Below, piece by piece: positions 1 to 48,779 of a DNA stretch of 48,779 bases. Source of the DNA: an uncultured Halobacteriales archaeon (GTDB lineage Archaea > Halobacteriota > Halobacteria > Halobacteriales > CAZPIG01). The position numbers and the translations under genes were made by a program. Positions within the stretch are counted from its first letter, which is position 1. Each line of letters begins with the position of its first letter. Under the pieces are notes generated by a model. That model was not told the origin of the DNA, made no database searches, and saw only the letters and a list, made by a program, of their open reading frames with translations. The stretch is taken from positions 10,658 to 59,436 of the forward strand of contig CAZPIG010000002.1 in NCBI GenBank assembly GCA_964586205.1, in the 5' to 3' direction.

Positions 1-72
1 CACCGCCGCCGTTTCCGCCACCGCCGCCGTTTCCGCCACCGCCGCCGTTTCCGCCACCGCCGCCGTTTCCGC
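1..72. repeat. Four perfect tandem copies of an 18-bp unit (caccgccgccgtttccgc), coding, truncated by window edge
   Basis: Direct reading shows positions 1-18, 19-36, 37-54 and 55-72 are identical. On the minus strand they encode the GGNGGG repeats at the C-terminus of the partial CDS. Confidence 0.95.
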
Positions 73-640
73 CGTCGTCCTGCCACCAGTCCTCGTCTTC
101 GAGGATGTCGTCCTCCTCGTCCTCGCCGACGGGCGAGAAGTTGACTGTTATCCATCGCGGATTGTTGCCGAACGGCGTCCACTCGCGGTCCATCTCCCAC
201 AGTTGGGGCTGGTCGGCGTCGTCGTCGGCGTCGGTGACGAACCCGAGTTCGTCGTCGTACTGGCCGATCTCCGCCTCCTCGGCGACCCATATCGGAACCA
301 CGTTGCCGGTGTTCTGCCACCGGATGAGCCGGGTGTTGTAGTCCGACCAGACGTCGTCGCGGACCTCCGGGAAGCTCGGGGCCCACTGCACCACGCCCGA
401 GACGAACGAGAACGTCGCGAACGGGTGGAAGTTGTCCGGGAAGATGAGGGCCTTCTGCCCCTCGACTATCTCCTGGCTCGCGGGCGGGCCGCCGTCGTCC
501 GCGGCGGCCGAGCCGGACGCGCCGAGGCCGAGGGCGGCGGCCCCCGAGGCGGCAGCGCCCTTCCGCATGAACGACCGGCGCGACTCGTCGTCCAGTACGT
601 CGGCGATGCTATCGGCTGTACCGGAGTTCTCGTCAGTCAT
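1..640 (-). CDS. Tat-signal secreted protein, 3' end beyond window edge; C-terminal (GGNGGG)n tail
   Basis: Reverse-strand ATG at 640-638. My translation reads MTDENSGTADSIADVLDDESRRSFMRKGAAASGAAALGLGASGSAAADD..., with twin-arginine motif SRRSFM followed by an A/G-rich h-region. The frame stays open to position 1. It is absent from the ORF track because no stop lies in the window. Confidence 0.75.
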   Translation of the reverse strand, partial: MTDENSGTADSIADVLDDESRRSFMRKGAAASGAAALGLGASGSAAADDGGPPASQEIVEGQKALIFPDNFHPFATFSFVSGVVQWAPSFPEVRDDVWSDYNTRLIRWQNTGNVVPIWVAEEAEIGQYDDELGFVTDADDDADQPQLWEMDREWTPFGNNPRWITVNFSPVGEDEEDDILEDEDWWQDDGGNGGGGGNGGGGGNGGGGGNGGG

Positions 641-853
641 GGGTACGGCACCACGTAGTAGACGCTCGGGCGGCAAAAGGTGGGAGAATCGTTGGGTTGA
701 CACGGTTCGGGTAACCCCGCCTTTGGTCGTTCGCGGGGACGCTCTTGGCTCGGCGTAATCGTCGGGAGCCCGAGGCGTGTAACGGCGGAGGGGTCGATTT
801 CGGACGCGTCCGTCCGAGAGCGTGACTTCCGTCGTCTCGCCACAGCGGCGTCG

Positions 854-1267
854 TCAGTCCCCGTACACGTACCCAGGTGGCGAGATTCCGGGGAGCCCGG
901 TTGGGCTGACGTCGACGTGGACGGACAGCCCGGGCTCCATCTCGCCGAGGTGCCTGGCGTCCCGCTCGCCCGTGGCGGTTTCGGCGACGATGCGGTAGCG
1001 GCCGGGGCGCTGGAAGCACCAGTCCTCGACCACCTCCGAGGGGTCTAGCTCGAACACCCGGCCGAACGGCCGCTCGTCTATCTCGACAGTGACCCGGAGA
1101 GTGTGGGGCTGGTCGTCCGCGTTCTCGACGGAGACGCAGAACGGCTCGCCCAGCGGCTCGTCGATGGGCGGCGGCGTTTCCGTGTCGGCACTTCCCGAGA
1201 CATCGAGGCAGCCGGCGAGGCTGGCGAGCGAAGCTACGGTCAGACCGAGGAGGGGACGGCGGTGCAT
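854..1267 (-). CDS. Small Tat-lipoprotein, paralog 1 of 3 (137 aa)
   Basis: Internal start MHRRPLLGLTVASLASLAGC (RR motif plus LAGC lipobox) within ORF 854..1453. The body shares ...PFCVSVEN..., EDWCF and RYRIVAETATGERDAR with the two neighbouring genes. Confidence 0.8.
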   Translation of the reverse strand: MHRRPLLGLTVASLASLAGCLDVSGSADTETPPPIDEPLGEPFCVSVENADDQPHTLRVTVEIDERPFGRVFELDPSEVVEDWCFQRPGRYRIVAETATGERDARHLGEMEPGLSVHVDVSPTGLPGISPPGYVYGD

Positions 1268-1293
1268 CTGTTCCGGGCGTGCTTGTGACGGTG

Positions 1294-1719
1294 TCAGTTC
1301 TTCACTCCTGGCGGCGACACCTCGACGCCGTTCCGACCACCCACGTCGACGCGGACGTACAACCCGGCCTCCATCTCGCCGACGTCTCTGGCGTCCCGTT
1401 GGCCCGTGGCGCTCTCGGCGACGATGCGGTAGCTGCCCGCCCGGTCGAAGCACCAGTCCTCGACGTACTCCGACGCGTCGAGGTCGAACTCCCGCCGGAA
1501 CGGCTGGCCGTCTATCTCGACAGTGATGGTCAGCGTCCGCGGCCGGTCGTCAAGGTTCTCGACGTTGATACAGACGGGGCGGGACAACGTCTCGTAGGGC
1601 GGCTCTGTCGGAGTGGTCGCAGTGGGCGTGCCATCGGGCGACGAGCCGATGCCGGTGATGCAGCCACCGAGACCGGTCAGGGCAGTCGTAGTCGTTGCTA
1701 GGAGGGTGCGGCGGTGCAT
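1294..1719 (-). CDS. Small Tat-lipoprotein, paralog 2 of 3 (141 aa)
   Basis: Starts MHRRTLLATTTTALTGLGGC (lipobox). Conserved Cys pair (PVCINVEN / EDWCF) and the YRIVAESATGQRDAR motif. Confidence 0.85.
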   Translation of the reverse strand: MHRRTLLATTTTALTGLGGCITGIGSSPDGTPTATTPTEPPYETLSRPVCINVENLDDRPRTLTITVEIDGQPFRREFDLDASEYVEDWCFDRAGSYRIVAESATGQRDARDVGEMEAGLYVRVDVGGRNGVEVSPPGVKN

Positions 1720-1753
1720 ATATTCGGGTTGTCGTGATTCCCGCCGGACGCGA

Positions 1754-2161
1754 TCACCTAGTCATGGGGGGCGAAACTTCCACGGTCCCGTCGCTCTCGA
1801 CTTCGACGTGGAGGACCCATCCCGGTTCAGCCTCGCCCATCGTCCGAGCGTCGTTCGCTCCGGCTTCTGTTTCCGCGGCGACCCGGTAGCGCCCGGCCCG
1901 GTCGAAGCATCGCTGCTCGAACGCTTCGCCGGCGGCGACTGCGACCTCCCGGTCGAAGACCTGCTGGTCGTTCACCTCGATTGTCACCGTCACGTCGTGA
2001 GACTGGTCGTCCTCGTTCTCCAAGCGGAGACAGACGGGGGCGGACAGCGTCTCGTAGGTGGGCGTCGTCGGCGTTTCCGTGTCGGCACTTCCCGGGACAT
2101 CGAGGCAGCCGGCGAGGCTGGCGAGGGTGGTGGTCGTGGCGAGGAGGGTGCGGCGGTGCAT
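1754..2161 (-). CDS. Small Tat-lipoprotein, paralog 3 of 3 (135 aa; alternative upstream start at 2194)
   Basis: Starts MHRRTLLATTTTLASLAGC. The EQMHRR context is the same as in paralog 1. Carries PVCLRLEN, RCFDRAGRYRVAAETEAG. Confidence 0.8.
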   Translation of the reverse strand: MHRRTLLATTTTLASLAGCLDVPGSADTETPTTPTYETLSAPVCLRLENEDDQSHDVTVTIEVNDQQVFDREVAVAAGEAFEQRCFDRAGRYRVAAETEAGANDARTMGEAEPGWVLHVEVESDGTVEVSPPMTR

Positions 2162-2206
2162 CTGTTCCAAGTTCGTTTTCGAAGTTGACTTCATTAAGTT
2201 ATCCCC

Positions 2207-2908
2207 TTACTGCTTATCGCCACCACCACCGCCGTTGGTATCACAATTGGTACCGAGGTCGTTCACGATGAACGAACGGACCGACCCCACGTTACAGCTA
2301 CTGTACTCCATCACTGTGTCACTAGCTGTGTTGCCGTCGCTATTACATCCGTACGTAACAGCCTTGTTTGCAGTGTACATCAGCGTGGCGTTGTCGTTCA
2401 GCCGGACCTGAGCGTCCTCGTGATCGCCTTGATATAGGTGGAGGTGCTCGTGTGCGGCGAGCCCCTCGGTTCCCTGACTCTGTATTACCGCCGGAAGTGT
2501 GTCACTGTTGTTTGGGTCCTCCCAGTATGCGTCCGCGAGCGCGGTAATGTTGTTATCGCAACCTGCTGTACCGCTCACTGTGACTCCATAGGTGTCGTCA
2601 TCCTCACCGAAGTGGTCTAGTACGACGAGGGAATCTTTGGCCGAATCGTAGTCGGTGTTGATGCCGATCCACTCGTCGACATCCTCCATGCGGTCGAAGA
2701 GGGTGGTGTTGCCATCGATATAACTTTCGGCAACCATGGTCGTCGTGTCCTTGTTCACGTCGGCGGTGTAGTTCCCGAACTCGTCGGTGACGTACCCCAG
2801 CCAGACGTTCGAGACGTACTGCCTGACGCTCTCTATCTTGTCCACCGGGTCACCGCTCCAGTTGTCGTGGAACGCCTCCGTCCCGAGGACGAGGACTTCG
2901 ACAGTCAT
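2207..2908 (-). CDS. Signal-less, Cys-containing metzincin-like protein (HEHLHLYQGDH motif)
   Basis: 233-aa ORF with AAHEHLHLYQGDHED, i.e. HExxH plus a His six residues later. It has 4 Cys and a GGGGGDKQ tail, and no signal peptide. GC is visibly lower than the flanks. Its start overlaps the stop of the upstream gene by 4 nt (2905-2908). Confidence 0.7.
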   Translation of the reverse strand: MTVEVLVLGTEAFHDNWSGDPVDKIESVRQYVSNVWLGYVTDEFGNYTADVNKDTTTMVAESYIDGNTTLFDRMEDVDEWIGINTDYDSAKDSLVVLDHFGEDDDTYGVTVSGTAGCDNNITALADAYWEDPNNSDTLPAVIQSQGTEGLAAHEHLHLYQGDHEDAQVRLNDNATLMYTANKAVTYGCNSDGNTASDTVMEYSSCNVGSVRSFIVNDLGTNCDTNGGGGGDKQ

Positions 2909-3675
2909 TGAGCATCACCTCCCCTCTCGACGACGACCACGTCGCCCGCGCGGGCGACCGCCTCCTCCGGGAGGTTCCCACGGAGCGCGTGGAGAGTTCG
3001 CTCCGCGACCACGTCGTTAGCTCCGACGGGAAACACGTCGACGTTCGGGCCTCCAAAGGCGGTCACGCGGCCGTGGTTGCGGACTCGCAGGCGCGGCATC
3101 ACCTCGACCGACGGCTCGTCGCGGGCGCGGACTGTCACCGTCCGCGGGGACAGCTCGATGCTCATTTCGTTCCCGGGGGCGACGACTACCCGCTCTCCAT
3201 CGGTCGCCACTTCGACCGCTTCACCGTCAGTCTCCACGGCCACCTCCGGAAGCGCGTGCTCCTCGGCGAGAGGCACCTTGCGAACGTCGAACCGTCGGAA
3301 GCTAGTGGAGGCCGTCAGCGACCTCGCGGTGTCCCCGTACAGGGTCGCCGGGAGGCCCACTGCATCAGCGCTCCGCCCGATGGCGACCGCGTCGCTGTCC
3401 CGAATCGTCTCCGGCGAGACCGAGAGCAGTCCAAGGTGACCGCGCGCCTCGTCCAGCGAGTACGGGATGCGCCGGTAGGCGACCGACTGCGGGTGCTCCG
3501 GCGCGCCGACGTGCTCCAGTGCCGTCTCAACGAACTGCACGCTCCCGAGACCGTGGTTCGACTGCGCCGTAGAAACGTCCGGAAGGGTCGTACCTGCGAT
3601 GGTGGCTCCGGTCGCGCCGCCGATGGAACGGAGTACGGTGCGCCTATCCACTCCGTGTGCATTAATTTTCGACAT
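2905..3675 (-). CDS. Tat-signal secreted protein (256 aa), co-oriented and overlapping with the metzincin-like gene
   Basis: Internal start MSKINAHGVDRRTVLRSIGGATGATIAG (RR motif) at 3675 within ORF 2905..3726. Acidic body. 4-nt overlap with the downstream gene. Confidence 0.7.
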   Translation of the reverse strand: MSKINAHGVDRRTVLRSIGGATGATIAGTTLPDVSTAQSNHGLGSVQFVETALEHVGAPEHPQSVAYRRIPYSLDEARGHLGLLSVSPETIRDSDAVAIGRSADAVGLPATLYGDTARSLTASTSFRRFDVRKVPLAEEHALPEVAVETDGEAVEVATDGERVVVAPGNEMSIELSPRTVTVRARDEPSVEVMPRLRVRNHGRVTAFGGPNVDVFPVGANDVVAERTLHALRGNLPEEAVARAGDVVVVERGGDAQ

Positions 3676-3887
3676 TCTACTGCTGCAAATGCGATAGTAA
3701 GCCACATATACATTTCCGCAATACACTTAGTGACCTCGCATCGAAGGCATCTAGTGACATAGAGTCACAACATTGGAACGGCTCGGTTCACTCGGGGGTT
3801 AGGTCCTGCTTCCAGCCGCAGTGATTGTCTCCTCAATTCCACCCGCGTCCGACACCCTAATACCCCACCGCACCGACCCTCCAACGA

Positions 3888-6389
3888 ATGGACGACGCCC
3901 CGGAGTGGCGACCCGTGTTCGGCCACGACGAGCCCTACGAGGGCCAGGCCGAGGGCATCGAAACCGCCGTCGGGACCGCCCGCGACGGCGGCTTCCTCGT
4001 CCTCGAGGGGGCCTGCGGGACCGGCAAGACGATGCTCGCGCTGACCGCGGGCATCCACCTCGTCCGCGACGGCGACTCGAAGTACGACCGCGTGGTCGTG
4101 CTGACCAGCGTCAAACAGCAGCTACGGCAGTTCGAGGCGGACCTCCGGACCATCAACGCGAACCTCCCGGACGACTGGGCCCCCGTGACGGGGCTGACCC
4201 TCGTCGGGAAGGCCGACGTCTGCCCGTACAACCGCGCGGGCGCGGGCGGCATCGACGACGAGAACGTCTACGAGCGCTGCGAGTCGCTGCGGGACCGCAC
4301 CCGCGAGCTAACGGGCGAGGACGGCTCGACCACGGCGGGGGCGCTGGCCAGCGAGGCCCGCAGCCAGCAGGTCGGACTGCTGGACACGGGCAGCGGGGGA
4401 CCGACGACTGGAACTGCCGACGGGCCGTCCACGAGCGGCTCCGCCGGCGCGGGTGCCGGCGACGGCACCGCCAGCGGCTCCACTGCGGGAGGCAACAGCG
4501 GCCCCGCCGCGGGCGGCGACGCCGCCGGCACCGCGGCCGCCGCCTCCTACCTCGAAGCCGCCGGCGAGATGGCCCCCTACGCGCCCGACATGCCCGAGGT
4601 CGACGACACCGAGTACTGCCCGTTCTACGCCCAGTACCTCGACGACCTCCCCGAGGACGGCGACCCCGCCGAGGCCGTCCCGTTCGACCTCACCGACGTG
4701 GGGCTGGTCGAGCCCGACGACCTCGTCGCGATGTCGGTCGAGTACGGCACCTGCCCGCACTCGATGATGGGCGCGCTCCAGGCCCACGCCGAGGTCGTCG
4801 TCGGCAACTACTACCACGCCTTCGACCCGACGACCGTCGCCTCGTTCACGGGCGCGCTGCTGGACGACAGCACCTTCGTGGTCTGCGACGAGGCGCACAT
4901 GCTGGAGCCGCGGGTCCGCGACCTCGTCAGCGACGCCGTCGGTGACGCGACCCTCCGGACCGCGGTGACCGAGCTGAACCGCGTGCTCTCGCCCCTGGAG
5001 GCCGACGAGAGCCCCGGCGAAGCGACCAGCGGCGCGGACGCGGTGACCCCCGACCTCGTCCGTGGGGAGTTGGCCGACACGGACATCTCCAGAAGCGAGA
5101 TCGAGGTTACCCGCGAGTTCGTCCGAGACCTGCGCGAGGAGCTGGACCGGCGGGTGACGGCCTACCTCGACCGCGAGCACGAGGGGTGGCGCGCGGACCT
5201 GACCGAGCTATCGGACGAGGAGATACCGCTGCGGGACCCCGAGCGACCCGCGCCGGACGAGATAACGAAGTGGGCCGCCGACGCGGGCTACGACGGCGGC
5301 GTCTGGGTCCGCGCTGAAGCAGTGGGGGCCATCGTGGCACGCATCCTGAACGAGGCCGACGACGAGGAGGCGACCCGCGCCGCGCCCGCCGTCGGGCGGG
5401 TGCTCGGCGCGTGGTACCGCGAGGACCACCAGCGCTACTTCCGGGAGATAACGCTCGACCGCACGTGGGACGACACCGAGCCGTCGGACTCGTGGCGGCG
5501 CGCGTACAACGCGCGGCTGGCGATGCAGAACTGCGTCCCCAGCGACGCCATCGGGAACCAGCTAGCGGAGTTCGGCGGCGGCGTGCTGATGAGCGCCACC
5601 CTCGAGCCCCTCGACGTGCTGACGGAGGTGACGGGCCTGAACCACCTAGAGAGCGAGGGCCGGCCCGTCGCCCAGCGCCGCCAGGGGCTGAACTTCCCCG
5701 CCGAGAACCGCGAGAGCTTCGCGGTCGCGGCCCCGAAGTTCACCCACGACAACCGCGGGCCGCCCGGGGGCGACAGCGCGGTCCGGGCGGTGTACGCCGA
5801 CGCCATCGCGGAGGTCGCCCGCTCGCCGGGCAACGTCCTCGTGGGGATGCCCTCCTACGGCGAGGCCGAGTGGGCCGCCCGCGTCCTGCGCGACCGGGTG
5901 GACAAGGAGGTGCTCATCGACGAGAGCAGCGCCGACGACGTGACCGAGGCGCTGAAGGAGCGCTTCTTCGCGGGCGACCCGAAGGTGCTGGTGACGAGTC
6001 TGCGCGGGACGCTGACCGAGGGCGTCGACTACGAGGGCGACAAGCTACGCGCCGCGGTGGTCTGCGGCGTGCCCATCATCAACACCGCGAGCGCGCGGAC
6101 CCGCGCGGTGCGGACGGCCTACGACGACGCCTTCGGCGACGGCTTCCGGTACGCGCTGTCGGTGCCGGCGGTCCGGAAGGCCCGCCAGGCGCTGGGCCGG
6201 GTCATCAGGGGGCCGGAGGAAGTCGGGGTGCGGGTGCTGGTGGACGAGCGCTACGCGCGGGAGTCGTGGGACAGCGTTCGTGACTTGCTGCCGCCCGCGG
6301 AGCGCGCGGAGTTCCAGCCGGTGAGTCCGGACATGGTGGGATTGGGGCTAGAGCGGTTCTGGGATGGGGTGGACGTAGACGAGGGGTGA
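3888..6389 (+). CDS. XPD/Rad3-family (DinG-like) ATP-dependent DNA helicase
   Basis: Walker A GACGTGKT and DEAH box VVCDEAHML. Four Cys spaced as in the XPD 4Fe-4S domain (DVCPYN, YERCESL, EYCPFY, GTCPHS). C-terminal helicase motifs (SATL, TSLRGTLTEGVDY, QALGRVIR). Confidence 0.9.
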   Translation: MDDAPEWRPVFGHDEPYEGQAEGIETAVGTARDGGFLVLEGACGTGKTMLALTAGIHLVRDGDSKYDRVVVLTSVKQQLRQFEADLRTINANLPDDWAPVTGLTLVGKADVCPYNRAGAGGIDDENVYERCESLRDRTRELTGEDGSTTAGALASEARSQQVGLLDTGSGGPTTGTADGPSTSGSAGAGAGDGTASGSTAGGNSGPAAGGDAAGTAAAASYLEAAGEMAPYAPDMPEVDDTEYCPFYAQYLDDLPEDGDPAEAVPFDLTDVGLVEPDDLVAMSVEYGTCPHSMMGALQAHAEVVVGNYYHAFDPTTVASFTGALLDDSTFVVCDEAHMLEPRVRDLVSDAVGDATLRTAVTELNRVLSPLEADESPGEATSGADAVTPDLVRGELADTDISRSEIEVTREFVRDLREELDRRVTAYLDREHEGWRADLTELSDEEIPLRDPERPAPDEITKWAADAGYDGGVWVRAEAVGAIVARILNEADDEEATRAAPAVGRVLGAWYREDHQRYFREITLDRTWDDTEPSDSWRRAYNARLAMQNCVPSDAIGNQLAEFGGGVLMSATLEPLDVLTEVTGLNHLESEGRPVAQRRQGLNFPAENRESFAVAAPKFTHDNRGPPGGDSAVRAVYADAIAEVARSPGNVLVGMPSYGEAEWAARVLRDRVDKEVLIDESSADDVTEALKERFFAGDPKVLVTSLRGTLTEGVDYEGDKLRAAVVCGVPIINTASARTRAVRTAYDDAFGDGFRYALSVPAVRKARQALGRVIRGPEEVGVRVLVDERYARESWDSVRDLLPPAERAEFQPVSPDMVGLGLERFWDGVDVDEG

Positions 6390-6410
6390 CGAACGCTCGT
6401 CGCCGCTCGC

Positions 6411-7793
6411 TCAGTCGATGAGTCGCTCGCGGACGGAGCCGGGCGAATCACCCGAGATACGGTTGTAGAGGCTCGTCACCTGCTCTTCAGTCATGCTCGC
6501 GATGATGTCGGCGACGACCCTGGCGCGCCGACGGTCCGCCTCGTCGCCGCCGTTCTCGTCGTTTATCGTCTCGATCTCGTCGTCGAACGGGGCCGGGATG
6601 ATCTCCGTCGTGCTTGAATCGGGGGCCGCGGCAGCGAAGAGCGTCTCGAAGACCTCGCCGATTATCTCCCGGTGGCCCTCCTGCTGGGCGACGAGCGTCG
6701 GGTGGTTGAACACGTAGTGCTCGGTCATGAACTTCAGCAGGAGTACCTCGTTCCGACAGACGTTCGGGACTGACAATCCGCCATTAGCTTTGGAATCGAG
6801 TGAGACGTCTATGTCCTCACTGATTCCGAGGTATCGCTCGACGAACGAGGACGTCAGGAAGTGCAGTGCGGCGTTCTCCTGCTTCGAGTTCTTGAACGGC
6901 GAGCGAAGGAAGTTCCGGTCGGTTCCGGCGACCGTCGCGATGTTCTCGACGTCGGTGGCCAGAAAGTCCAGGGCGTCCCAATCCCCAACTACGTCGTCCC
7001 CCTTCTCCTCGTCGAACGCGTCGATGAAGTCCGCGCGCTCCTCCGTATCTCGCAACAGTTCGCCGAAGGGGATGATTCCGGCGCGGTAGAAGTCCGCGAG
7101 GTCGTGGATGGCGTAGGCGAGGTCGTCAGCCCAGTCCATGATCTCCGCTTCGACGCACCGCTGCTCGCCGTCCGGCGGCGTTATCTCGCGTGCCGCCTCG
7201 AATTCGTCTTTCTCGCTGTGGTAGTAGCCCCACTTTTTCCTCTTCGTTCCACCGGTGGCCCGTCCCCACGGGTACTTCAGCATGGCATTCAGGGAGGCCC
7301 GGGTCAAATCAAGCCCGTCGAAATCAGTTGCGTTACTGTGGGTCGCGACGTGGTTGACGATGCGGAACGACTGGGCATTGCCCTCAAAGCCGTCGGGGAC
7401 GTCCATAGCGGTCGTCCGTTCGTCCAGTTCGGTTTCCGCGACGTGTCCGAACGGCGGATGGCCGAGGTCGTGGGCGAGCGCCGCGGTTTCGACTACGTCC
7501 GGGTCCAGACCGCCGATCTCGTCGAGAACGCCGCTCTCGTACTCGCCGTCTTCGACCTTCTGGAGCTGGTACTCGGCCAGGCGGCGACCCACTTGGGCCA
7601 CCTTCAGCGAGTGCGTCAGCCGATTGTGGTAGGTGTGGCTCTCCCCGACGTGGACCACCTGCGTGACCTCGCCGAGCCGCCGGAACGCTCTGCTGTACAG
7701 GATTCGGTCCCTGTCCCGCTCGAACGGCGACCGCTGGTCGTCGGCGTCGGGGCTGCCGTGTATCCGACGTTCCCGGAGCGGGAGACTGCCCAT
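6411..7793 (-). CDS. dgt: dGTP triphosphohydrolase-like HD-domain protein
   Basis: RSPFERDRDRILYSRAFRRLGEVTQV, NRLTHSLKVAQVGR and AALAHDLGHPPFGH are the classic dGTPase/HD motifs. Confidence 0.85.
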   Translation of the reverse strand: MGSLPLRERRIHGSPDADDQRSPFERDRDRILYSRAFRRLGEVTQVVHVGESHTYHNRLTHSLKVAQVGRRLAEYQLQKVEDGEYESGVLDEIGGLDPDVVETAALAHDLGHPPFGHVAETELDERTTAMDVPDGFEGNAQSFRIVNHVATHSNATDFDGLDLTRASLNAMLKYPWGRATGGTKRKKWGYYHSEKDEFEAAREITPPDGEQRCVEAEIMDWADDLAYAIHDLADFYRAGIIPFGELLRDTEERADFIDAFDEEKGDDVVGDWDALDFLATDVENIATVAGTDRNFLRSPFKNSKQENAALHFLTSSFVERYLGISEDIDVSLDSKANGGLSVPNVCRNEVLLLKFMTEHYVFNHPTLVAQQEGHREIIGEVFETLFAAAAPDSSTTEIIPAPFDDEIETINDENGGDEADRRRARVVADIIASMTEEQVTSLYNRISGDSPGSVRERLID

Positions 7794-7825
7794 AAAAAGA
7801 GGGCAGGAAGATAGGGAAGATAGTA

Positions 7826-8011
7826 TTATTGGTCTTCCAGCATGAGGTCCCAGTCCAGCGTGTACGAAACGTCGCCGCGCTCCATGAGTCCCCGCAGTGC
7901 GTGGAGCACCTCGCTCTCGGGGACACCGTTCATCTCCTGGAGGAGGGCGCTCTGGCCCATCGTGCCGCCCGAACTGGAGATCTTAGTTTTCACTTCGTCC
8001 TCTATCTTCAT
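7826..8011 (-). CDS. Small (61 aa) possible winged-helix protein immediately upstream of dgt
   Basis: MKIEDEVKTKISSSGGTMGQSALLQEMNGVPESEVLHALRGLMERGDVSYTLDWDLMLEDQ. A TATA-like gatatatac lies about 24-32 nt upstream of this ATG. The longer 75-aa start at 8053 would include the promoter. Confidence 0.55.
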   Translation of the reverse strand: MKIEDEVKTKISSSGGTMGQSALLQEMNGVPESEVLHALRGLMERGDVSYTLDWDLMLEDQ

Positions 8012-8034
8012 GCAAACCCCACGTGGGCTAGCTA

Positions 8035-8043
8035 GTATATATC
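8035..8043 (-). promoter_or_regulatory. TATA-like box for the 61-aa gene / dgt unit
   Basis: The minus strand reads gatatatac. It is followed by 23 nt and then the ATG at 8011, which is leaderless-type spacing. Confidence 0.4.
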
Positions 8044-8268
8044 TTTTATCCACTCTTCGTTATTGACCGGCTAGGTGGTGCTGAATCGACGGATGGCGCG
8101 AAGATGTAGCTTACTCGGGAATCGACGGAAGTGACGATGCGGACGTGACCACGGTCGAGTGTGCCGCCCCGAACCCACCCCTTCGTTTCAGGTGGAAATC
8201 GAAAGACGACGCGGTGACGATTCCCTCCGATAATCGCTCCGTGAGCGACGAGTCCACGCCCGCGATCC

Positions 8269-9615
8269 TCACGCGTGAAACGCGTTCATGCAGTTGTACA
8301 GCCCCCGCTCGTACACGTCGGGCTCCTTGCGCACGCCGATGTGAGAGCCTATCTTCGCGTCCGCCCAGTACGCTCGCTCGGGGCCCTCGAGTATCCACCG
8401 CAGCAGCCGCGGGTCCACGTTCAGCCGCACGTACGGCTCCATCGCGTCGAGATTCGGATTCTCCACGTACTCGTAGCCGCTCCCGTCGAGCGAGAGCTTC
8501 ACCTCCACCCCGCGCCGGAGCGGCACGAGCACGGTCGTCTCCGACTCGAACCCCACCCGCTGGCGCTTGTCCTCGAGGTGCTCGTAGGCCGCGGGGACGT
8601 AGGACTGCAGGTCCGCCAAATCGGGCAGCGGCTCGCTCTCGTAGTCGAAGGTCCGGTCGGCCAGCACCTCGCGGATATAGCGCTGCTTCGCGGCCGGGTC
8701 TGCCGGCCGGAACTCCATCGACGGCTCGCCAGCGTCGAGGTCGAGGTACTCCCCGGAGTTCAGGAATACGCAGGTGTACTCGTCGGGTGCGTGCTCGTCG
8801 AACCACTCCGCCGCGGCCTCGCGCGGGGGGTTGGCGGTGAACTCGTTCAGGTGCGACAGCGACCCGGCGAGCGTGTACTCCCCGGCGAACGGCACGTAGA
8901 AGTCGGGCTCGAAGAGGTCGAGGAACTGCAGGGCGGTCCGGTGCTTCTCCAAGGCGACCTCGCGCGCGGCCTCGCGCTTCTCCGCCGGCGCGTAGTCCTC
9001 CATCGCCTGGGGGTAGAACTGCGCGGCGCTGTACTGGTGGGCCAGCAGGTCCACGTGGCCGTACCGCCGCTTGACCTCGCGGCAGGTGTCCTCGGCTATC
9101 GGATAGGGGCAGTCGTTGGTGTCGACGACGGTGTGGTCGCCGTCGTCGAAGACGGCCATCGAGTCCACCTGGGTCGAACCGGCCTCGCCGGCCTCGTCGT
9201 CGTACCACGTGCAGCCGAAGAAGTTCCCGCAGACCTCCGGGTCGCAGCCGTCGGCCGCGAGGACCGCGACGTGGAGGTCGCCGGCGAGGTGGACCGGCTC
9301 GCCGTGGGGTAGCTCCCACACCTCGTAGCCGAGGGCCTCGATGGACTCCCGGAGGTAGTCCCACCGGTAGTCGTGTATCAGCACCGGCGCGTCGGCGTCC
9401 ATCCGGCGGAGGGTGCGCTCGTCGTAGTGGTCCGGGTGGACGTGGGAGACGTAGATGTAGTCCACGTCCGAGAAGTCCTCCGGCTCGAACGGGAGCGGCG
9501 GGTAGTGGCACCACGACCCGAAGTAGGCCCCGTCCACGAGCCACGGGTCGCACAGCACCGTCGCGTCCTCCGTCTCGATGGTGATAGCCGCGGACGCGAG
9601 ATAGCGGACGCGCAT
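8269..9615 (-). CDS. MBL-fold metallo-hydrolase
   Basis: N-terminal beta-lactamase fold with YVSHVHPDHYD (HxHxDH motif). 448 aa, acidic. Confidence 0.8.
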   Translation of the reverse strand: MRVRYLASAAITIETEDATVLCDPWLVDGAYFGSWCHYPPLPFEPEDFSDVDYIYVSHVHPDHYDERTLRRMDADAPVLIHDYRWDYLRESIEALGYEVWELPHGEPVHLAGDLHVAVLAADGCDPEVCGNFFGCTWYDDEAGEAGSTQVDSMAVFDDGDHTVVDTNDCPYPIAEDTCREVKRRYGHVDLLAHQYSAAQFYPQAMEDYAPAEKREAAREVALEKHRTALQFLDLFEPDFYVPFAGEYTLAGSLSHLNEFTANPPREAAAEWFDEHAPDEYTCVFLNSGEYLDLDAGEPSMEFRPADPAAKQRYIREVLADRTFDYESEPLPDLADLQSYVPAAYEHLEDKRQRVGFESETTVLVPLRRGVEVKLSLDGSGYEYVENPNLDAMEPYVRLNVDPRLLRWILEGPERAYWADAKIGSHIGVRKEPDVYERGLYNCMNAFHA

Positions 9616-9788
9616 GTGGCCGTCTGTGGCAGAGAGAAGCGCATAGTAATCGTGCGTTTACCGGGGGTAAGCGGACGTTTGCTTGCGGTTGCGTTAATAC
9701 GGTACTGGAAATCCACCTGTCACGTACGTCGTGTCCATCTGTCACGTACGTCGTATCTACTCCACCACACCACGGTCCGAGGGGCCGC

Positions 9789-10622
9789 CTACGCACCCGA
9801 CTCCACGGGTCCGCCGACGGCCTCCCACTCCGTCAGGCTGCCCTCGTAGAACGCCACGTCCTCGTAGCCGAGGTGCCGCAGAACGAGGTAGGTGTGGCTG
9901 ATGCGTCGCGCGGTGTTGCAGTAGAGCACCACCCGCCGGTCGGGCGCGATGCCGTGGTCGGCGAGGATGGACTCCAACTCGGCCCGCGGCTTCAGCCCGC
10001 GGCTCTCCTCGTCGACGAGGTCGCGCCAGTCTATCTGGACCGCGCCGGGGATGTGGCCCTCCTCGTACTCCCACGGCTCGCGGGTGTCCACGAGGACCGC
10101 GTCCGACTCGATGGCCTCCTCGACGGCCTCGCGGGGCACGAGAGGGGATTCGGTCGCCCGCTCTGCGGCGTAGTCGGTCGGCTCCGGGTCGACGCCGCCC
10201 CGGTCGCTCGGGTGCTCGCGGGTCCACGCGCTGAAGTCGCCGTCGAGCAGGCGCACGTCCTCGTGACCGTACGCCAGCGCGGTGACGACGAACCGGGCGG
10301 CGAAGACGCCGTGGGTGTCGTCGTAGGCGACGACGGTGTCGTCCCGGGCGACGCCCGCCTTCGACATGAGGTCCGCGAAGACCTCCGCGCCGGGGAGCAT
10401 CCCCTCGTCGCCGTCCTCGCTGCGGAACGAGTCGAAGGGGACGTTCGCCGCGCCGGGGACGTGGCCGATGCCCTCGTACTCCCACTCGTCGCGCACGTCC
10501 ACGACCGACACGCCCGGCTGCCCGAGGCGGTCGGCCAGCCAGTCCCTGGAGACGACGACGCTCGCGGTGTCGTCGCCGGTCGTCGCCCCGTCGCCGGTCG
10601 GCCCGTCGTCGCCGGTCATCAC
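9789..10622 (-). CDS. Two-domain rhodanese sulfurtransferase
   Basis: Tandem rhodanese domains. Active-site loop YCNTARRIS. C-terminal YEGSLTEWE. Confidence 0.85.
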   Translation of the reverse strand: MMTGDDGPTGDGATTGDDTASVVVSRDWLADRLGQPGVSVVDVRDEWEYEGIGHVPGAANVPFDSFRSEDGDEGMLPGAEVFADLMSKAGVARDDTVVAYDDTHGVFAARFVVTALAYGHEDVRLLDGDFSAWTREHPSDRGGVDPEPTDYAAERATESPLVPREAVEEAIESDAVLVDTREPWEYEEGHIPGAVQIDWRDLVDEESRGLKPRAELESILADHGIAPDRRVVLYCNTARRISHTYLVLRHLGYEDVAFYEGSLTEWEAVGGPVESGA

Positions 10623-10884
10623 CGCGAGCTTGGGGCCGCAGCCGCTTCAGCGGCGGGGTCGTGGCGGCCGCCGCCGCGGGTCGCAGATAGCGGCAATAGT
10701 TGCCTCTTCGGGGGTAGCCACCGCGACGGTCCCGCCCGGCGGGCCGTGCGCGGCGTCCGTGCGGGCGGACCGGGACCGGTAACCGGGGGAGAGAACCGGC
10801 AATTTTTTCCGAATGTCACGAGGTAGGGTCGTTTTTGGCCGGGACTGAGGGGGTTATACGGCGCGGGGACCTTCCTACGCCTGC

Positions 10885-11748
10885 ATGAGCGACTCCGATT
10901 ACGCCAACGACGTGCTCGTATCGGCCGACTGGGTGGAGGAGCGACTGGACGAGTTCGGGAGCGACGACCCCGGACTCCGGCTGGTCGAGGTCGACGTGGA
11001 CACCGAGGCCTACGAGGAGGCCCACGCGCCCGGTGCCATCGGCTTCAACTGGGAGACCCAGCTACGGGACGACACCCGGCGCGACATCCTGAGCAAGGAG
11101 GACTTCGCGGACCTGCTGGGCAGCCACGGCATCAGCGAGGACTCGACGGTCGTGCTGTACGGCGACAACTCCAACTGGTTCGCCGCCTACACCTACTGGC
11201 AGTTCAAGTACTACGGCCACGAGGACGTGCGCCTGCTCGACGGCGGCCGCGACTACTGGCTCGACGAGGACTACCCGACGACGGACGAGGTCCCGGACTT
11301 CTCGGCCGTCGACTACGAGGCGCGCGGGCCGTTCGAGGGCATCCGGGCGTACAAGGAGGACGTCGAGCAGGCCATCGAGCGCGGCCTGCCGCTGGTCGAC
11401 GTCCGCAGCCCCGAGGAGTTCCGCGGCGAGATACTCGCGCCGCCGGGGCTCCAGGAGACGGCCCAGGTCGGCGGTCACATCCCGGGCGCGCGGAACATCT
11501 CGTGGGCCGACACCGTCAACGACGACGGGCGGTTCAAGAGCTACGACGAGCTGCGCGAGCTGTACGAGAGCGACGGCGTCACCGACGACCAGGCGGTCGT
11601 CGCGTACTGCCGCATCGGCGAGCGCTCGTCCATCGCGTGGTTCGCGCTCTCGGAGCTGCTGGGCTACGACAACGTCACCAACTACGACGGCTCGTGGACC
11701 GAGTGGGGCAACCTCGTCGGGTCACCGGTGGCGACGGGCGACGAGTAG
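10885..11748 (+). CDS. Two-domain rhodanese (thiosulfate/3-mercaptopyruvate) sulfurtransferase
   Basis: Active-site loop YCRIGERSS and YDGSWTEWGN. Paralog of the divergently transcribed 9789..10622. Confidence 0.9.
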   Translation: MSDSDYANDVLVSADWVEERLDEFGSDDPGLRLVEVDVDTEAYEEAHAPGAIGFNWETQLRDDTRRDILSKEDFADLLGSHGISEDSTVVLYGDNSNWFAAYTYWQFKYYGHEDVRLLDGGRDYWLDEDYPTTDEVPDFSAVDYEARGPFEGIRAYKEDVEQAIERGLPLVDVRSPEEFRGEILAPPGLQETAQVGGHIPGARNISWADTVNDDGRFKSYDELRELYESDGVTDDQAVVAYCRIGERSSIAWFALSELLGYDNVTNYDGSWTEWGNLVGSPVATGDE

Positions 11749-12121
11749 GGGTCGTCACCGAAATACTAGTTTTCCGCTCGCAGTACCTTTTCCATGAGGA
11801 CTAGTTTTGCGGGGAGACAATAATGATTTCCCGGTTATTTACTCTAACGGAACAGACATCAATGGAACTTTGATACTATCCGGAGAGGCAGTAATCATTT
11901 AAGTATGACTAGCGACAATACAAGTAAATGAAGGGAGGGGCGCTTTGGTGTCCTAGCTGTTCTCGTTGGTTCAAACTGGTTCAGCTTTGCCCTCCCCGTT
12001 CTTGCGCAGCTAATCACGTTGAGCGTGCTGACCACCGTCGACCAGGCAGTAAAGTTTTCAAAACGACAACGGTGCTAATCAGTATCTTCACCGGGAACAA
12101 TCGGTTACCCCAGTAACAACA

Positions 12122-13213
12122 ATGACAAAGGACGAACATTCGGAAGACACCTCAAACAGCCGCACAATTCCGAAAGAGGTTCAGGATATATCGACGGAAG
12201 AAATAATCGAAAATGAGTATGACGTCCCTCTGATGTCGAAGGACGGGGCCTCAAAATCGGAACCAAAAACAGGTACAAAACATCTACCAGCACCCTCCCC
12301 TCCAGGGAGGACGGTATATGACGACAGTATTGAAGCCTCCACAGAAGACCTTGGGGGAGACAAAACAGGCTATAATTTCAGTGCGGGACACGAGATGTCG
12401 TCGGCAACCACTGTCGGAAAACCAGACGATCCCCACTACGACGAGAAACTGCAAAGAATGAATGATGGTCGTCATCGTTCGGAGGGAACCCTCAGCCATC
12501 GACAAAGTCGATGGGACAAGAAACGGATCACTCAGGCGATCTGTTCGGACCTTCCAATCTCAAGACGACAGAAGGAGAAAGTCGTTCACTCAATGGAACA
12601 GTTGGATCTTGATCGATTTGGCCATCAAAAAGCCATTGAGCGAGTCTGCCTTGGCACGGTTGCGGTTATTGTAAATCAAGAGCGTGTGGACTTGGCCGGC
12701 GATGAAGATGTTACTCTAATTTCATGGGAGGAGGAATTTCAGACCCTCTGTGATAAATATGGAGTCTCCATGAGCGATCTAACGACTGTTAAGGACATTG
12801 TTCGCGAGGAACTTAATAATGAACCGCCGGAACCTTCCAATACAGGGATTAGACGAGACCCAAACCTACCGGAACCAGACCCGGCAGAGAAACCGGATGA
12901 ATACTGGCAACGCAAGGGTTCCGGGTACTGGGTGAGGCTAGCTAAAACATGGAGTTTTCGGGATGACAATCTTAAAGAAGCTATCCCCGACGAGAAACAA
13001 AAGATAATTGATCTTTTGAGAAGATGGAAGCCATGGGAACAATCAGAGCAACAGTCAAACAAGGAGTGGGACGAAGACGAGTCTATTCAGGCCCCTGAAA
13101 CATCTCCAAAAGTAGAACCTAAACCCACGGAATTGCAAGATGTTACCGTTGAAGATGAAATTGAGGCAGCAGTGGTAGAGTTGGTGGAGGAGTTACGAGA
13201 AGGTGAAGAGTAG
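12122..13213 (+). CDS. Orphan acidic protein (363 aa) in AT-rich island
   Basis: The only long ORF in the low-GC patch at about 11760-13700, with a clean ATG. The ends are acidic and low-complexity. The central segment RITQAICSDLPISRRQKEKVVHSMEQLDLDRFGHQKAIERVCLGTVAVIVNQER...DKYGVSMSDLTTVKDIVREEL loosely resembles a TFB/cyclin-box repeat (unverified). Confidence 0.65.
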   Translation: MTKDEHSEDTSNSRTIPKEVQDISTEEIIENEYDVPLMSKDGASKSEPKTGTKHLPAPSPPGRTVYDDSIEASTEDLGGDKTGYNFSAGHEMSSATTVGKPDDPHYDEKLQRMNDGRHRSEGTLSHRQSRWDKKRITQAICSDLPISRRQKEKVVHSMEQLDLDRFGHQKAIERVCLGTVAVIVNQERVDLAGDEDVTLISWEEEFQTLCDKYGVSMSDLTTVKDIVREELNNEPPEPSNTGIRRDPNLPEPDPAEKPDEYWQRKGSGYWVRLAKTWSFRDDNLKEAIPDEKQKIIDLLRRWKPWEQSEQQSNKEWDEDESIQAPETSPKVEPKPTELQDVTVEDEIEAAVVELVEELREGEE

Positions 13214-13327
13214 TCCAATCTTCCAACGTGAAGACTTTATCTGAATAGTAGGAGGCTAATATAGAAACACTGGCCTCCACGTAAACGACAGTCAGCGATC
13301 CTTCGAAACTACCATCGTGAGGTACCC

Positions 13328-13660
13328 TTGAACCGTGACCCTTATGGCCGTCATTCAAAACGGCGGCCAGAGGCGTCTGAACCTATATTAATATTTCAGA
13401 ATTCGTTAGAGTTCCAAATCGCAGCCAGGGGCGCACTATCTCTGATTGGTGGGTGCTTTGTCCTTTGCGCTGTTCTACTGTTTTTCGCTGGTTTCCATTT
13501 TGCAACACCCGTATCATATGCCGGCGTTGCGATTGGCCTGTTCGCGAACGCATTCCCTCGTCAACTGTCGGTTTCCGTCACTATTTTGTCGATGGTTAAA
13601 TTCGAATCTGATTTCAGAATATCTATTTCAATCGAGGTTAGTTTATCTTGTGACCAATAA
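13328..13660 (+). CDS. Possible small 2-TM membrane protein (TTG start; weak)
   Basis: Two hydrophobic stretches (ALSLIGGCFVLCAVLLFFAGF, VSYAGVAIGLFANAF). There is no ATG start, and it lies in AT-rich DNA where chance ORFs are rarer than in the GC-rich backbone. Confidence 0.25.
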   Translation: MNRDPYGRHSKRRPEASEPILIFQNSLEFQIAARGALSLIGGCFVLCAVLLFFAGFHFATPVSYAGVAIGLFANAFPRQLSVSVTILSMVKFESDFRISISIEVSLSCDQ

Positions 13661-13740
13661 TTTGGCAATGAATTCATTGACCACAGTATGGGACGACACA
13701 ATTTCCCAGCCAAATGAACGACATCCCGCCCGCCGTCCCG

Positions 13741-13752
13741 CCCCCCCCCCCC
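13741..13752. repeat. C12 homopolymer tract
   Basis: Direct reading: g at 13740, then twelve c, then gag. It sits at the boundary between the AT-rich island and the GC-rich backbone. Confidence 0.9.
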
Positions 13753-13930
13753 GAGTCTTCGGACAGACAGCGCCACGAGGATTCGTCTTCGGGAACAAGC
13801 AGCTCTTCCATAGCCCCCGATTGGTCCACAGCTCGCCGCGTGGGCCGTGGAGCGATTCGCCGACGACCGTCGGTAGCCCCGCCCAGTGGACCGACCGCCA
13901 ACCACCTCCACGGCCACCGACGCCCCCCAC

Positions 13931-15640
13931 CTACCCGGCCACCAGCGACGCTATCGCCGGCGTCAGGAACGCCTCGACGAACGCAGCGACCACGAACACC
14001 GGGGCGAGCCCCACCAGCACGCGGAACGCACGGCGGAGGACCCCCGCTAGCTCGTCCGCGGACCGCCGCCCGCGCGCGAACCGCCAGCCCTCGCCCCCGA
14101 GGTGGAGCCCGAGCGCCCCCGAGACCGCCAGCGCCGGGAACTCGACGACGCCGTGGGGCGCGACCAGCGCGGTCAGCAGCAGGGGGTCGTACCCCAGCCC
14201 GGCCACCGCGCCGACCACCACGCCGTTGAACAGCAGCGCCGCCACGGTCGGCACGCCGGCAGCCAGCCCGGCGAAGCTGGTGGTAGCAGCCACCGACCAG
14301 TTGTTGACCGCGAGGGCGACGAACACGTCCACCGGGAACGACCCGAACGTCGCCGCCACGGGCCCGGTGCGGACCACGACGAACTCGAAGGGGGCCGTCA
14401 CCCGCCACCCGGCGACGCCGCCGAGCGCGAACAGCGCGGCGGCGACGGCGACGAGCGCCGGCGCGTCGCGGACGAACGCCCCGAGTTCGCCCACGCCGCG
14501 ACCGAGGGCGACCCGGAGGCGGGCGAGCGCGTCCGGACTGTCCGTCGAATCCACGTCGCCGTTCGACGGGTCCGCACCGCCGTCCGGGACGACCACGGTG
14601 GCGTCAGCGACGGACGCGCCGGCGTCCGCCTCCCCGTCGGCGAGGGGGACGCCGCGCTCGCCGGCGTCCGGACCGGGCCACTGGCTGCCGTCGCCGGCCG
14701 CGTCCTCGACGCTATCTGCGGCCACGGCCTCGCGCTCGACAGCCCCGACTTCCGCGTCCTCGACCCCGGCCCCGTCGTTGTCGAGGTAGATGCCGGTCTT
14801 CACGAGGTCGAGCACGGGGAGCGCGAGGAACCAGACCACCGGACCGACCAGCTGGGAAACCGAGAGGGCGACGAACAGCCCCGCCGCAGCCCCGACGACG
14901 CCGACCACCCCCGCGGCGACGACCCCGTAGAGGAGGGTGGTGGCTGGCTCGTCGGCGACGAACCGCAGGCTCGCCCGGGCCGCGGCCACGGGCCCGACCC
15001 CATCGACGACGACCGCCTGCGGGGCGAACATGAACGCGAGGTAGATACCCGCGAGCGGGACCAGCGCGACCAGCGCGGCGAGCGCACCGACGGCCGGGCC
15101 GCCCGCGAGGCCGGCGACCTGCACCGCGGCGACGACGACCACGACCGCGGCGACCCGGAGGGCCGCGACGACGACCAGCGTCGGCCCGTCGTCGCGCAGG
15201 CCGGCCGCGCCGGCCCGGACGGCCCCGTCCTCGCCCGCGAGGCAGACCCGGACCGCGTGGAGCTTCCCTGCGTTGGCCACCGCCGTGGCGGCTAGCTGGA
15301 GCACGAGCAGGCCGAGCAGCCCGGCCCCGAGGACGGCGACGGCGTCGGGGGCGACGAGGTGCGTCGTCGCGAGGTCGGCCAACTGCTCTGCTGACAGTCC
15401 CTCGACGACGTTCCCGGGCGCGGTCGCGTCGGGGTGGAGCTCGCGGCCGGCGAGGGCGTCCCGGAAGGCGGCGAGCCCGCCGTCCCGGGCCAGCAGCAGG
15501 TACGCCGCGGCTCCGGCCGCGAGGAGGCTCACGCGGGCGACCTGCACGGTTCCGGCCCCGACGAAGTACAGCGGCAGCAGGTCCGCCGGGCGGTCCACCA
15601 GCGCGTCGTACGCGGCGCGGACCGCGTCGTCTACGTTCAT
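13931..15640 (-). CDS. Polytopic membrane protein with C-terminal SpoIIM (stage II sporulation protein M)-like domain
   Basis: Start MNVDDAVRAAYDAL at 15640 inside ORF 13931..16198. Many TM segments and a central acidic loop. The C-terminal FVALAVNNWSVAATTSFAGLAAGVPTVAALLFNGVVVGAVAG...APHGVVEFPA is typical of the SpoIIM/DUF95 family. Confidence 0.75.
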   Translation of the reverse strand: MNVDDAVRAAYDALVDRPADLLPLYFVGAGTVQVARVSLLAAGAAAYLLLARDGGLAAFRDALAGRELHPDATAPGNVVEGLSAEQLADLATTHLVAPDAVAVLGAGLLGLLVLQLAATAVANAGKLHAVRVCLAGEDGAVRAGAAGLRDDGPTLVVVAALRVAAVVVVVAAVQVAGLAGGPAVGALAALVALVPLAGIYLAFMFAPQAVVVDGVGPVAAARASLRFVADEPATTLLYGVVAAGVVGVVGAAAGLFVALSVSQLVGPVVWFLALPVLDLVKTGIYLDNDGAGVEDAEVGAVEREAVAADSVEDAAGDGSQWPGPDAGERGVPLADGEADAGASVADATVVVPDGGADPSNGDVDSTDSPDALARLRVALGRGVGELGAFVRDAPALVAVAAALFALGGVAGWRVTAPFEFVVVRTGPVAATFGSFPVDVFVALAVNNWSVAATTSFAGLAAGVPTVAALLFNGVVVGAVAGLGYDPLLLTALVAPHGVVEFPALAVSGALGLHLGGEGWRFARGRRSADELAGVLRRAFRVLVGLAPVFVVAAFVEAFLTPAIASLVAG

Positions 15641-15825
15641 CGCCCACCCGTAGCGACTCACCGACCACGACTGTTTTGTTTCACTCCCGTGGCGTCCACG
15701 CTGGCCCGTTCCGTGGTCCGAGCCAAGCGAGGGCCCGTGAGAAGTAAGCGCCCGTGCGAAGCGAGCGCCCGCGCACCAAAGAGGTCGGCGTGAGTTACAA
15801 GCCACCCCGGCCGTAACGATGGCAC

Positions 15826-16461
15826 ATGAACGCCGACGACCTGCTCGCCGCGGTGCGGTCGGACAACGAGACGGCGCTGTCGCGGCTGGGCTCCTCGAAG
15901 TCGCTGTACGCGGCCACCGGCGGGGAGATGGACGCGGACGCGGTGCTGGCGGCCGCCGCCGACGCCGAGCACGCCGCCAGCGAGACGTTCCGGGCGTGGG
16001 CCGACGGCACTTCGAGCGATACGGACGAAGCCGCCGCGGAGGTCTTCGCCGCGACCGCCGACGAGGAGGAAGCCCACTACGAGACCGTCGCCGCGGAGCT
16101 GGACGACCACGAGCCCGGCGCGGTGCCGGCCCTCCAGGCCCACCTCCGGGGGCTGGACGACACCGTCGAGCGCGCGGGCGGCCTGCTCGGCCGGACACTC
16201 GCGGCCGGCAAGTCGAAGGAGCAGACCACGGGCTTCTTCGTGGGCCAGGCCGACCCGCAAACGGCGGACCTGTTCCGGGACCTCCGCGCGGACGTGGACG
16301 ACCAGCGCGAGCGGGCGCTGGAGCTGTTGGAAGCAGTCTGCGAGGACGACGCGGACTGGGAGCGGGCGCGGGAAGCGGCGACGGCCGCGATTCAGGCTGC
16401 GTACGAGGAGTACACCGAGTCGCTGGAGGCGATGGGCGTCAATCCGAAGCCCGTGTGTTGA
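15826..16461 (+). CDS. Ferritin-like / rubrerythrin-family acidic protein
   Basis: 211 aa, helical, with paired E...EExH-like segments (DAEHAASETF, DEEEAHYETV). The family assignment is from memory of haloarchaeal annotations. Confidence 0.6.
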   Translation: MNADDLLAAVRSDNETALSRLGSSKSLYAATGGEMDADAVLAAAADAEHAASETFRAWADGTSSDTDEAAAEVFAATADEEEAHYETVAAELDDHEPGAVPALQAHLRGLDDTVERAGGLLGRTLAAGKSKEQTTGFFVGQADPQTADLFRDLRADVDDQRERALELLEAVCEDDADWERAREAATAAIQAAYEEYTESLEAMGVNPKPVC

Positions 16462-16512
16462 CGGAGAGGATTCGGAGCAATAGGCCCGAACTGTCCGATT
16501 GAACAGCCCGTC

Positions 16513-17853
16513 CTACGCCGACTCGCTTCCGTCCAGCGCGTACACCGTCCCGCCGACGGCGACGAGCGCGAGGTCGCCGGCGGCCGCCACGTCCGCGAAC
16601 TCGCTCGCCGGTGCGGATTCGTTCGCCGGCGAAGACTCGTTGGTCAACGCGAACTCCCAGCGCTTCTCGCCGGTCGCCGGGTCCAGTGCCCAGAGCCGCC
16701 GGTCCGTGCTCGCGAAGACGGTGCTCGACGCGGAGCCGGTGTTCGAACCAGAGCCGATACTCGAAGAGACGACGTCGACGTGGCCCTCGACGTCGGGCGC
16801 GAACGACCACTGCCGCTCCCCGGAGGCGGGGTCGACCGCGTGGACCCCCGCACCGGTCACGAAGAGTCGCTCGCCGGTCCGCTGGACCGTCGGCATGAAC
16901 TGGTCGGTGTCGAACGAGAGCGTCCACCGGGTCGCGCCGTCCGACGGGTCCAGGGCGAGCAGGCGACCGTCGAAGTCGCCGACGAGAACTGTCTCGCTGG
17001 CGTCCGTGTCGTCCTGTGTCGCGGCCCCCGGCGTCGGTACTACGGAGACGCTGGGGTCGAAGCCGCGTCGCCAGCGTTCGCTTCCGTCGGTCACCGCCAG
17101 CGCTCGCACCGTGTCGCGGGCTTCGGCGAACACGCGGTCGGCTCCGTCGTCGTATCCGACGCTCTCGGCGTGCTCCTGCCACCGCTCGTCGCCATCTGTG
17201 GCGTCGAGGGCCAGCACGCGGTCGCCGAACGTCTGGACGACCAGCGCGTCGTGGCGCGGGGCAGTTCCAGCCCGGAGGACGTCTCCCGTTTCGGCCCGCC
17301 AGCGCTCCGTCCCGTCGGCGGCGTCGAGCGCGTACACGTACTCGCCATCGTCGCCGAGTTGGTCGTCGCGCCGCCCGACGAAGACCCATTTCTCGGTCGC
17401 CCCGACCGGATAGAGGACCCGACCGTCGTCGCCGTCGAACCCCCAGACGCGCTCGCCGGCGTCGTCGAGGGCGCGAATCTCCGAGGCCTCGCCGTGGAGG
17501 CCTTCGCGTCCGGTCGCGAAGACGAGTCGGGGTGCTCGCTGGGAGCCGGCGTGCATCGGGGCGGTCTGAACCGGGTTCGGGACGGGCGCGCGCCACCTCT
17601 CGCGGCCGTCCTGGAAGGCGAGCGCATGGAGGGCGTGGCTGGTATCGCTCGACCCGCGGTCGGTGGCGGCGCTCGCCGCGAAGACGGTTTCCGTCTTCTG
17701 GCCGCCGAGCGAGAGCACACCGAGTTCGACGGCGGGCAGGTCCCGGCTCCAGCGCGCGAACGCCGGGACGTCCGGGGACCCCGAGCGCAGGCCGACGCAG
17801 CCGGAAGTGACGGCGAAAGTGCTCGCGAGGACAGTTCGTCTGGTGGAGGGCAT
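16513..17853 (-). CDS. PQQ-like beta-propeller repeat lipoprotein
   Basis: Starts MPSTRRTVLASTFAVTSGC (Tat-lipobox). Has about 7 repeats of the type YALDAADGTERWRAE, LALDATDGDERWQE, LALDPSDGATRWTL, WALDPATGEKRWEF. Confidence 0.85.
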   Translation of the reverse strand: MPSTRRTVLASTFAVTSGCVGLRSGSPDVPAFARWSRDLPAVELGVLSLGGQKTETVFAASAATDRGSSDTSHALHALAFQDGRERWRAPVPNPVQTAPMHAGSQRAPRLVFATGREGLHGEASEIRALDDAGERVWGFDGDDGRVLYPVGATEKWVFVGRRDDQLGDDGEYVYALDAADGTERWRAETGDVLRAGTAPRHDALVVQTFGDRVLALDATDGDERWQEHAESVGYDDGADRVFAEARDTVRALAVTDGSERWRRGFDPSVSVVPTPGAATQDDTDASETVLVGDFDGRLLALDPSDGATRWTLSFDTDQFMPTVQRTGERLFVTGAGVHAVDPASGERQWSFAPDVEGHVDVVSSSIGSGSNTGSASSTVFASTDRRLWALDPATGEKRWEFALTNESSPANESAPASEFADVAAAGDLALVAVGGTVYALDGSESA

Positions 17854-17957
17854 CTACGAGAGGCTCGTGGCTGGACTGACAAGGGATTTGTGGCGAACCG
17901 ACGGTCGACGGATAGCTGTGGGGCCGGGAATAGCTGTGGAATCGGGTAACGAACGCG

Positions 17958-18578
17958 CTATCCACCCTCGGGAGCCCGCGCGACGTGGATCCGCGCCGCG
18001 TGCTGGTGCGGAACGCCGCCGGAGTCGTCTTCGAAGATGGTCTCCTCGGAGTGGAGCGTCTCCCAGCCGTCGTAGTAGCCCTGTAGCTCGTCGCGGTCGA
18101 AGCGGTACTCGTCGTCGGTCGTGTCCGGGGCCGGCGGAACGTCGGGGTGGTCCACGAACGCGAAGATGGCGTGCACGCCGCCGGCGACGGTCGCTCGCTG
18201 GAAGCGCTCGAACTGCCGCCGCCGGACGGCCGGCCGGATGTACTGGACGGTGCCGGACGACGTGACAGCGTCCATCGGCCAGGGGAACTCGAACTCGTTG
18301 GCGTCCGCCCGCAGCGTCGTTATCTCCACGCCCCGCTCGGCGGCGAGTCGCTCGGCCTTCTCCAATCCCGCGGGCGAGACGTCGACCGCGTACACGTCGA
18401 AGCCGCGCTCGGCGAAGAACACCGCGTCACGGCCCTCCCCCGCCCCGAGGTCGAGTAGGCGCTCCCCGGCGGGGTCGTCGGGGAGGTAGTCCGCGGCGAG
18501 CGTGGCCAGGTCGGTCGGCTCCCTGCCCCAGTAGTACTCGTCGCGGCCGTAGACCGCCTCCCGCTCCTCGAACTCCAT
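17958..18578 (-). CDS. Class I SAM-dependent methyltransferase (TehB-like)
   Basis: Motif I LLDLGAGEGRDAVFFA, post-I DVYAVDVS. 206 aa. Confidence 0.85.
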   Translation of the reverse strand: MEFEEREAVYGRDEYYWGREPTDLATLAADYLPDDPAGERLLDLGAGEGRDAVFFAERGFDVYAVDVSPAGLEKAERLAAERGVEITTLRADANEFEFPWPMDAVTSSGTVQYIRPAVRRRQFERFQRATVAGGVHAIFAFVDHPDVPPAPDTTDDEYRFDRDELQGYYDGWETLHSEETIFEDDSGGVPHQHAARIHVARAPEGG

Positions 18579-18645
18579 GCGTGGCGGTGACGAGCGGGTG
18601 GGAAAAGGGTTCGGTCACGGCGACGACGCGTTCGTCGTCGAGCCC

Positions 18646-18804
18646 TCAGTCGTCGTCCTGACCGTCGAAGAGCTCGTCGAACACGCGCTCGCGCCGCTCG
18701 CGGGACCGTTCGCGCCCTGCCTCGATGGCCGCTTCGAGGTCGTCGGTGTCGTCCGCCCAGATGCCGGCCACCTCGGTGAACGACCGTCGACGTTCGTGTG
18801 TCAT
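18646..18804 (-). CDS. 52-aa small protein, antitoxin-like C-terminal pattern (below ORF-track threshold)
   Basis: My translation is MTHERRRSFTEVAGIWADDTDDLEAAIEAGRERSRERRERVFDELFDGQDDD. ATG at 18804-18802, stop at 18648-18646. It lies 13 nt downstream of the preceding co-oriented gene. Confidence 0.45.
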   Translation of the reverse strand: MTHERRRSFTEVAGIWADDTDDLEAAIEAGRERSRERRERVFDELFDGQDDD

Positions 18805-18817
18805 CGCTCGCCGTTCC

Positions 18818-19090
18818 CTACACCCCCTCCACCGTCTCCCGATACGCGCGCACGTGCCCCAACGCCTCCTCGACGCGCGCCGCGACGTCCTCGTCAGCGT
18901 CCTCGGCGACGTCGGCGAGGATGCGCTCGTGGCGGGCCAGTCGGCCGTGGTCGGGCCCGCGGTCGGCCTCGGCGTGGCTCGCCATCTGGTCGGCCTGGTC
19001 GGCGAGGCGGTCGCCGACGGCGGGGTCGCTCGTCGCCTCGCTGGCCTCGCCGAGCACGTCGCCCGCTTTCCGTAATTCCTCGCGGCTCAT
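18818..19090 (-). CDS. Small acidic helical protein (90 aa), haloarchaeal hypothetical
   Basis: Internal start MSREELRKAGDVLGEASEATSD within ORF 18818..19195. The composition is typical of a real halophile protein. Confidence 0.6.
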   Translation of the reverse strand: MSREELRKAGDVLGEASEATSDPAVGDRLADQADQMASHAEADRGPDHGRLARHERILADVAEDADEDVAARVEEALGHVRAYRETVEGV

Positions 19091-19234
19091 GGTCTTTGGA
19101 TTGACGTGACGGACTATAGTGATTGTCCTCGTAGTGGTGGGACAGTTCGGTGGGAGGTAGCTCTGGCCGCACTGTCGCCCGGAGCCGAAAGCCACGACGT
19201 TCCGTGAACGGAATCACCGCCCCCGCCCGACCAC

Positions 19235-19441
19235 GTGCGCACACGCGACCACCGCCGCGACCGTGAACAGCGCCAGCGCGCGGCCGTCCGGGCGGCGGTC
19301 GACCTGGGGTACTACGACCAGCCGCGACGGGCGACCCACGGGGACGTCGCCGAGCGCCTCGGCTGTGCGGCGAGTACCGCCTCCGAGTACCTCCGGAAGG
19401 CCGAGGCGAAGCTGGTGCGCGCGGCGATGGTGGGGGCGTGA
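19235..19441 (+). CDS. Stand-alone HTH_10 (bacterio-opsin-activator-type) helix-turn-helix mini-protein or gene remnant
   Basis: REQRQRAAVRAAVDLGYYDQPRRATHGDVAERLGCAASTASEYLRKAEAKLV matches the Bat-type pattern (RQ..L..A...GY(F/Y)..PR.......A..LG....T..EHLR.AE.KL). GTG start, only 68 aa. Confidence 0.55.
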   Translation: MRTRDHRRDREQRQRAAVRAAVDLGYYDQPRRATHGDVAERLGCAASTASEYLRKAEAKLVRAAMVGA

Positions 19442-19606
19442 AGCGGCGACAGCGGGAGTGGTGAGGGCGGGTCCGACGGAGCCGTCGCGACGCACGGGGA
19501 ACGAAGCGGCGACGACGACCAGTCCGGCGATTCGACCCCAAACCAGCCGCTGCCCGGACGCTTTTCCCGTCCCGGCGACAAGGAGCGCCAACCGAGTTCA
19601 CCCGGA

Positions 19607-22600
19607 ATGGCAAGCGAGCACGTCGACGATACGAAGACCGACGACCCGTCCACCGACCCCCGCGCCGACTACGACTACCGCGGCGGCTCCGTCGAGCGCC
19701 CCGACCTCGAAGCGGACCTCGCCGAGCGCGTCGCGGGCGACGTCCGCTTCGACAGCTACTCCCGCGAGCTGTACGCCACCGACGCCAGCATCTACGAGGT
19801 GACGCCCGTCGGTGTCGTCTTCCCGCGTTCGACCGCGGACGTCTCGGCGGTCGTCTCCTACTGCGCCGACCGCGGGATTCCGGTCCTGCCGCGCGGCGCG
19901 GGCACCAGCCTCGCCGGGCAGGCGGTCAACGAGGCCGTCGTCCTCGACTTCTCGCGGCACATGGGCGGCATCCTGGAGGTGGACCCCGAGGCCCGCACCG
20001 CCCGCGCCCAGCCGGGGGTCGTGCTGGCGGACCTGAACGACGCGCTGGCCGACCTCGACAGCGCGGCTACAGACCTGAACGACGCGCTTCCCCACGGCCT
20101 GAAGTTCGCGCCGGACCCGGCGTGGGGCGACAAGAGCACGCTCGGTGGGGCCATCGGGAACAACAGCACCGGCGCGCACTCGCTGCAGTACGGCAAGACC
20201 GACGCCTACGTCGAGGAGTGCGAGGTGGTCCTCGCCGACGGCACCGTGACGACCCTGGGAGAGGTCCCCCTGTCGGACCTCCGCGAGCGCGCCGACCCCG
20301 AGGGGGACGCGCTCGACCGCGTGGCCGCCGAGGTCGTCCGCGTCGTGGACGAGGAGGCCGACGCCGTCGAATCGGCGTTCCCCGACCTCAAGCGGAACGT
20401 CTCCGGGTACAATCTGGACGTGCTCGTAGAGGAGGCGCGCTCGGCCGACGACGCAGGAGCCGACGACGGCCCGACCGGAGAAAGCGCCCCCTCCACCGTC
20501 AACCTCGCCCGCCTGCTGGCGGGCAGCGAGGGTACCCTCGGCGTCGTCACGGAGGCGACCGTCTCCTTGGAGCCGGTCCCCGCCACGAAGTCGATGGCGC
20601 TGCTGGCCTACGGGGACCTCCTGGAGGCCGTGGACGACGTCGCCGCCGTCGTCGAGCACGACCCCGCGGCCGTCGAGCTGGTGGACGACGTGCTCGTGGA
20701 CCTCGCCAGCGAGACCGCCGAGTTCGCCGACGTGACCGCGATGCTGCCGGATGGCACCCGGGCGGTGCTGCTGGTGGAGTTCTACGCCGACGACGACGCG
20801 GCCGGTCGGGAGAAGGTCCGCCGGCTGCTCGAAGACCGGTGTCCGGACGCGCTGGACGGGACGGCAATGGAATCGGAAGCAGACGCCGCTGAAGAGCCAC
20901 CGGTCGCCTTCGACGCCCTGCAAGCCCACGACGACGCCGACCGCGAGCGCTTCTGGACGCTCCGCAAGTCCGGGCTGCCCATCCTGCTGTCGCGGACCAC
21001 CGACGAGAAGCACGCCTCGTTCGTCGAGGACTGCGCCGTCCCGCCCGAGCACCTCCGCGACTACGTGGCCGACGTGCGCGAGGTCCTCGACGCACACGGC
21101 ACGTACGCCAGCTTCTACGCCCACGCCGGTCCCGGCGTGCTCCACGTCCGGCCGCTGGTGAACACGAAGACCGACGAGGGTTTGGCCGACGTGGCGGCCA
21201 TCGCCGACGAGATAACGGACCTCGTGGTCGAGTACGGCGGCAGCGTCTCCGGCGAGCACGGCGACGGCCGGGCCCGCACCCAGTGGAACCGCAAGCTGTA
21301 CGGCGACCGCGTCTGGGCGCTCCACCGCGACCTCAAGGCCGCGTTCGACCCCGCGTGGCTGCTGAATCCGGGGCCCGTCGCCGGGCTGCCGCCCGAGAGC
21401 GTCCACGACGGCAGCGACGACGACGTACCCGAATCCAACGAACGCGCTGCTGTCGACGTCCCCCTCCTCACCGAGAACCTCCGGCTCCCGCCCGACTACG
21501 CCTTCGACGCGGGCTTCGACCCCGCGCTGAACTGGGACGTCGACAACGGGATGCAGGGCATGGCCGAACTGTGCCACGGTTGCGGCGGCTGTCGGGGCAG
21601 CCAGTCGAACACCGGCGGCGTCATGTGCCCGACCTACCGGGCCGCCGAGGAGGAGGTGCTCTCGACCCGCGGGCGGGCGAACCTCCTCCGGCAGGCCGCC
21701 AGCGGCGACCTCCCCGCCGGCACGCTCACGAGCGACGCCTTCGCCGAGGAGGTCCTGGACCTCTGCATCGGCTGCAAGGGCTGCGCGCGGGACTGTCCGA
21801 GCGAGGTCGATATGGCGAAGCTGAAGGCCGAGGTCGAGCACGCGCGCCACCAGCAGGAGGGGGCCGACCGCCGCGAGCGGCTGTTCGCCGCGATGGGGCG
21901 GCTGGCCCCGCTGGCGAGCGCCACCGCGCCCCTCTCGAACTGGCTGCATCGGATTCCGGGAGCCCGCGCCCTCCTGGAGCGGACGCTCGGCGTCGCCAGC
22001 GAGCCGGAGCTACCGGCGTTCCAGCGCCGGACGCTGGCGAAGTGGTTCGCCCGCCGCGGGCCGGCCGCGCCGGCCGACGGAGCTGACCGACGGGCGCTCC
22101 TCGTCCCAGACACCTTCACGAACCACGTCCACCCAGAGACGGGCCGGGCCGCCGTCCGCGTTCTCGAAGCCGCCGGCGTCCACGTCGCCGTTCCGGACGG
22201 CGTGTCGGACACGGGCCGCCCCGCGCTCTCGAAGGGCTTCCTCGACGACGCCCGCGAGGCGGCCCGAGAGACCGTGGACGCGCTCGCGCCGCGCGTCGCG
22301 GACGGCTGGGACGTGGTCGTCGCCGAGCCCTCCGACGCCGTCATGCTCCAGTCGGATTATCTGGATCTGCTGTCCGGCGAGCCCGTCGAGCGCGTGGCGG
22401 CGACCACCTACGGCGTCTGCGAGTACCTCGACGTCCACGGGCTGGACGACGCGCTCTCGTTCGACGCCCGCGACGGCCGCGGGGACGCGGCCAGCGACGC
22501 CGCGGACCACCTCGTCTACCACGGCCACTGCCACCAGAAGGCCGCGACGCGCGACCACCACGCCGTCGCACTCCTCCGGCGGGCGGGCTACCGGGTGGAC

Positions 22601-22900
22601 GCGCTCGACTCGGGTTGCTGCGGCATGGCCGGCAGCTTCGGCTACGAAGCCGAGCACCGGTCGATGAGCGAGGCCATCGCGGGCGTCCTGTTCGACCAGG
22701 TGGCCGACAGCGACGGCGAGCGGGTGGTCGCGCCGGGGGCGTCGTGCCGGAGCCAGTTCGCGTCCGGCGCGTCGGAGGATTCGGCGTTCGGCGTCGGGGA
22801 CGGGGCCTCGGCGGACGTCGGCGGGAAGGTCGACGGGAAGCCGCCCCACCCCGTCGAGATGCTCGACGCGGCGCTGGCCGGCGACGCTGCTGGAGAGTGA
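19607..22900 (+). CDS. FAD-binding plus (Fe-S)-binding oxidoreductase (GlcD-like fused to GlcF/GlpC-like; D-lactate/glycolate-type dehydrogenase)
   Basis: N-terminal FAD_binding_4 pattern (VVFPRSTADVSAVVSYCADRGIPVLPRGAGTSLAGQAV). Two ferredoxin-type clusters (CHGCGGCRG...MCPTYR; CIGCKGCARDCPS). C-terminal CCG-type Cys (GHCHQKA, DSGCCGMAGSFGYE). Confidence 0.9.
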   Translation: MASEHVDDTKTDDPSTDPRADYDYRGGSVERPDLEADLAERVAGDVRFDSYSRELYATDASIYEVTPVGVVFPRSTADVSAVVSYCADRGIPVLPRGAGTSLAGQAVNEAVVLDFSRHMGGILEVDPEARTARAQPGVVLADLNDALADLDSAATDLNDALPHGLKFAPDPAWGDKSTLGGAIGNNSTGAHSLQYGKTDAYVEECEVVLADGTVTTLGEVPLSDLRERADPEGDALDRVAAEVVRVVDEEADAVESAFPDLKRNVSGYNLDVLVEEARSADDAGADDGPTGESAPSTVNLARLLAGSEGTLGVVTEATVSLEPVPATKSMALLAYGDLLEAVDDVAAVVEHDPAAVELVDDVLVDLASETAEFADVTAMLPDGTRAVLLVEFYADDDAAGREKVRRLLEDRCPDALDGTAMESEADAAEEPPVAFDALQAHDDADRERFWTLRKSGLPILLSRTTDEKHASFVEDCAVPPEHLRDYVADVREVLDAHGTYASFYAHAGPGVLHVRPLVNTKTDEGLADVAAIADEITDLVVEYGGSVSGEHGDGRARTQWNRKLYGDRVWALHRDLKAAFDPAWLLNPGPVAGLPPESVHDGSDDDVPESNERAAVDVPLLTENLRLPPDYAFDAGFDPALNWDVDNGMQGMAELCHGCGGCRGSQSNTGGVMCPTYRAAEEEVLSTRGRANLLRQAASGDLPAGTLTSDAFAEEVLDLCIGCKGCARDCPSEVDMAKLKAEVEHARHQQEGADRRERLFAAMGRLAPLASATAPLSNWLHRIPGARALLERTLGVASEPELPAFQRRTLAKWFARRGPAAPADGADRRALLVPDTFTNHVHPETGRAAVRVLEAAGVHVAVPDGVSDTGRPALSKGFLDDAREAARETVDALAPRVADGWDVVVAEPSDAVMLQSDYLDLLSGEPVERVAATTYGVCEYLDVHGLDDALSFDARDGRGDAASDAADHLVYHGHCHQKAATRDHHAVALLRRAGYRVDALDSGCCGMAGSFGYEAEHRSMSEAIAGVLFDQVADSDGERVVAPGASCRSQFASGASEDSAFGVGDGASADVGGKVDGKPPHPVEMLDAALAGDAAGE

Positions 22901-22938
22901 CAGCACTTTTGTGCGCCCGCGGACATCTGGACGCACCG

Positions 22939-24255
22939 ATGCGTCCCCGACGAGACCTCCTCCGCTCGCTCGGCGCGGCCCTGACGGCCGGCCTCGCGGG
23001 CTGCTCCGGCGTGTTCTCCGGCGACGACCCCGAGACGCCGCTCGACGACGCGCCGCCGACCGACGGCTCGACGCCGACGCGCAGGCCGACAGCGACGCTG
23101 ACCCCGTCTCCCACGCCCTCCCCCACGCCGACCCCCGAACCGACGCCGACGTTCGGCGAAACCGTCCGGACGCCCACCTTCAACCCCGGCGGGGGCGACC
23201 TGACCGCGTTCGGCACGGAGGTCGCACTGGCGGACGGCCTCGCCGTCGCGGGGTCGCCCGCACAGGACGCCGGCAGCGTCTACGTGTTCGAGTCCGGGAG
23301 CGACCGGTGGACCCAGGCGGCGACGTTCGTGCCGGACGACGCTACCAACTTCGGCCGGGCGGTCGCGCTGGCCGGCGAGACCGTGGTCGCCGGCGCGCCG
23401 GATACCGACACGAGAGGGGCCGCCTACGTCTTCGAGCGGACCGACGACGGCTGGACCCGACAGACCCGCCTCCGGCCCCCGACCGAGGCCGACGACGAGG
23501 ACTTCCGCGACTTCGGCCGGTCGGTCGCCTACGACGGCGCGACCGCCGTCGTCGGCGAGATCGACGTGCACATCGGACCCGAAGCGTCCTTCACGGGGCA
23601 GGTGTTCGCCTTCGAGGGCTCCGGCGCGGACTGGACCGACGGGACGCGAATCACGACCGGCGACTTCGACCTGTTCGGCACCGACGTCGCGGTGGCCGGC
23701 GACCGGATGCTCGTCGGCGCGCCCCACGCCGAGACCGCTCCGGACACGAACAGCGGCGCGGTGTACGAGTACGAGCGGACCGACGGCGGGTGGCAGCAGG
23801 CGGCGACGATAGTGCCCGAGGACGCCGCCCACCACGAGCTGTTCGGCGGCACCGTCGCGCTGGACGGCACCACCGCCGTCGTCGCCGCGCCCGGCCTCGA
23901 CGGCCCCGGGGCGGCGTACGTGTTCGAGCGGACCGACGGCGGGTGGAGCCAGCAGGCGCGGCTGACGCCCGGCGCGGACGACGCGACCAACGCCGAACCG
24001 GACTCGTTCGGCGTCGCGTGCCGCGGCGACGTCGCCGTCGTCGGCGTCCCCCAGGCTCCGGAGTCGGGGCGTGCCTACACGTTCGAGCGCGTCGACGGCG
24101 AGTGGCGCGGGGTGGCGGCGCTCGTGCCCCGAGAGGCCGACCCGGCCGTCAACGACTTCGGCTGGTCGGTCGCGCTCGACGGCGACACGGCGTTCGTCGG
24201 TGCGCCTCTCGCCTCCGGCCCCCGGCGCGGGACGGGGTACCTGTTCGACGTGTAG
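22939..24255 (+). CDS. Tat-lipoprotein with FG-GAP-like beta-propeller repeats
   Basis: Start MRPRRDLLRSLGAALTAGLAGC at 22939 inside ORF 22615..24255. A P/T-rich linker is followed by repeats of the type G.AYVFER.DGGW.Q and FG..VA..G...VVGAP. Confidence 0.85.
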   Translation: MRPRRDLLRSLGAALTAGLAGCSGVFSGDDPETPLDDAPPTDGSTPTRRPTATLTPSPTPSPTPTPEPTPTFGETVRTPTFNPGGGDLTAFGTEVALADGLAVAGSPAQDAGSVYVFESGSDRWTQAATFVPDDATNFGRAVALAGETVVAGAPDTDTRGAAYVFERTDDGWTRQTRLRPPTEADDEDFRDFGRSVAYDGATAVVGEIDVHIGPEASFTGQVFAFEGSGADWTDGTRITTGDFDLFGTDVAVAGDRMLVGAPHAETAPDTNSGAVYEYERTDGGWQQAATIVPEDAAHHELFGGTVALDGTTAVVAAPGLDGPGAAYVFERTDGGWSQQARLTPGADDATNAEPDSFGVACRGDVAVVGVPQAPESGRAYTFERVDGEWRGVAALVPREADPAVNDFGWSVALDGDTAFVGAPLASGPRRGTGYLFDV

Positions 24256-24345
24256 ACGGTGTTTTCGACGCGTAGGCGGTTTCTCCGACGTGTAAGCGAT
24301 GTTTTCGACGTGTAAGCGATGTCTTCGACGTGTAGGCGGCGCGCA
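24246..24345. repeat. Five tandem 20-bp units, consensus CGACGTGTARGCGRTGTYTT
   Basis: The units are 24246 cgacgtgtagacggtgtttt, 24266 cgacgcgtaggcggtttctc, 24286 cgacgtgtaagcgatgtttt, 24306 cgacgtgtaagcgatgtctt and 24326 cgacgtgtaggcggcgcgca. The first unit contains the stop codon of the FG-GAP gene. Confidence 0.9.
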
Positions 24346-24489
24346 TAGGACGGTCGCCGATGTCGTAGACCCCGGGCGGTCCACCCCGACCACTGCCGGA
24401 GCCACCGGAAAACCCTTTTTTGCCGCTCGACCGAAACTCACCTCTAGATGGTTTTACCTCCCTGGTCGGCTTCGGGATTCGGCCTCTCT

Positions 24490-26133
24490 ATGAGATACCG
24501 CCGCATCGTCTACTACCTCGCCGGCCTCGCGACGCTCGTCCTCGTGTACACGGTGCTGTACAACGTCGCGATGGCGCGCCTCGAGGGCGTGAACCAGTCG
24601 ATGTTCGCGTCGTTCGAGTTCGTCGTCCAGACGATGACGACGACCGGGTACGGCCAGGACTCGGACGTATGGAGCCACCCGCTGATGTTCCTGCTGGTGA
24701 GTGCGACCCAGATCACCGGCATCGGCATCGGCTTCTTCACCCTCCGTCTCATCGTCATCCCGCTGTTCACGGACGCCGAGGTCGACCTCGACGACCGCCT
24801 GTCCCCCAAGGCGGACCACGTCGTCATCTGCGAGTATCGCCGCGACTCCGCCGTCCTCCTGGAGGAACTCCGGGAACTCGGCATCGACCACGTGCTGCTG
24901 TCCTCGTCCCGGGAGGACGCCAAAGCCCTCTCCGACGCCGGCTACGCCGCCATCCACGGGTCGCCACGGGACGCCGACGCCCTCGAGCGCGCGAGCGTCG
25001 ACGAAGCACGGGCGGTCATCACGGACGCCGGGGACGCCAACGTCGAGACTATCGTGACGGTCCGGTCGGTTCGCCCCGACGTCGAGGTGGTCGCGCTGAC
25101 CGACGACAGCGACCTGCGGGACGTGCTGTCCGACGTCGGCGCGGACAGCGTGCTGTCGCCCCACGAGGTCCTCGGCCGCCGCCTCGCGGAGAAGGCGGTC
25201 GCCTCGTTCAGCGCGGAGCTGACGGACACCATCGGTCTGGGAGCGGACGTCGAGGTGATGGAGATACCCGTCCAGCACGGGAGCGAACTGGTCGGCGTCC
25301 GCGTCCGGGAGTCGCGGGTCAGGGAGCGAACGGGGGCGCACATCATCGGGGCCTGGATAGACGGCGAGCTACAGCTTCCGCCCGACCCCGACGCGGTCAT
25401 CCGGCCCAACACCGTCCTGCTGGTGTCGGGAGACCGGACCGCACTCGAGGAGCTGAGTGACTTCACCCGGCCGACGCGCCTGACCCGCCGGCACGAGCGC
25501 ATCGTGGTCGCCGGGCTGGGGGAGGTCGGCCGCGCCGCCCGGTCGGTCGTCGAGGAGCGGGGATTGGACATCGCGACCATCGACCACGAGGACCGCGACG
25601 ACGTCGACGTGGTGGGCGACGCCGCTTCGCGGGCCGTGCTCCGGGAGGCCGGCGTCGAGGACGCGGGCGCGGTCATCGTCGCGCTCCCCGACGATTCGGC
25701 GGCTCTGCTGACGACGGTGCTGGCGCGGTCGCTGAACCCCGACGTCGAGGTGCTCACGCGGGTCAACGACACGGACGCCACACCGAAGGCGCTGAGCGCC
25801 GGTGCCGACTACGTGCTCTCCGTGCCACGGGTGAGCGCGCGGATGGTGGCGCGGGAGCTCCGGGGCGAGGACGTGGTCGCGCCGGCGAGCCAGATACGGC
25901 TCGTCCGCGTTCCCGCGGGTCCGTTCGCCGGGTCGACGCTCGCCGATTCGGACATCTACGAGGCGACCGGCTGTCGCGTGGTCGCCATCGAAGACGAGTC
26001 CGGCCTCTCCATCGACGTCGAGCCCGACTACCGGTTCGCCGGCGACGAGCGGCTCGTGCTCGTCGGGAGCGACGAGGCGGTCCAGGCGTTCCTCAAGCGG
26101 TTCGACGTCTCGCCGACGCAGGCGACCGCGTGA
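24490..26133 (+). CDS. K+ channel with tandem RCK/TrkA domains (alternative start 24448)
   Basis: 2-TM pore with selectivity filter TTTGYG. Two RCK-N Rossmann segments (HVVICEY..., IVVAGLGEVGR) and TrkA-C-like segments. Confidence 0.9.
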   Translation: MRYRRIVYYLAGLATLVLVYTVLYNVAMARLEGVNQSMFASFEFVVQTMTTTGYGQDSDVWSHPLMFLLVSATQITGIGIGFFTLRLIVIPLFTDAEVDLDDRLSPKADHVVICEYRRDSAVLLEELRELGIDHVLLSSSREDAKALSDAGYAAIHGSPRDADALERASVDEARAVITDAGDANVETIVTVRSVRPDVEVVALTDDSDLRDVLSDVGADSVLSPHEVLGRRLAEKAVASFSAELTDTIGLGADVEVMEIPVQHGSELVGVRVRESRVRERTGAHIIGAWIDGELQLPPDPDAVIRPNTVLLVSGDRTALEELSDFTRPTRLTRRHERIVVAGLGEVGRAARSVVEERGLDIATIDHEDRDDVDVVGDAASRAVLREAGVEDAGAVIVALPDDSAALLTTVLARSLNPDVEVLTRVNDTDATPKALSAGADYVLSVPRVSARMVARELRGEDVVAPASQIRLVRVPAGPFAGSTLADSDIYEATGCRVVAIEDESGLSIDVEPDYRFAGDERLVLVGSDEAVQAFLKRFDVSPTQATA

Positions 26134-26277
26134 CCGCCCGCCGGTCATCGCGCTCTCCGTTCGAGCGGCCCGCTCGACGGCAGTTGCCGGCCGGCCGTCG
26201 GAGTGGCGACGGTCGTCGGTGCGGCGATAGCCTTCGGAGCGGCGACGAGCGGCGGAGCGACGACGAGCGGCGGGGAC

Positions 26278-26778
26278 TCACCCGTCCGGCGTCGCGTCGG
26301 ACTCCGGCCCGCTCCCACCTTCGCTCCCTGGCTGGGGTCCGCCGCCGGTCTGGGCCTCCTGGGCCTCGCCCCAGCCGCCGGCGTCGTACAGCTCGAACAG
26401 CTCCCCCCAGTCGCCGTCGTCCTCGCTCTCGGGTAGCGAGTCCCGTAGCTGCCAGAAGTCCGATTCGGGCACCTGGCTCGCCACGAAGTCCACGACGACC
26501 TGCGCCTGGTAGGCCGCGTCCGGCGGCTCCTCGCCCGTTATCTCGCTCACCCGCTGGACGAACTCCCGCCAGTCGAAGCGCTCGCCGTGCTCCTCGGGCG
26601 CGCCGGTCACGTACCAGCGTATCTCCATCGGGAGCGAGCCGGCGAGGTCCTCGGCCTGGCCCTCGGGAATGCGCCGGCCGAGGGTCATCAGCGTCGCCCG
26701 GATGGCCCGGACCGTCTCGCCGGTGCCCGGAAGCTCCAGTCGGTGCTGCACCGTCCCCGTGAACTCGTCGAAGTTCAT
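26278..26778 (-). CDS. DUF2267-family protein
   Basis: MNFDEFTGTVQHRLELPGTGETVRAIRATLMTLGRRIPEGQAEDLAGSLPMEI matches my recollection of the DUF2267 N-terminal pattern. Acidic G-rich tail. Confidence 0.7.
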   Translation of the reverse strand: MNFDEFTGTVQHRLELPGTGETVRAIRATLMTLGRRIPEGQAEDLAGSLPMEIRWYVTGAPEEHGERFDWREFVQRVSEITGEEPPDAAYQAQVVVDFVASQVPESDFWQLRDSLPESEDDGDWGELFELYDAGGWGEAQEAQTGGGPQPGSEGGSGPESDATPDG

Positions 26779-26877
26779 GCAGTCTCCCCCCTGCTCGTTG
26801 GAACGGCGCGCGCGAAGGTAAATCCGCTGCCCGCCACCCTCGAACCGGGAGCGCCGGCTCGAATCAGAATCCGACAG

Positions 26878-27297
26878 TCAGTCCTCGGTCGAGGTCTTCT
26901 CGACGTCCAGCTCGCCGCGGTGGATGGCCGCGCCGTCCTGGGCCACCTTCTCCGCCAGGACGGCGCACTTGACCCGCATCGGGCTGATGTCGACCCCCAG
27001 GAGGTCGATGACGTCGTCGCGGTCCATCTCGTCGAGTTCGGAGAGGGTCGCGCCCTCGAGCTGCTGGCTCAGCATGCTCGCGCTGGCCTGGCTGATGGCG
27101 CAGCCGTCGCCGCGGAACGCGATGGCCTCGATGGTCTTGCCGTCCTCGCCCAGCCGGACATCGATGGTTATCTCGTCGCCGCACATCGGGTTCTCCCCGA
27201 CGTGGCTGAAGGTGGGGTCCTCGAGCTCCCCGTAGTTGCGGGGGTTCTTGTAGTGGTCGAGGATCTGCTGGCGATACATGTCCGAACCCATGCTCAT
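26878..27297 (-). CDS. sufU: SufU/IscU-type Fe-S cluster scaffold
   Basis: YRQQILDHYKNPRNYGEL, then the three conserved Cys (NPMCGDEI, GDGCAISQASASM, RVKCAVLA). Start MSMGSD at 27297 inside ORF 26878..27345. Confidence 0.9.
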   Translation of the reverse strand: MSMGSDMYRQQILDHYKNPRNYGELEDPTFSHVGENPMCGDEITIDVRLGEDGKTIEAIAFRGDGCAISQASASMLSQQLEGATLSELDEMDRDDVIDLLGVDISPMRVKCAVLAEKVAQDGAAIHRGELDVEKTSTED

Positions 27298-27404
27298 GGT
27301 GACTTCGGGTATGTGTGTCCGGTGTAAAAGGGTTCCGTCGGACACCCGGACGTGGCAGTTCGTCGGCGAACGTCGGCCTCCGCGTATCGACCGTCACGCA
27401 CCGC

Positions 27405-28967
27405 CTACCGCCCGTCGTACACCACCTCGCCGTCCACCACCGTCAGCGCCACGTCGATGTCCTCGATGGCCCCGGAGTGCTCCCACGGCGACCGCTCTAA
27501 GGCCACCAGGTCGGCCTTCTTGCCCGCCTCGACCGTCCCGAGGCGGTCCTCGTCGAAGCCCGCGTAGGCCGCGCCGCGGGTGTACGCCCGCAACGCCTCC
27601 GTGACCGACAGCCGCTGGGACGGCTCGGGGGCGTTCACGGTCTGGTGGACGCCGAACAGCGGGTCGAGCGGCATGCAGTCGCTGCCGAACGCGAGGTGGA
27701 CGTCGGCCTCCAGGAGGTCGCGGAACCGATTGGTCCGCGCGCGGCGCTCGTCGCCCAGCCGCGCCGCGTAGAGGCCGCCCTCGCGGGCCCACTTCAGGAA
27801 GTTCGGCTGGACGGAGGCGACGACGCCGCTGTCGGCGAACTGCTCGACGTGGCCCGCGTCGAGTAGCTCGGCGTGCTCGACCCGGTGGCGGGCCGCGCCG
27901 GGGTCGTCCGTCCCCTCGACGAACGCGTCCAGCGTCTCCCCGACGGCCGCGTCGCCGATGGCGTGGACGGTGAGCTGGAAGCCCTCGCCGTCGGCGCGCT
28001 CGACGAGGTCGCGTAGCTCGTCGGGGGCCACCACCCACTGGCCGGTGCGGTGGTCAGAACCTTCGTCGGCATCCGCGTAGGGCTCGGTCAGCTTCGCCGT
28101 CCGACCGCCGAACGAGCCGTCGGTGAAGCTCTTGATGGCTCCCACCCGGACGAACTCGCTGCCGTGGTTCGTGGTCAGTCCCGTCTCGACCAGCGCGTCC
28201 ACGTGGTCGCTCCAGTAGTTCAGCCGGACGCGGAGGTCCAGCGCGCCCTCGCGGTCCAACTCGCGGTAGACGCGTGGTTTGTGCGACCGCCGGACCATGT
28301 CGTGGACGCCCGTGACGCCCAGCGCGTGGGCGCGGTCGCGCGCCGCGGTCAGGAGGTCGCGGGTCGCCGCGCGGTCGGGCGCGACCGCCGCGCGGACGAC
28401 GCCGACGGCGTCCTCCACGACGACGCCGGTCGGCTCGCCGCCCTCGCGGCGGACGTTCTCCGACGCCATCTCGCCGACCAGCCGGTCGAGTGCGACCGAG
28501 TTCAGGCTCGCGAGGTGGCCGTCCTCGCGGACGGCGGCGACGGGGCGGTCCTCGCTGACCGCGTCCAGGTCGTCGCTGGTGAGGTACCGCTGCTCGCCGC
28601 TCCAAGTGCTCTCGTCGTAGCCGTAGCCCAGTATCCAGTCGTCGGTCGAGGAGTCGTCGCTGTTTGTTGATTCTGCTAGCAACTCCACGCAGTCCTCGAC
28701 CCCGTCGGCGGGCCGGAGGTCGGCGTACACCTCGTACCGCCCGACGGCCTCCATGTGGGTGTGGGCGTCGGTGAAGCCCGGCAGGAGGACGCGACCATCG
28801 AGGTCGACGACGTCCGTCTCGACGCCTTCGAGGAACGCTATCTCGTATGCACTGTCCACGCTGACTATCTCGCCGTCGCGGACGGCGACGGCCTCGTGGG
28901 TCTCGTCCGGGTCGGCGAGGGTGTGTACCTCGGCGTTCGTGAAGATGCGGTCCGCGGCTTCGGTCAT
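27405..28967 (-). CDS. Amidohydrolase-family metal-dependent hydrolase (YtcJ-like)
   Basis: LLPGFTDAHTHME (HxH), HAIGD, EHAELL, FGSDCMP. Start MTEAADRIFTNAEVHT at 28967. Confidence 0.85.
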   Translation of the reverse strand: MTEAADRIFTNAEVHTLADPDETHEAVAVRDGEIVSVDSAYEIAFLEGVETDVVDLDGRVLLPGFTDAHTHMEAVGRYEVYADLRPADGVEDCVELLAESTNSDDSSTDDWILGYGYDESTWSGEQRYLTSDDLDAVSEDRPVAAVREDGHLASLNSVALDRLVGEMASENVRREGGEPTGVVVEDAVGVVRAAVAPDRAATRDLLTAARDRAHALGVTGVHDMVRRSHKPRVYRELDREGALDLRVRLNYWSDHVDALVETGLTTNHGSEFVRVGAIKSFTDGSFGGRTAKLTEPYADADEGSDHRTGQWVVAPDELRDLVERADGEGFQLTVHAIGDAAVGETLDAFVEGTDDPGAARHRVEHAELLDAGHVEQFADSGVVASVQPNFLKWAREGGLYAARLGDERRARTNRFRDLLEADVHLAFGSDCMPLDPLFGVHQTVNAPEPSQRLSVTEALRAYTRGAAYAGFDEDRLGTVEAGKKADLVALERSPWEHSGAIEDIDVALTVVDGEVVYDGR

Positions 28968-29335
28968 GGTTCGACGGGCGTGGGCAGCGAGGAAAACGGT
29001 TTGGGAAGGAATCATTTTAAAGTTTGTAGAGCATGAGCCTTATCTTCTAAATGGATTGCGAAAGGTAGTGAAATATGAAGGTGTGACGAGAAGTGACGCC
29101 TGACCAGTGGATTGCCGGCTAGATTTCCTAGAATAATTGTAACGTAAAGGGGTAAAAACGTTTCCCTGCGTCAAAATTCTCGTTTAAACATAGCTAAAAC
29201 ACGAATGTTCTTGGGAATTGGTGATATTTTGGCATTCCTAGGGTCCAGCTTGGTCCTACTGCGGGTTTCTCGAAAACTAGCAAAGGGAAACTGGTTCCAA
29301 TAAACTTATAAGCGATGGGGGGTAAAACTCCGATT

Positions 29336-29653
29336 GGCTACGACGCGGTGGGAAGCGCTTTTCTCACCGCACTTATAATATTACGGAGAGCCATCCTTTT
29401 AAGTCACGACTCTAGTTTAAGTAGGGTCATCGTCCTCTCGACCACTTTCACTCCGGTATCACTACATTAAAGGCCATTGAATTGGGGTGAGGTGAATCAA
29501 ATGTTCGAACTCGTAAAACGGGCGTTAATGATGTCCTACTCTGTTACAAACCCATTCCAGTGATTCTAATCCGGGCGGATAGAATCGAAAGGCTTTATTA
29601 CCTTTCGGCCGAACGACCTGCTGGGAGCGAGATTCTCCCACCGCGTCGTAGCC
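29336..29653. repeat. 18-bp perfect inverted repeat pair (ggctacgacgcggtggga 29336-29353 / tcccaccgcgtcgtagcc 29636-29653)
   Basis: Verified base by base; 282 bp separate the arms. The left arm also forms a local 10-bp hairpin (29345-29354 with 29361-29370, one G-U pair). Confidence 0.9.
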
Positions 29654-29885
29654 AGACGCCAACTGAGGCCGCGGAGGTTCCGCGGAACCAATATACGCCC
29701 TCGGGCGATGCTGGAGTTCACCCGGCATCGCGGGAGCAGGTCCTCCGTTGACCTGCATTTGCAAGGCAAGAACCCGCGATGTCGCCTGCCCAGCGACGAC
29801 TCTGAGGGTTGCCTTACCGGGGGCATCCGGCCTCGAAATATGACCGCGAGTAAACAAAGGACCACCCCCGCCAAGGGGGTATGAG
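29560..29885 (+). ncRNA. Candidate structured RNA or long structured 5' leader upstream of the ParB/Srx-like ORF (strand assumed from the downstream gene)
   Basis: There is no credible ORF here. Eight hairpins read by eye: 29562-68/29580-86; 29586-92/29601-07; nested 29607-09, 29613-17, 29623-27 with 29635-39, 29645-49, 29651-53; 29669-75/29679-85; 29705-14/29722-31; 29736-42/29750-56; 29763-69/29809-15 enclosing 29781-85/29793-97; and 29865-69/29875-79. Confidence 0.3.
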
Positions 29886-29888
29886 ACG

Positions 29889-30899
29889 ATGAGTTCGAAC
29901 AGCAACCAACCCCAGAATGGGTCTGGGGCACCAAGCCCGGGTCCGGATCCCACCGAGGAGATACCGGACACGATTCCGGCAATCGAGGAGCAACGGGTCC
30001 TGGTCGGCTTCATGGGTCCCGACGATGCTGTGGGGTGGCTCCAACAGTCCAAGCGGGTTCGGAACCCCATCGACCTCGCCGAGCGAGAGGAGATGGACGA
30101 AGCCGAAATCGAGCAGCACCAGGAAGCCATCCAGCAACAACTCCTCGACGAGTGGGAGGCTGCCCAGAAAGCCATCCCCGAGATCGAAGGAGTTGGGGCC
30201 GGCAGCTTCGGAGTGGAGGAACTCCCAAACGACCCGGCCGTTCAGAGCCACCTCGACGAGTACGCGGGGAAAGACGGCTTCCAGGAGGCGATGAGCGATG
30301 TCCCCGACATCGAGTGGAAGTTCAAGCGGGTCCCCATCGCGGCCCTCGTGGCGTTCCAGCCACAGGTCACTACGACCGCGTACGAGGACATTTCCACCTG
30401 GAGCGAGGACCCGGCGGCAGTCCTGGAGTACTGCTTCCCGACCGAACAGTCGACCCTCCAGATGACCGGGGTTAACGCTGACGATGACGGCAACCGCGCG
30501 CAAGCCTTCATCGTCAGCCGGTCGCCGAACTTCCAACTCGGTGGCGTCGGTATCGACTCCGGTGGGCCAACATCGGACATCCAGGTCCAGGTGAAACCGA
30601 AGCCGAACTTCCTTCAGGTGGTTCGCTTCCAAGACCGGTACATCCTGAAGAACGGCTATCACCGGACCTACCAGCTGATGCAGGCCGGCGAGGAGTTCGT
30701 CCCAGCAGTTGTCCACGAGGTGGACGACTACCAACTCACTGGGGCAGCCAAAGAGGGCGCCTTCCCGCCGGAAGTGGTGCTGGGCGACCGGCCCCCGATG
30801 ATGCCGGACTTCAACTCCGGCGCGGCCGTCACTCTGGAGACGCCAGCGACCAACACGGTCATTGAAGTGGTGGCGGACAAGAAGCAGATTCCCCGATAG
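29889..30899 (+). CDS. Orphan protein (336 aa) with a possible ParB/Srx-fold C-terminal region
   Basis: Clean ORF with intermediate GC. WKFKRVPIAALVAFQPQV and later PNFLQVVRFQDRYILKNGYHRTYQLMQAGEEFVPAVVHEV resemble the ParB/sulfiredoxin (DGQHR/GxxR-type) core. The N-terminus is disordered and is followed by an acidic coiled segment. Confidence 0.7.
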   Translation: MSSNSNQPQNGSGAPSPGPDPTEEIPDTIPAIEEQRVLVGFMGPDDAVGWLQQSKRVRNPIDLAEREEMDEAEIEQHQEAIQQQLLDEWEAAQKAIPEIEGVGAGSFGVEELPNDPAVQSHLDEYAGKDGFQEAMSDVPDIEWKFKRVPIAALVAFQPQVTTTAYEDISTWSEDPAAVLEYCFPTEQSTLQMTGVNADDDGNRAQAFIVSRSPNFQLGGVGIDSGGPTSDIQVQVKPKPNFLQVVRFQDRYILKNGYHRTYQLMQAGEEFVPAVVHEVDDYQLTGAAKEGAFPPEVVLGDRPPMMPDFNSGAAVTLETPATNTVIEVVADKKQIPR

Positions 30900-31023
30900 G
30901 GACCCTATTCGGGGATTTTTCGACTCGGAAAGCACTAGCTATTATTCGGACGTGGAGGGGGCTGTCGCTGGCTGGACTGCGCGTTGGCTCGCCACGATAG
31001 TCCTCGATAGCGAAGAGGCTGCC

Positions 31024-34000
31024 TCACGCCACCTCGGCAGCGACCTCCAGGCGCTCGACCATCCGCTCGGCGAGGTCGACCAGCTCGGAGCGCGTCACGT
31101 CGTTCAGCGCCGCGCCGTCGGTCGCCCGCAGCTCCGCGCCCGCGAACTCCGCGACCGCCCGCATCGCGTCTGCGGCCGTGCGGTACTCGCCGTCGGCCAT
31201 CAGCCCGGCGACGCGGTCGAGGCGCTCCCCGAATTCACGGCGGAGCGCCTCGCCAGCTCCCTCGTCCGCGCCATCCTCCGGGACCGCCCGCTCGTCCAGC
31301 CGCCCGACGGCGTCCCGGACGCTGGCGACGATGGGGTTCAGCTCGCTCTCCACGCCACCGACCGCGGTCCGGACCGAAACCACCGGCTGTGCGAAGGGGG
31401 CGACCACGTCCACGACGCCCGCGACGTCCGGCCCATCGCTCGCCTCGACGGTGGTGTCCACCCGCTCGCTGTGGCGGACCTCGCCGGCGGGGTCGAGGAA
31501 CGCGACGGTGGCGAGGTCGCCGCGCTCCCCATTCTCGCCGTCGCCCTCGTCTCCTTCACCGGCCTCCTCCGTCGTGGGGTAGCCCAGGTAGGCCGACACG
31601 GAGTCGAAGCTGACCCGGCCCTCCTCGTCCACCCGCCCCAGCGCCGACAGCACGTCCAGCGGGCCGCCGGACGTGCCGGGCGAGAAGCCGCCCTCGATGA
31701 CGTGCTGCTGGAGCCGCGAGTCGGTCCACGTATCGTCGTCGTCACCGGAGTAGCTCATGTAGCTGTCCTGGTCGTCGTGGCTCCACGGCGTCGCGATGGT
31801 GTCCACGTCGAAGTCGCCCGACCCGTCGAAGCCCCAGCCGTTCACCAGCGTGAACGTCCCGTCGGTGAGGTCGTAGCCCTTCGAGACGACGCCCGCGGCG
31901 TCGAAGTAACCGACGGTGTTGGTGTTGTTGGAGCTCGTGTGGCGCGCGTGGTCGTAATCGATGCCGGCAGGGCTGCCGGAGACCTCCGTCCCGTCGTCGT
32001 CGCGCTGGGCCATGGGGTGGTTCCAGCTCCCGGAGGTCGGTCCCTGGTAGGCGTCGTCCACGAGGTGGTGGCCTATCTCGTGGGCGGTCGTCCCCGCGAC
32101 CTCGACGAACGTGACGCCCGGGTCGCCGGCTTCGAGGACGGCCATGGCCTGGTTCTTCGTGTACTGCCGGCCGCGCAGACGCTGGTTCCCGGTGTGGTAG
32201 TTGAAGTAGTGCGTCGCCCCGGAATTGCTCGTGTCGTTGCCCGGCACGATGCAGACGACGGCGTCGAAGCCGTTGGACCGGAGGTCCCGGAACGCCGCCC
32301 GGTCGCTCGACTCGCTGTGCTCGACGACGTCCGCGGCACCGTTGGCGACCGTCTTGTGGCCGAGCAGCTGGTCCATCGCGTCCTTCGTGGCCTTCATGTC
32401 CCAGAACACCTGGTCGTTGTTGGTGGTCCGCGACCGCCCGGTGACGATCTCGCTGGCCCGGTAGGCCGTGACGTCCTTCCCCGGCAGGACCCGCTTCACG
32501 TACTGGACGGCCCGGTCCACGGTGGCCCGGAACTGCATCGGCTGACCGTTCGAGTCGCCGTACCGGCTCCCGTCGGCACGGTCCCACAGCTGGACGAACC
32601 CCACTCGGAACGTGGGGACGGTCGAGACGTCGAAGTCCCGGCCCTCCTCGAGGATGGCGACCTCGCCGGTCGAGCCGACGTTCCACCCGGCGCTGAGTTC
32701 GACCTTCTGTAAGCTGTCGTCCACTTCGAACACCGTCGGGTCGTTGCCCGTCCCGGAGTCGTGGGCGTTGTTGTGGAGGATGCCCAGCATCGGGACGCCG
32801 GCGTCGATGGCCTTCGCGTCCGCCTTCGATATCGTGTACGTGTCGGTGTGGCGACCGCTGCCGTCCGTCCACGTTATCTCGACGGTCGTCTGACTCGGGA
32901 ACAGGTCGACGTGGTCGACGGTGGCGTCGAAGGCGACCGTGGCGTAGTCGCCGGCCACGATGGCCGGGTCGTCGACGGTGTAGGTGCTGGACCCGCCGAC
33001 GACGCGGGTCTTCTCGACGGTCTGGACGAGCCTGACGTCCGAGAGCTGGATGTCCGGCTGGGGCCCGGTCGAGCCGCCGCCGGGGATTATCTCCATACAC
33101 TCGTCTAGCTCGGGGACGCCACCGTTGCGCGGGCAGACCGTCACCGTCTCGAGAGCCCCGACGAGGCGCTCGTGGAGGCGGTCGAGGTCGCGCTCGGTGA
33201 GCGTGCAGTCGGGGTTCAGACAGCCGAGGCGCTCCTGGATGGACTCGGTGACGGTGGGGCGCTCCTCGACGCCGCCCACGACGACGGTGTCGGAACCCCG
33301 GCCGGCCAACAGGCCGCCGGTGTCGGTCCCGTCCTCGGCCCGCTCGGATTCGTTCGCTGCGTCCGCGTCGATGCCTTCGGCCCCTTCGCGCGTCCCGCGC
33401 GCGAGGTGCAAGAGGACCTGCGAGCCGCCCTCGCCCTCGCCGTCGGCCCCGCTCGCACCCGCGGTGCGGCCGTAGTAGCTGACCACCTCGACCTCCGAGC
33501 CGAACAGCGTGGCGGTCGTCTCGCCCACCCGCTCGGGCGCGCGGTCCCACTCGGGGACGTCCCCGACGACGTCGGCCTGCCGGAGCAGCCGCCGGCCCGT
33601 CTCGCCGGCGACGAGGTCGTCGAGCGGCCTCGTCGCGAGCGGATTGCGGGCCGCGCCGGCGATGTTCGCCGACGGCGTCGCGAGCACGCCGACCGACAGC
33701 GTCCCGGGGACGTCCTCCTCGTAGGTGGCCGGGAGGTCGCCGCCGAGGTCCACGTCGGACCGGTAGGTCACGAGGTGGCTGGTCGTCGAGAACTCGGTCT
33801 GCGCGCCGCCGACGCCGACGGTGCGCGAGCGCTCGATGCGCTCGTGGCTGGCCGTCGAGAGTCCGAGCCGGTTCGTGCCGGCCTCTCCGAGGCCGGCGGG
33901 CAGGGCCGCGAACTCGCGGTTCGTCACCTCCTGGCAGCCCGCGAGGCCGGTCGCCACCGCTCCCGCGCCGAGGTGGGCCAGAAAGCGCCTGCGATTCCAC

Positions 34001-34029
34001 GCGCCGTCAGCGTCGTCGCGTCCTGTCAT
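31024..34029 (-). CDS. Large Tat-lipoprotein with HExxH zinc-metalloprotease motif (about 1001 aa)
   Basis: Start MTGRDDADGAWNRRRFLAHLGAGAVATGLAGC at 34029 (RR motif plus lipobox). VEVAGTTAHEIGHHLVDDAYQG lies in the C-terminal half. Confidence 0.8.
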   Translation of the reverse strand: MTGRDDADGAWNRRRFLAHLGAGAVATGLAGCQEVTNREFAALPAGLGEAGTNRLGLSTASHERIERSRTVGVGGAQTEFSTTSHLVTYRSDVDLGGDLPATYEEDVPGTLSVGVLATPSANIAGAARNPLATRPLDDLVAGETGRRLLRQADVVGDVPEWDRAPERVGETTATLFGSEVEVVSYYGRTAGASGADGEGEGGSQVLLHLARGTREGAEGIDADAANESERAEDGTDTGGLLAGRGSDTVVVGGVEERPTVTESIQERLGCLNPDCTLTERDLDRLHERLVGALETVTVCPRNGGVPELDECMEIIPGGGSTGPQPDIQLSDVRLVQTVEKTRVVGGSSTYTVDDPAIVAGDYATVAFDATVDHVDLFPSQTTVEITWTDGSGRHTDTYTISKADAKAIDAGVPMLGILHNNAHDSGTGNDPTVFEVDDSLQKVELSAGWNVGSTGEVAILEEGRDFDVSTVPTFRVGFVQLWDRADGSRYGDSNGQPMQFRATVDRAVQYVKRVLPGKDVTAYRASEIVTGRSRTTNNDQVFWDMKATKDAMDQLLGHKTVANGAADVVEHSESSDRAAFRDLRSNGFDAVVCIVPGNDTSNSGATHYFNYHTGNQRLRGRQYTKNQAMAVLEAGDPGVTFVEVAGTTAHEIGHHLVDDAYQGPTSGSWNHPMAQRDDDGTEVSGSPAGIDYDHARHTSSNNTNTVGYFDAAGVVSKGYDLTDGTFTLVNGWGFDGSGDFDVDTIATPWSHDDQDSYMSYSGDDDDTWTDSRLQQHVIEGGFSPGTSGGPLDVLSALGRVDEEGRVSFDSVSAYLGYPTTEEAGEGDEGDGENGERGDLATVAFLDPAGEVRHSERVDTTVEASDGPDVAGVVDVVAPFAQPVVSVRTAVGGVESELNPIVASVRDAVGRLDERAVPEDGADEGAGEALRREFGERLDRVAGLMADGEYRTAADAMRAVAEFAGAELRATDGAALNDVTRSELVDLAERMVERLEVAAEVA

Positions 34030-34164
34030 CGGCCTTCTAACGACACGGTGTCTGACACCGTCTCCAATCAGTGGATACGCTAGGTAGTTAGACTCAGTCG
34101 GACTGGACATCCACTGGGGACCCTGACGGGGCCGTCGTGGGTCAGCCGGGACGCCAGCGTCCCT

Positions 34165-35700
34165 TCACCCGCCCTTCGACAGCCGCGCCCGCTCGAAGAA
34201 CAGGTCCACGCCCTCGTCGCCGAACTCGAAGCGGACCTCCCGCTCGAAGCCGCTGGCCATCGTCGTCGTGCAGACCAGCAGATCGTCGCCCACGGACTCC
34301 GGCGACAGCAGCAGCTCCTGGCCGCCCAGCCCGCTCTGCTGCTCTAAGCGCAGCATCCCGCCGACGCGCTCGACGGTCGCGCCGCCGATGCCGCGGTAGG
34401 AGCCGTACTCGCCGGTGGCGCGCTCCAGCGCCGCGACGAGGCGGTAGTGCGGCACGGCGTCCTCGGGGTCCGCGCCGGAGAGCAGCGCCAGCACCGCCGG
34501 CCCGACGGCCATCGGGTGGGCCTCGGGGCTCGTCGTGCACGCGACGGCCACGCCGAGGCCGCTCTCTTCGAGGTAGCCGAACCACGCGTTCGAGACGGCG
34601 ATGGAGCCGCCGTGGCCGACCAGCCGGTCCCCGAGGAACGCCTCGACCATCAGCCCGTAGCCGTAGCCCACCTCGGTGCCGTCGAGGTAGGTCCCGAAGG
34701 CCCCGTCGGGCGTCGTCATCTGGGCGACGCGCTCGGCGGGGAGGACGCGCGTGCCGTCGCCGCCCGCTCCGTCGTCGCTACCACCGGCGGCTCCGCCATC
34801 GCTGCTGCCGTCACCGTTACCGTCGCTCGCTCCCCCGTCCCCGCCGCCGCTTCCGCCGTCACTGCCCCCGACAACCCCGCCGCCGGCCAGCGTCCGGACC
34901 CACGTGGCCATCTCGGAGACGGGGGCCACGAGCCCGCCCGGCGCGTGAATCAAGGGGTCGAACGGGAACCCCGACGGCGTGGACTCGTCGTCGTCCTTGA
35001 CGTACGGCGTGATGCGGTCCTCGCACGCCTCGAACTCCGCCTTCGAGAACGTCGCCCGCTCCATCCCGAGCGGGTCCAGTAGTTCGGCCTCGACGTAGTC
35101 CGCGAAGGACTCGCCGGTCACCGCCTCGACGAGCAGCCCGAGCATGGTGTACCCGGAGTTGTAGTAGAAGAACGTCTCGCGGTCGGTGACCCGGCGGTCG
35201 AGCGAGCCCTCGACGTGCCGCCGGAAGTCGTCGGGGCTGGACATCGGCACCTCGATGTGCCCGAGTCCGAGCGGGCGCGTGATGAGCGGCCCGGCGGAGC
35301 CGTCCCCGGGCAGCCCGGAGGTGTGGGCGAGCAGCTCGTGGACGGTCACCGGCTCGCCCGGCGCGTCCTCGAGGTGCGGGAGGTAGTCGTTCACCGGGTC
35401 GTCGAGGGCGACCTCGCCCGCGGCCGCTAGCTGGAGGACGGCCGCGGCGGTGAACGACTTGGTGCACGAGCCGACGCCGAACAGCGTGTCGGGGGTGACG
35501 GGGGCGTTGTCCTCCAAGTCGCGCGCGCCGAAGCCCTCCGCGTAGGCGATGGGGTCGTCGGATTCGTCTCCGCCGGTGTCGTCCGCGTTCCCGCCGCTGC
35601 CGTCCACGATGGCCAGCGCCGCGCCGGGGATGCGGTGGTCGCTCAGCCAATCGGTGACGAAAGACTCGACTTCTCTTCGCGTTTGGTCGTCGAGTGTCAT
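34165..35700 (-). CDS. Beta-lactamase-family serine hydrolase
   Basis: Start MTLDDQTRREVESF at 35700. S-x-x-K (GSCTKSF), YYNSGY, VGHGGS. Contains a G/S/D-rich low-complexity insertion. Confidence 0.85.
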   Translation of the reverse strand: MTLDDQTRREVESFVTDWLSDHRIPGAALAIVDGSGGNADDTGGDESDDPIAYAEGFGARDLEDNAPVTPDTLFGVGSCTKSFTAAAVLQLAAAGEVALDDPVNDYLPHLEDAPGEPVTVHELLAHTSGLPGDGSAGPLITRPLGLGHIEVPMSSPDDFRRHVEGSLDRRVTDRETFFYYNSGYTMLGLLVEAVTGESFADYVEAELLDPLGMERATFSKAEFEACEDRITPYVKDDDESTPSGFPFDPLIHAPGGLVAPVSEMATWVRTLAGGGVVGGSDGGSGGGDGGASDGNGDGSSDGGAAGGSDDGAGGDGTRVLPAERVAQMTTPDGAFGTYLDGTEVGYGYGLMVEAFLGDRLVGHGGSIAVSNAWFGYLEESGLGVAVACTTSPEAHPMAVGPAVLALLSGADPEDAVPHYRLVAALERATGEYGSYRGIGGATVERVGGMLRLEQQSGLGGQELLLSPESVGDDLLVCTTTMASGFEREVRFEFGDEGVDLFFERARLSKGG

Positions 35701-35745
35701 GGGGGTAGGTGGACGGGTGGGGGCATAAAGTGGTAGACTCCCCCA

Positions 35746-36259
35746 CCACGAAGAGCAACCCTTACGCACGACGGGCCCAACCCCCCGCTCATGACCGACG
35801 ACACCGGGACCCCCGACGCAGTTCCCGACGGCGGCGCGGACCCCCAAGCCCTCGCCGACCGCGTCAGCGAGGGAGACCTCCGCCTGTACGAGCTAGAGGA
35901 CCACGCCGACGCCGAGACGGCGGCGACCGCCCGGCGACTGTTCGTCGAGCGCGAGACCGACACCGACCTCGGCGCGGTCGGGGAGTACGCCTTCTCCGCC
36001 GAGCGGGCGAACACGAACGTCGAGAACCTCGTCGGCGGCGCACAGCTACCGATGGGCGTTGCCGGCCCAGTCGCCGTCGCCGGCGAGTCCGCCGACGGGG
36101 AGTTCCACCTCCCCATCGCGACCACGGAGGGGGCGCTGGTGGCCTCGGTCAACCGCGGCTGCTCGGCCATCACCGCCGCGGGCGGGGCCAACGCCCGCGT
36201 CACGAAGCGCGGGATGACCCGCGCGCCGCTGTTCGCGGTGGCGGACGTCACCGAGGCCG
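35746..36259 (+). repeat. hmgA promoter and 5' end, duplicate copy A
   Basis: 35938-36259 matches 39463-39784 (constant offset of 3525) with one mismatch found (35973 c versus 39498 g). 35746-35937 is clearly homologous to copy B but diverged, and is 72 bp shorter. Confidence 0.95.
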
Positions 36260-36306
36260 GCGCGCATCTCCGATTAGCACTTACGCCGTCGAGGACTCAA
36301 GTCTAG
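35791..36306 (+). pseudogene. hmgA: Truncated HMG-CoA reductase N-terminal fragment (about 156 homologous aa plus an unrelated tail)
   Basis: The ORF is identical to the full hmgA from ...ETAATARRLFVERETD... through FAVADVTEA. It then diverges into low-GC island sequence (GAHLRLALTPSRTQV). Confidence 0.9.
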
Positions 36307-36412
36307 CGAGAATCCTCACGAGAAAAGACCTCGAACGGGGTCTTCGAGGCTCAACGTGGTTGGGTTTTAGCGAGGGCCAGTCAGGCATCCGGAAAACGAA
36401 ATAGGGGAGAGG

Positions 36413-36967
36413 CTAGATTTTCCCGACTTCGAGGGTGTTCATGACCGCGTCCCGGTGATCGGGGTTCGTCGAGTAGAGGGTCCCCTTGTACTCGATGAAC
36501 TGGTTGTCGACGAGGGCCTCGGGGTACCTGCGAGTCATCAAGCAACCAGTTCCCTTACCTAGGTTACTTTTGAATGCCCGTCTGGCTTGCTCGCCGAGGG
36601 CTGTGTACTCGACAGTGGATTGCGGTTCGGCCTTGGCTGCGGTGGCTCGTTGGATGTCCCCACCGTACTTCGAGACGAAGCGACCGTGGAGGCGCAGATC
36701 GTGCGTCGTATTGCCCTTCTTGACGTAGTCGTTTGTGAGGAGTTGACGGGGGGACGACCCCGGCCGGCCCAGATTCAGTGCTCCCTGGTTCAGCGCGGCC
36801 GCGAACGCTGCTCTGGCCTCCCTCGTCAAGTCACGATACGGGATGGTGTTGGCAACCGTGGGATGGCCGTCCTCGGCTACTGCTGGTGGGATGGTGGTGA
36901 GGGCGCCGAGCCCCGCGATTCCTTTGAGAGCCTTCCTCCGCGTCGGATTCGACGAATTTCGTTTCAT
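36413..36967 (-). CDS. Tat-signal secreted protein with an internal two-fold repeat (184 aa)
   Basis: MKRNSSNPTRRKALKGIAGLGALTT (RR motif). Repeats TIPYRDLTREARAAFAAALNQG...TNDYVKKGNTTHDL and TVEYTALGEQARRAFKSNLGKG...DNQFIEYKGTLYST. Low-GC island. Confidence 0.7.
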   Translation of the reverse strand: MKRNSSNPTRRKALKGIAGLGALTTIPPAVAEDGHPTVANTIPYRDLTREARAAFAAALNQGALNLGRPGSSPRQLLTNDYVKKGNTTHDLRLHGRFVSKYGGDIQRATAAKAEPQSTVEYTALGEQARRAFKSNLGKGTGCLMTRRYPEALVDNQFIEYKGTLYSTNPDHRDAVMNTLEVGKI

Positions 36968-36985
36968 TGTTTTCGATTTTCGACT

Positions 36986-37636
36986 TCAACTCGTGAACTC
37001 GTTTCCCATGCAATCGCTGTAGTATCGGTCCTTGTCTCCACAGTAGCAGGCCAGTGTGTCGGTCCCGCAGTCGTTGGTCTCGCCCTTGAGTCCCCCGTAG
37101 CTCACGACGATGGGTGTCCAGCACTCGATCCCATTCGGGGAAGTCGTGTCTGCCCCGTGATGGATGCTGGATGTGTGGCGCCCCCCGAAATTGTGCCCAA
37201 TCTCCATCAGCGCCCCGCAGAGGTAGAAATGGGTCGAATTTTGTCCCGTCGAGAATCGGGGGACACCGCTGATGCCATTCACATTGTCGAAGGCTTTCCC
37301 GCCTTCGATCATGGCCGCATCGCCGCCGATCTCGGCACAACCATCACCGTTGATGTCGTCGTTGCGACCGCGGCGAGTTATTAGAAGGTTGCTCTCCGAC
37401 TTCTTCAATATATTACTATTGTTGACACGTTGCTTCCAGTTGCTCCACGGGCTACCGTCACAGTCCCCATCTTGCCCCCCGACATCGTACGACTTATCGA
37501 CGACGGTAACATTCGAGGTAATTGATTGGTGTTGTAACGCATCCTTCAGCCCATCCTTCACCAGTTGGGCCGCGTGGAGGCCGTTGGCGCCGTATTCCTT
37601 GTCCGTTACGTACAAGCTCACGTTGATGTCTGCCAT
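36986..37636 (-). CDS. Signal-less Cys-rich metzincin/reprolysin-like protein with a Met in place of the first zinc His (MEIGHNFGGRH)
   Basis: 216 aa. CGALMEIGHNFGGRH matches HExxHxxGxxH at every position except the first. 9 Cys. No signal peptide. Low-GC island, 18 nt upstream of the Tat-signal gene. Confidence 0.7.
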   Translation of the reverse strand: MADINVSLYVTDKEYGANGLHAAQLVKDGLKDALQHQSITSNVTVVDKSYDVGGQDGDCDGSPWSNWKQRVNNSNILKKSESNLLITRRGRNDDINGDGCAEIGGDAAMIEGGKAFDNVNGISGVPRFSTGQNSTHFYLCGALMEIGHNFGGRHTSSIHHGADTTSPNGIECWTPIVVSYGGLKGETNDCGTDTLACYCGDKDRYYSDCMGNEFTS

Positions 37637-37941
37637 GTTTCAATTTCCTGTCGCCCGTCCAATCGGGCGTAAAGGAACAGTATCGGTATAATATTAAATC
37701 ATTTCACTAACGCATTAGATATTCAGTTTGAAATTCACTAATTTTAGTAATCGAAAAATGTTCGCCCTCGGACCACGTACCTGCAGTTGATGTATCCGGC
37801 AGACGGCCTCCAACCAGGGTGAGGTGCGTCTCTCAAGTTGGGGCTTCGAACGCTACGTCAAGATACTTCCGTCCGAATTTTGCTAAGAACGAATAGATCA
37901 CCCGCGAGTCTGGCTATCTGCGCGGTCACGCTGGAATAGTT

Positions 37942-38196
37942 CTACAGACGGTGCAGGAGGTATCCGGAGATCAGAACGAACCCGAGGCCAATGACGAGCG
38001 GTGCAACGACGAAGAGCGGATGCCAGAGGAAGATCGAACACCCAAAACAGTGCTGTTTCGTCCGCAACAGTGCAGCGGCTCGAAAGTGGACGTAGCTTCC
38101 CGCACCCGTAAGTGCTATCCCAGTCAAGAAGAGCACTCCTGCCAGTGTCTTCCTCCGTCCCCTGTCGATATCCAATAGCATTTTCGACATTGTCAC
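37942..38196 (-). CDS. Small membrane protein (84 aa, 2-3 TM)
   Basis: LAGVLFLTGIALTGAGSYV, CFGCSIFLWHPLFVVAPLVIGLGFVLISGYLL. Low-GC island. Confidence 0.45.
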   Translation of the reverse strand: MTMSKMLLDIDRGRRKTLAGVLFLTGIALTGAGSYVHFRAAALLRTKQHCFGCSIFLWHPLFVVAPLVIGLGFVLISGYLLHRL

Positions 38197-38269
38197 AGTG
38201 AATTAAAGAAAAGCGATGCTTAAGTACCTTGGGGGGCAAACGGCAGCGTTCAGATAAGGACGGAAGGAT

Positions 38270-38985
38270 GAGGCGGTTGTAGTTTCGTGTTCAGATGTCC
38301 GAAACCCACCGCCTCACCCAATCTCTCGACTGGATCGAGTTAGACTTTCTGGAGCGTGAGGCCACGCCGCCACCGTTGATGGAACTCGGCACCCAGCTGC
38401 ATCTTGCCGACCTCTCGCTTTCGAAGACCATTTCGATTCTGGAGATACACGGCATCGACCGGTGCCGTTCGACGGTCCACAACGGGTCCAGAAGGCCGAC
38501 GTCGAGCCGCAATCCGGGCACACTCCCGACAAGATCGCCATCGGCGAAACGGTCATCCATATCGACGACGAGCGCCACTGGCTGTTCGCCGCTATCGATC
38601 CCGCGACCAACCGATTCCTTCACGTCAGGCTCTTTCCTACCCGAACGCTGGTGTTGAGCGAGCACTTCATCAGCCAGCTCAAGGCGAAACACGCCGTCGA
38701 AGACGGGTTGTTTCTCGTTGGTGGCGCGCCGTGGCTCCAGAGCGCGCTGTTCCGCCACAGCCTCAAGTTTCGCCACGAGACCAACGGCGACCGAAACTCG
38801 GTCGAACGTGTCTTCAAAGAGGTCAAACGCCGCATCGACCGATTTGCAAACCATTTCAGACACGCCTCAGTGGAGTCCGCCGAGAACTGGCTGCGAGCGT
38901 TCGCGACCGCATGGAGTCACCTTATCAGAATAATGATAATAAACAGCTGTTTGATTGCAACGTCGAGGTAAGTCGGCGGCCATCG
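38270..38985 (+). mobile_element. IS6-family insertion sequence remnant (ends not resolved)
   Basis: Contains the frameshifted transposase below. Only weak terminal similarity (ggttgtagtt... versus ...gattgcaacg), so the boundaries are approximate. Confidence 0.5.
38295..38971 (+). pseudogene. IS6-family DDE transposase with a single-nt frameshift
   Basis: The N-terminal HTH part is in the frame of ORF 38295.. (MSETHRLTQSLDWIELDFLEREATPPPLMELGTQLHLADLSLSKTISILEIHGIDRCRSTVHN). The catalytic part is in the frame of ORF 38462.. (VQKADVEPQSGHTPDKIAIGETVIHIDDERHWLFAAIDPATNRFLHVRLF...NSVERVFKEVKRR). The frames join at 38483/38484, where a W codon (tgg) appears to have lost its t. Confidence 0.8.
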
Positions 38986-39198
38986 TCGACCGATTGTCGG
39001 TCCGGGACCGGACCTCACGTGGGGAGAACGTGGCGCCTTCGTGACCGAAAGAAGCGAGCGAACGGGGTCCCCGAAAGGTTCGCTTCACTCGTGTTCAAGT
39101 ACGCGGGCGGTCGAACCGACCCGCGGTTTCCGGGCACGATGCTCCAGTCCAACCGGCTTCAGATACGTCATATCGGCGTTACGAGAACGACGTCTCTG

Positions 39199-39784
39199 CC
39201 ACGAAGAGCAACCCTTAGGCGGCCAGGGCGCAACCCCCCGCCCATGACCGACAACGCCGCGGACGGGGACGGGGCCCCCGACGGCGACGCGACCCCGGAA
39301 ACCGACGCGACCCCGGACGCCGACGCGGCTCCGGACCACGACGCGGTCTCGGACGGCGGCGCGGACGCCGACGCCCTCGCGGACCGCGTCCAAGAGGGAG
39401 ACCTCCGCCCCTACGAGCTCGAGGACCACGCCGACGCCGAAACCGCGGCCACGGCCCGCCGGCTGTTCGTCGAGCGCGAGACCGACACCGACCTCGGGGC
39501 GGTCGGGGAGTACGCCTTCTCCGCCGAGCGGGCGAACACGAACGTCGAGAACCTCGTCGGCGGCGCACAGCTACCGATGGGCGTTGCCGGCCCAGTCGCC
39601 GTCGCCGGCGAGTCCGCCGACGGGGAGTTCCACCTCCCCATCGCGACCACGGAGGGGGCGCTGGTGGCCTCGGTCAACCGCGGCTGCTCGGCCATCACCG
39701 CCGCGGGCGGGGCCAACGCCCGCGTCACGAAGCGCGGGATGACCCGCGCGCCGCTGTTCGCGGTGGCGGACGTCACCGAGGCCG
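39199..39784 (+). repeat. hmgA promoter and 5' end, duplicate copy B (part of the intact gene)
   Basis: See copy A. The conserved upstream box ccacgaagagcaaccctta lies at 39199-39217 and at 35746-35764. Confidence 0.95.
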
Positions 39785-40569
39785 CCGCCGTCGCCGAGTG
39801 GGTCGAGGACAACTTCGGGGACCTGAAAGCCGCCGCCGAGTCCACCACCAGTCACGGGGAGCTGACGGCCGTGGACCCCTACGTCGTCGGCAACAACGTC
39901 TACCTCCGGTGCGTCTACGACACGAAGGACGCGATGGGGATGAACATGGCCACCATCGCCACGCCCGAGATAACCGCGCTCGTCGAGGAGCACACGCCCG
40001 CCTCGCTGGTGGCGACCTCGGGCAATCTCTGCACGGACAAGAAGCCCGCCGCCATCAACGCCGTCGAGGGACGGGGGCGGTCGGTCGTCGCCGACGTGAC
40101 CATCCCTCGCGAGGTCGTCGAGGACCGCTTCAACACCACGCCGGAGAACGTCGCGGAGGTCAACGAGCGCAAGAACCTCGTCGGGTCGGCGAAGGCCGGG
40201 AGCCTCGGCTTCAACGCCCAGGCCGCGAACGTCGTGGCGGGCGTGTTCCTCGCGACCGGACAGGACGAGGCCCACGTCGTGGAGGGCTCGAACGCCATCA
40301 CCACGGCGGAGGTGCAGGACGGAGACCTCTACGCCTCGGTGAGTCTCGCCAGCCTCCAGGTGGGCACGGTCGGCGGCGGGACGACGCTTGCGACCCAGTC
40401 CGCGGCGCTGGAGCTGCTCGGCGTGGCCGGCGGCGGCGACCCGCCGGGAACGAACGCGGACGCCTTCGCCGAAGTGGTCGCCGCGGGCGCGCTGGCCGGG
40501 GAGTTGTCGCTGCTGTCTGCGCTGGCGTCGCGGCACCTCGCGAGCGCGCACGAGCAGTTGGGGCGGTAG
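39244..40569 (+). CDS. hmgA: HMG-CoA reductase (class I, soluble archaeal type)
   Basis: Start MTDNAADGDG at 39244 inside ORF 38404..40569. ENLVGGAQLPMGVAGP, TTEGALVAS, DAMGMNM, GNLCTDKKPAAINAVEGRG, TVGGGT. Confidence 0.92.
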   Translation: MTDNAADGDGAPDGDATPETDATPDADAAPDHDAVSDGGADADALADRVQEGDLRPYELEDHADAETAATARRLFVERETDTDLGAVGEYAFSAERANTNVENLVGGAQLPMGVAGPVAVAGESADGEFHLPIATTEGALVASVNRGCSAITAAGGANARVTKRGMTRAPLFAVADVTEAAAVAEWVEDNFGDLKAAAESTTSHGELTAVDPYVVGNNVYLRCVYDTKDAMGMNMATIATPEITALVEEHTPASLVATSGNLCTDKKPAAINAVEGRGRSVVADVTIPREVVEDRFNTTPENVAEVNERKNLVGSAKAGSLGFNAQAANVVAGVFLATGQDEAHVVEGSNAITTAEVQDGDLYASVSLASLQVGTVGGGTTLATQSAALELLGVAGGGDPPGTNADAFAEVVAAGALAGELSLLSALASRHLASAHEQLGR

Positions 40570-40619
40570 GTGAGTGGTGTTCGGCTCGTGGTGTTGCCCG
40601 CTCTCTAACTGTCGCTGAG

Positions 40620-40664
40620 GCCTCGAAAGCCTCCGCTCGCTCGACCGTCCGGGGCTTTCGAGGC
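40620..40664. repeat. 12-bp perfect stem hairpin downstream of hmgA (gcctcgaaagcc / ggctttcgaggc)
   Basis: 40620-40631 pairs with 40653-40664, leaving a 21-nt loop. It lies 50 nt after the hmgA stop. A terminator role is unproven, since archaeal terminators are usually oligo-T. Confidence 0.5.
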
Positions 40665-40764
40665 GTCCCGAACCGTCGAAAGCGGATTGACACGGCTATC
40701 GAGGACCACCCCATTCCACTCGGGACCGAAGGAAAGTTCTGCCTCGACTCCCTAGGACCCCACA

Positions 40765-42015
40765 ATGAGCCACCAGGAGTCCGGCCCGCTCGACGTCGCG
40801 GCCATCCGCGAGGACTTCCCCATCCTCGACGTGGAGGTGGGCGACGGACAGCCGCTGGTCTACCTCGACAACGCCGCCACCACCCAGTCGCCCGAGCCGG
40901 TGGTCGAGGCCATCTCGGAGTACTACCGGACGCGGAACGCCAACGTCCACCGCGGGGTCCACCACCTCAGCCAGGAAGCCTCGCTCGCCTACGAGGAGGC
41001 CCACGACCGCCTCGCGGAGTTCGTCGGCGCGAGCGGCGGCCGCGAGGAGATGGTGTTCACGAAGAACACCACCGAGAGCATCAACCTCGTCGCCTACGCG
41101 TGGGGGTTGAACGAACTCGGACCGGGCGACGAGGTGGTGCTCACGGAGATGGAACACCACTCCTCGCTGGTCACGTGGCAGCAGATAGCCAAGCGGACCG
41201 GAGCCGAGGTGAAGTACGTCCGGGTCACCGACGACGGCTACCTCGACGTGGACCACGCCCGGGAGCTGATTTCCGACGACACCGAGATGGTCGCCGCGGT
41301 CCACGTCAGCAACACGCTGGGGACGGTGAACCCGGCCGCCGACCTCGCGGACCTCGCACACGACCACGACGCGCTGGTCTTCTTCGACGGCGCGCAGGCG
41401 GTCCCGAACCAGCCCGTGGACGTCGAGGCCATCGACGCCGACTTCTACGCCTTCTCGGGCCACAAGATGCTCGGCCCGACTGGTATCGGCTGCCTGTACG
41501 GCAAGCGACACCTCCTCGCGGAGATGGAGCCGTTCCTCTACGGCGGCGGGATGATAGAGCGCGTCACCTTCGAGGACTCGACGTGGGCGGAGCTACCGTG
41601 GAAGTTCGAGGCCGGCACGCCGGTCATCGCCGAGGGCATCGCGCTCGCGGAAGCCGCGGACTACCTGGCGGACGTGGGGCTGGAGCGCATCGAGCGCCAC
41701 GAGAAGGCGCTCGTGGAGTACGCGCTGGAGCGCTTCGACGAGCACGACGACATCCGCGTGTTCGGGCCGGCCGACCCCGCCGACCGCGGCGGCGTCGTCT
41801 CGTTCGCGCTGGACGGCGTCCACCCCCACGACCTCGCGTCCATCGCGAACGACCGCGCGGTCGCCATCCGCGCCGGCGACCACTGCACCCAGCCGCTGCA
41901 CGAGAAGCTGGGGGTCGCGGCGTCGGCCCGGGCGTCGTTCTACCTCTACAACACCCGCGAGGAGGTCGACACGCTGCTCGCGGCGGTCGACGACGCCAGA
42001 CAGCTGTTCGCCTGA
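40765..42015 (+). CDS. sufS: Cysteine desulfurase SufS (class V aminotransferase)
   Basis: NANVHRGVH, PLP-Lys motif FSGHKMLGPTGIG, active-site RAGDHCTQP. 416 aa. Confidence 0.92.
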   Translation: MSHQESGPLDVAAIREDFPILDVEVGDGQPLVYLDNAATTQSPEPVVEAISEYYRTRNANVHRGVHHLSQEASLAYEEAHDRLAEFVGASGGREEMVFTKNTTESINLVAYAWGLNELGPGDEVVLTEMEHHSSLVTWQQIAKRTGAEVKYVRVTDDGYLDVDHARELISDDTEMVAAVHVSNTLGTVNPAADLADLAHDHDALVFFDGAQAVPNQPVDVEAIDADFYAFSGHKMLGPTGIGCLYGKRHLLAEMEPFLYGGGMIERVTFEDSTWAELPWKFEAGTPVIAEGIALAEAADYLADVGLERIERHEKALVEYALERFDEHDDIRVFGPADPADRGGVVSFALDGVHPHDLASIANDRAVAIRAGDHCTQPLHEKLGVAASARASFYLYNTREEVDTLLAAVDDARQLFA

Positions 42016-42126
42016 CCGCTGGCCCGGTCTGTCGGCGTCGGCTCCAGCCGCGACTGGACCGTTTCCGGACGGCCGTGCCCACGTCGGCTCCCATTCGTGT
42101 CCACGTCGGCTCCGTTCGGCGGCTCC

Positions 42127-42774
42127 TCACCGGCCGCTCGGGGCCGCGTCGTCGCTCGCGAAGACGTACCCCGGGCTGTTCCGGTGGAGGTAGTAGAGGG
42201 GGTCGTCCTCGGCGAGTTCGGAGCCCTCTACCTCGACGCCGTCGAGGCCGACGAGCAGCAGCCGGCCCACCGGCCCGCCCGCGGGGACCGGCCAGTCGAG
42301 CCAGCGCGACGCGACGCTCGCCAGCAGTCGGTCGGCGGGCCCCGCCCTCGCGGGGTCGTAGTAGTACCCCGGCGCGTCCGGCACCGGTCGCCGGACCGTC
42401 CCCGGCGGGTGGGTCCGGACCGCGTACCGCCTGACGGCGTGGCCCGCGAGCAGCGCGGCGACGGCGGGGCCGAACTGGAGGCCGCCCGCGTACAGTGCCC
42501 CGAGGACGGCGGCGACCAACGCCACCGTCGCCGCCAGCCACCACGACCGGACCACGCTGCCTAACTGCCAGGTCCTCCCCGACCGCCACCTCCTCGACCG
42601 CCAAACCCCGAGTGCGCGAATCGGCCGCCATCCCCCGATTCTGTGGGTCGGCCACCACGACTCGCCGGCGCGAACCGACCACCGCGACAGTACCGCGTCG
42701 GTCGGTATCGCGCGCCGTGCGCCGGACCGGAACAGGTCGAGGATTCGGACGACCATCCGTGGGCGAGTGGTCAC
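42127..42774 (-). CDS. Hypothetical membrane-associated protein (W/R-rich N-terminus, one TM, acidic C-terminus)
   Basis: The C-terminal half has normal halophile composition (LLLVGLDGVEVEGSELAEDDPLYYLHRNSPGYVFASDD). TM segment WWLAATVALVAAVLGALYAGG. The start is uncertain. Confidence 0.4.
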   Translation of the reverse strand: MTTRPRMVVRILDLFRSGARRAIPTDAVLSRWSVRAGESWWPTHRIGGWRPIRALGVWRSRRWRSGRTWQLGSVVRSWWLAATVALVAAVLGALYAGGLQFGPAVAALLAGHAVRRYAVRTHPPGTVRRPVPDAPGYYYDPARAGPADRLLASVASRWLDWPVPAGGPVGRLLLVGLDGVEVEGSELAEDDPLYYLHRNSPGYVFASDDAAPSGR

Positions 42775-42888
42775 CGATAGGGTCGATTGTTATTCGCGGT
42801 ATACCGCGCGGCCTCGTCGCTCCTCGCGTCGTGTTCGCTGTCACTCCTCGCGCCGTGTTCGTCGTCACTTTCTGCCCCGTGACCACCC

Positions 42889-44457
42889 TCACTCCTCGCG
42901 GTCCGACAGCCGCGCTGCGACGGCGGTCCCGACGGCGGCCGCCAGCGCGCCGAACCCCGGGATGGCGCTGGCGTCCCCGTCCGGCGTCGCGTCGGTGGAG
43001 CCGCCGGACGTCCCGTCCCCCGTCGGCGACGTCGTCGGCTCCGCGGGGGTCGGCGACCGCGTGGGCGTCGGCTCGACGGGCGTCCCTACCGGCGTGGGCG
43101 TGGGAAACGGCGTCCGGGTCGGCGCGGGAGCGCCGTCGCCGGACGGCTCCGGGAACGCGACCAGCGCGCCGCCCGGCTCGGCCGTGTCCTCGAAGACGGT
43201 CGTGCTGGCGGCGACGAACCCCTCCGCGGCGGGCACGGCCGTCCAGAAGGTGTCCGCCGGGTCGCGCCACGACGCGAGCAGCCGCGGGGCGGCGGGGTCG
43301 GCGAGGTCGTACACCCGGACGCCGCCGCCGTACCACGCGGTGTAGAGGCGGTCGCCCCGCCACCCGAAGTTGTGGGCCGTCAGCGTGCCGAAGCGGTCCG
43401 GGCGCTCGGGCGCGGGCGGCGCGAGCGTCGAGAGCGGCTCCGGGGCGGCGCGGTCCCCCACGTCCCAGAGGGTGATGCCGCCGGGACCGCCGGGGCGCTC
43501 CGTCTCGGAGAGGTCGAAGGCCTCCCGGCCGACCGCGACGACGTCGCCGGCGGCGTTCGCCCGGACGTGGTGGGCGTTGCCGGGGAGCTCGAGGACCCCC
43601 GTGAAGGCCGCGCGGTCCGGCACGCGGGCCAGCGCGCCGGGGTCGCTGCCGCCGAGGCGCGCGACGGGCTCGGGGCTCGTGGGGTCGCCCACGTCCAGCA
43701 GCCACGCGCCGGCGTCCCAGAAGGCCGCGTAGGCGACGCCGTCCCGGACGGTCACGTCGTGACAGCCGTAGAGCCCGCCCTCGACCCGGCTCCACCGCGC
43801 GTCCACGGCCGTCGGGGACCACTCGGCCACCGGCGTCAGGTCCCCGCCGGACAGCTCGGCGACGGTCAACGGGCCCCCGGCGACCGGGTTCCCGGCGACG
43901 GAGGCGGTCCGGCCGTCGAGCGCCACGTTGTGCGTCGGACCGTCCCGAGCGTGGAAGCCCACGCGCTCGGGGCTCGCGGGGTCGCTCACGTCGAACACCG
44001 CGACGCCGCGCGGTACGACCGCGTCGGGCCGCCCGCGGGGCCCGGCTGCGAGCAGCCGGTCGCCCGAGACGGACACGTCGGCGACCTGGACCATCGGGCC
44101 GTCCTCGCGGTCGCCGAGCAGGCCGCGCACCTCGGCCAGCAGCGACGGCGCGGCGGGGTCGGTCACGTCCACGACCGCGATGCCGTCGCCGACGGCGACG
44201 TAGGCGGTCGTCCCGTCCGCGTCCGTGACCGCCTCGCGGACGCCCGGGACCGCCAGTCGCCCCGCGGGCCCGAACGCCGACTGCATGGCGAGTGCGGACT
44301 CGTCGTCACCGTCGCCTCCTCGCCCGCCGATGCTCGCGCCGTTCCCGAGGGAGCGGTCGCCGCGTCCCGTCCGACCGCCGCCGCGGCCGACGCGCTGCCC
44401 GACGCCGAGGCTGCCGGCACCGGCGAGGGCGGCGAGGACGGTCCGCCGGCGCATCAC
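42889..44457 (-). CDS. LVIVD-repeat beta-propeller surface protein with PGF-CTERM anchor
   Basis: Starts MMRRRTVLAALAGAG. Repeats IAVVDVTDPAAP, VAVFDVSDPASP, WLLDVGDPTSP, ITLWDVGDRAAP, VRVYDLADPAAP. P/T-rich linker followed by IPGFGALAAAVGTAVAARL. Confidence 0.88.
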   Translation of the reverse strand: MMRRRTVLAALAGAGSLGVGQRVGRGGGRTGRGDRSLGNGASIGGRGGDGDDESALAMQSAFGPAGRLAVPGVREAVTDADGTTAYVAVGDGIAVVDVTDPAAPSLLAEVRGLLGDREDGPMVQVADVSVSGDRLLAAGPRGRPDAVVPRGVAVFDVSDPASPERVGFHARDGPTHNVALDGRTASVAGNPVAGGPLTVAELSGGDLTPVAEWSPTAVDARWSRVEGGLYGCHDVTVRDGVAYAAFWDAGAWLLDVGDPTSPEPVARLGGSDPGALARVPDRAAFTGVLELPGNAHHVRANAAGDVVAVGREAFDLSETERPGGPGGITLWDVGDRAAPEPLSTLAPPAPERPDRFGTLTAHNFGWRGDRLYTAWYGGGVRVYDLADPAAPRLLASWRDPADTFWTAVPAAEGFVAASTTVFEDTAEPGGALVAFPEPSGDGAPAPTRTPFPTPTPVGTPVEPTPTRSPTPAEPTTSPTGDGTSGGSTDATPDGDASAIPGFGALAAAVGTAVAARLSDREE

Positions 44458-44546
44458 CGGCCACCCCGGCCGTCCGACCGCGAAGTGTCGGCGAAGTCCA
44501 TGGCCCCACGTCGTGCTCCGACGTCATAAATCGTCGAGGCGTTCGT

Positions 44547-44647
44547 GGCGACCGGGGAGACGGGGTCGACGATCGGGAGACGTGTCGGCGACCAGGAGAC
44601 GTGCCGGCGACCGGGGAGACGGGGTCGGCGGCCGGAGAGTCCGTGAC
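44547..44647. repeat. Five roughly 19-21-bp direct repeats with GGAGAC core (two 21-bp copies identical)
   Basis: ggcgaccggggagacggggtc occurs at 44547-44567 and again at 44606-44626. Degenerate copies start at 44568, 44587 and 44627. Core positions are 44556, 44576, 44595, 44615 and 44634. Confidence 0.85.
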
Positions 44648-44728
44648 TCGGCGGGGACGGTTTAGGCGCGCCGAAAAGTAGTCAGGTAGATGATAATCCC
44701 TAAGGCCGTCGGGTCCCCAGCACCGTCC

Positions 44729-45565
44729 ATGGGCCTGGTCGAGAATCTCGTGCTGGTGTTCGTCGCGGGGTTGCTCACGGCGTTCGCGACCGGTCTCGGC
44801 GCGCTGCCCTTCTTCGTGCTCTCGGACGTCAGCGACCGCTGGAACGTCGTGCTCTGGGGGGTCGCGTCCGGCATCATGGTGTCGGCGTCGGTGTTCGGGC
44901 TGGTCGGCGAGGGGCTGGCCGAGGCGGAGGGCACCCCCGTCCCCGCGCTGGGGACGACCCTCCCGCTCGGCATGGTCGCCGGGCTGGCGCTCGGGGTGGT
45001 GCTGGTGGTCGCGAGCCACCGCGTGCTGACCGACGCCGAGATAGACCCCCGGCAGTACGAGGCCGCGGACTTCAGGAAGCTGGTGCTCGTCCTCGGCGTC
45101 CTGACGGTCCACAGCTTCCCCGAGGGCGTCGCCATCGGCGTCTCGTTCGCGGACCTCGGGCTGGCCTCGGCCGACGCGCTGCTGCTGGCCGGCGTCTCCA
45201 TCCCGCTGCTGGCGGTGTTCATGACCGTCGCCATCTCCATCCACAACGTCCCCGAGGGCGTGGCCATCTCCATCCCGCTGCAGGCGATGGGCGTGAGCAA
45301 GTGGCGGATGGTGTGGTGGGCGGTGTTCTCCAGCCTGCCCCAGCCCGTCGGCGCGGTGCTGGCGTTCGCGTTCGTCCGCATCGCCCGGGACTTCCTGCCC
45401 GTCGGCTTCGGCTTCGCCGCGGGCGCGATGATATACCTCGTCGCCACCGAGTTCATCCCCGAGGCCGTCGAGATAGGCGAGGGGCTGCCGAACGGGGGTC
45501 GCCCGGAGCTAGTCGGCGGCGTGCTCCTCGGCGTGCTGGTGATGGTGCCGCTGGCGTTCATCTAG
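44729..45565 (+). CDS. ZIP-family divalent metal transporter (ZupT-like)
   Basis: HSFPEGVAIGVSF and SIHNVPEGVAISIPL. About 8 TM segments. Start MGLVENL at 44729 (alternative 44690). Confidence 0.88.
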   Translation: MGLVENLVLVFVAGLLTAFATGLGALPFFVLSDVSDRWNVVLWGVASGIMVSASVFGLVGEGLAEAEGTPVPALGTTLPLGMVAGLALGVVLVVASHRVLTDAEIDPRQYEAADFRKLVLVLGVLTVHSFPEGVAIGVSFADLGLASADALLLAGVSIPLLAVFMTVAISIHNVPEGVAISIPLQAMGVSKWRMVWWAVFSSLPQPVGAVLAFAFVRIARDFLPVGFGFAAGAMIYLVATEFIPEAVEIGEGLPNGGRPELVGGVLLGVLVMVPLAFI

Positions 45566-45731
45566 GCCGTCGTGCCGTCCCGGTCCTGGCCACGGCCTGC
45601 CGACTGGGTCACTTGACCGAACACTGCCCCACTGCCACCACAAACTTTCAAGCCCGTCCGACCCGAATCAGATTGTACGGCCGAACCGGGCGACAGAACA
45701 AAGTGGCGTGGCAACCAATAACAAGCTCGGT

Positions 45732-46016
45732 ATGGAAACCTGGGCGTGGCTCCTCGGCTACGTCGCCGTGTTCGTCCTCTTCCAGCTCGTCATCTACCGG
45801 TACCTCCGGAACGGCGACGGGTCGCCGGTGTCGGGGACGACGCCGCCGGGCCACCCGCGCCGCGGGGCCGCCGACGACGTGGAGGGGCCGTTCGACCACG
45901 CGAGCGTCGAGGAGCCCGAGGAGGGCGTCGTGCGGTGTCCCCACTGCGGCGGCACCAACGAATCCGAGTCGACGTTCACCTACTGCCGCAACTGCCTCCG
46001 GCCGCTGGGGACCTGA
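45732..46016 (+). CDS. Small TM plus zinc-ribbon protein
   Basis: METWAWLLGYVAVFVLFQLVIYRYL (TM), then CPHCGG...YCRNC (CxxC...CxxC). Alternative start at 45708. Confidence 0.6.
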   Translation: METWAWLLGYVAVFVLFQLVIYRYLRNGDGSPVSGTTPPGHPRRGAADDVEGPFDHASVEEPEEGVVRCPHCGGTNESESTFTYCRNCLRPLGT

Positions 46017-46043
46017 CGAGCGGGTCGGGCGACAGTGGTTTTC

Positions 46044-46090
46044 CCGCAGATACTATCGTCGCGACGGCTTCCGCAGATACTATCGTCGCG
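46044..46090. repeat. Two identical 20-bp direct repeats (ccgcagatactatcgtcgcg) with 27-bp period
   Basis: 46044-46063 and 46071-46090. Each contains the TATA-like gatactat. They end 22 nt before the ATG at 46113. Confidence 0.9.
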
Positions 46091-46112
46091 GCGGTCGCCA
46101 CTCGAACCACGG

Positions 46113-46838
46113 ATGCCACGCGCGCTCGCCATCAACGTCGCCGCGAACACCACGCTCCCGGGCGTTCGCGGCCCCATCTACCCCGACGGGAGCTTCGCGT
46201 ACGTCCCCATCCCCGAGCGCGAGCCGACCGCCGAGCCGGTCCCCACCTACGCGGACCTCGACGTCCCGGTGGCCCTGCCCGACGGGCTGCTCGACCGGCG
46301 GGTCCACCTCGACCCGGAGTTCCGGGAGTACCCCCACTGCGAGGGCTACACCTACGGCGACGAGCACGGCGTGAAGGCCCGCCCCATCGCGGAGCTGTCG
46401 GCGGGCGACCACCTGCTGTTCTACGCGACGCTCGCTTGCAACGATAGCCCGAACCACGACTGGATAGCGCCCGACTGGGGCGCGTACCTCGTCGGGAGCT
46501 TCCGGCTCGCCGCGGACCCGGTGACCCCGGACTCGCTCGACGACTTCGCCGCTGACCAGCGTCGCCACTTCGGGAACAACGCCCACGTCAAGCGCGAGAC
46601 GTTCGACGCGCGCGTGCTCGCCCGCGGCGACCCCGACGGCTCGGGGCTGTTCGAGACGGCGCTGCCGCTGTCGCGGCCGAATTCGGGCTCCGAGCCGAAC
46701 CGCGTGGTCACCGACCTCTCCGAGGACTCCGGGCGCGGGCCGTGGTGGCGGCGGCCGCTGCGGTTCGACGCCGAGGCGACGGCGGAGCTGCTGGGCATCG
46801 TGGACGAGCAAGCGCCGGAGCGGTGTCTGGGGGACTAG
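46113..46838 (+). CDS. Conserved hypothetical; N-terminus reminiscent of Nmad3-type putative nucleotide-modification proteins (unverified)
   Basis: Start MPRALAINVAANTTLPGVRGPIYPDGSFAYVPIPE at 46113 inside ORF 46035..46838. 241 aa. The family recall is from memory only. Confidence 0.65.
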   Translation: MPRALAINVAANTTLPGVRGPIYPDGSFAYVPIPEREPTAEPVPTYADLDVPVALPDGLLDRRVHLDPEFREYPHCEGYTYGDEHGVKARPIAELSAGDHLLFYATLACNDSPNHDWIAPDWGAYLVGSFRLAADPVTPDSLDDFAADQRRHFGNNAHVKRETFDARVLARGDPDGSGLFETALPLSRPNSGSEPNRVVTDLSEDSGRGPWWRRPLRFDAEATAELLGIVDEQAPERCLGD

Positions 46839-47365
46839 TCGTCGCTCGACGGGTCCATCTCGGAGGAGTCCGGCACGAACGCCACCTCGACCACCTCTGC
46901 CGGACCGTCCCCGGCCCGCACGTACCGCACGGGGTCGCGCTCGACGCGGAAGACGGCGAGGACGACCACCAGCCGCCCGTCGGCCACCGTGCCGCGCAGC
47001 ACGGGCCCGCGGCCGGTGACGACGACGTACGGCGGTGCCGCCACGGGCTCGGCGGGCAGGTCGTAGCCGGCGGCAGTCACGGCGTCCGCGAGGACGGCCG
47101 GCGCGCGGTCGAGCAGCCCGCGGGCCCGTAGCTCGGCCCGGAGCGGCTCGACCACGGCGGCGCGGTCGGTGGTCGCTGGTGCGTCCGAGTCCGTCGCTCC
47201 GGTCCCAGCTGCACCCCCGTTCCACCCGTCGGCCACCGTATCGGCCGCCTCTACGACGCCGGCGACCACGTCCGCGTGGGCGTCGAGGATTCGGCTCCGC
47301 GCAGCGTCTGCGCTCTTCCGGTTTGCGCTGTCCTGCCGCGGGTCGGCGTCGTCGGCCACGGTCAC
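46835..47365 (-). CDS. Acidic hypothetical protein (176 aa) translationally coupled to the DNA methyltransferase
   Basis: The GTG start overlaps the MTase stop (GTGA at 47365-47362). VTVADDADPRQ...RAELRARGLLDRAPAVLADAVTAAGYDLPAEP...VVEVAFVPDSSEMDPSSDD. Plausible halophile composition, whereas the competing frames are R/P/G-rich. Confidence 0.5.
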   Translation of the reverse strand: MTVADDADPRQDSANRKSADAARSRILDAHADVVAGVVEAADTVADGWNGGAAGTGATDSDAPATTDRAAVVEPLRAELRARGLLDRAPAVLADAVTAAGYDLPAEPVAAPPYVVVTGRGPVLRGTVADGRLVVVLAVFRVERDPVRYVRAGDGPAEVVEVAFVPDSSEMDPSSDD

Positions 47366-48456
47366 TCCTCGTCGGGGACGGCCGGACTCTCCGCCGCCCC
47401 GCCGCCTCGCGCCCTGCCCGGCTCGAACGGCCGGTGGACGAGCGTGTAGCCGTCCGCGCGCTCGCGCACCTCCTCGACGACGTACAGCCGCAGGTCGCGC
47501 TCCTGGCTGGTCACCACCGGGACGTCGTAGTGGGTCGCCTCGTACTCGGGCGGGTCGCCGGCCGCGGTCCGCTCGCGGACGAACTCCCGGTGGCGCTGGA
47601 GGCGCTTGCGGGCCGTCTCGCGCGCCAGCTCGCACACACCGGCCACCCGCTCGTCGAACACGCCCGTGAACTCGGCCCGTAGCTCGTAGCCCACGGAGCT
47701 ACGGCCCGCGACCATCGCCGCCAGCGACGTCGTTCCCGTGCCCCAGAAGGGGTCCAGCACCGTGTCGCCGTAGACGGAGTACATGTTGACCAGCCGGTAC
47801 GGTATCTCCATCGGGAACGCGCCCGAGCGCTCCCGGAGGTCGCCGTGGTCGAGCGCCTGGAAGGTGCCCTGGACGTCGGTCCAGACGTCGGAGAACCACT
47901 CGTTGCGCTCCTCCCAGAAGTAGGCGCTCTCGTAGCGGCGCTCCGCGCCGGCCTCGAAGTCCCGCTTCGGGCCGTTGCGGAACACGAGTACGTGCTCGTG
48001 TTCGAGGGTGACGTGGGCGTTCGTCGGCAGCATGCCGGAGCCGAGGAACTTCGAGGCGCTGTTGGTCGGCTTGCGCCAGAGCACGCCCGGTAGCTGGCGG
48101 AAGTCCCGGTCGCGGAAGGCGTCGACGACCGCGGTGTGGTTCGGGAACAGGCGGAAGCGGTCGCCGACCGACCGGGTCGCGTCGCCGACGTTGACGCAGG
48201 CGACGCCGCCGGGCGCGAGCACGCGCGCCACCTCGTCCCACACCTCCCCGAGGGCGTCGTGCATCCGGCGGAACGCCGCCTCGCCGTCGCCGGCCGCGAG
48301 GCAGTCCTCGACCGCGGGGTCCATGTCGGCGAATACGTCGTCCCACATCTCTATCATGGGGTACGGCGGCGAGGTGACCACGAGTTCGACCGCGTCGTCG
48401 GCCACCGCCGTCATCGAGCGGGCGTCGCCGACGTGGACGTCGTGGTCGGTCTCCAT
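47362..48456 (-). CDS. Orphan beta-class N4-cytosine/N6-adenine DNA methyltransferase (PF01555-type; candidate haloarchaeal CTAG m4C MTase homolog)
   Basis: Start METDHDVHVGD at 48456 inside ORF 47362..48765. Motif IV VVTSPPYP lies near the N-terminus and motif I LDPFWGTGTT near the C-terminus. No nuclease candidate is adjacent. Confidence 0.85.
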   Translation of the reverse strand: METDHDVHVGDARSMTAVADDAVELVVTSPPYPMIEMWDDVFADMDPAVEDCLAAGDGEAAFRRMHDALGEVWDEVARVLAPGGVACVNVGDATRSVGDRFRLFPNHTAVVDAFRDRDFRQLPGVLWRKPTNSASKFLGSGMLPTNAHVTLEHEHVLVFRNGPKRDFEAGAERRYESAYFWEERNEWFSDVWTDVQGTFQALDHGDLRERSGAFPMEIPYRLVNMYSVYGDTVLDPFWGTGTTSLAAMVAGRSSVGYELRAEFTGVFDERVAGVCELARETARKRLQRHREFVRERTAAGDPPEYEATHYDVPVVTSQERDLRLYVVEEVRERADGYTLVHRPFEPGRARGGGAAESPAVPDEE

Positions 48457-48480
48457 CGACCCGACTTCCAGCGTGTGGCC

Positions 48481-48490
48481 ATTATATTCT
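48481..48490 (-). promoter_or_regulatory. TATA-like box of the DNA MTase gene
   Basis: The minus strand reads agaatataat, followed by 24 nt and then the ATG at 48456. Confidence 0.45.
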
Positions 48491-48498
48491 TCGACCAC

Positions 48499-48557
48499 GA
48501 CCTTTTTGCTGCGCGCGAGGGGGCGCGATGCGCCCCCATCGCGCGCCGAAAAAGGTC
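48499..48557. repeat. 59-bp near-perfect palindrome centred at about 48528
   Basis: gaccttttt-gct-gcgcgcga-gggggcgc gat gcgccccc-a-tcgcgcgc-cg-aaaaaggtc. 25 of 28 positions pair. Confidence 0.9.
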
Positions 48558-48694
48558 GATCAAAAATTGGCGTAGACACGCCTGCCGGTACGGAACGTCT
48601 GTCTCCCGGCGCGGTTCGGGATGATTTCTCGCGGGCGGGGAGAGATGTGTTTCTCCCGGCCGAACAACGCCAATTTTTGATCGACCTTTTTCGG
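48546..48694. repeat. 27-bp perfect inverted repeat pair flanking 95 bp (MITE-like or regulatory)
   Basis: ccgaaaaaggtcgatcaaaaattggcg at 48546-48572 and cgccaatttttgatcgacctttttcgg at 48668-48694. The left arm overlaps the right arm of the 59-bp palindrome by 12 nt. Confidence 0.9.
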
Positions 48695-48779
48695 GAGCGT
48701 GAGCGCGCGCCGACAGCCGCCCCCCCACCACCAACAAACAAAATATAGTGGGGTAAAGTTGGCACAAAAAACGTTTTTC

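Follow-up and report, generated by a model that had tools for sequence, protein, structure and literature searches.

The question raised by this locus is what a hairpin-dense segment at 29560-29885 represents, directly upstream of a single open reading frame. The window, that is the whole stretch of 48,779 nucleotides that was analysed, comes from an uncultured haloarchaeon and has a GC content of about 70%; between the genes for an amidohydrolase and a DUF6517 protein lies a lower-GC block of 2 kb, made of an 870-nt gap and one ORF of 336 amino acids. An earlier note on this DNA had described eight hairpins after a rise in GC at about 29560 and had proposed a structured RNA, either a leader controlling the downstream gene or a guide-like partner of its protein. 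The step at ~29560 is found as described, GC going from 0.435 at 29400-29599 to 0.645 at 29600-29799. The boundaries had to be redrawn. Indeed, the best-supported feature of the gap is a long-range helix formed by a perfect 19-nt inverted repeat (29335-29353 / 29636-29654, 282 nt between the arms, 100% complementary) and, because the left arm falls outside 29560-29885 and the right arm inside, the element is larger than that segment. The hairpin-rich part is the GC-rich 3' half of a non-coding leader of about 550 nt, ~29335-29888, and the element as a whole begins at ~29305-29335. This leader is a real, constrained, non-coding and clade-specific element. We read it, tentatively and with somewhat less than even confidence, as a new cis-regulatory leader RNA of the sense strand.

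Relatives of the 336-aa ORF are few, as a word-indexed search of 5.8 billion proteins returned only 11. Four metagenomic loci, designated L001, L004, L005 and L002, encode a protein 58-61% identical to that of the window and show the same upstream layout; the window and these four are the five loci on which the comparison is based, and three of them (L001, L004 and L005) are ~80% identical to one another. In blastn searches against the window, L001, L004, L005 and L002 align inside the ORF only, hence their leaders have diverged beyond plain alignment. Among L001, L004 and L005 themselves, a single block (~80% identical) is conserved up to the stop codon, between unrelated flanks; its start lies ~15 nt upstream of a TATA-like box, the latter being located 45 nt before the left arm. 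Thus, leader and ORF behave as one 1.65-kb unit, which bears out the link to the downstream gene that had been proposed. The flanking amidohydrolase is ~71% identical to Halorussus proteins, and synteny gave no insertion boundaries, the nearest genome with this amidohydrolase, Halorussus caseinilyticus (71% identity), having different gene neighbours. A further relative, L006 (protein 48% identical), carries a compact version with shared motifs and without the right arm or the GC-rich part. In more distant loci (haloarchaeal ones at 37-42% identity, bacterial ones at ~24%) both the GC-rich leader and the long repeat are absent, the latter being missing from L003, L007-L014 and L018-L024. Given the lack of the long repeat in these and of the right arm in L006, the leader is an innovation of one small clade.

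The folding of the GC-rich part withstands comparison with dinucleotide-shuffled controls on both strands. Its minimum free energy (29560-29888) is -142.4 kcal/mol on the + strand against -120.1 ± 5.2 kcal/mol for the shuffles (z -4.31), and the minus strand gives a z of -5.0; both strands fold equally well, hence strand cannot be assigned by folding energy. Over the five loci, z of the GC-rich part lies between -2.5 and -3.4 for the + strand in four, and is weak (-1.6) in L002. Local hairpins are in excess as well: five perfect Watson-Crick stems that do not overlap, each of 6 bp or more and closed by a loop of 3-11 nt, are present as compared to 0.71 ± 0.83 expected (0 of 500 shuffles reach five), and seven stems of at least 5 bp as compared to 2.4 in shuffles. 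The eight hairpins of the earlier note therefore hold in terms of density, but most are lineage-specific and three recur in other lineages, at 29622-29640, 29669-29685 and 29864-29880.

The gap is non-coding, as had been suspected. No credible ORF is found between the amidohydrolase start and the ATG at 29889, and the five leaders have no ORF in common, an all-against-all comparison giving low-complexity matches on mixed strands. Variable sites among L001, L004 and L005 are distributed 38/41/153 over the codon positions of the ORF and show no codon periodicity in the leaders of these three closest homologs (48/44/44 within the repeat, 27/28/26 downstream of it), where the indels are of 1, 2 and 5 nt and hence not multiples of three. 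Furthermore, in the same three loci 28.6% of the sites that follow the right arm in the GC-rich part vary, as compared to 45.5% of codon third positions (Fisher p 1.5e-5).

The long-range helix is what the five loci share most clearly. An inverted repeat of 18-19 nt occupies the same place in L001, L004, L005 and L002, with arms 276-340 nt apart, and when the arms of the five loci are set in register, 91 of 92 core positions are Watson-Crick pairs and the remaining one is a U-G. At least two Watson-Crick pair types are seen in 10 of the 18 core arm columns and uncompensated changes number zero. The inner CGGTGRGA of the arms is kept, whereas the outer 11 bp change fast and yet stay complementary. 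Next to the right arm, the hairpin termed hR behaves in a comparable manner, since its loop (CGAGAY/CGGGAC) is kept and its stem differs from locus to locus (TCGGAG/CTCCGA in L001, GGGGTC/GACCCC in L002). Such fast outer arms, together with a kept loop on a variable stem, would fit a base-paired nucleic acid rather than a protein-binding site in duplex DNA. The left arm has a second possible partner as well: the local hairpin hL shares its inner half with the long-range helix, and the two partners compete for it in all five loci.

Past the right arm, a GC hairpin with a 3-nt loop counts 33 Watson-Crick pairs, five G-U and no A-C over the five loci. It is followed by an A-rich motif whose counterparts, again 30-45 nt after the right arm, are ACCAAATCTACGACC in L001, L004 and L005 and ACCCAAACTACGAGCC in L002; with the five leaders compared side by side, the shared motif is ACCAAAnnTACGnCC. 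The distance from the right arm to the ATG varies by lineage (234, ~290 and 149 nt). The last hairpin before the ORF, here called C5/G5, reads CCCCCG-AA-YGGGGG in L001, L004 and L005 and has GCCCC-CGCCCC-GGGGC as its counterpart in L002. It had been proposed to sequester the Shine-Dalgarno (SD) sequence: the hairpin itself is real, but while 8 nt separate its end from the ATG in the window, the distance is ~75 nt in L001, L004 and L005, and this function could not be maintained. Pairing of the start-codon region, be it with the right arm or with another segment upstream, was looked for in the homologous leaders and is not conserved, which argues against an SD-sequestering leader or RNA thermometer. 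An 11-nt complement between 29502-29512 and 29891-29901 is specific to the window. In the consensus fold of the L001 group, six pairs have changed on both sides as compared to 3.3 ± 1.3 when the columns are shuffled (six are reached in 19 of 500 shuffles), a modest support given by three sequences.

Taken over the whole leader, comparative support is strong for the long helix, as it is for three or four of the local helices, while the remainder is weakly supported. The search for conservation and covariation came out in favour of the long helix and the recurring helices, which covary, but not of the hairpins at 29701-29863, which are lineage-specific in a region where blastn finds nothing to align. 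Across the five recurring helices, wobble pairs are distributed unevenly, with ~9 G-U and no A-C when read on the + strand (two-sided binomial p 0.008 for an 8:0 split). This bias, the loop and stem pattern of hR, the fast yet complementary outer arms, and the placing of the promoter-like box and of the onset of conservation would together favour an RNA of the sense strand.

In each of the five loci, even amid the GC-rich sequence of L002, the box in question, candidate promoter P1, stands 25-27 nt before the left arm begins and would put the transcript start at or next to the first base of the arm. Between the arms the picture is different in terms of folding: excess folding of the interior is found in none of the five loci (z -0.8 to +1.4, + strand), and 24-60% of positions per 50 nt are invariant among L001, L004 and L005, much below the GC-rich part. 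The interior contains a second promoter-like module, P2, for which the side-by-side comparison of leaders gives the collinear motif TTCACTTTCACTCCGGT before an A/T-rich box. The window and L004 share a 16-nt exact match in this module, and L002 carries it on the opposite strand. In a viral IMG/VR contig (L030) the same 17-22-mer motif with TTTTAT precedes a 79-aa ORF; apart from this contig, motif scans of IMG/VR gave chance matches only. The features of the locus are collected in Table 1.

Table 1. Features of the leader, its ORF and the neighbouring genes (positions in the window; L001, L004, L005 and L002 are the four homologous metagenomic loci).
Feature	Position	Strand	Sequence	Remarks
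Amidohydrolase	27405-29015	-		Start at 29015, or at ~28967 should the 520-aa NCBI version, P0185, be correct
TATA-like box, candidate promoter P1	29305-29312	+	CTTATAAG	Consensus match
Left arm of long-range helix	29335-29353	+	TGGCTACGACGCGGTGGGA	Position and compensated changes kept in L001, L004, L005 and L002
Hairpin hL	29345-29370	+	GCGGTGGGAA / TTCTCACCGC	Equivalent in 5/5 loci; one G-U in the window copy
AT-rich interior inside the long-range helix	29354-29635	+		46% GC; little conservation, no excess folding
Promoter-like module P2	29442-29473	+	CCACTTTCACTCCGGT, then A/T-rich box	Also in L001, L004 and L005
Hairpin hR	29622-29640	+	TGGGAG-CGAGATT-CTCCCA	Abuts the right arm, 5-nt overlap
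Right arm of long-range helix	29636-29654	+	TCCCACCGCGTCGTAGCCA	Pairs with the left arm; conserved with covariation
GC hairpin, 3-nt loop	29669-29685	+	CCGCGGA-GGT-TCCGCGG	Just past the right arm; position kept in 5/5 loci, stems differ
A-rich motif	29686-29700	+	AACCAATATACGCCC	Predicted single-stranded; 30-45 nt past the right arm
Lineage-specific GC-rich hairpins	29701-29863	+		Including 29736-29756 and the pairing 29723-29734 / 29773-29784
C5/G5 hairpin	29864-29880	+	ACCCCCG-CCAA-GGGGGT	Ends 8 nt before the ATG
336-aa ORF	29889-30899	+		Unnamed family, invariant NGYHR motif; codon-position bias of variable sites
DUF6517 protein, 1028 aa	31024-34110	-		

What can be read directly from the loci compared is that the helices exist and covary, that the sequence is constrained and that a coding signal is absent. 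Beyond this, we infer from the sequences that the region is transcribed, with its strand, its 5' end and its regulatory outcome as follows. A joint + strand transcript would cover the leader, ~29335-29888, and the 336-aa ORF, the two being inherited as one unit, and the 5' end of the RNA would be the left arm. The latter could then pair either locally with 29361-29370, forming hL, or over 19 bp with 29636-29654, and in the second case the long-range pairing would close off the 282-nt AT-rich unstructured interior. Around and 3' of the right arm would come the CGAGAY-loop hairpin, the GC hairpin with its 3-nt loop, the A-rich single strand, the variable hairpins and finally the C5/G5 hairpin. 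The choice between local and long-range pairing may determine how the leader folds and thereby mRNA stability or translation; moreover, the promoter used, whether P1 or one of the modules inside the interior, may bias this choice. The general idea of a cis-acting leader that controls the downstream gene is thus the reading that we favour, but the SD mechanism first proposed for it is not.

Several observations sit less easily with a leader RNA. The long helix is almost without G-U pairs, fewer than in most RNA helices, and constraint at the DNA level would fit it too. The interior is without structure and holds promoter-like modules, which is unusual inside an RNA domain. The GC-rich part varies in length and sequence by lineage, pairing of the start codon is not conserved, and L006 is without the right arm and the GC-rich part. 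To our knowledge, few cis-regulatory leaders have been described in archaea, and haloarchaeal mRNAs are mostly leaderless; a 550-nt leader with a covarying long-range helix would for these reasons be unusual and, if real, would offer a testable case of RNA-level control in Halobacteria.

A first alternative keeps the pairing of the arms and divides it between two RNAs, P1 giving a short sense RNA that begins with the left arm as its first 19 nt and that pairs in trans, as a dedicated regulator encoded within the unit, with the leader of an mRNA made from a proximal promoter near 29622, with the right arm near its 5' end. The covariation of the arms supports this equally, and an interior that is unstructured and unconserved is what a spacer would look like. 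Furthermore, a TATA-like box precedes the GGAGCGAG hairpin by ~25-30 nt in L001, L002, L006 and the window (there at 29592-29602), and in L006 GGGAGCGAGG stands 17 nt before the ATG, which suggests an mRNA start there. However, TATA-like matches come easily in AT-rich DNA, no terminator-like signal follows hL, and three promoters would be required within 330 nt. We therefore consider the arrangement unlikely, with the single leader RNA described above remaining the preferred reading.

The arms could also act as DNA, the 19-bp repeats being recombination sites and the 282-bp segment between them a promoter that turns the ORF on or off when flipped. A segment of this size between repeats of this length is typical of invertible promoters; in all loci the two arms are, moreover, near-perfect copies of each other, and P2 inside the segment points at the ORF in four loci and is reversed in L002. 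On closer reading L002 is not a simple flip, because the inner edges next to its arms keep their orientation, with AACTCGGTT on the left and the CGGGAC-loop hairpin on the right. Moreover, one orientation is seen in all four alignable loci and in a Logan assembly of the same sample (contig identical to the window), hence a simple inverton is not supported. Recombinase binding sites would not be expected to evolve as fast as the outer 11 bp do, the 1.65-kb unit contains no recombinase gene, and wobbles confined to the sense strand point to RNA. We regard inversion as unlikely, slightly more so than the two-RNA arrangement; these two are the main competitors of the single leader RNA.

It may be asked as well whether the segment has a dedicated function at all, or whether it is a GC-rich hairpin spacer or a decayed small mobile insertion. 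Variation of the GC-rich part across lineages, its absence from L006 and the equal folding of both strands could all be understood in this way, and in L001 GGAGCGA is found before the right arm and again just before the ATG, which hints at an old insertion. Against this stand the purifying constraint measured relative to codon third positions (p 1.5e-5), the collinear motifs and helices kept across lineages beyond the reach of blastn alignment, and the lack of a target-site duplication, of another copy in the window and of a match in plasmid or phage collections. A segment without function is therefore improbable. A MITE or small IS was rejected specifically, given that no target-site duplication flanks the arms in the five loci, that no second copy of the element exists in the window and that the plasmid and phage collections gave no match.

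The 336-aa ORF belongs to a family without a name: no Pfam family matches 12 close or 10 distant members, and an exhaustive profile search found 1190 clusters at E<=0.001, therefore the family is sizeable. A profile of 90 sequences matches SbnI (5ujd, 6nr6) and SerK (5x0b and others) weakly, at E 0.002-0.003 over 30-46 residues, and the alignment covers the strand-helix region of their G-x-H-R core. NCBIfam SerK matches in distant members are weak as well (11-17 bits for a cut-off of 380), and with an AF2 (AlphaFold) model of pLDDT 76, ParB/Srx matches in Foldseek are recurrent and non-significant (E 0.012 or worse). The label 'ParB/Srx-like' given in the earlier note is hence acceptable for the superfamily, in which the kinase branch comes closest, but no Pfam or NCBIfam match passes a curated cut-off and the protein is not a ParB. 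The idea of a guide-like RNA for a ParB-type DNA-binding protein finds no support, since the profile leads to SbnI and SerK and distant members are found in peptide-export clusters. Indeed, bacterial plasmid homologs (~24% identity) follow an ORF of 50-60 aa that has a leader of the double-glycine type and a core rich in Ser and Lys, and precede genes for HlyD and a C39-peptidase ABC exporter, a context that suggests an undescribed type of peptide modification. Haloarchaeal relatives (37-42% identity) have mobile-element genes around them, with a 55-aa ORF and an aspartic protease next in order downstream. A small-plasmid Rep protein was discarded, since relatives are not encoded by any haloarchaeal plasmid and none of the contigs is circular. 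What matters here is a family of ~1190 clusters that has no Pfam model and resembles free serine kinases.

Leader and ORF might form a self-contained, horizontally moving haloarchaeal RNA-protein module in which the RNA is partner or substrate of the SerK/SbnI-like enzyme. The RNA would then be bound or phosphorylated by the protein, or cut at the 19-bp helix into a stable RNA of ~320 nt, and the inheritance of leader and ORF as one block with unrelated flanks would be explained. We hold this to be decidedly improbable.

A replication origin of the haloarchaeal orc1/cdc6 type is very improbable. Haloarchaeal origins have inverted ORB elements around an AT-rich stretch beside an initiator gene, together with a halophile G-string (PMC3528665), and the layout of the locus resembles them; in addition, the unit is a discrete low-GC block, and relatives of the ORF occur in mobile-element contexts, one of them beside a divergent cdc6 gene. 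However, the arms are without the ORB core and the G-string of PMC3528665, no orc1/cdc6 gene is adjacent in the window, where the neighbours are the amidohydrolase and the DUF6517 protein, and the protein family looks enzymatic, with bacterial members in peptide-export clusters. The GC-rich hairpins and the wobble bias towards the sense strand would be left unexplained. Finally, a hidden small gene for a precursor peptide of the downstream enzyme, as the 50-60-aa double-glycine-type ORFs of the bacterial homologs, the 55-aa ORF that haloarchaeal relatives precede and a 20-aa ORF behind a strong SD at 29501-29563 in the window might suggest, is hardly credible, given that no ORF is conserved in the five leaders, that codon periodicity is missing, that indels are not multiples of three and that the 20-aa ORF is absent from L001, L004 and L005.

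In terms of known RNA families, the leader RNA that we favour has no counterpart, in line with the statement that it was not a recognised RNA. Rfam 15 gave no match at gathering thresholds over the whole window and none on the homologous loci; at E<=10, the region 28950-31100 showed two chance-level matches, both outside the element, and tRNA and tmRNA scans were without a match. Among known systems, haloarchaeal orc1/cdc6 origins likewise place inverted repeats around an AT-rich stretch beside a gene, but there is no ORB, G-string or orc1/cdc6 gene here (PMC3528665). Invertons resemble the locus in that perfect inverted repeats of ~19 bp flank a segment of ~300 bp with a promoter-like module upstream of a gene; they differ from it by the whole-segment alternative orientation, which is not seen in the loci and assembly compared, by the fast arms and the sense-strand wobble bias of the present locus, and by the recombinase, which is not found in the unit. 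The order of elements in a retron msr-msd locus, with a promoter, an inverted-repeat arm at the RNA 5' end, ~280 nt, a second arm and an ORF, is close to that found here, and the covarying 19-nt arms at 29335-29353 / 29636-29654 recall the retron a1/a2 repeats. However, retron msr and msd are hairpin-rich, and the locus has neither a structured interior (folding z ~0 in the five loci) nor a reverse transcriptase, no RT domain being found in the ORF with Pfam, NCBIfam or PDB; a retron ncRNA was rejected for these reasons. On the side of the protein, the free serine kinases SbnI and SerK, of ParB/Srx fold, are approached by the weak profile, NCBIfam and Foldseek matches, but ~46 residues match, below curated thresholds, and the remainder of the 336-aa protein has no recognisable relative. 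Structured cis-acting 5' leaders, such as riboswitch expression platforms, attenuators and T-box leaders, differ from the present element in that the latter has no ligand core matching Rfam, no terminator and no conserved sequestration of the start site, and in that its closing helix spans 282-340 nt of unstructured AT-rich sequence. Nevertheless, the element is like them a sense-strand non-coding region upstream of one gene, with covarying helices and, in all five loci, an inner left arm that has two alternative partners.

In the non-coding leader upstream of the 336-aa ORF, the interior motif is a predicted promoter-associated element common to a haloarchaeal virus or provirus, since together with TTTTAT it also stands ahead of a 79-aa ORF in L030, an IMG/VR contig. 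The leader interior contains as well a 20-aa ORF preceded by a strong Shine-Dalgarno-like sequence, which shows no conservation in three of the metagenomic loci sharing the leader layout (L001, L004 and L005). Positions 29502-29512 (TGTTCGAACTC) are perfectly complementary over 11 nt to 29891-29901 (GAGTTCGAACA), covering the start codons of both the 20-aa ORF and the 336-aa ORF, and this complement is without counterpart in the other four loci (L001, L002, L004 and L005).

Features of the leader interior, the viral contig and the homolog loci
Feature	Location	Strand	Remark
20-aa ORF (MFELVKRALMMSYSVTNPFQ)	window 29501-29563		
Shine-Dalgarno-like GGTGAGGTGA	window 29486-29495		strong; before 20-aa ORF
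GTTCACTTTCACTCCGGT, TTTTAT, ~25 nt, ATG of 79-aa ORF	L030 10495-10560	minus	IMG/VR viral contig
Haloarchaeal homolog cassette	L019 1408-3333; L020 4262-6130 (likewise L021-L024); L018 4848-7843		
Bacterial plasmid homolog loci	L015 5593-6810; L016 5575-6807; L017 1334-2593 and 3516-3698		

On the other side of the gap, the NCBI record of the amidohydrolase (P0185) is 520 aa long. Its start is probably at ~28967 vs 29015, and the non-coding gap would therefore be ~920 nt and not 870. Elsewhere in the window, two more low-GC islands (<52% GC, in a genome of ~70% GC) are observed at ~11700-13650 and ~37350-38200, which may be other foreign insertions. Further inverted repeats are also present: an AT-rich, perfect one of 28 nt close to the window end (48546-48573 / 48667-48694, arms 93 nt apart), one of 34 nt and 97% complementary (10238-10271 / 11212-11245, arms 940 nt apart) within which a second pair is nested (10369-10386 / 11097-11114), and a perfect one of 16 nt with one arm within the 336-aa ORF (30070-30085) and the other where the convergent DUF6517 gene has its 3' end (31064-31079).

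In the haloarchaeal relatives (L018-L024) the homolog, at 37-42% identity, is followed by a 55-62-aa ORF, with an Asp_protease_2 protein as third cassette member in L019-L024; the surroundings are those of mobile elements (D5 primase, integrases, TFIIB, HicA and a divergent Cdc6). The bacterial plasmid homologs of the 336-aa ORF are preceded by 50-60-aa ORFs displaying a double-glycine-type leader (e.g. MRDLHEFEWAHVSGAG) and a Ser/Lys-rich core (SKSKGSKSKG...). HlyD and C39-peptidase ABC exporter genes lie downstream, and a 2OG-Fe(II) oxygenase is additionally encoded at one of these loci. Taken with the similarity to the free serine kinases SbnI/SerK, this leader-peptide and exporter context suggests a peptide-modifying, serine kinase-like family not described before.

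Follow-up and report, generated by a model that had tools for sequence, protein, structure and literature searches.

The closest analogue in logic to the locus described here appears to be the folding pathway of the hok mRNA, from the hok/sok type I toxin–antitoxin system of plasmid R1 and its relatives. On the nascent hok RNA, the 5′ element tac first pairs immediately downstream and later pairs with the distant 3′ element fbi, in a closing, stabilizing 5′–3′ helix (PMC9841398). Riboswitch leaders that are closed by a P1 helix share one strand of that helix with a competing local hairpin of near-equal energy, lie upstream of one gene and hold a conserved ligand pocket. Invertons such as fimS have perfect inverted repeats of 9–30 bp around a few hundred base pairs of AT-rich DNA (spacer of 100–700 bp), with promoter-like boxes within and a gene downstream; putative invertons have been reported from archaea, including a haloarchaeon (bioRxiv 10.1101/2023.03.11.532203). 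In retron msr–msd regions, inverted repeats (a1/a2) close a structured non-coding segment of a few hundred nucleotides beside a gene.

Here we describe a locus within a 48,779-nt stretch of DNA from an uncultured Halobacteriales archaeon (the window; GenBank assembly GCA_964586205.1, contig CAZPIG010000002.1) that resembles each of these systems in part. On balance, we lean towards reading its long-range inverted repeat as a P1 helix in a cis-acting 5′ leader RNA of the + strand, with a conserved hairpin that competes for one of the helix strands; the leader would, in our reading, be a new structured RNA with a conserved three-way pairing switch. As in hok, a segment near the putative 5′ end (X, the inner half of the 5′ arm of P1) can pair with a neighbour (Y) and then with a distant segment (Z, the inner half of the 3′ arm), and the partners likewise covary three-way. 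The differences are substantial, however. The hok system is bacterial and this locus is archaeal; the hok fold-back closes an entire mRNA of about 400 nt for a small toxin, whereas P1 would close only the first 320 nt of a leader; Sok, an antisense RNA, and 3′ trimming act against hok, whereas no antisense RNA is known here; and in place of a small toxin ORF we find no conserved small ORF inside P1 and a downstream gene of 336 aa. With neither a sequence nor an Rfam relationship between hok and the leader, membership of the hok family was rejected.

A long-range inverted repeat ahead of an orphan gene

The two arms of the repeat (29335–29353 and 29636–29654) are 19 nt long, 100% complementary and separated by a 282-nt spacer; each is one base longer than in the perfect 18-bp repeat that a sequence-only reading had reported at this site. 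They sit within an 873-nt AT-rich intergenic gap (29016–29888) that is bordered by a divergent amidohydrolase gene and by a + strand ORF of 336 aa, with a GC content of 39–47% in the gap versus 66–79% in the flanking genes; the immediate neighbours encode the amidohydrolase and a DUF6517 lipoprotein. The features discussed below are listed here, with L005–L008 denoting the loci of the four closest homologues of the 336-aa protein.

29305–29312, + strand: TATA-like box CTTATAAG, about 25 nt before the left arm; putative leader promoter
29335–29353, + strand: 5′ arm of P1, TGGCTACGACGCGGTGGGA; putative 5′ end of the transcript; covaries with the 3′ arm over five loci
29345–29370, + strand: competing 5′ hairpin, X (29345–29354) with Y (29361–29370); 10 bp, one of them G-U
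29371–29622, + strand: AT-rich, mostly fast-evolving interior of P1; GC 0.46–0.51 in the five loci
29623–29639, + strand: hairpin Hb, GGGAG-cgagatt-CTCCC with stem 29623–29627/29635–29639, adjoining the right arm on its 5′ side with a 4-nt overlap
29636–29654, + strand: 3′ arm of P1, TCCCACCGCGTCGTAGCCA; P1 pair probability 0.86–0.97 in the five isolated domains
29669–29685, + strand: hairpin H3, CCGCGGA-ggt-TCCGCGG, just 3′ of the right arm
29687–29697, + strand: motif ACCAATATACG, which reads ACCAAATCTACGA in L005–L007 and ACCCAAACTACGA in L008
29698–29888, + strand: GC-rich, hairpin-dense remainder of the putative leader, including CCCCC-gccaa-GGGGG (29865–29879)
29889–30899, + strand: 336-aa orphan gene (from the ORF listing) that the leader would serve; weak ParB/Srx-like fold

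A search of the 48.8-kb window for the 19-mer, with as many as three mismatches permitted, returned the two arm sites alone (0.06 expected from shuffles). The 391-nt region was single-copy by BLAST in its own assembly (2.94 Mb, 61.5% complete), and a pattern search of the same assembly for the 19-mer with up to two mismatches likewise returned a single copy, so that the genome-wide search proposed with the sequence-only reading brought up no further copies of the arms. A 691-nt region had no BLAST match in 60 genomes of the same order, and the sequences flanking the arms, CCGAT (29330–29334) and GACGC (29655–29659), do not form a target-site duplication. Together, these results indicate that the repeat is not a multicopy element. 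The pattern GGTGRGAA-N(4–10)-TTCYCACC, modelled on the competing hairpin, matched five other genomes among 400 of the class, none of which has the long-range repeat. The exact 14-mer CACTTTCACTCCGG gave 94 matches in viral contigs, which we take, by assumption rather than calculation, to be mostly due to chance. Elsewhere, the window contains a perfect 28-nt inverted repeat with a 93-nt spacer near its end (48546–48573/48667–48694, CCGAAAAAGGTCGATCAAAAATTGGCGT) and a 34-nt inverted repeat, 97% complementary, with a 940-nt spacer (10238–10271/11212–11245), within which a further repeat of 18 nt and 94% complementarity is nested (10369–10386/11097–11114).

The 336-aa ORF belongs to no family in Pfam, NCBIfam or PADLOC. 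Its AF2 model (pLDDT 77.8) found its best fold matches in the PDB in Noc, ParB, Atu1540, PadC and Srx (sulfiredoxin), all with E of at least 0.1; the matches cover the ParB N-terminal/Srx core only, and no DNA-binding helix-turn-helix was detected in them. Because these matches are weak, a ParB/Srx-like core is plausible for the modelled protein but not established. Close relatives amount to a handful among 5.8 billion clustered proteins, and two protein searches together with scans of metagenome and genome contigs yielded no additional close homologue; one entry, P0012, is a truncated gene fragment. On two metagenome contigs (L113, 1–520; L114, 1–380), a 70%-identical homologue is represented by no more than about its C-terminal third; the homology ends abruptly upstream, which indicates a truncated or rearranged gene copy from which the leader is absent. 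In bacteria, tblastn found distant homologues (24–25% identity, E 1e-7 to 7e-5) on plasmids of alphaproteobacteria. The gene order in the two contexts inspected (L122, NZ_CP016459.1, 1334–6482; L123, NC_011887.1, 3593–8441) is an ORF of 51–60 aa, the homologue, and then a peptidase-domain ABC transporter and an HlyD adaptor, with a 2OG-Fe(II) oxygenase between the homologue and the ABC transporter in one of the two. Such a layout is typical of peptide maturation and export clusters.

The arrangement resembles a retron msr–msd region in that a1/a2-like repeats close a structured non-coding segment of a few hundred nucleotides by a gene, and the sequence-only reading had offered this as one explanation. 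It does not hold, as no reverse transcriptase is encoded next to the repeat: the ORF downstream matches no family and has a weak ParB/Srx-like fold, the upstream gene encodes an amidohydrolase, and PADLOC recognized no retron component beside the element in the window.

Complementarity is maintained across five loci

The proteins encoded at L005–L008, all on metagenome contigs, are 58–61% identical to the 336-aa protein, and each of their genes is preceded, at the equivalent site, by an 18–19-nt inverted repeat of different sequence.

L005 and L007: arm TGCCACCGAAGCGGTGAG, 18 nt; spacers of 278 and 280 nt
L006: arm TGCCACCGGAACGGTGAG, 18 nt; spacer of 276 nt
L008: arm GTGGGTCTAGTCCGGTGGG, 19 nt, one mismatch; spacer of 340 nt

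Across all five loci (the window and L005–L008, of which three are closely related and all are from metagenomes), the arms are 276–340 nt apart and the repeat ends 150–292 nt ahead of the start codon. Alignment of P1 over these loci gave 91 paired cells out of 91, with none broken, and 10 of the 19 pairs (16 cells) were altered on both sides. The sole G-U among the 91 cells stems from a U-A to U-G change in L008. None of 500 shuffles reached the observed pairing and compensation, and registers slid by 1–3 columns gave only 31–47% pairing. Two arm positions set L006 apart from L005 and L007, each with a mirrored change in the opposite arm, and in general the arms are identical within a locus, yet differ between loci at up to 12 positions. 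At the loci of homologues with 31–49% identity we found no comparable repeat. That pairing is kept despite sequence change, and only among close homologues, indicates that complementarity itself is under selection and tied to this clade of the gene; the check for co-variation of the arms at orthologous loci that had been suggested from the sequence alone was thus borne out. Each arm in L005–L007 is in addition a small palindrome, CACCG-nnn-CGGTG, a feature absent from the arms of the window and L008, and the two substitutions that distinguish L006 fall within its 3-nt centre.

A conserved hairpin is predicted to compete for the inner half of P1

In the window, X can pair with Y as well as with Z. 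Folding the first 46 nt gives the X:Y hairpin, whose G-U pair is G29351–U29364, as the structure of minimum energy (−17.0 kcal/mol, z = −3.45). The local hairpin between 29345–29354 and 29361–29370 proposed earlier is real. An equivalent hairpin of 9–11 bp (−15.8 to −18.4 kcal/mol) is present in all five loci, with the consensus GGTGRGAA for X, and the stems differ between clades.

Window: GCGGTGGGAA/TTCTCACCGC
L005–L007: GGTGAGAAC/GTTCTCACC
L008: CCGGTG-GGAAC/GTTCC-TT-CACCGG

One position varies in all three partners at once (X G/A/G, Y U/U/C, Z C/U/C). When prefixes of growing length were folded, the probability of X:Y was about 0.9–1.0 in four of the five loci until Z was included (about 0.99 in the window), and in L006 it was 0.04–0.67 at intermediate lengths and back to 0.99 just before Z. 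Once Z was included, the probability of P1 rose to 0.86–0.97 in all five loci. The P1 domain as a whole folds better than its shuffles (z = −4.3). With X:Y enforced, the outer 10–12 bp of P1 still form and the inner half alone is exchanged. The full P1 fold is favoured over the X:Y-enforced fold by −0.4 (L005 and L007), −3.8 (L006), −6.7 (window) and −7.2 (L008) kcal/mol. These values assume 37 °C and standard salt parameters and can serve as no more than an indication for a haloarchaeal cytoplasm.

These results retain the core of the sequence-only reading, that a long-range helix and a local hairpin compete for the same bases: both pairings occur in all five loci, with compensatory changes and similar predicted energies. 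They modify its view of two mutually exclusive conformations, closed and open. X does have two rival partners, but the persistence of the outer 10–12 bp with X:Y enforced confines the competition to the inner half of P1, and with X shared by Y and Z the architecture is that of a three-way branch-migration switch rather than of a domain that simply opens or closes. A local fold of the right arm had been proposed as well. Its GGGAG/CTCCC hairpin, our Hb, is real, whereas the pairing of 29607–29617 with 29645–29653 is weak: it consists of 3 + 5 pairs with interruptions, appears in one alternative fold of the window only and has no counterpart in the four related loci.

Conserved elements of the putative leader

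The TATA-like box reads TTTTTATAC in L005–L007 and CTTTAAGA in L008, where it lies in an otherwise GC-rich upstream stretch. Its distance to the left arm is 22–25 nt in all five loci, which makes a transcription start at the first bases of the left arm likely. Sequence conservation downstream of this point is uneven. Among L005–L007, in which codon third positions have an identity of 0.54, identity within the domain is 0.65–0.90 over its first 40 nt and its last 80 nt, and the remainder of the leader is at 0.55–0.85, versus 0.15–0.35 for two segments of the interior and 0.70–0.80 for a central island. In the window this island is CACTTTCACTCCGGTA (29443–29458), followed by the TATA-like sequence ATTAAAG; the 16-mer is common to the window, L006 and L007, with one change in L005.

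Both hairpins that flank Z recur at the other loci. Hb is found in all five, with its loop CGrGAy kept and its stem changed to CGGAG/CTCCG in L005–L007 and GGGGTC/GACCCC in L008. Every locus has a GC-rich hairpin just past the right arm, H3 in the window, in which L005–L007 show compensatory and G-U changes. The motif ACCAAAnCTACGA comes next; the consensus fold of L005–L007 places the motif version ACCAAATCTACGA in a hairpin loop, predicted to be unpaired. From the right arm up to the start codon, the sequence contains no oligo-T terminator. A second long-range helix, of TTTCACTCCGG with CYGGGAGCGAGA, was not reproduced in the L005–L007 alignment and showed no covariation. Comparison of the sequences documents that the arms are selected to stay complementary, that the competing hairpin and the promoter-like box are conserved, and that the element is linked to the gene.

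Several further candidates within the leader were examined. In the window, a segment of the P1 interior (29502–29514) in which a 20-codon mini-ORF begins can form 13 bp with 29889–29902 in the start-codon region, and at one transcript length the resulting fold beats the P1 fold by 3.9 kcal/mol. Pairing of the interior with the start codon was nevertheless rejected, as it is significant in the window only and not kept in the other four loci. The mini-ORFs of the interior run to 20, 25, 5 and 0 sense codons in the window, L005, L006 and L007, respectively, and their sequences are unrelated. An ORF of 35 codons (MRANAIPPNGGTT...DDEPPS..ER) is open in L005–L007 without indels and overlaps the main start codon through ATGA (L005 1425–1532, L006 705–812, L007 647–754; leader nt ~499–606). 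Its variable columns are spread 8/13/13 over the three codon positions, which gives no clear coding signal, and its equivalent in the window has 14 codons only and ends at 29884. ARAGORN detected no tRNA or tmRNA. An archaeal bulge-helix-bulge processing stem was also rejected: P1 is an uninterrupted 18–19 bp in all loci, and the bases next to it do not make up the motif, with its two 3-nt bulges separated by a 4-bp helix.

Compared with riboswitch leaders, the locus has the same sharing of a helix strand between P1 and a local hairpin at near-equal energies, upstream of one gene. Unlike them, it has a poorly conserved interior in place of a ligand pocket and no conserved terminator or platform that sequesters the start site, and a perfect P1 of 18–19 bp is unusually long. 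Known riboswitches and other RNA families were rejected on the covariance models of Rfam 15 (4,227 families), none of which reached its gathering score in the window or in the five related loci L005–L009; matches at E ≤ 10 were at chance level only.

Strand of action and alternative explanations

Folding statistics do not discriminate between the strands, as z (−4.33 versus −4.55) and SCI (0.75 versus 0.73) are nearly equal on the two. Other observations favour an RNA of the + strand, as judged from sequence features: the promoter-like box just outside the left arm, the co-orientation of the element and the gene, the conserved structured sequence that reaches up to the start codon, and the conserved X:Y hairpin together with the two non-Watson–Crick pairs (the U-G of P1 in L008 and G29351–U29364 in the window), each of which is G-U on the + strand and an A-C mismatch on the − strand. 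By-eye inspection found no convincing promoter on the − strand. From these features we infer the start, the extent and the strand of the transcript.

An RNA of this strand need not be a cis-acting leader. On the unlikely side, but to be taken seriously, is the possibility that the domain, of about 320 nt, works in trans or makes up a stable small RNA of its own. It could be a free-standing non-coding RNA protected by its paired ends and possibly a partner of the ParB/Srx-like protein, or an upstream transcript that stops before Z and whose 5′ end pairs with Z of an mRNA started at an internal promoter, which would be placed about 27–31 nt ahead of Hb. TATA-like elements do stand at a similar distance, 26–31 nt, before Hb in all three clades, and others follow the central island in the window and L005–L007; should they be internal promoters, as they could be, the pairing would be intermolecular or have a different role. 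Z lies between two conserved hairpins like a landing pad, the first 10 nt are free in the hairpin state like a seed, and the RNA and the gene always co-occur. Against this, TATA-like hexamers are expected by chance in an interior of 46–51% GC, there is no conserved oligo-T terminator in the domain or after Z, conservation continues after Z up to the start codon as it would in one continuous leader, and the 19-mer with up to two mismatches has no other match in the genome. More doubtful still is that the repeat acts in DNA, be it as the recombination sites of an inverton or as inverted binding sites for a protein (operator, centromere or origin-like copies around the AT-rich stretch, kept identical by recombination or by the shared protein). 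The layout is the usual one of invertons, with arms of 18–19 bp, an AT-rich spacer of 276–340 bp, TATA-like boxes and a gene downstream, and one G-U in 91 cells makes P1 nearly pure Watson–Crick, few for an RNA helix and suited to a DNA-level repeat as well. ParB proteins bind inverted repeats and the neighbouring protein has a weak ParB-like fold, but only the ParB N-terminal/Srx core is matched, with no helix-turn-helix detected. An inverton would also leave two conserved features unexplained, the promoter-like box that lies outside the repeat and the X:Y hairpin, which uses half of one arm, and all five assemblies show a single orientation, with Y by the left arm and Hb, with its CGrGAy loop, by the right. 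An inverted interior in L008 was considered and rejected: a 9-mer and a TATA-like stretch match the window in reverse, but the alignment scores at the shuffle maximum, and both ends of the interior run in the same direction as at the other loci. Neither flanking gene encodes a recombinase, although invertases can act from a distance. Binding sites would be expected to drift at positions that the protein does not contact, whereas the arms are identical at each locus with up to 12 differences between loci, and both mismatches are G-U on the + strand.

That the repeat is a relic of a miniature inverted-repeat element (MITE), with the arms as its terminal repeats, is barely credible, even though its size of 320 bp, its perfect terminal repeats and a GC content below that of the host would fit, and the sequence-only reading had listed it. 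The element has one copy in its 61.5%-complete assembly and none in the 60 same-order genomes; the five hairpin-pattern matches among 400 genomes of the class come without the long-range repeat; and there is no target-site duplication. Moreover, it sits at one position ahead of orthologous genes whose identity has fallen to 58–61%, and a dead insertion of such age would have lost its perfect arms, which instead diverged while staying complementary.

Proposed mechanism and significance

Returning to the cis-acting leader, which we favour, we infer that the pairing acts in RNA, in cis, and that its regulatory target is the downstream message. Transcription from a promoter about 25 nt ahead of the left arm would yield a + strand 5′ leader of about 555 nt. 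In it, P1 would pair the transcript's first 18–19 nt with a segment that lies about 300 nt further on, and close an AT-rich domain of about 320 nt ahead of the GC-rich, hairpin-dense stretch and the start codon. On the nascent RNA, the X:Y hairpin would form first and leave the first ~10 nt single-stranded; once Z is transcribed, these free nucleotides may nucleate the outer half of P1, after which X could shift between Y and Z through branch migration. As the end states are predicted to be nearly isoenergetic, a protein, a ligand, salt or temperature could tip the balance, and a shift between X:Y and X:Z may alter the stability or the translatability of the downstream message. Archaeal RNase J enzymes require a free 5′ end, and P1, which would bury the 5′ end in a duplex, should protect from 5′-to-3′ decay. 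The P1 clamp would also set the geometry of the leader. The leader may have a riboswitch-like or attenuator-like role, as first suggested for this site.

To our knowledge, haloarchaeal mRNAs are mostly leaderless, and structured regulatory leaders have seldom been described in the group. The comparative signal at this locus is unusually clean, with all pairs kept, ten compensated and the competing hairpin conserved. We put forward as rather unlikely, though worth stating, that the leader of about 550 nt represents a kind of regulatory RNA new to Halobacteria, in which a conserved, near-isoenergetic three-way branch-migration switch, made by the initial 40 nt together with a site 300 nt downstream, is controlled either by a cellular signal or by the ParB/Srx-fold protein itself. 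Given the distant bacterial homologues in peptide-maturation and export clusters, the leader RNA could gate a haloarchaeal modification system so far undescribed. If the segment is invertible DNA instead, it would be among the very few phase-variation switches of archaea. If the switch is real, it would offer a tractable case of sequential or bistable RNA folding at high salt, and a handle on an uncharacterized family of ParB/Srx-fold proteins.

What the first reader, a model, noticed from the sequence alone, without database searches (positions are those of the whole stretch)
35746..39784. Mosaic direct duplication of the hmgA promoter and 5' end brackets a 2.9-kb low-GC island: Campbell-type integration footprint in an essential isoprenoid gene
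Seen in sequence: 35938-36259 equals 39463-39784, which is 322 bp at a constant offset of 3525 with one synonymous mismatch (35973/39498). Just upstream, the two copies are homologous but clearly diverged, with many synonymous changes and a 72-bp (24-codon) longer acidic N-terminal extension in copy B. Both retain the box ccacgaagagcaaccctta ending about 27 nt before the ATG. Copy A is truncated exactly where the low-GC DNA begins (36260). Copy B continues into a full-length HMG-CoA reductase. The intervening DNA carries a Tat-secreted protein, a Cys-rich metzincin-like protein, a small membrane protein and an IS6 remnant. Inference: a circular element carrying a foreign, 3'-truncated hmgA fragment recombined by a single crossover within the identical block. 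That would leave the native promoter driving a dead fragment, while the working gene now uses a foreign promoter and N-terminus. Established knowledge: in haloarchaea, the hmgA expression level determines statin (mevinolin) sensitivity, so a promoter swap could have a phenotype.
Basis: partly seen in the sequence, partly recalled or inferred. Interest (0 to 1): 0.7.

Follow-up and report, generated by a model that had tools for sequence, protein, structure and literature searches.

The report
Small circular element integrated into hmgA
A 3.5-kb DNA element with no integrase carries its own copy of the promoter and start of the essential lipid-synthesis gene hmgA; it appears to have recombined into the host's hmgA, leaving the native start as a dead stub and the working gene on an imported promoter and N-terminus.

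Summary
Positions 35746-36259 and 39199-39784 are direct repeats of the hmgA promoter and 5' end. They differ at 21 of 127 positions up to 35937, then at 1 of 322, and they bracket a low-GC insert.

- A 98.9%-identical strain (SRR9010616) has the empty site. There, bla, promoter A and the A-type N-terminus run uninterrupted into the hmgA body.
- A contig from SRR26668030 closes on itself as a 3,529-bp cycle that equals the unit between the repeats.
- The island, the IS and the copy-B promoter and 5' end are 99.8-99.9% conserved across seven runs, while the adjoining hmgA block varies in patches.

So copy A is native and the 5' end of copy B came with the element.

Four points need amending.
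- The near-identity of the 322-bp block is most likely secondary homogenisation, not the original state.
- The 19-nt "box" is the general haloarchaeal hmgA core promoter and is identical in both copies.
- The IS is a full-length but dead ISH29-like element.
- The integrated order itself rests on the source assembly's resolution of the repeat.

This is a new variant of Campbell-type integration, and the interest is moderately high.

The parts
27405..28967 (-). Amidohydrolase gene, the ancestral upstream neighbour of hmgA
   Evidence: Homologues lie upstream of hmgA, adjacent or within about 4 kb, in Halosimplex (L002, L003), Halobacterium sp. KA-4 (L006), L063 and L081. Pfam Amidohydro_3 is recorded on the L081 homologue. 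The 520-aa product is in the collection.
34165..35700 (-). Pab87-like beta-lactamase-family gene, divergent from native hmgA; its TATA-like CTTTATG lies at 35724-35730
   Evidence: Pfam Beta-lactamase plus Pab87_oct. The same adjacency to promoter A is seen in the empty-site strain L095.
35746..35764 (+). Native hmgA core promoter (box A), ending 26 nt before the ATG
   Evidence: Exact 19-mer, two copies in the window and 0 expected. The motif AGCAACCCTTAGG (3 or fewer mismatches) is found upstream of hmgA in 47 of 82 loci, with 25-26 nt spacing in 43 of them.
35791..36306 (+). Truncated hmgA' (copy A), a 171-aa ORF: 156 hmgA codons plus 15 island-derived codons
   Evidence: Pfam HMG-CoA_red profile positions 2-111 of 368 only. 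Its 5' part (35791-35937) matches the empty-site strain at all 21 sites where copies A and B differ.
35938..36259 (+). Repeat block, copy A (322 bp, one difference from copy B at 35973)
   Evidence: C at 35973 is the allele also seen in L085, L091 and L095.
36260..36412 (.). Left end of the element: the illegitimate junction of hmgA codon 156 to the 3' flank of the DUF7979 gene
   Evidence: The junction GAGGCCG|GCGCGCATC is identical in the seven Logan contigs from seven runs.
36413..36967 (-). Tat-signal protein of 184 aa (DUF7979, weak hit)
   Evidence: The RRKAL motif is visible in the translation. PF25934 is recorded as weak on the Logan copies. It is paired with the Cys-rich gene in other haloarchaea.
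36986..37636 (-). Cys-rich 216-aa protein with an invariant MExxHxxGxxH motif; function unknown
   Evidence: Five homologues at 50-100% identity and alignment A4. Only sub-threshold Reprolysin hits. The structure model has low confidence.
37942..38196 (-). Small hydrophobic ORF (82-84 aa)
   Evidence: ORF list; called as an 82-aa gene on six of the seven Logan contigs; no family hit.
38242..38937 (+). Full-length but inactive ISH29-like IS6 element
   Evidence: 65-69% DNA identity to IS6/ISH29 copies on 68 haloarchaeal plasmids. The left inverted repeat is GGCAGCGTTCAGATAAGG and the right one is degenerate. A 1-nt deletion frameshifts the transposase and the catalytic DETV is changed to GETV. 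NCBIfam transpos_IS6 is hit in two frames. No 8-bp target duplication was found, and this is the only copy in the window.
38938..39198 (.). Element-borne spacer upstream of promoter B
   Evidence: No differences from the window in six Logan contigs. No homologue in 84 hmgA loci apart from the box. No Rfam hit.
39199..39217 (+). Element-borne hmgA core promoter (box B), identical to box A
39244..39462 (+). Element-borne 5' coding part of the working hmgA, including an 18-bp tandem repeat (39256-39364)
   Evidence: 83% identical to copy A. Physically continuous with the island in all Logan contigs that reach it. TRF result.
39463..39784 (+). Repeat block, copy B
39244..40569 (+). Full-length HMG-CoA reductase gene (441 aa), a chimera of an element 5' end and the host body
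   Evidence: Pfam PF00368 positions 2-368 of 368, E=1.4e-125. The closest proteins in the databases are 83% and 81% identical.

Best explanation
A roughly 3.5-kb circularisable element has integrated into the chromosomal hmgA by host homologous recombination (Campbell type). The element consists of a DUF7979 Tat protein gene, a Cys-rich protein gene, a small membrane ORF, a dead ISH29-like IS6, a 260-bp spacer, and a foreign hmgA promoter with the first 180 codons. It has no integrase and no recognisable replication gene.

The product is: bla, native promoter A, native N-terminus, block, element, promoter B, foreign N-terminus, block, host hmgA body. The native promoter now drives a 171-aa dead fragment. 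The essential enzyme is transcribed from the element's promoter and carries the element's N-terminal 73 residues.

The crossover most likely lay in the 35-nt identical stretch 35938-35972. Copy A's element-type block was then overwritten from copy B by gene conversion or further exchange. The converted tract is bounded on one side by the poorly homologous 5' part and on the other by the end of homology at 36259. It left only the allele at 35973.

Shown: the repeats, the breakpoint, the empty site, the closed cycle, the linkage of the copy-B 5' end to the island, and mosaic alleles in both directions.

Inferred: the order of events, the crossover position, that the cycle is a free circle rather than a tandem array, and any effect on expression.
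For: - Repeat anatomy and sharp breakpoint.
- Empty site in a 98.93%-identical strain, with the A-type promoter and N-terminus continuous with the hmgA body.
- Closed 3,529-bp cycle (window unit of 3525 plus a 4-bp indel) with the same 36259/60 junction.
- Element DNA at 36260-39462 differs by only 2-5 SNPs plus one indel among seven runs, while the adjoining block differs at 16 of 322 sites in two patches (36033-36147 and 36231-36240). Between the patches lie identical runs of 83-87 nt; only 16-30 of 5000 permutations give runs that long.
- Recombinant junctions exist in both directions. Host-type alleles at 36231-36240 sit next to the island in SRR9010614 (L086). The empty-site gene carries a contiguous tract (35973-36147) with the same alleles as the island-adjacent copies.
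- The copy-A 5' end and the window's block resemble the closest relatives of the gene body (L001, L081) more than the copy-B 5' end and the alternative block do: 0.78/0.77 against 0.72/0.74, and 11 against 5 of 18 variable sites.
- No recombinase or rep family was found in the element.
- Efficient gene conversion in polyploid haloarchaea is documented (PMC8223754, PMC11276520).
Against: - The integrated order is seen only in the source contig, a 59,436-bp NCBI record. Across a 286-322-bp exact repeat, a short-read graph is the same for 'integrated' and for 'empty site plus free circle', and no read-level check was possible.
- A cycle in a de Bruijn graph can also come from a tandem array.
- The element has no evident way to replicate as a circle.
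- Which block alleles are 'host' and which are 'element' rests on weak phylogenetic affinity at 18 sites. The alternative assignment (element carrying the window-type alleles at 36033-36147) also fits, given one extra excision step.
- The ends of contigs L086 and L087 differ by 5 nt in a way I cannot fully explain.
Confidence: 0.72

Rival explanations
1. Assembly path artefact. The sampled population contains the empty-site chromosome (A-type 5' end, block, body) and a separate circle (B-type 5' end, block, island). The assembler threaded them into one contig through the shared block.
For: - Both forms exist in public runs (L095; L085).
- The runs look strain-heterogeneous: contigs break at SNPs, and L096 stops inside bla.
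- The block is an exact repeat of 286 nt beyond the SNP, longer than typical reads.
Against: - Even then the circle's block would have to be identical to the host's, so element-chromosome recombination is still required.
- Host-type alleles sit directly next to the island in L086.
- Contigs L087-L090 stop exactly 30 nt into an element-type block end, implying that this 30-mer continues into a second sequence as well as the island.
- The C/G difference at 35973/39498 is phased with the two 5' ends in the source contig.
Confidence: 0.17
2. One-step homology-facilitated illegitimate insertion of a linear donor fragment. One homologous crossover occurs at about 35938-35972 and one illegitimate join at 36259/60, between sister genome copies. 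The 322-bp block would then be a duplication of resident DNA and identical from the start.
For: It explains the identical block and the sharp breakpoint in a single event. There is possible microhomology just after 36259 (10 of 15 nt).
Against: - The same 36259/60 junction is found attached to a different, element-type block in six other runs and within a closed cycle. The junction therefore predates this integration and belongs to the element.
Confidence: 0.05
3. IS6-mediated movement: a cointegrate or translocatable-unit insertion catalysed by the IS6 transposase.
For: The unit has the form of a translocatable unit, with one IS6-family copy plus passenger DNA in a circle (PMC4196232).
Against: - The transposase is frameshifted and its catalytic D is replaced by G. 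The same truncated 169-aa ORF is called on six of the seven contigs.
- There is a single IS copy, with no flanking second copy and no 8-bp target duplication.
- The flanking repeats are hmgA, not IS.
Confidence: 0.03
4. Ancient tandem partial duplication of hmgA with concerted evolution of the 3' part.
For: Direct repeats with a homogenised segment.
Against: - A 98.9%-identical strain has a single uninterrupted copy.
- The 5' parts are as diverged from each other (83%) as the gene is from other genera.
- None of 82 other haloarchaeal hmgA loci shows the arrangement.
Confidence: 0.02

Closest known systems
Laboratory 'pop-in/pop-out' suicide-vector integration in haloarchaea (single-crossover Campbell integration, e.g. 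pTA131-type vectors; hmgA used as a statin-resistance marker)
   Same: Circular DNA with no replication in the host integrates by one homologous crossover, giving direct repeats of the homology arm around the insert. It can pop out at a different point and leave exchanged alleles (PMC5052560 describes single versus double recombination and the hmgA marker).
   Different: This case is natural rather than engineered. The homology arm is a 3'-truncated 5' fragment of an essential gene with its own promoter, so integration keeps the gene intact while replacing its promoter and N-terminus.
SXT/R391 integrative conjugative elements in prfC (and phage 21/e14 in icd)
   Same: The element inserts in the end of a conserved chromosomal gene and supplies a replacement for the displaced gene end. 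[quoted passage not shown] That it brings a new promoter and N-terminus, and the phage 21/e14-icd case, are from my own recollection of Hochhut & Waldor 1999 and earlier work.
   Different: Those elements use a tyrosine integrase and a short att core. Here no recombinase is encoded, and the exchange region is hundreds of bp of diverged homology with mosaic outcomes.
IS26/IS6-family translocatable units
   Same: A small circle containing a single IS6-family copy plus passenger genes and lacking replication functions. It can also (re)integrate by RecA-type homologous recombination and can be tandemly amplified (PMC4196232, PMC4676283, PMC11102541).
   Different: The IS here is dead, integration is not next to another IS copy, and the flanking repeats are a host-gene fragment. 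Such units are described for bacteria; I know of no archaeal example (own knowledge).
hmgA up-promoter or amplification mutants conferring mevinolin/statin resistance in Haloferax and Haloarcula
   Same: Changes at the hmgA 5' region set HmgA level and statin sensitivity (PMC5052560, citing Lam & Doolittle 1992 and Wendoloski et al. 2001).
   Different: Here the 19-nt core promoter is unchanged. Only the 26-nt spacer, the upstream DNA and the N-terminus differ, the duplicated fragment is non-functional, and no phenotype is known.

Membership tests
Campbell-type (homologous, single-crossover) integration of a circular DNA | Direct repeats of the homology segment flank the inserted DNA | tested here: met
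   35746-36259 and 39199-39784 flank 36260-39198.
Campbell-type (homologous, single-crossover) integration of a circular DNA | A related genome shows the unoccupied site with one copy of the segment | tested here: met
   L095 (SRR9010616), 98.93% identical flank, with hmgA uninterrupted.
Campbell-type (homologous, single-crossover) integration of a circular DNA | A circular form exists, equal to the insert plus one repeat | tested here: inconclusive
   L085 closes on itself (30-nt k-1 overlap, 3,529 bp). A graph cycle could also be a tandem array, and no read-level test was possible.
Campbell-type (homologous, single-crossover) integration of a circular DNA | The two repeats are reciprocal host/element chimeras | tested here: inconclusive
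   Copy B has an element 5' end joined to host body, and copy A has a host 5' end. The blocks, however, are homogenised in this genome; unconverted element-type blocks are seen only in other runs.
Campbell-type (homologous, single-crossover) integration of a circular DNA | The integrated order is physically continuous in one molecule | not testable with these tools
   It rests on the 59,436-bp NCBI contig. The Logan contigs break at the repeat.
Site-specific integrative element (tyrosine or serine recombinase, att core) | Encodes an integrase | tested here: not met
   No recombinase family in any element ORF with Pfam, NCBIfam or PHROGs.
Site-specific integrative element (tyrosine or serine recombinase, att core) | A short identical core at both junctions, with divergence outside it | tested here: not met
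   Homology spans 514/586 bp. The crossover and conversion points differ between samples.
IS6/IS26 translocatable unit | Intact DDE transposase | tested here: not met
   Frameshift plus a D-to-G change in DETV.
IS6/IS26 translocatable unit | The insert is bounded by two direct IS copies, or has an 8-bp target duplication | tested here: not met
   Single IS copy in 48.8 kb. The flanks GGGCAAAC and AATAAACA do not match.
Class I HMG-CoA reductase (PF00368) | Full-length catalytic domain | tested here: met
   Copy B covers 2-368 of 368, E=1.4e-125. Copy A covers only 2-111 of 368 and is therefore not a functional member.
ISH29-like IS6 insertion sequence | A roughly 700-bp element with terminal inverted repeats and an IS6 transposase gene | tested here: met
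   38242-38937. The left inverted repeat is conserved and the right one is degenerate. DNA identity to annotated IS6/ISH29 copies is 65-69%.

The most novel reading that the evidence does not exclude
A natural 'pop-in/pop-out' element may exist in Archaea. It would be a 3.5-kb circle with no integrase and no replication gene. It would persist in a haloarchaeal population by reversible homologous integration into the essential hmgA gene, using a captured, promoter-bearing 5' fragment of that gene as its attachment arm.

Each visit would swap the promoter and N-terminus of HMG-CoA reductase and leave mosaic scars even in 'empty' alleles. The element would then act both as a mobile unit and as a driver of allelic exchange, and possibly of expression or statin-sensitivity variation, at an essential locus.
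Probability: 0.3. Interest if true: 0.78.

Novelty: new variant of a known kind. Interest (0 to 1): 0.62.

Why it matters
Mobile DNA in archaea is usually described as integrase-driven, IS-driven or plasmid-borne. Here a small element seems to move in and out of an essential gene using only host recombination. Its 'attachment site' is a captured gene fragment that keeps the target functional.

If confirmed, this would be a natural counterpart of the suicide vectors used in haloarchaeal genetics, and an archaeal analogue of bacterial translocatable units.

It would also show how foreign promoters and N-termini, and patches of foreign sequence, can enter an essential, conserved gene without loss of function.

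Because HmgA level sets statin sensitivity in haloarchaea, the locus offers a directly testable phenotype.

Tried and rejected
- Exact-protein look-ups of HmgA copy B, copy A, SufS and bla found nothing.
- No close relative exists in the species-representative genomes or the 5.8-billion-protein set. The best HmgA is 83% identical, and a body-only query gave 87%.
- bla and sufS are not near hmgA in any of 84 loci, so synteny could not decide which copy is native. Only the amidohydrolase linkage is conserved.
- The island has no match among phages. Among plasmids only the IS matches.
- Junction and promoter-A patterns gave no hits in JGI metagenome contigs or IMG/VR.
- The run accessions were not found in the literature library.
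- There is no Rfam family in 35500-39900.
- The structure model of the Cys-rich protein was poor (pLDDT 49). Foldseek gave nothing below E=0.07, so 'metzincin' is unproven.
- Homologues of the Cys-rich/DUF7979 gene pair sit in contexts without hmgA, so there is no family of hmgA-targeting islands.
- P0214/L097 turned out to be an unrelated context.
- My own earlier idea, a one-step homology-facilitated illegitimate insertion that duplicates resident DNA, was dropped once the same junction was found on a cycle and next to element-type blocks.

Full report
OBSERVATION

The two copies are real. Copy A spans 35746-36259 and copy B spans 39199-39784.

From 35811 onward they align at a constant offset of 3525. 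There are 21 differences in the 127 nt up to 35937, and one in the following 322 nt, at 35973/39498, a synonymous GGC/GGG change.

The change in divergence is abrupt. Fisher's test gives p=1.4e-11, the maximum chi-square breakpoint falls after 35937, and 0 of 2000 permutations reach the observed value.

In the conserved YELEDHADAETAATARR stretch, 7 of 15 codons differ and all changes are synonymous. The two 5' parts therefore diverged as working genes in separate lineages. Their identity (83%) is about the same as that between this gene and hmgA of other genera.

The 72 extra bases in copy B are four units of an 18-bp tandem repeat.

Copy A is a 171-aa ORF that covers only the first 111 of 368 profile positions of HMG-CoA reductase. 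Copy B is full length.

Between the copies, GC drops from 0.70-0.75 to 0.46-0.60.

WHAT THE PARTS ARE

The 19-nt 'box' is not special to this duplication. A motif AGCAACCCTTAGG (3 or fewer mismatches) lies upstream of hmgA in 47 of 82 haloarchaeal loci, against a background of 0.01 per 340 nt. In 43 of those loci its TTA sits 25-26 nt before the ATG. It is therefore the general hmgA core promoter of a leaderless gene, and both copies carry it unchanged. Upstream of box A lies the back-to-back promoter of a Pab87-like beta-lactamase-family gene.

The insert encodes the following:
- a Tat-signal protein (DUF7979, weak hit);
- a Cys-rich 216-aa protein;
- a small hydrophobic ORF;
- an ISH29-like IS6 element (38242-38937).

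The IS is full length but dead. It has a 1-nt frameshift, its catalytic DETV has become GETV, its right inverted repeat is degenerate, there is no target duplication, and there is no second copy in the window.

No integrase or replication protein was detected.

The 'metzincin-like' label for the Cys-rich protein rests on sub-threshold Reprolysin hits and an invariant MExxHxxGxxH motif. It stays unproven.

RELATED SEQUENCES

The organism has no close relative in the genome or protein collections. The best HmgA match is 83% identical.

The only conserved synteny is an amidohydrolase (27405-28967) upstream of hmgA in Halosimplex, Halobacterium and the nearest metagenome-assembled genomes. The locus is therefore in its ancestral neighbourhood.

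The breakthrough came from the Cys-rich protein. Exact copies of it sit on seven short contigs assembled from public runs.
- L086 (SRR9010614) is 100% identical to window 36230-39497.
- The other six contigs (SRR26668030-35) differ from the window in 36260-39462 by only 2-5 SNPs and a 4-bp indel.
- In those six, the hmgA block next to the island differs from the window's block at 16 of 322 sites. The differences fall in two patches (36033-36147 and 36231-36240), separated by identical runs of 83-87 nt.
- All contigs share the same junction at 36259/60.

The copy-B promoter and N-terminus are physically continuous with the island everywhere, so they belong to the element.

CIRCLE AND EMPTY SITE

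L085 (SRR26668030) has an exact 30-nt overlap of its two ends, which is k-1 for these assemblies. It closes into a 3,529-bp cycle that runs: copy-B 5' end, block, junction, island, IS, spacer, promoter B. This is exactly the unit between the window's repeats (3525 bp plus the 4-bp indel).

Through a 90%-cluster relative of the beta-lactamase I reached L095 (SRR9010616). It is 98.93% identical to window 31024-36273. After bla, promoter A, the A-type N-terminus and the block, it continues into the hmgA body (...GTCACCGAGGCCG|CCGCCGTCGCCGAC...) instead of the island.

L095 matches copy A at all 21 sites where the 5' ends of A and B differ. It shows that copy A is native and it rules out an old tandem duplication.

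HOW IT MOST LIKELY HAPPENED

A circular element carrying a foreign, 3'-truncated hmgA fragment recombined with the chromosomal hmgA by host homologous recombination.

A plain single crossover between the element as seen in L085 and the host gene would leave element-type alleles in one of the two blocks. In this genome both blocks are the same, so a second step is needed.

The allele table fits the following sequence of events:
- The crossover fell in the 35-nt identical run 35938-35972.
- Copy B received the host block, with G at 39498.
- Copy A received the element block, with C at 35973, the allele seen in L085 and L091 and also in the empty-site gene L095.
- Copy A's sites 36033-36240 were then converted from copy B.

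The poorly homologous 5' part and the end of homology at 36259 bound the converted tract. That explains the sharp edges of the identical block.

This assignment of 'host' and 'element' alleles is supported only weakly. The copy-A 5' end and the window's block match the nearest relatives of the gene body better than the copy-B 5' end and the alternative block do.

Under this reading, the empty-site gene of L095 carries a contiguous element-type tract (35973-36147). That would be a scar of an earlier visit or of a conversion event.

Recombinants exist in both directions whichever assignment is right. Host-type alleles sit next to the island in L086, and an element-type block end continues into a second sequence in L087-L090.

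Efficient gene conversion in polyploid haloarchaea is established (PMC8223754, PMC11276520).

CAVEATS

The integrated order is seen only in the source contig, a 59,436-bp NCBI record. With short reads and a 286-322-bp exact repeat, 'integrated' and 'empty site plus free circle' give the same assembly graph. The runs look strain-heterogeneous.

The cycle could also be a tandem array.

I put about 0.72 on real integration and 0.17 on the path artefact. In either case the element and the chromosome have demonstrably exchanged sequence.

COMPARISON WITH KNOWN SYSTEMS

- The mechanism is that of Campbell integration and of laboratory pop-in/pop-out vectors in haloarchaea (PMC5052560).
- Functionally it resembles SXT/R391 elements, which insert in the 5' end of prfC (PMC2791158). 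It differs in having no integrase and no att core.
- In form it resembles an IS26-type translocatable unit (PMC4196232, PMC11102541). It differs in that the IS is dead and the flanking repeats are a host-gene fragment.

It fails the defining tests for a site-specific element and for an IS6 translocatable unit. It meets most tests for homologous integration.

CONSEQUENCES

The working gene is read from the element's promoter and has a foreign N-terminal 73 residues that are 24 residues longer than the native ones.

The 19-nt core promoter is identical in the two copies. Only the 26-nt spacer (18 of 26 identical) and the upstream DNA change. A large effect on HmgA level, and hence on statin sensitivity, is possible but not implied.

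VERDICT

This is a new variant of a known kind, and the interest is moderately high.

Noticed in passing
35746-35764 and 39199-39217; L002-L080 about 45 nt upstream of each hmgA ATG: There is a conserved haloarchaeal hmgA core-promoter motif (GAAnnAGCAACySTTAGG) whose TTA lies 25-26 nt before a leaderless ATGAC start. It is found in 47 of 82 loci from many genera, against a background of 0.01 per 340 nt. The closest relatives (L001, L081) use the variant CGAAGCGGGTTAGG. The conservation extends beyond a TATA box, which may point to a regulator site.
   Followed up: partly
36986-37636 (-) with 36413-36967 (-); L092 5895-7160, L093, L094: The Cys-rich 216-aa protein and the DUF7979 Tat protein form a conserved adjacent gene pair in other haloarchaea, in contexts without hmgA. 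All five homologues keep MExxHxxGxxH, a metzincin-like motif with Met in place of the first His, together with several invariant Cys. No family or structural match was found.
   Followed up: partly
L095 (SRR9010616), positions equivalent to window 35973-36147: The uninterrupted 'empty-site' hmgA of the sister strain carries a contiguous tract whose alleles match the island-adjacent copies of other runs rather than this genome. This may be a scar of an earlier integration and excision, or of gene conversion.
   Followed up: partly
29016-31000: A second low-GC island (GC 0.51-0.62) begins within about 50 bp of the amidohydrolase start. It has roughly 870 bp of AT-rich non-coding DNA and a 336-aa ORF with no family hit. 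Together with the 1001-aa DUF6517 Tat protein and bla, it separates hmgA from its ancestral neighbour by 6.8 kb.
   Followed up: no
2001-3000 and 12001-14000: There are further low-GC stretches (0.59 and 0.49-0.52) in a 0.70-0.75 GC background. The ORFs 2207-2908 and 12122-13213 have no significant Pfam hit. The window seems rich in foreign inserts.
   Followed up: no
854-2194: Three tandem paralogous units of about 440 bp are present (909-1161 against 1343-1595 at 78%; 1169-1228 against 2066-2125 at 97%; 41-nt and 49-nt motifs repeated at 434-457 bp spacing). This looks like a small tandem gene family.
   Followed up: no
39256-39364: The N-terminal extension of the working HmgA is an 18-bp (6-codon) acidic tandem repeat, with 6.1 copies at 76% matches. 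The native N-terminus lacks four units. N-terminal length varies widely among haloarchaeal HmgA proteins (394-454 aa among the near-full-length hits).
   Followed up: partly
38462-38971: The IS6 transposase has two inactivating changes, a frameshift and a DETV-to-GETV change. The same truncated 169-aa ORF is called on six of the seven contigs, so the IS was already dead in the common ancestor of these element variants.
   Followed up: yes
L086 and L087 ends (window 39497 and 39492): The contig from SRR9010614 runs 5 nt further into the shared 35-nt stretch than the SRR26668032 contig, and stops just before the C/G site at 39498. This fits the SNP being real in the reads. It may also mean that two B-type variants coexist in that run.
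   Followed up: no
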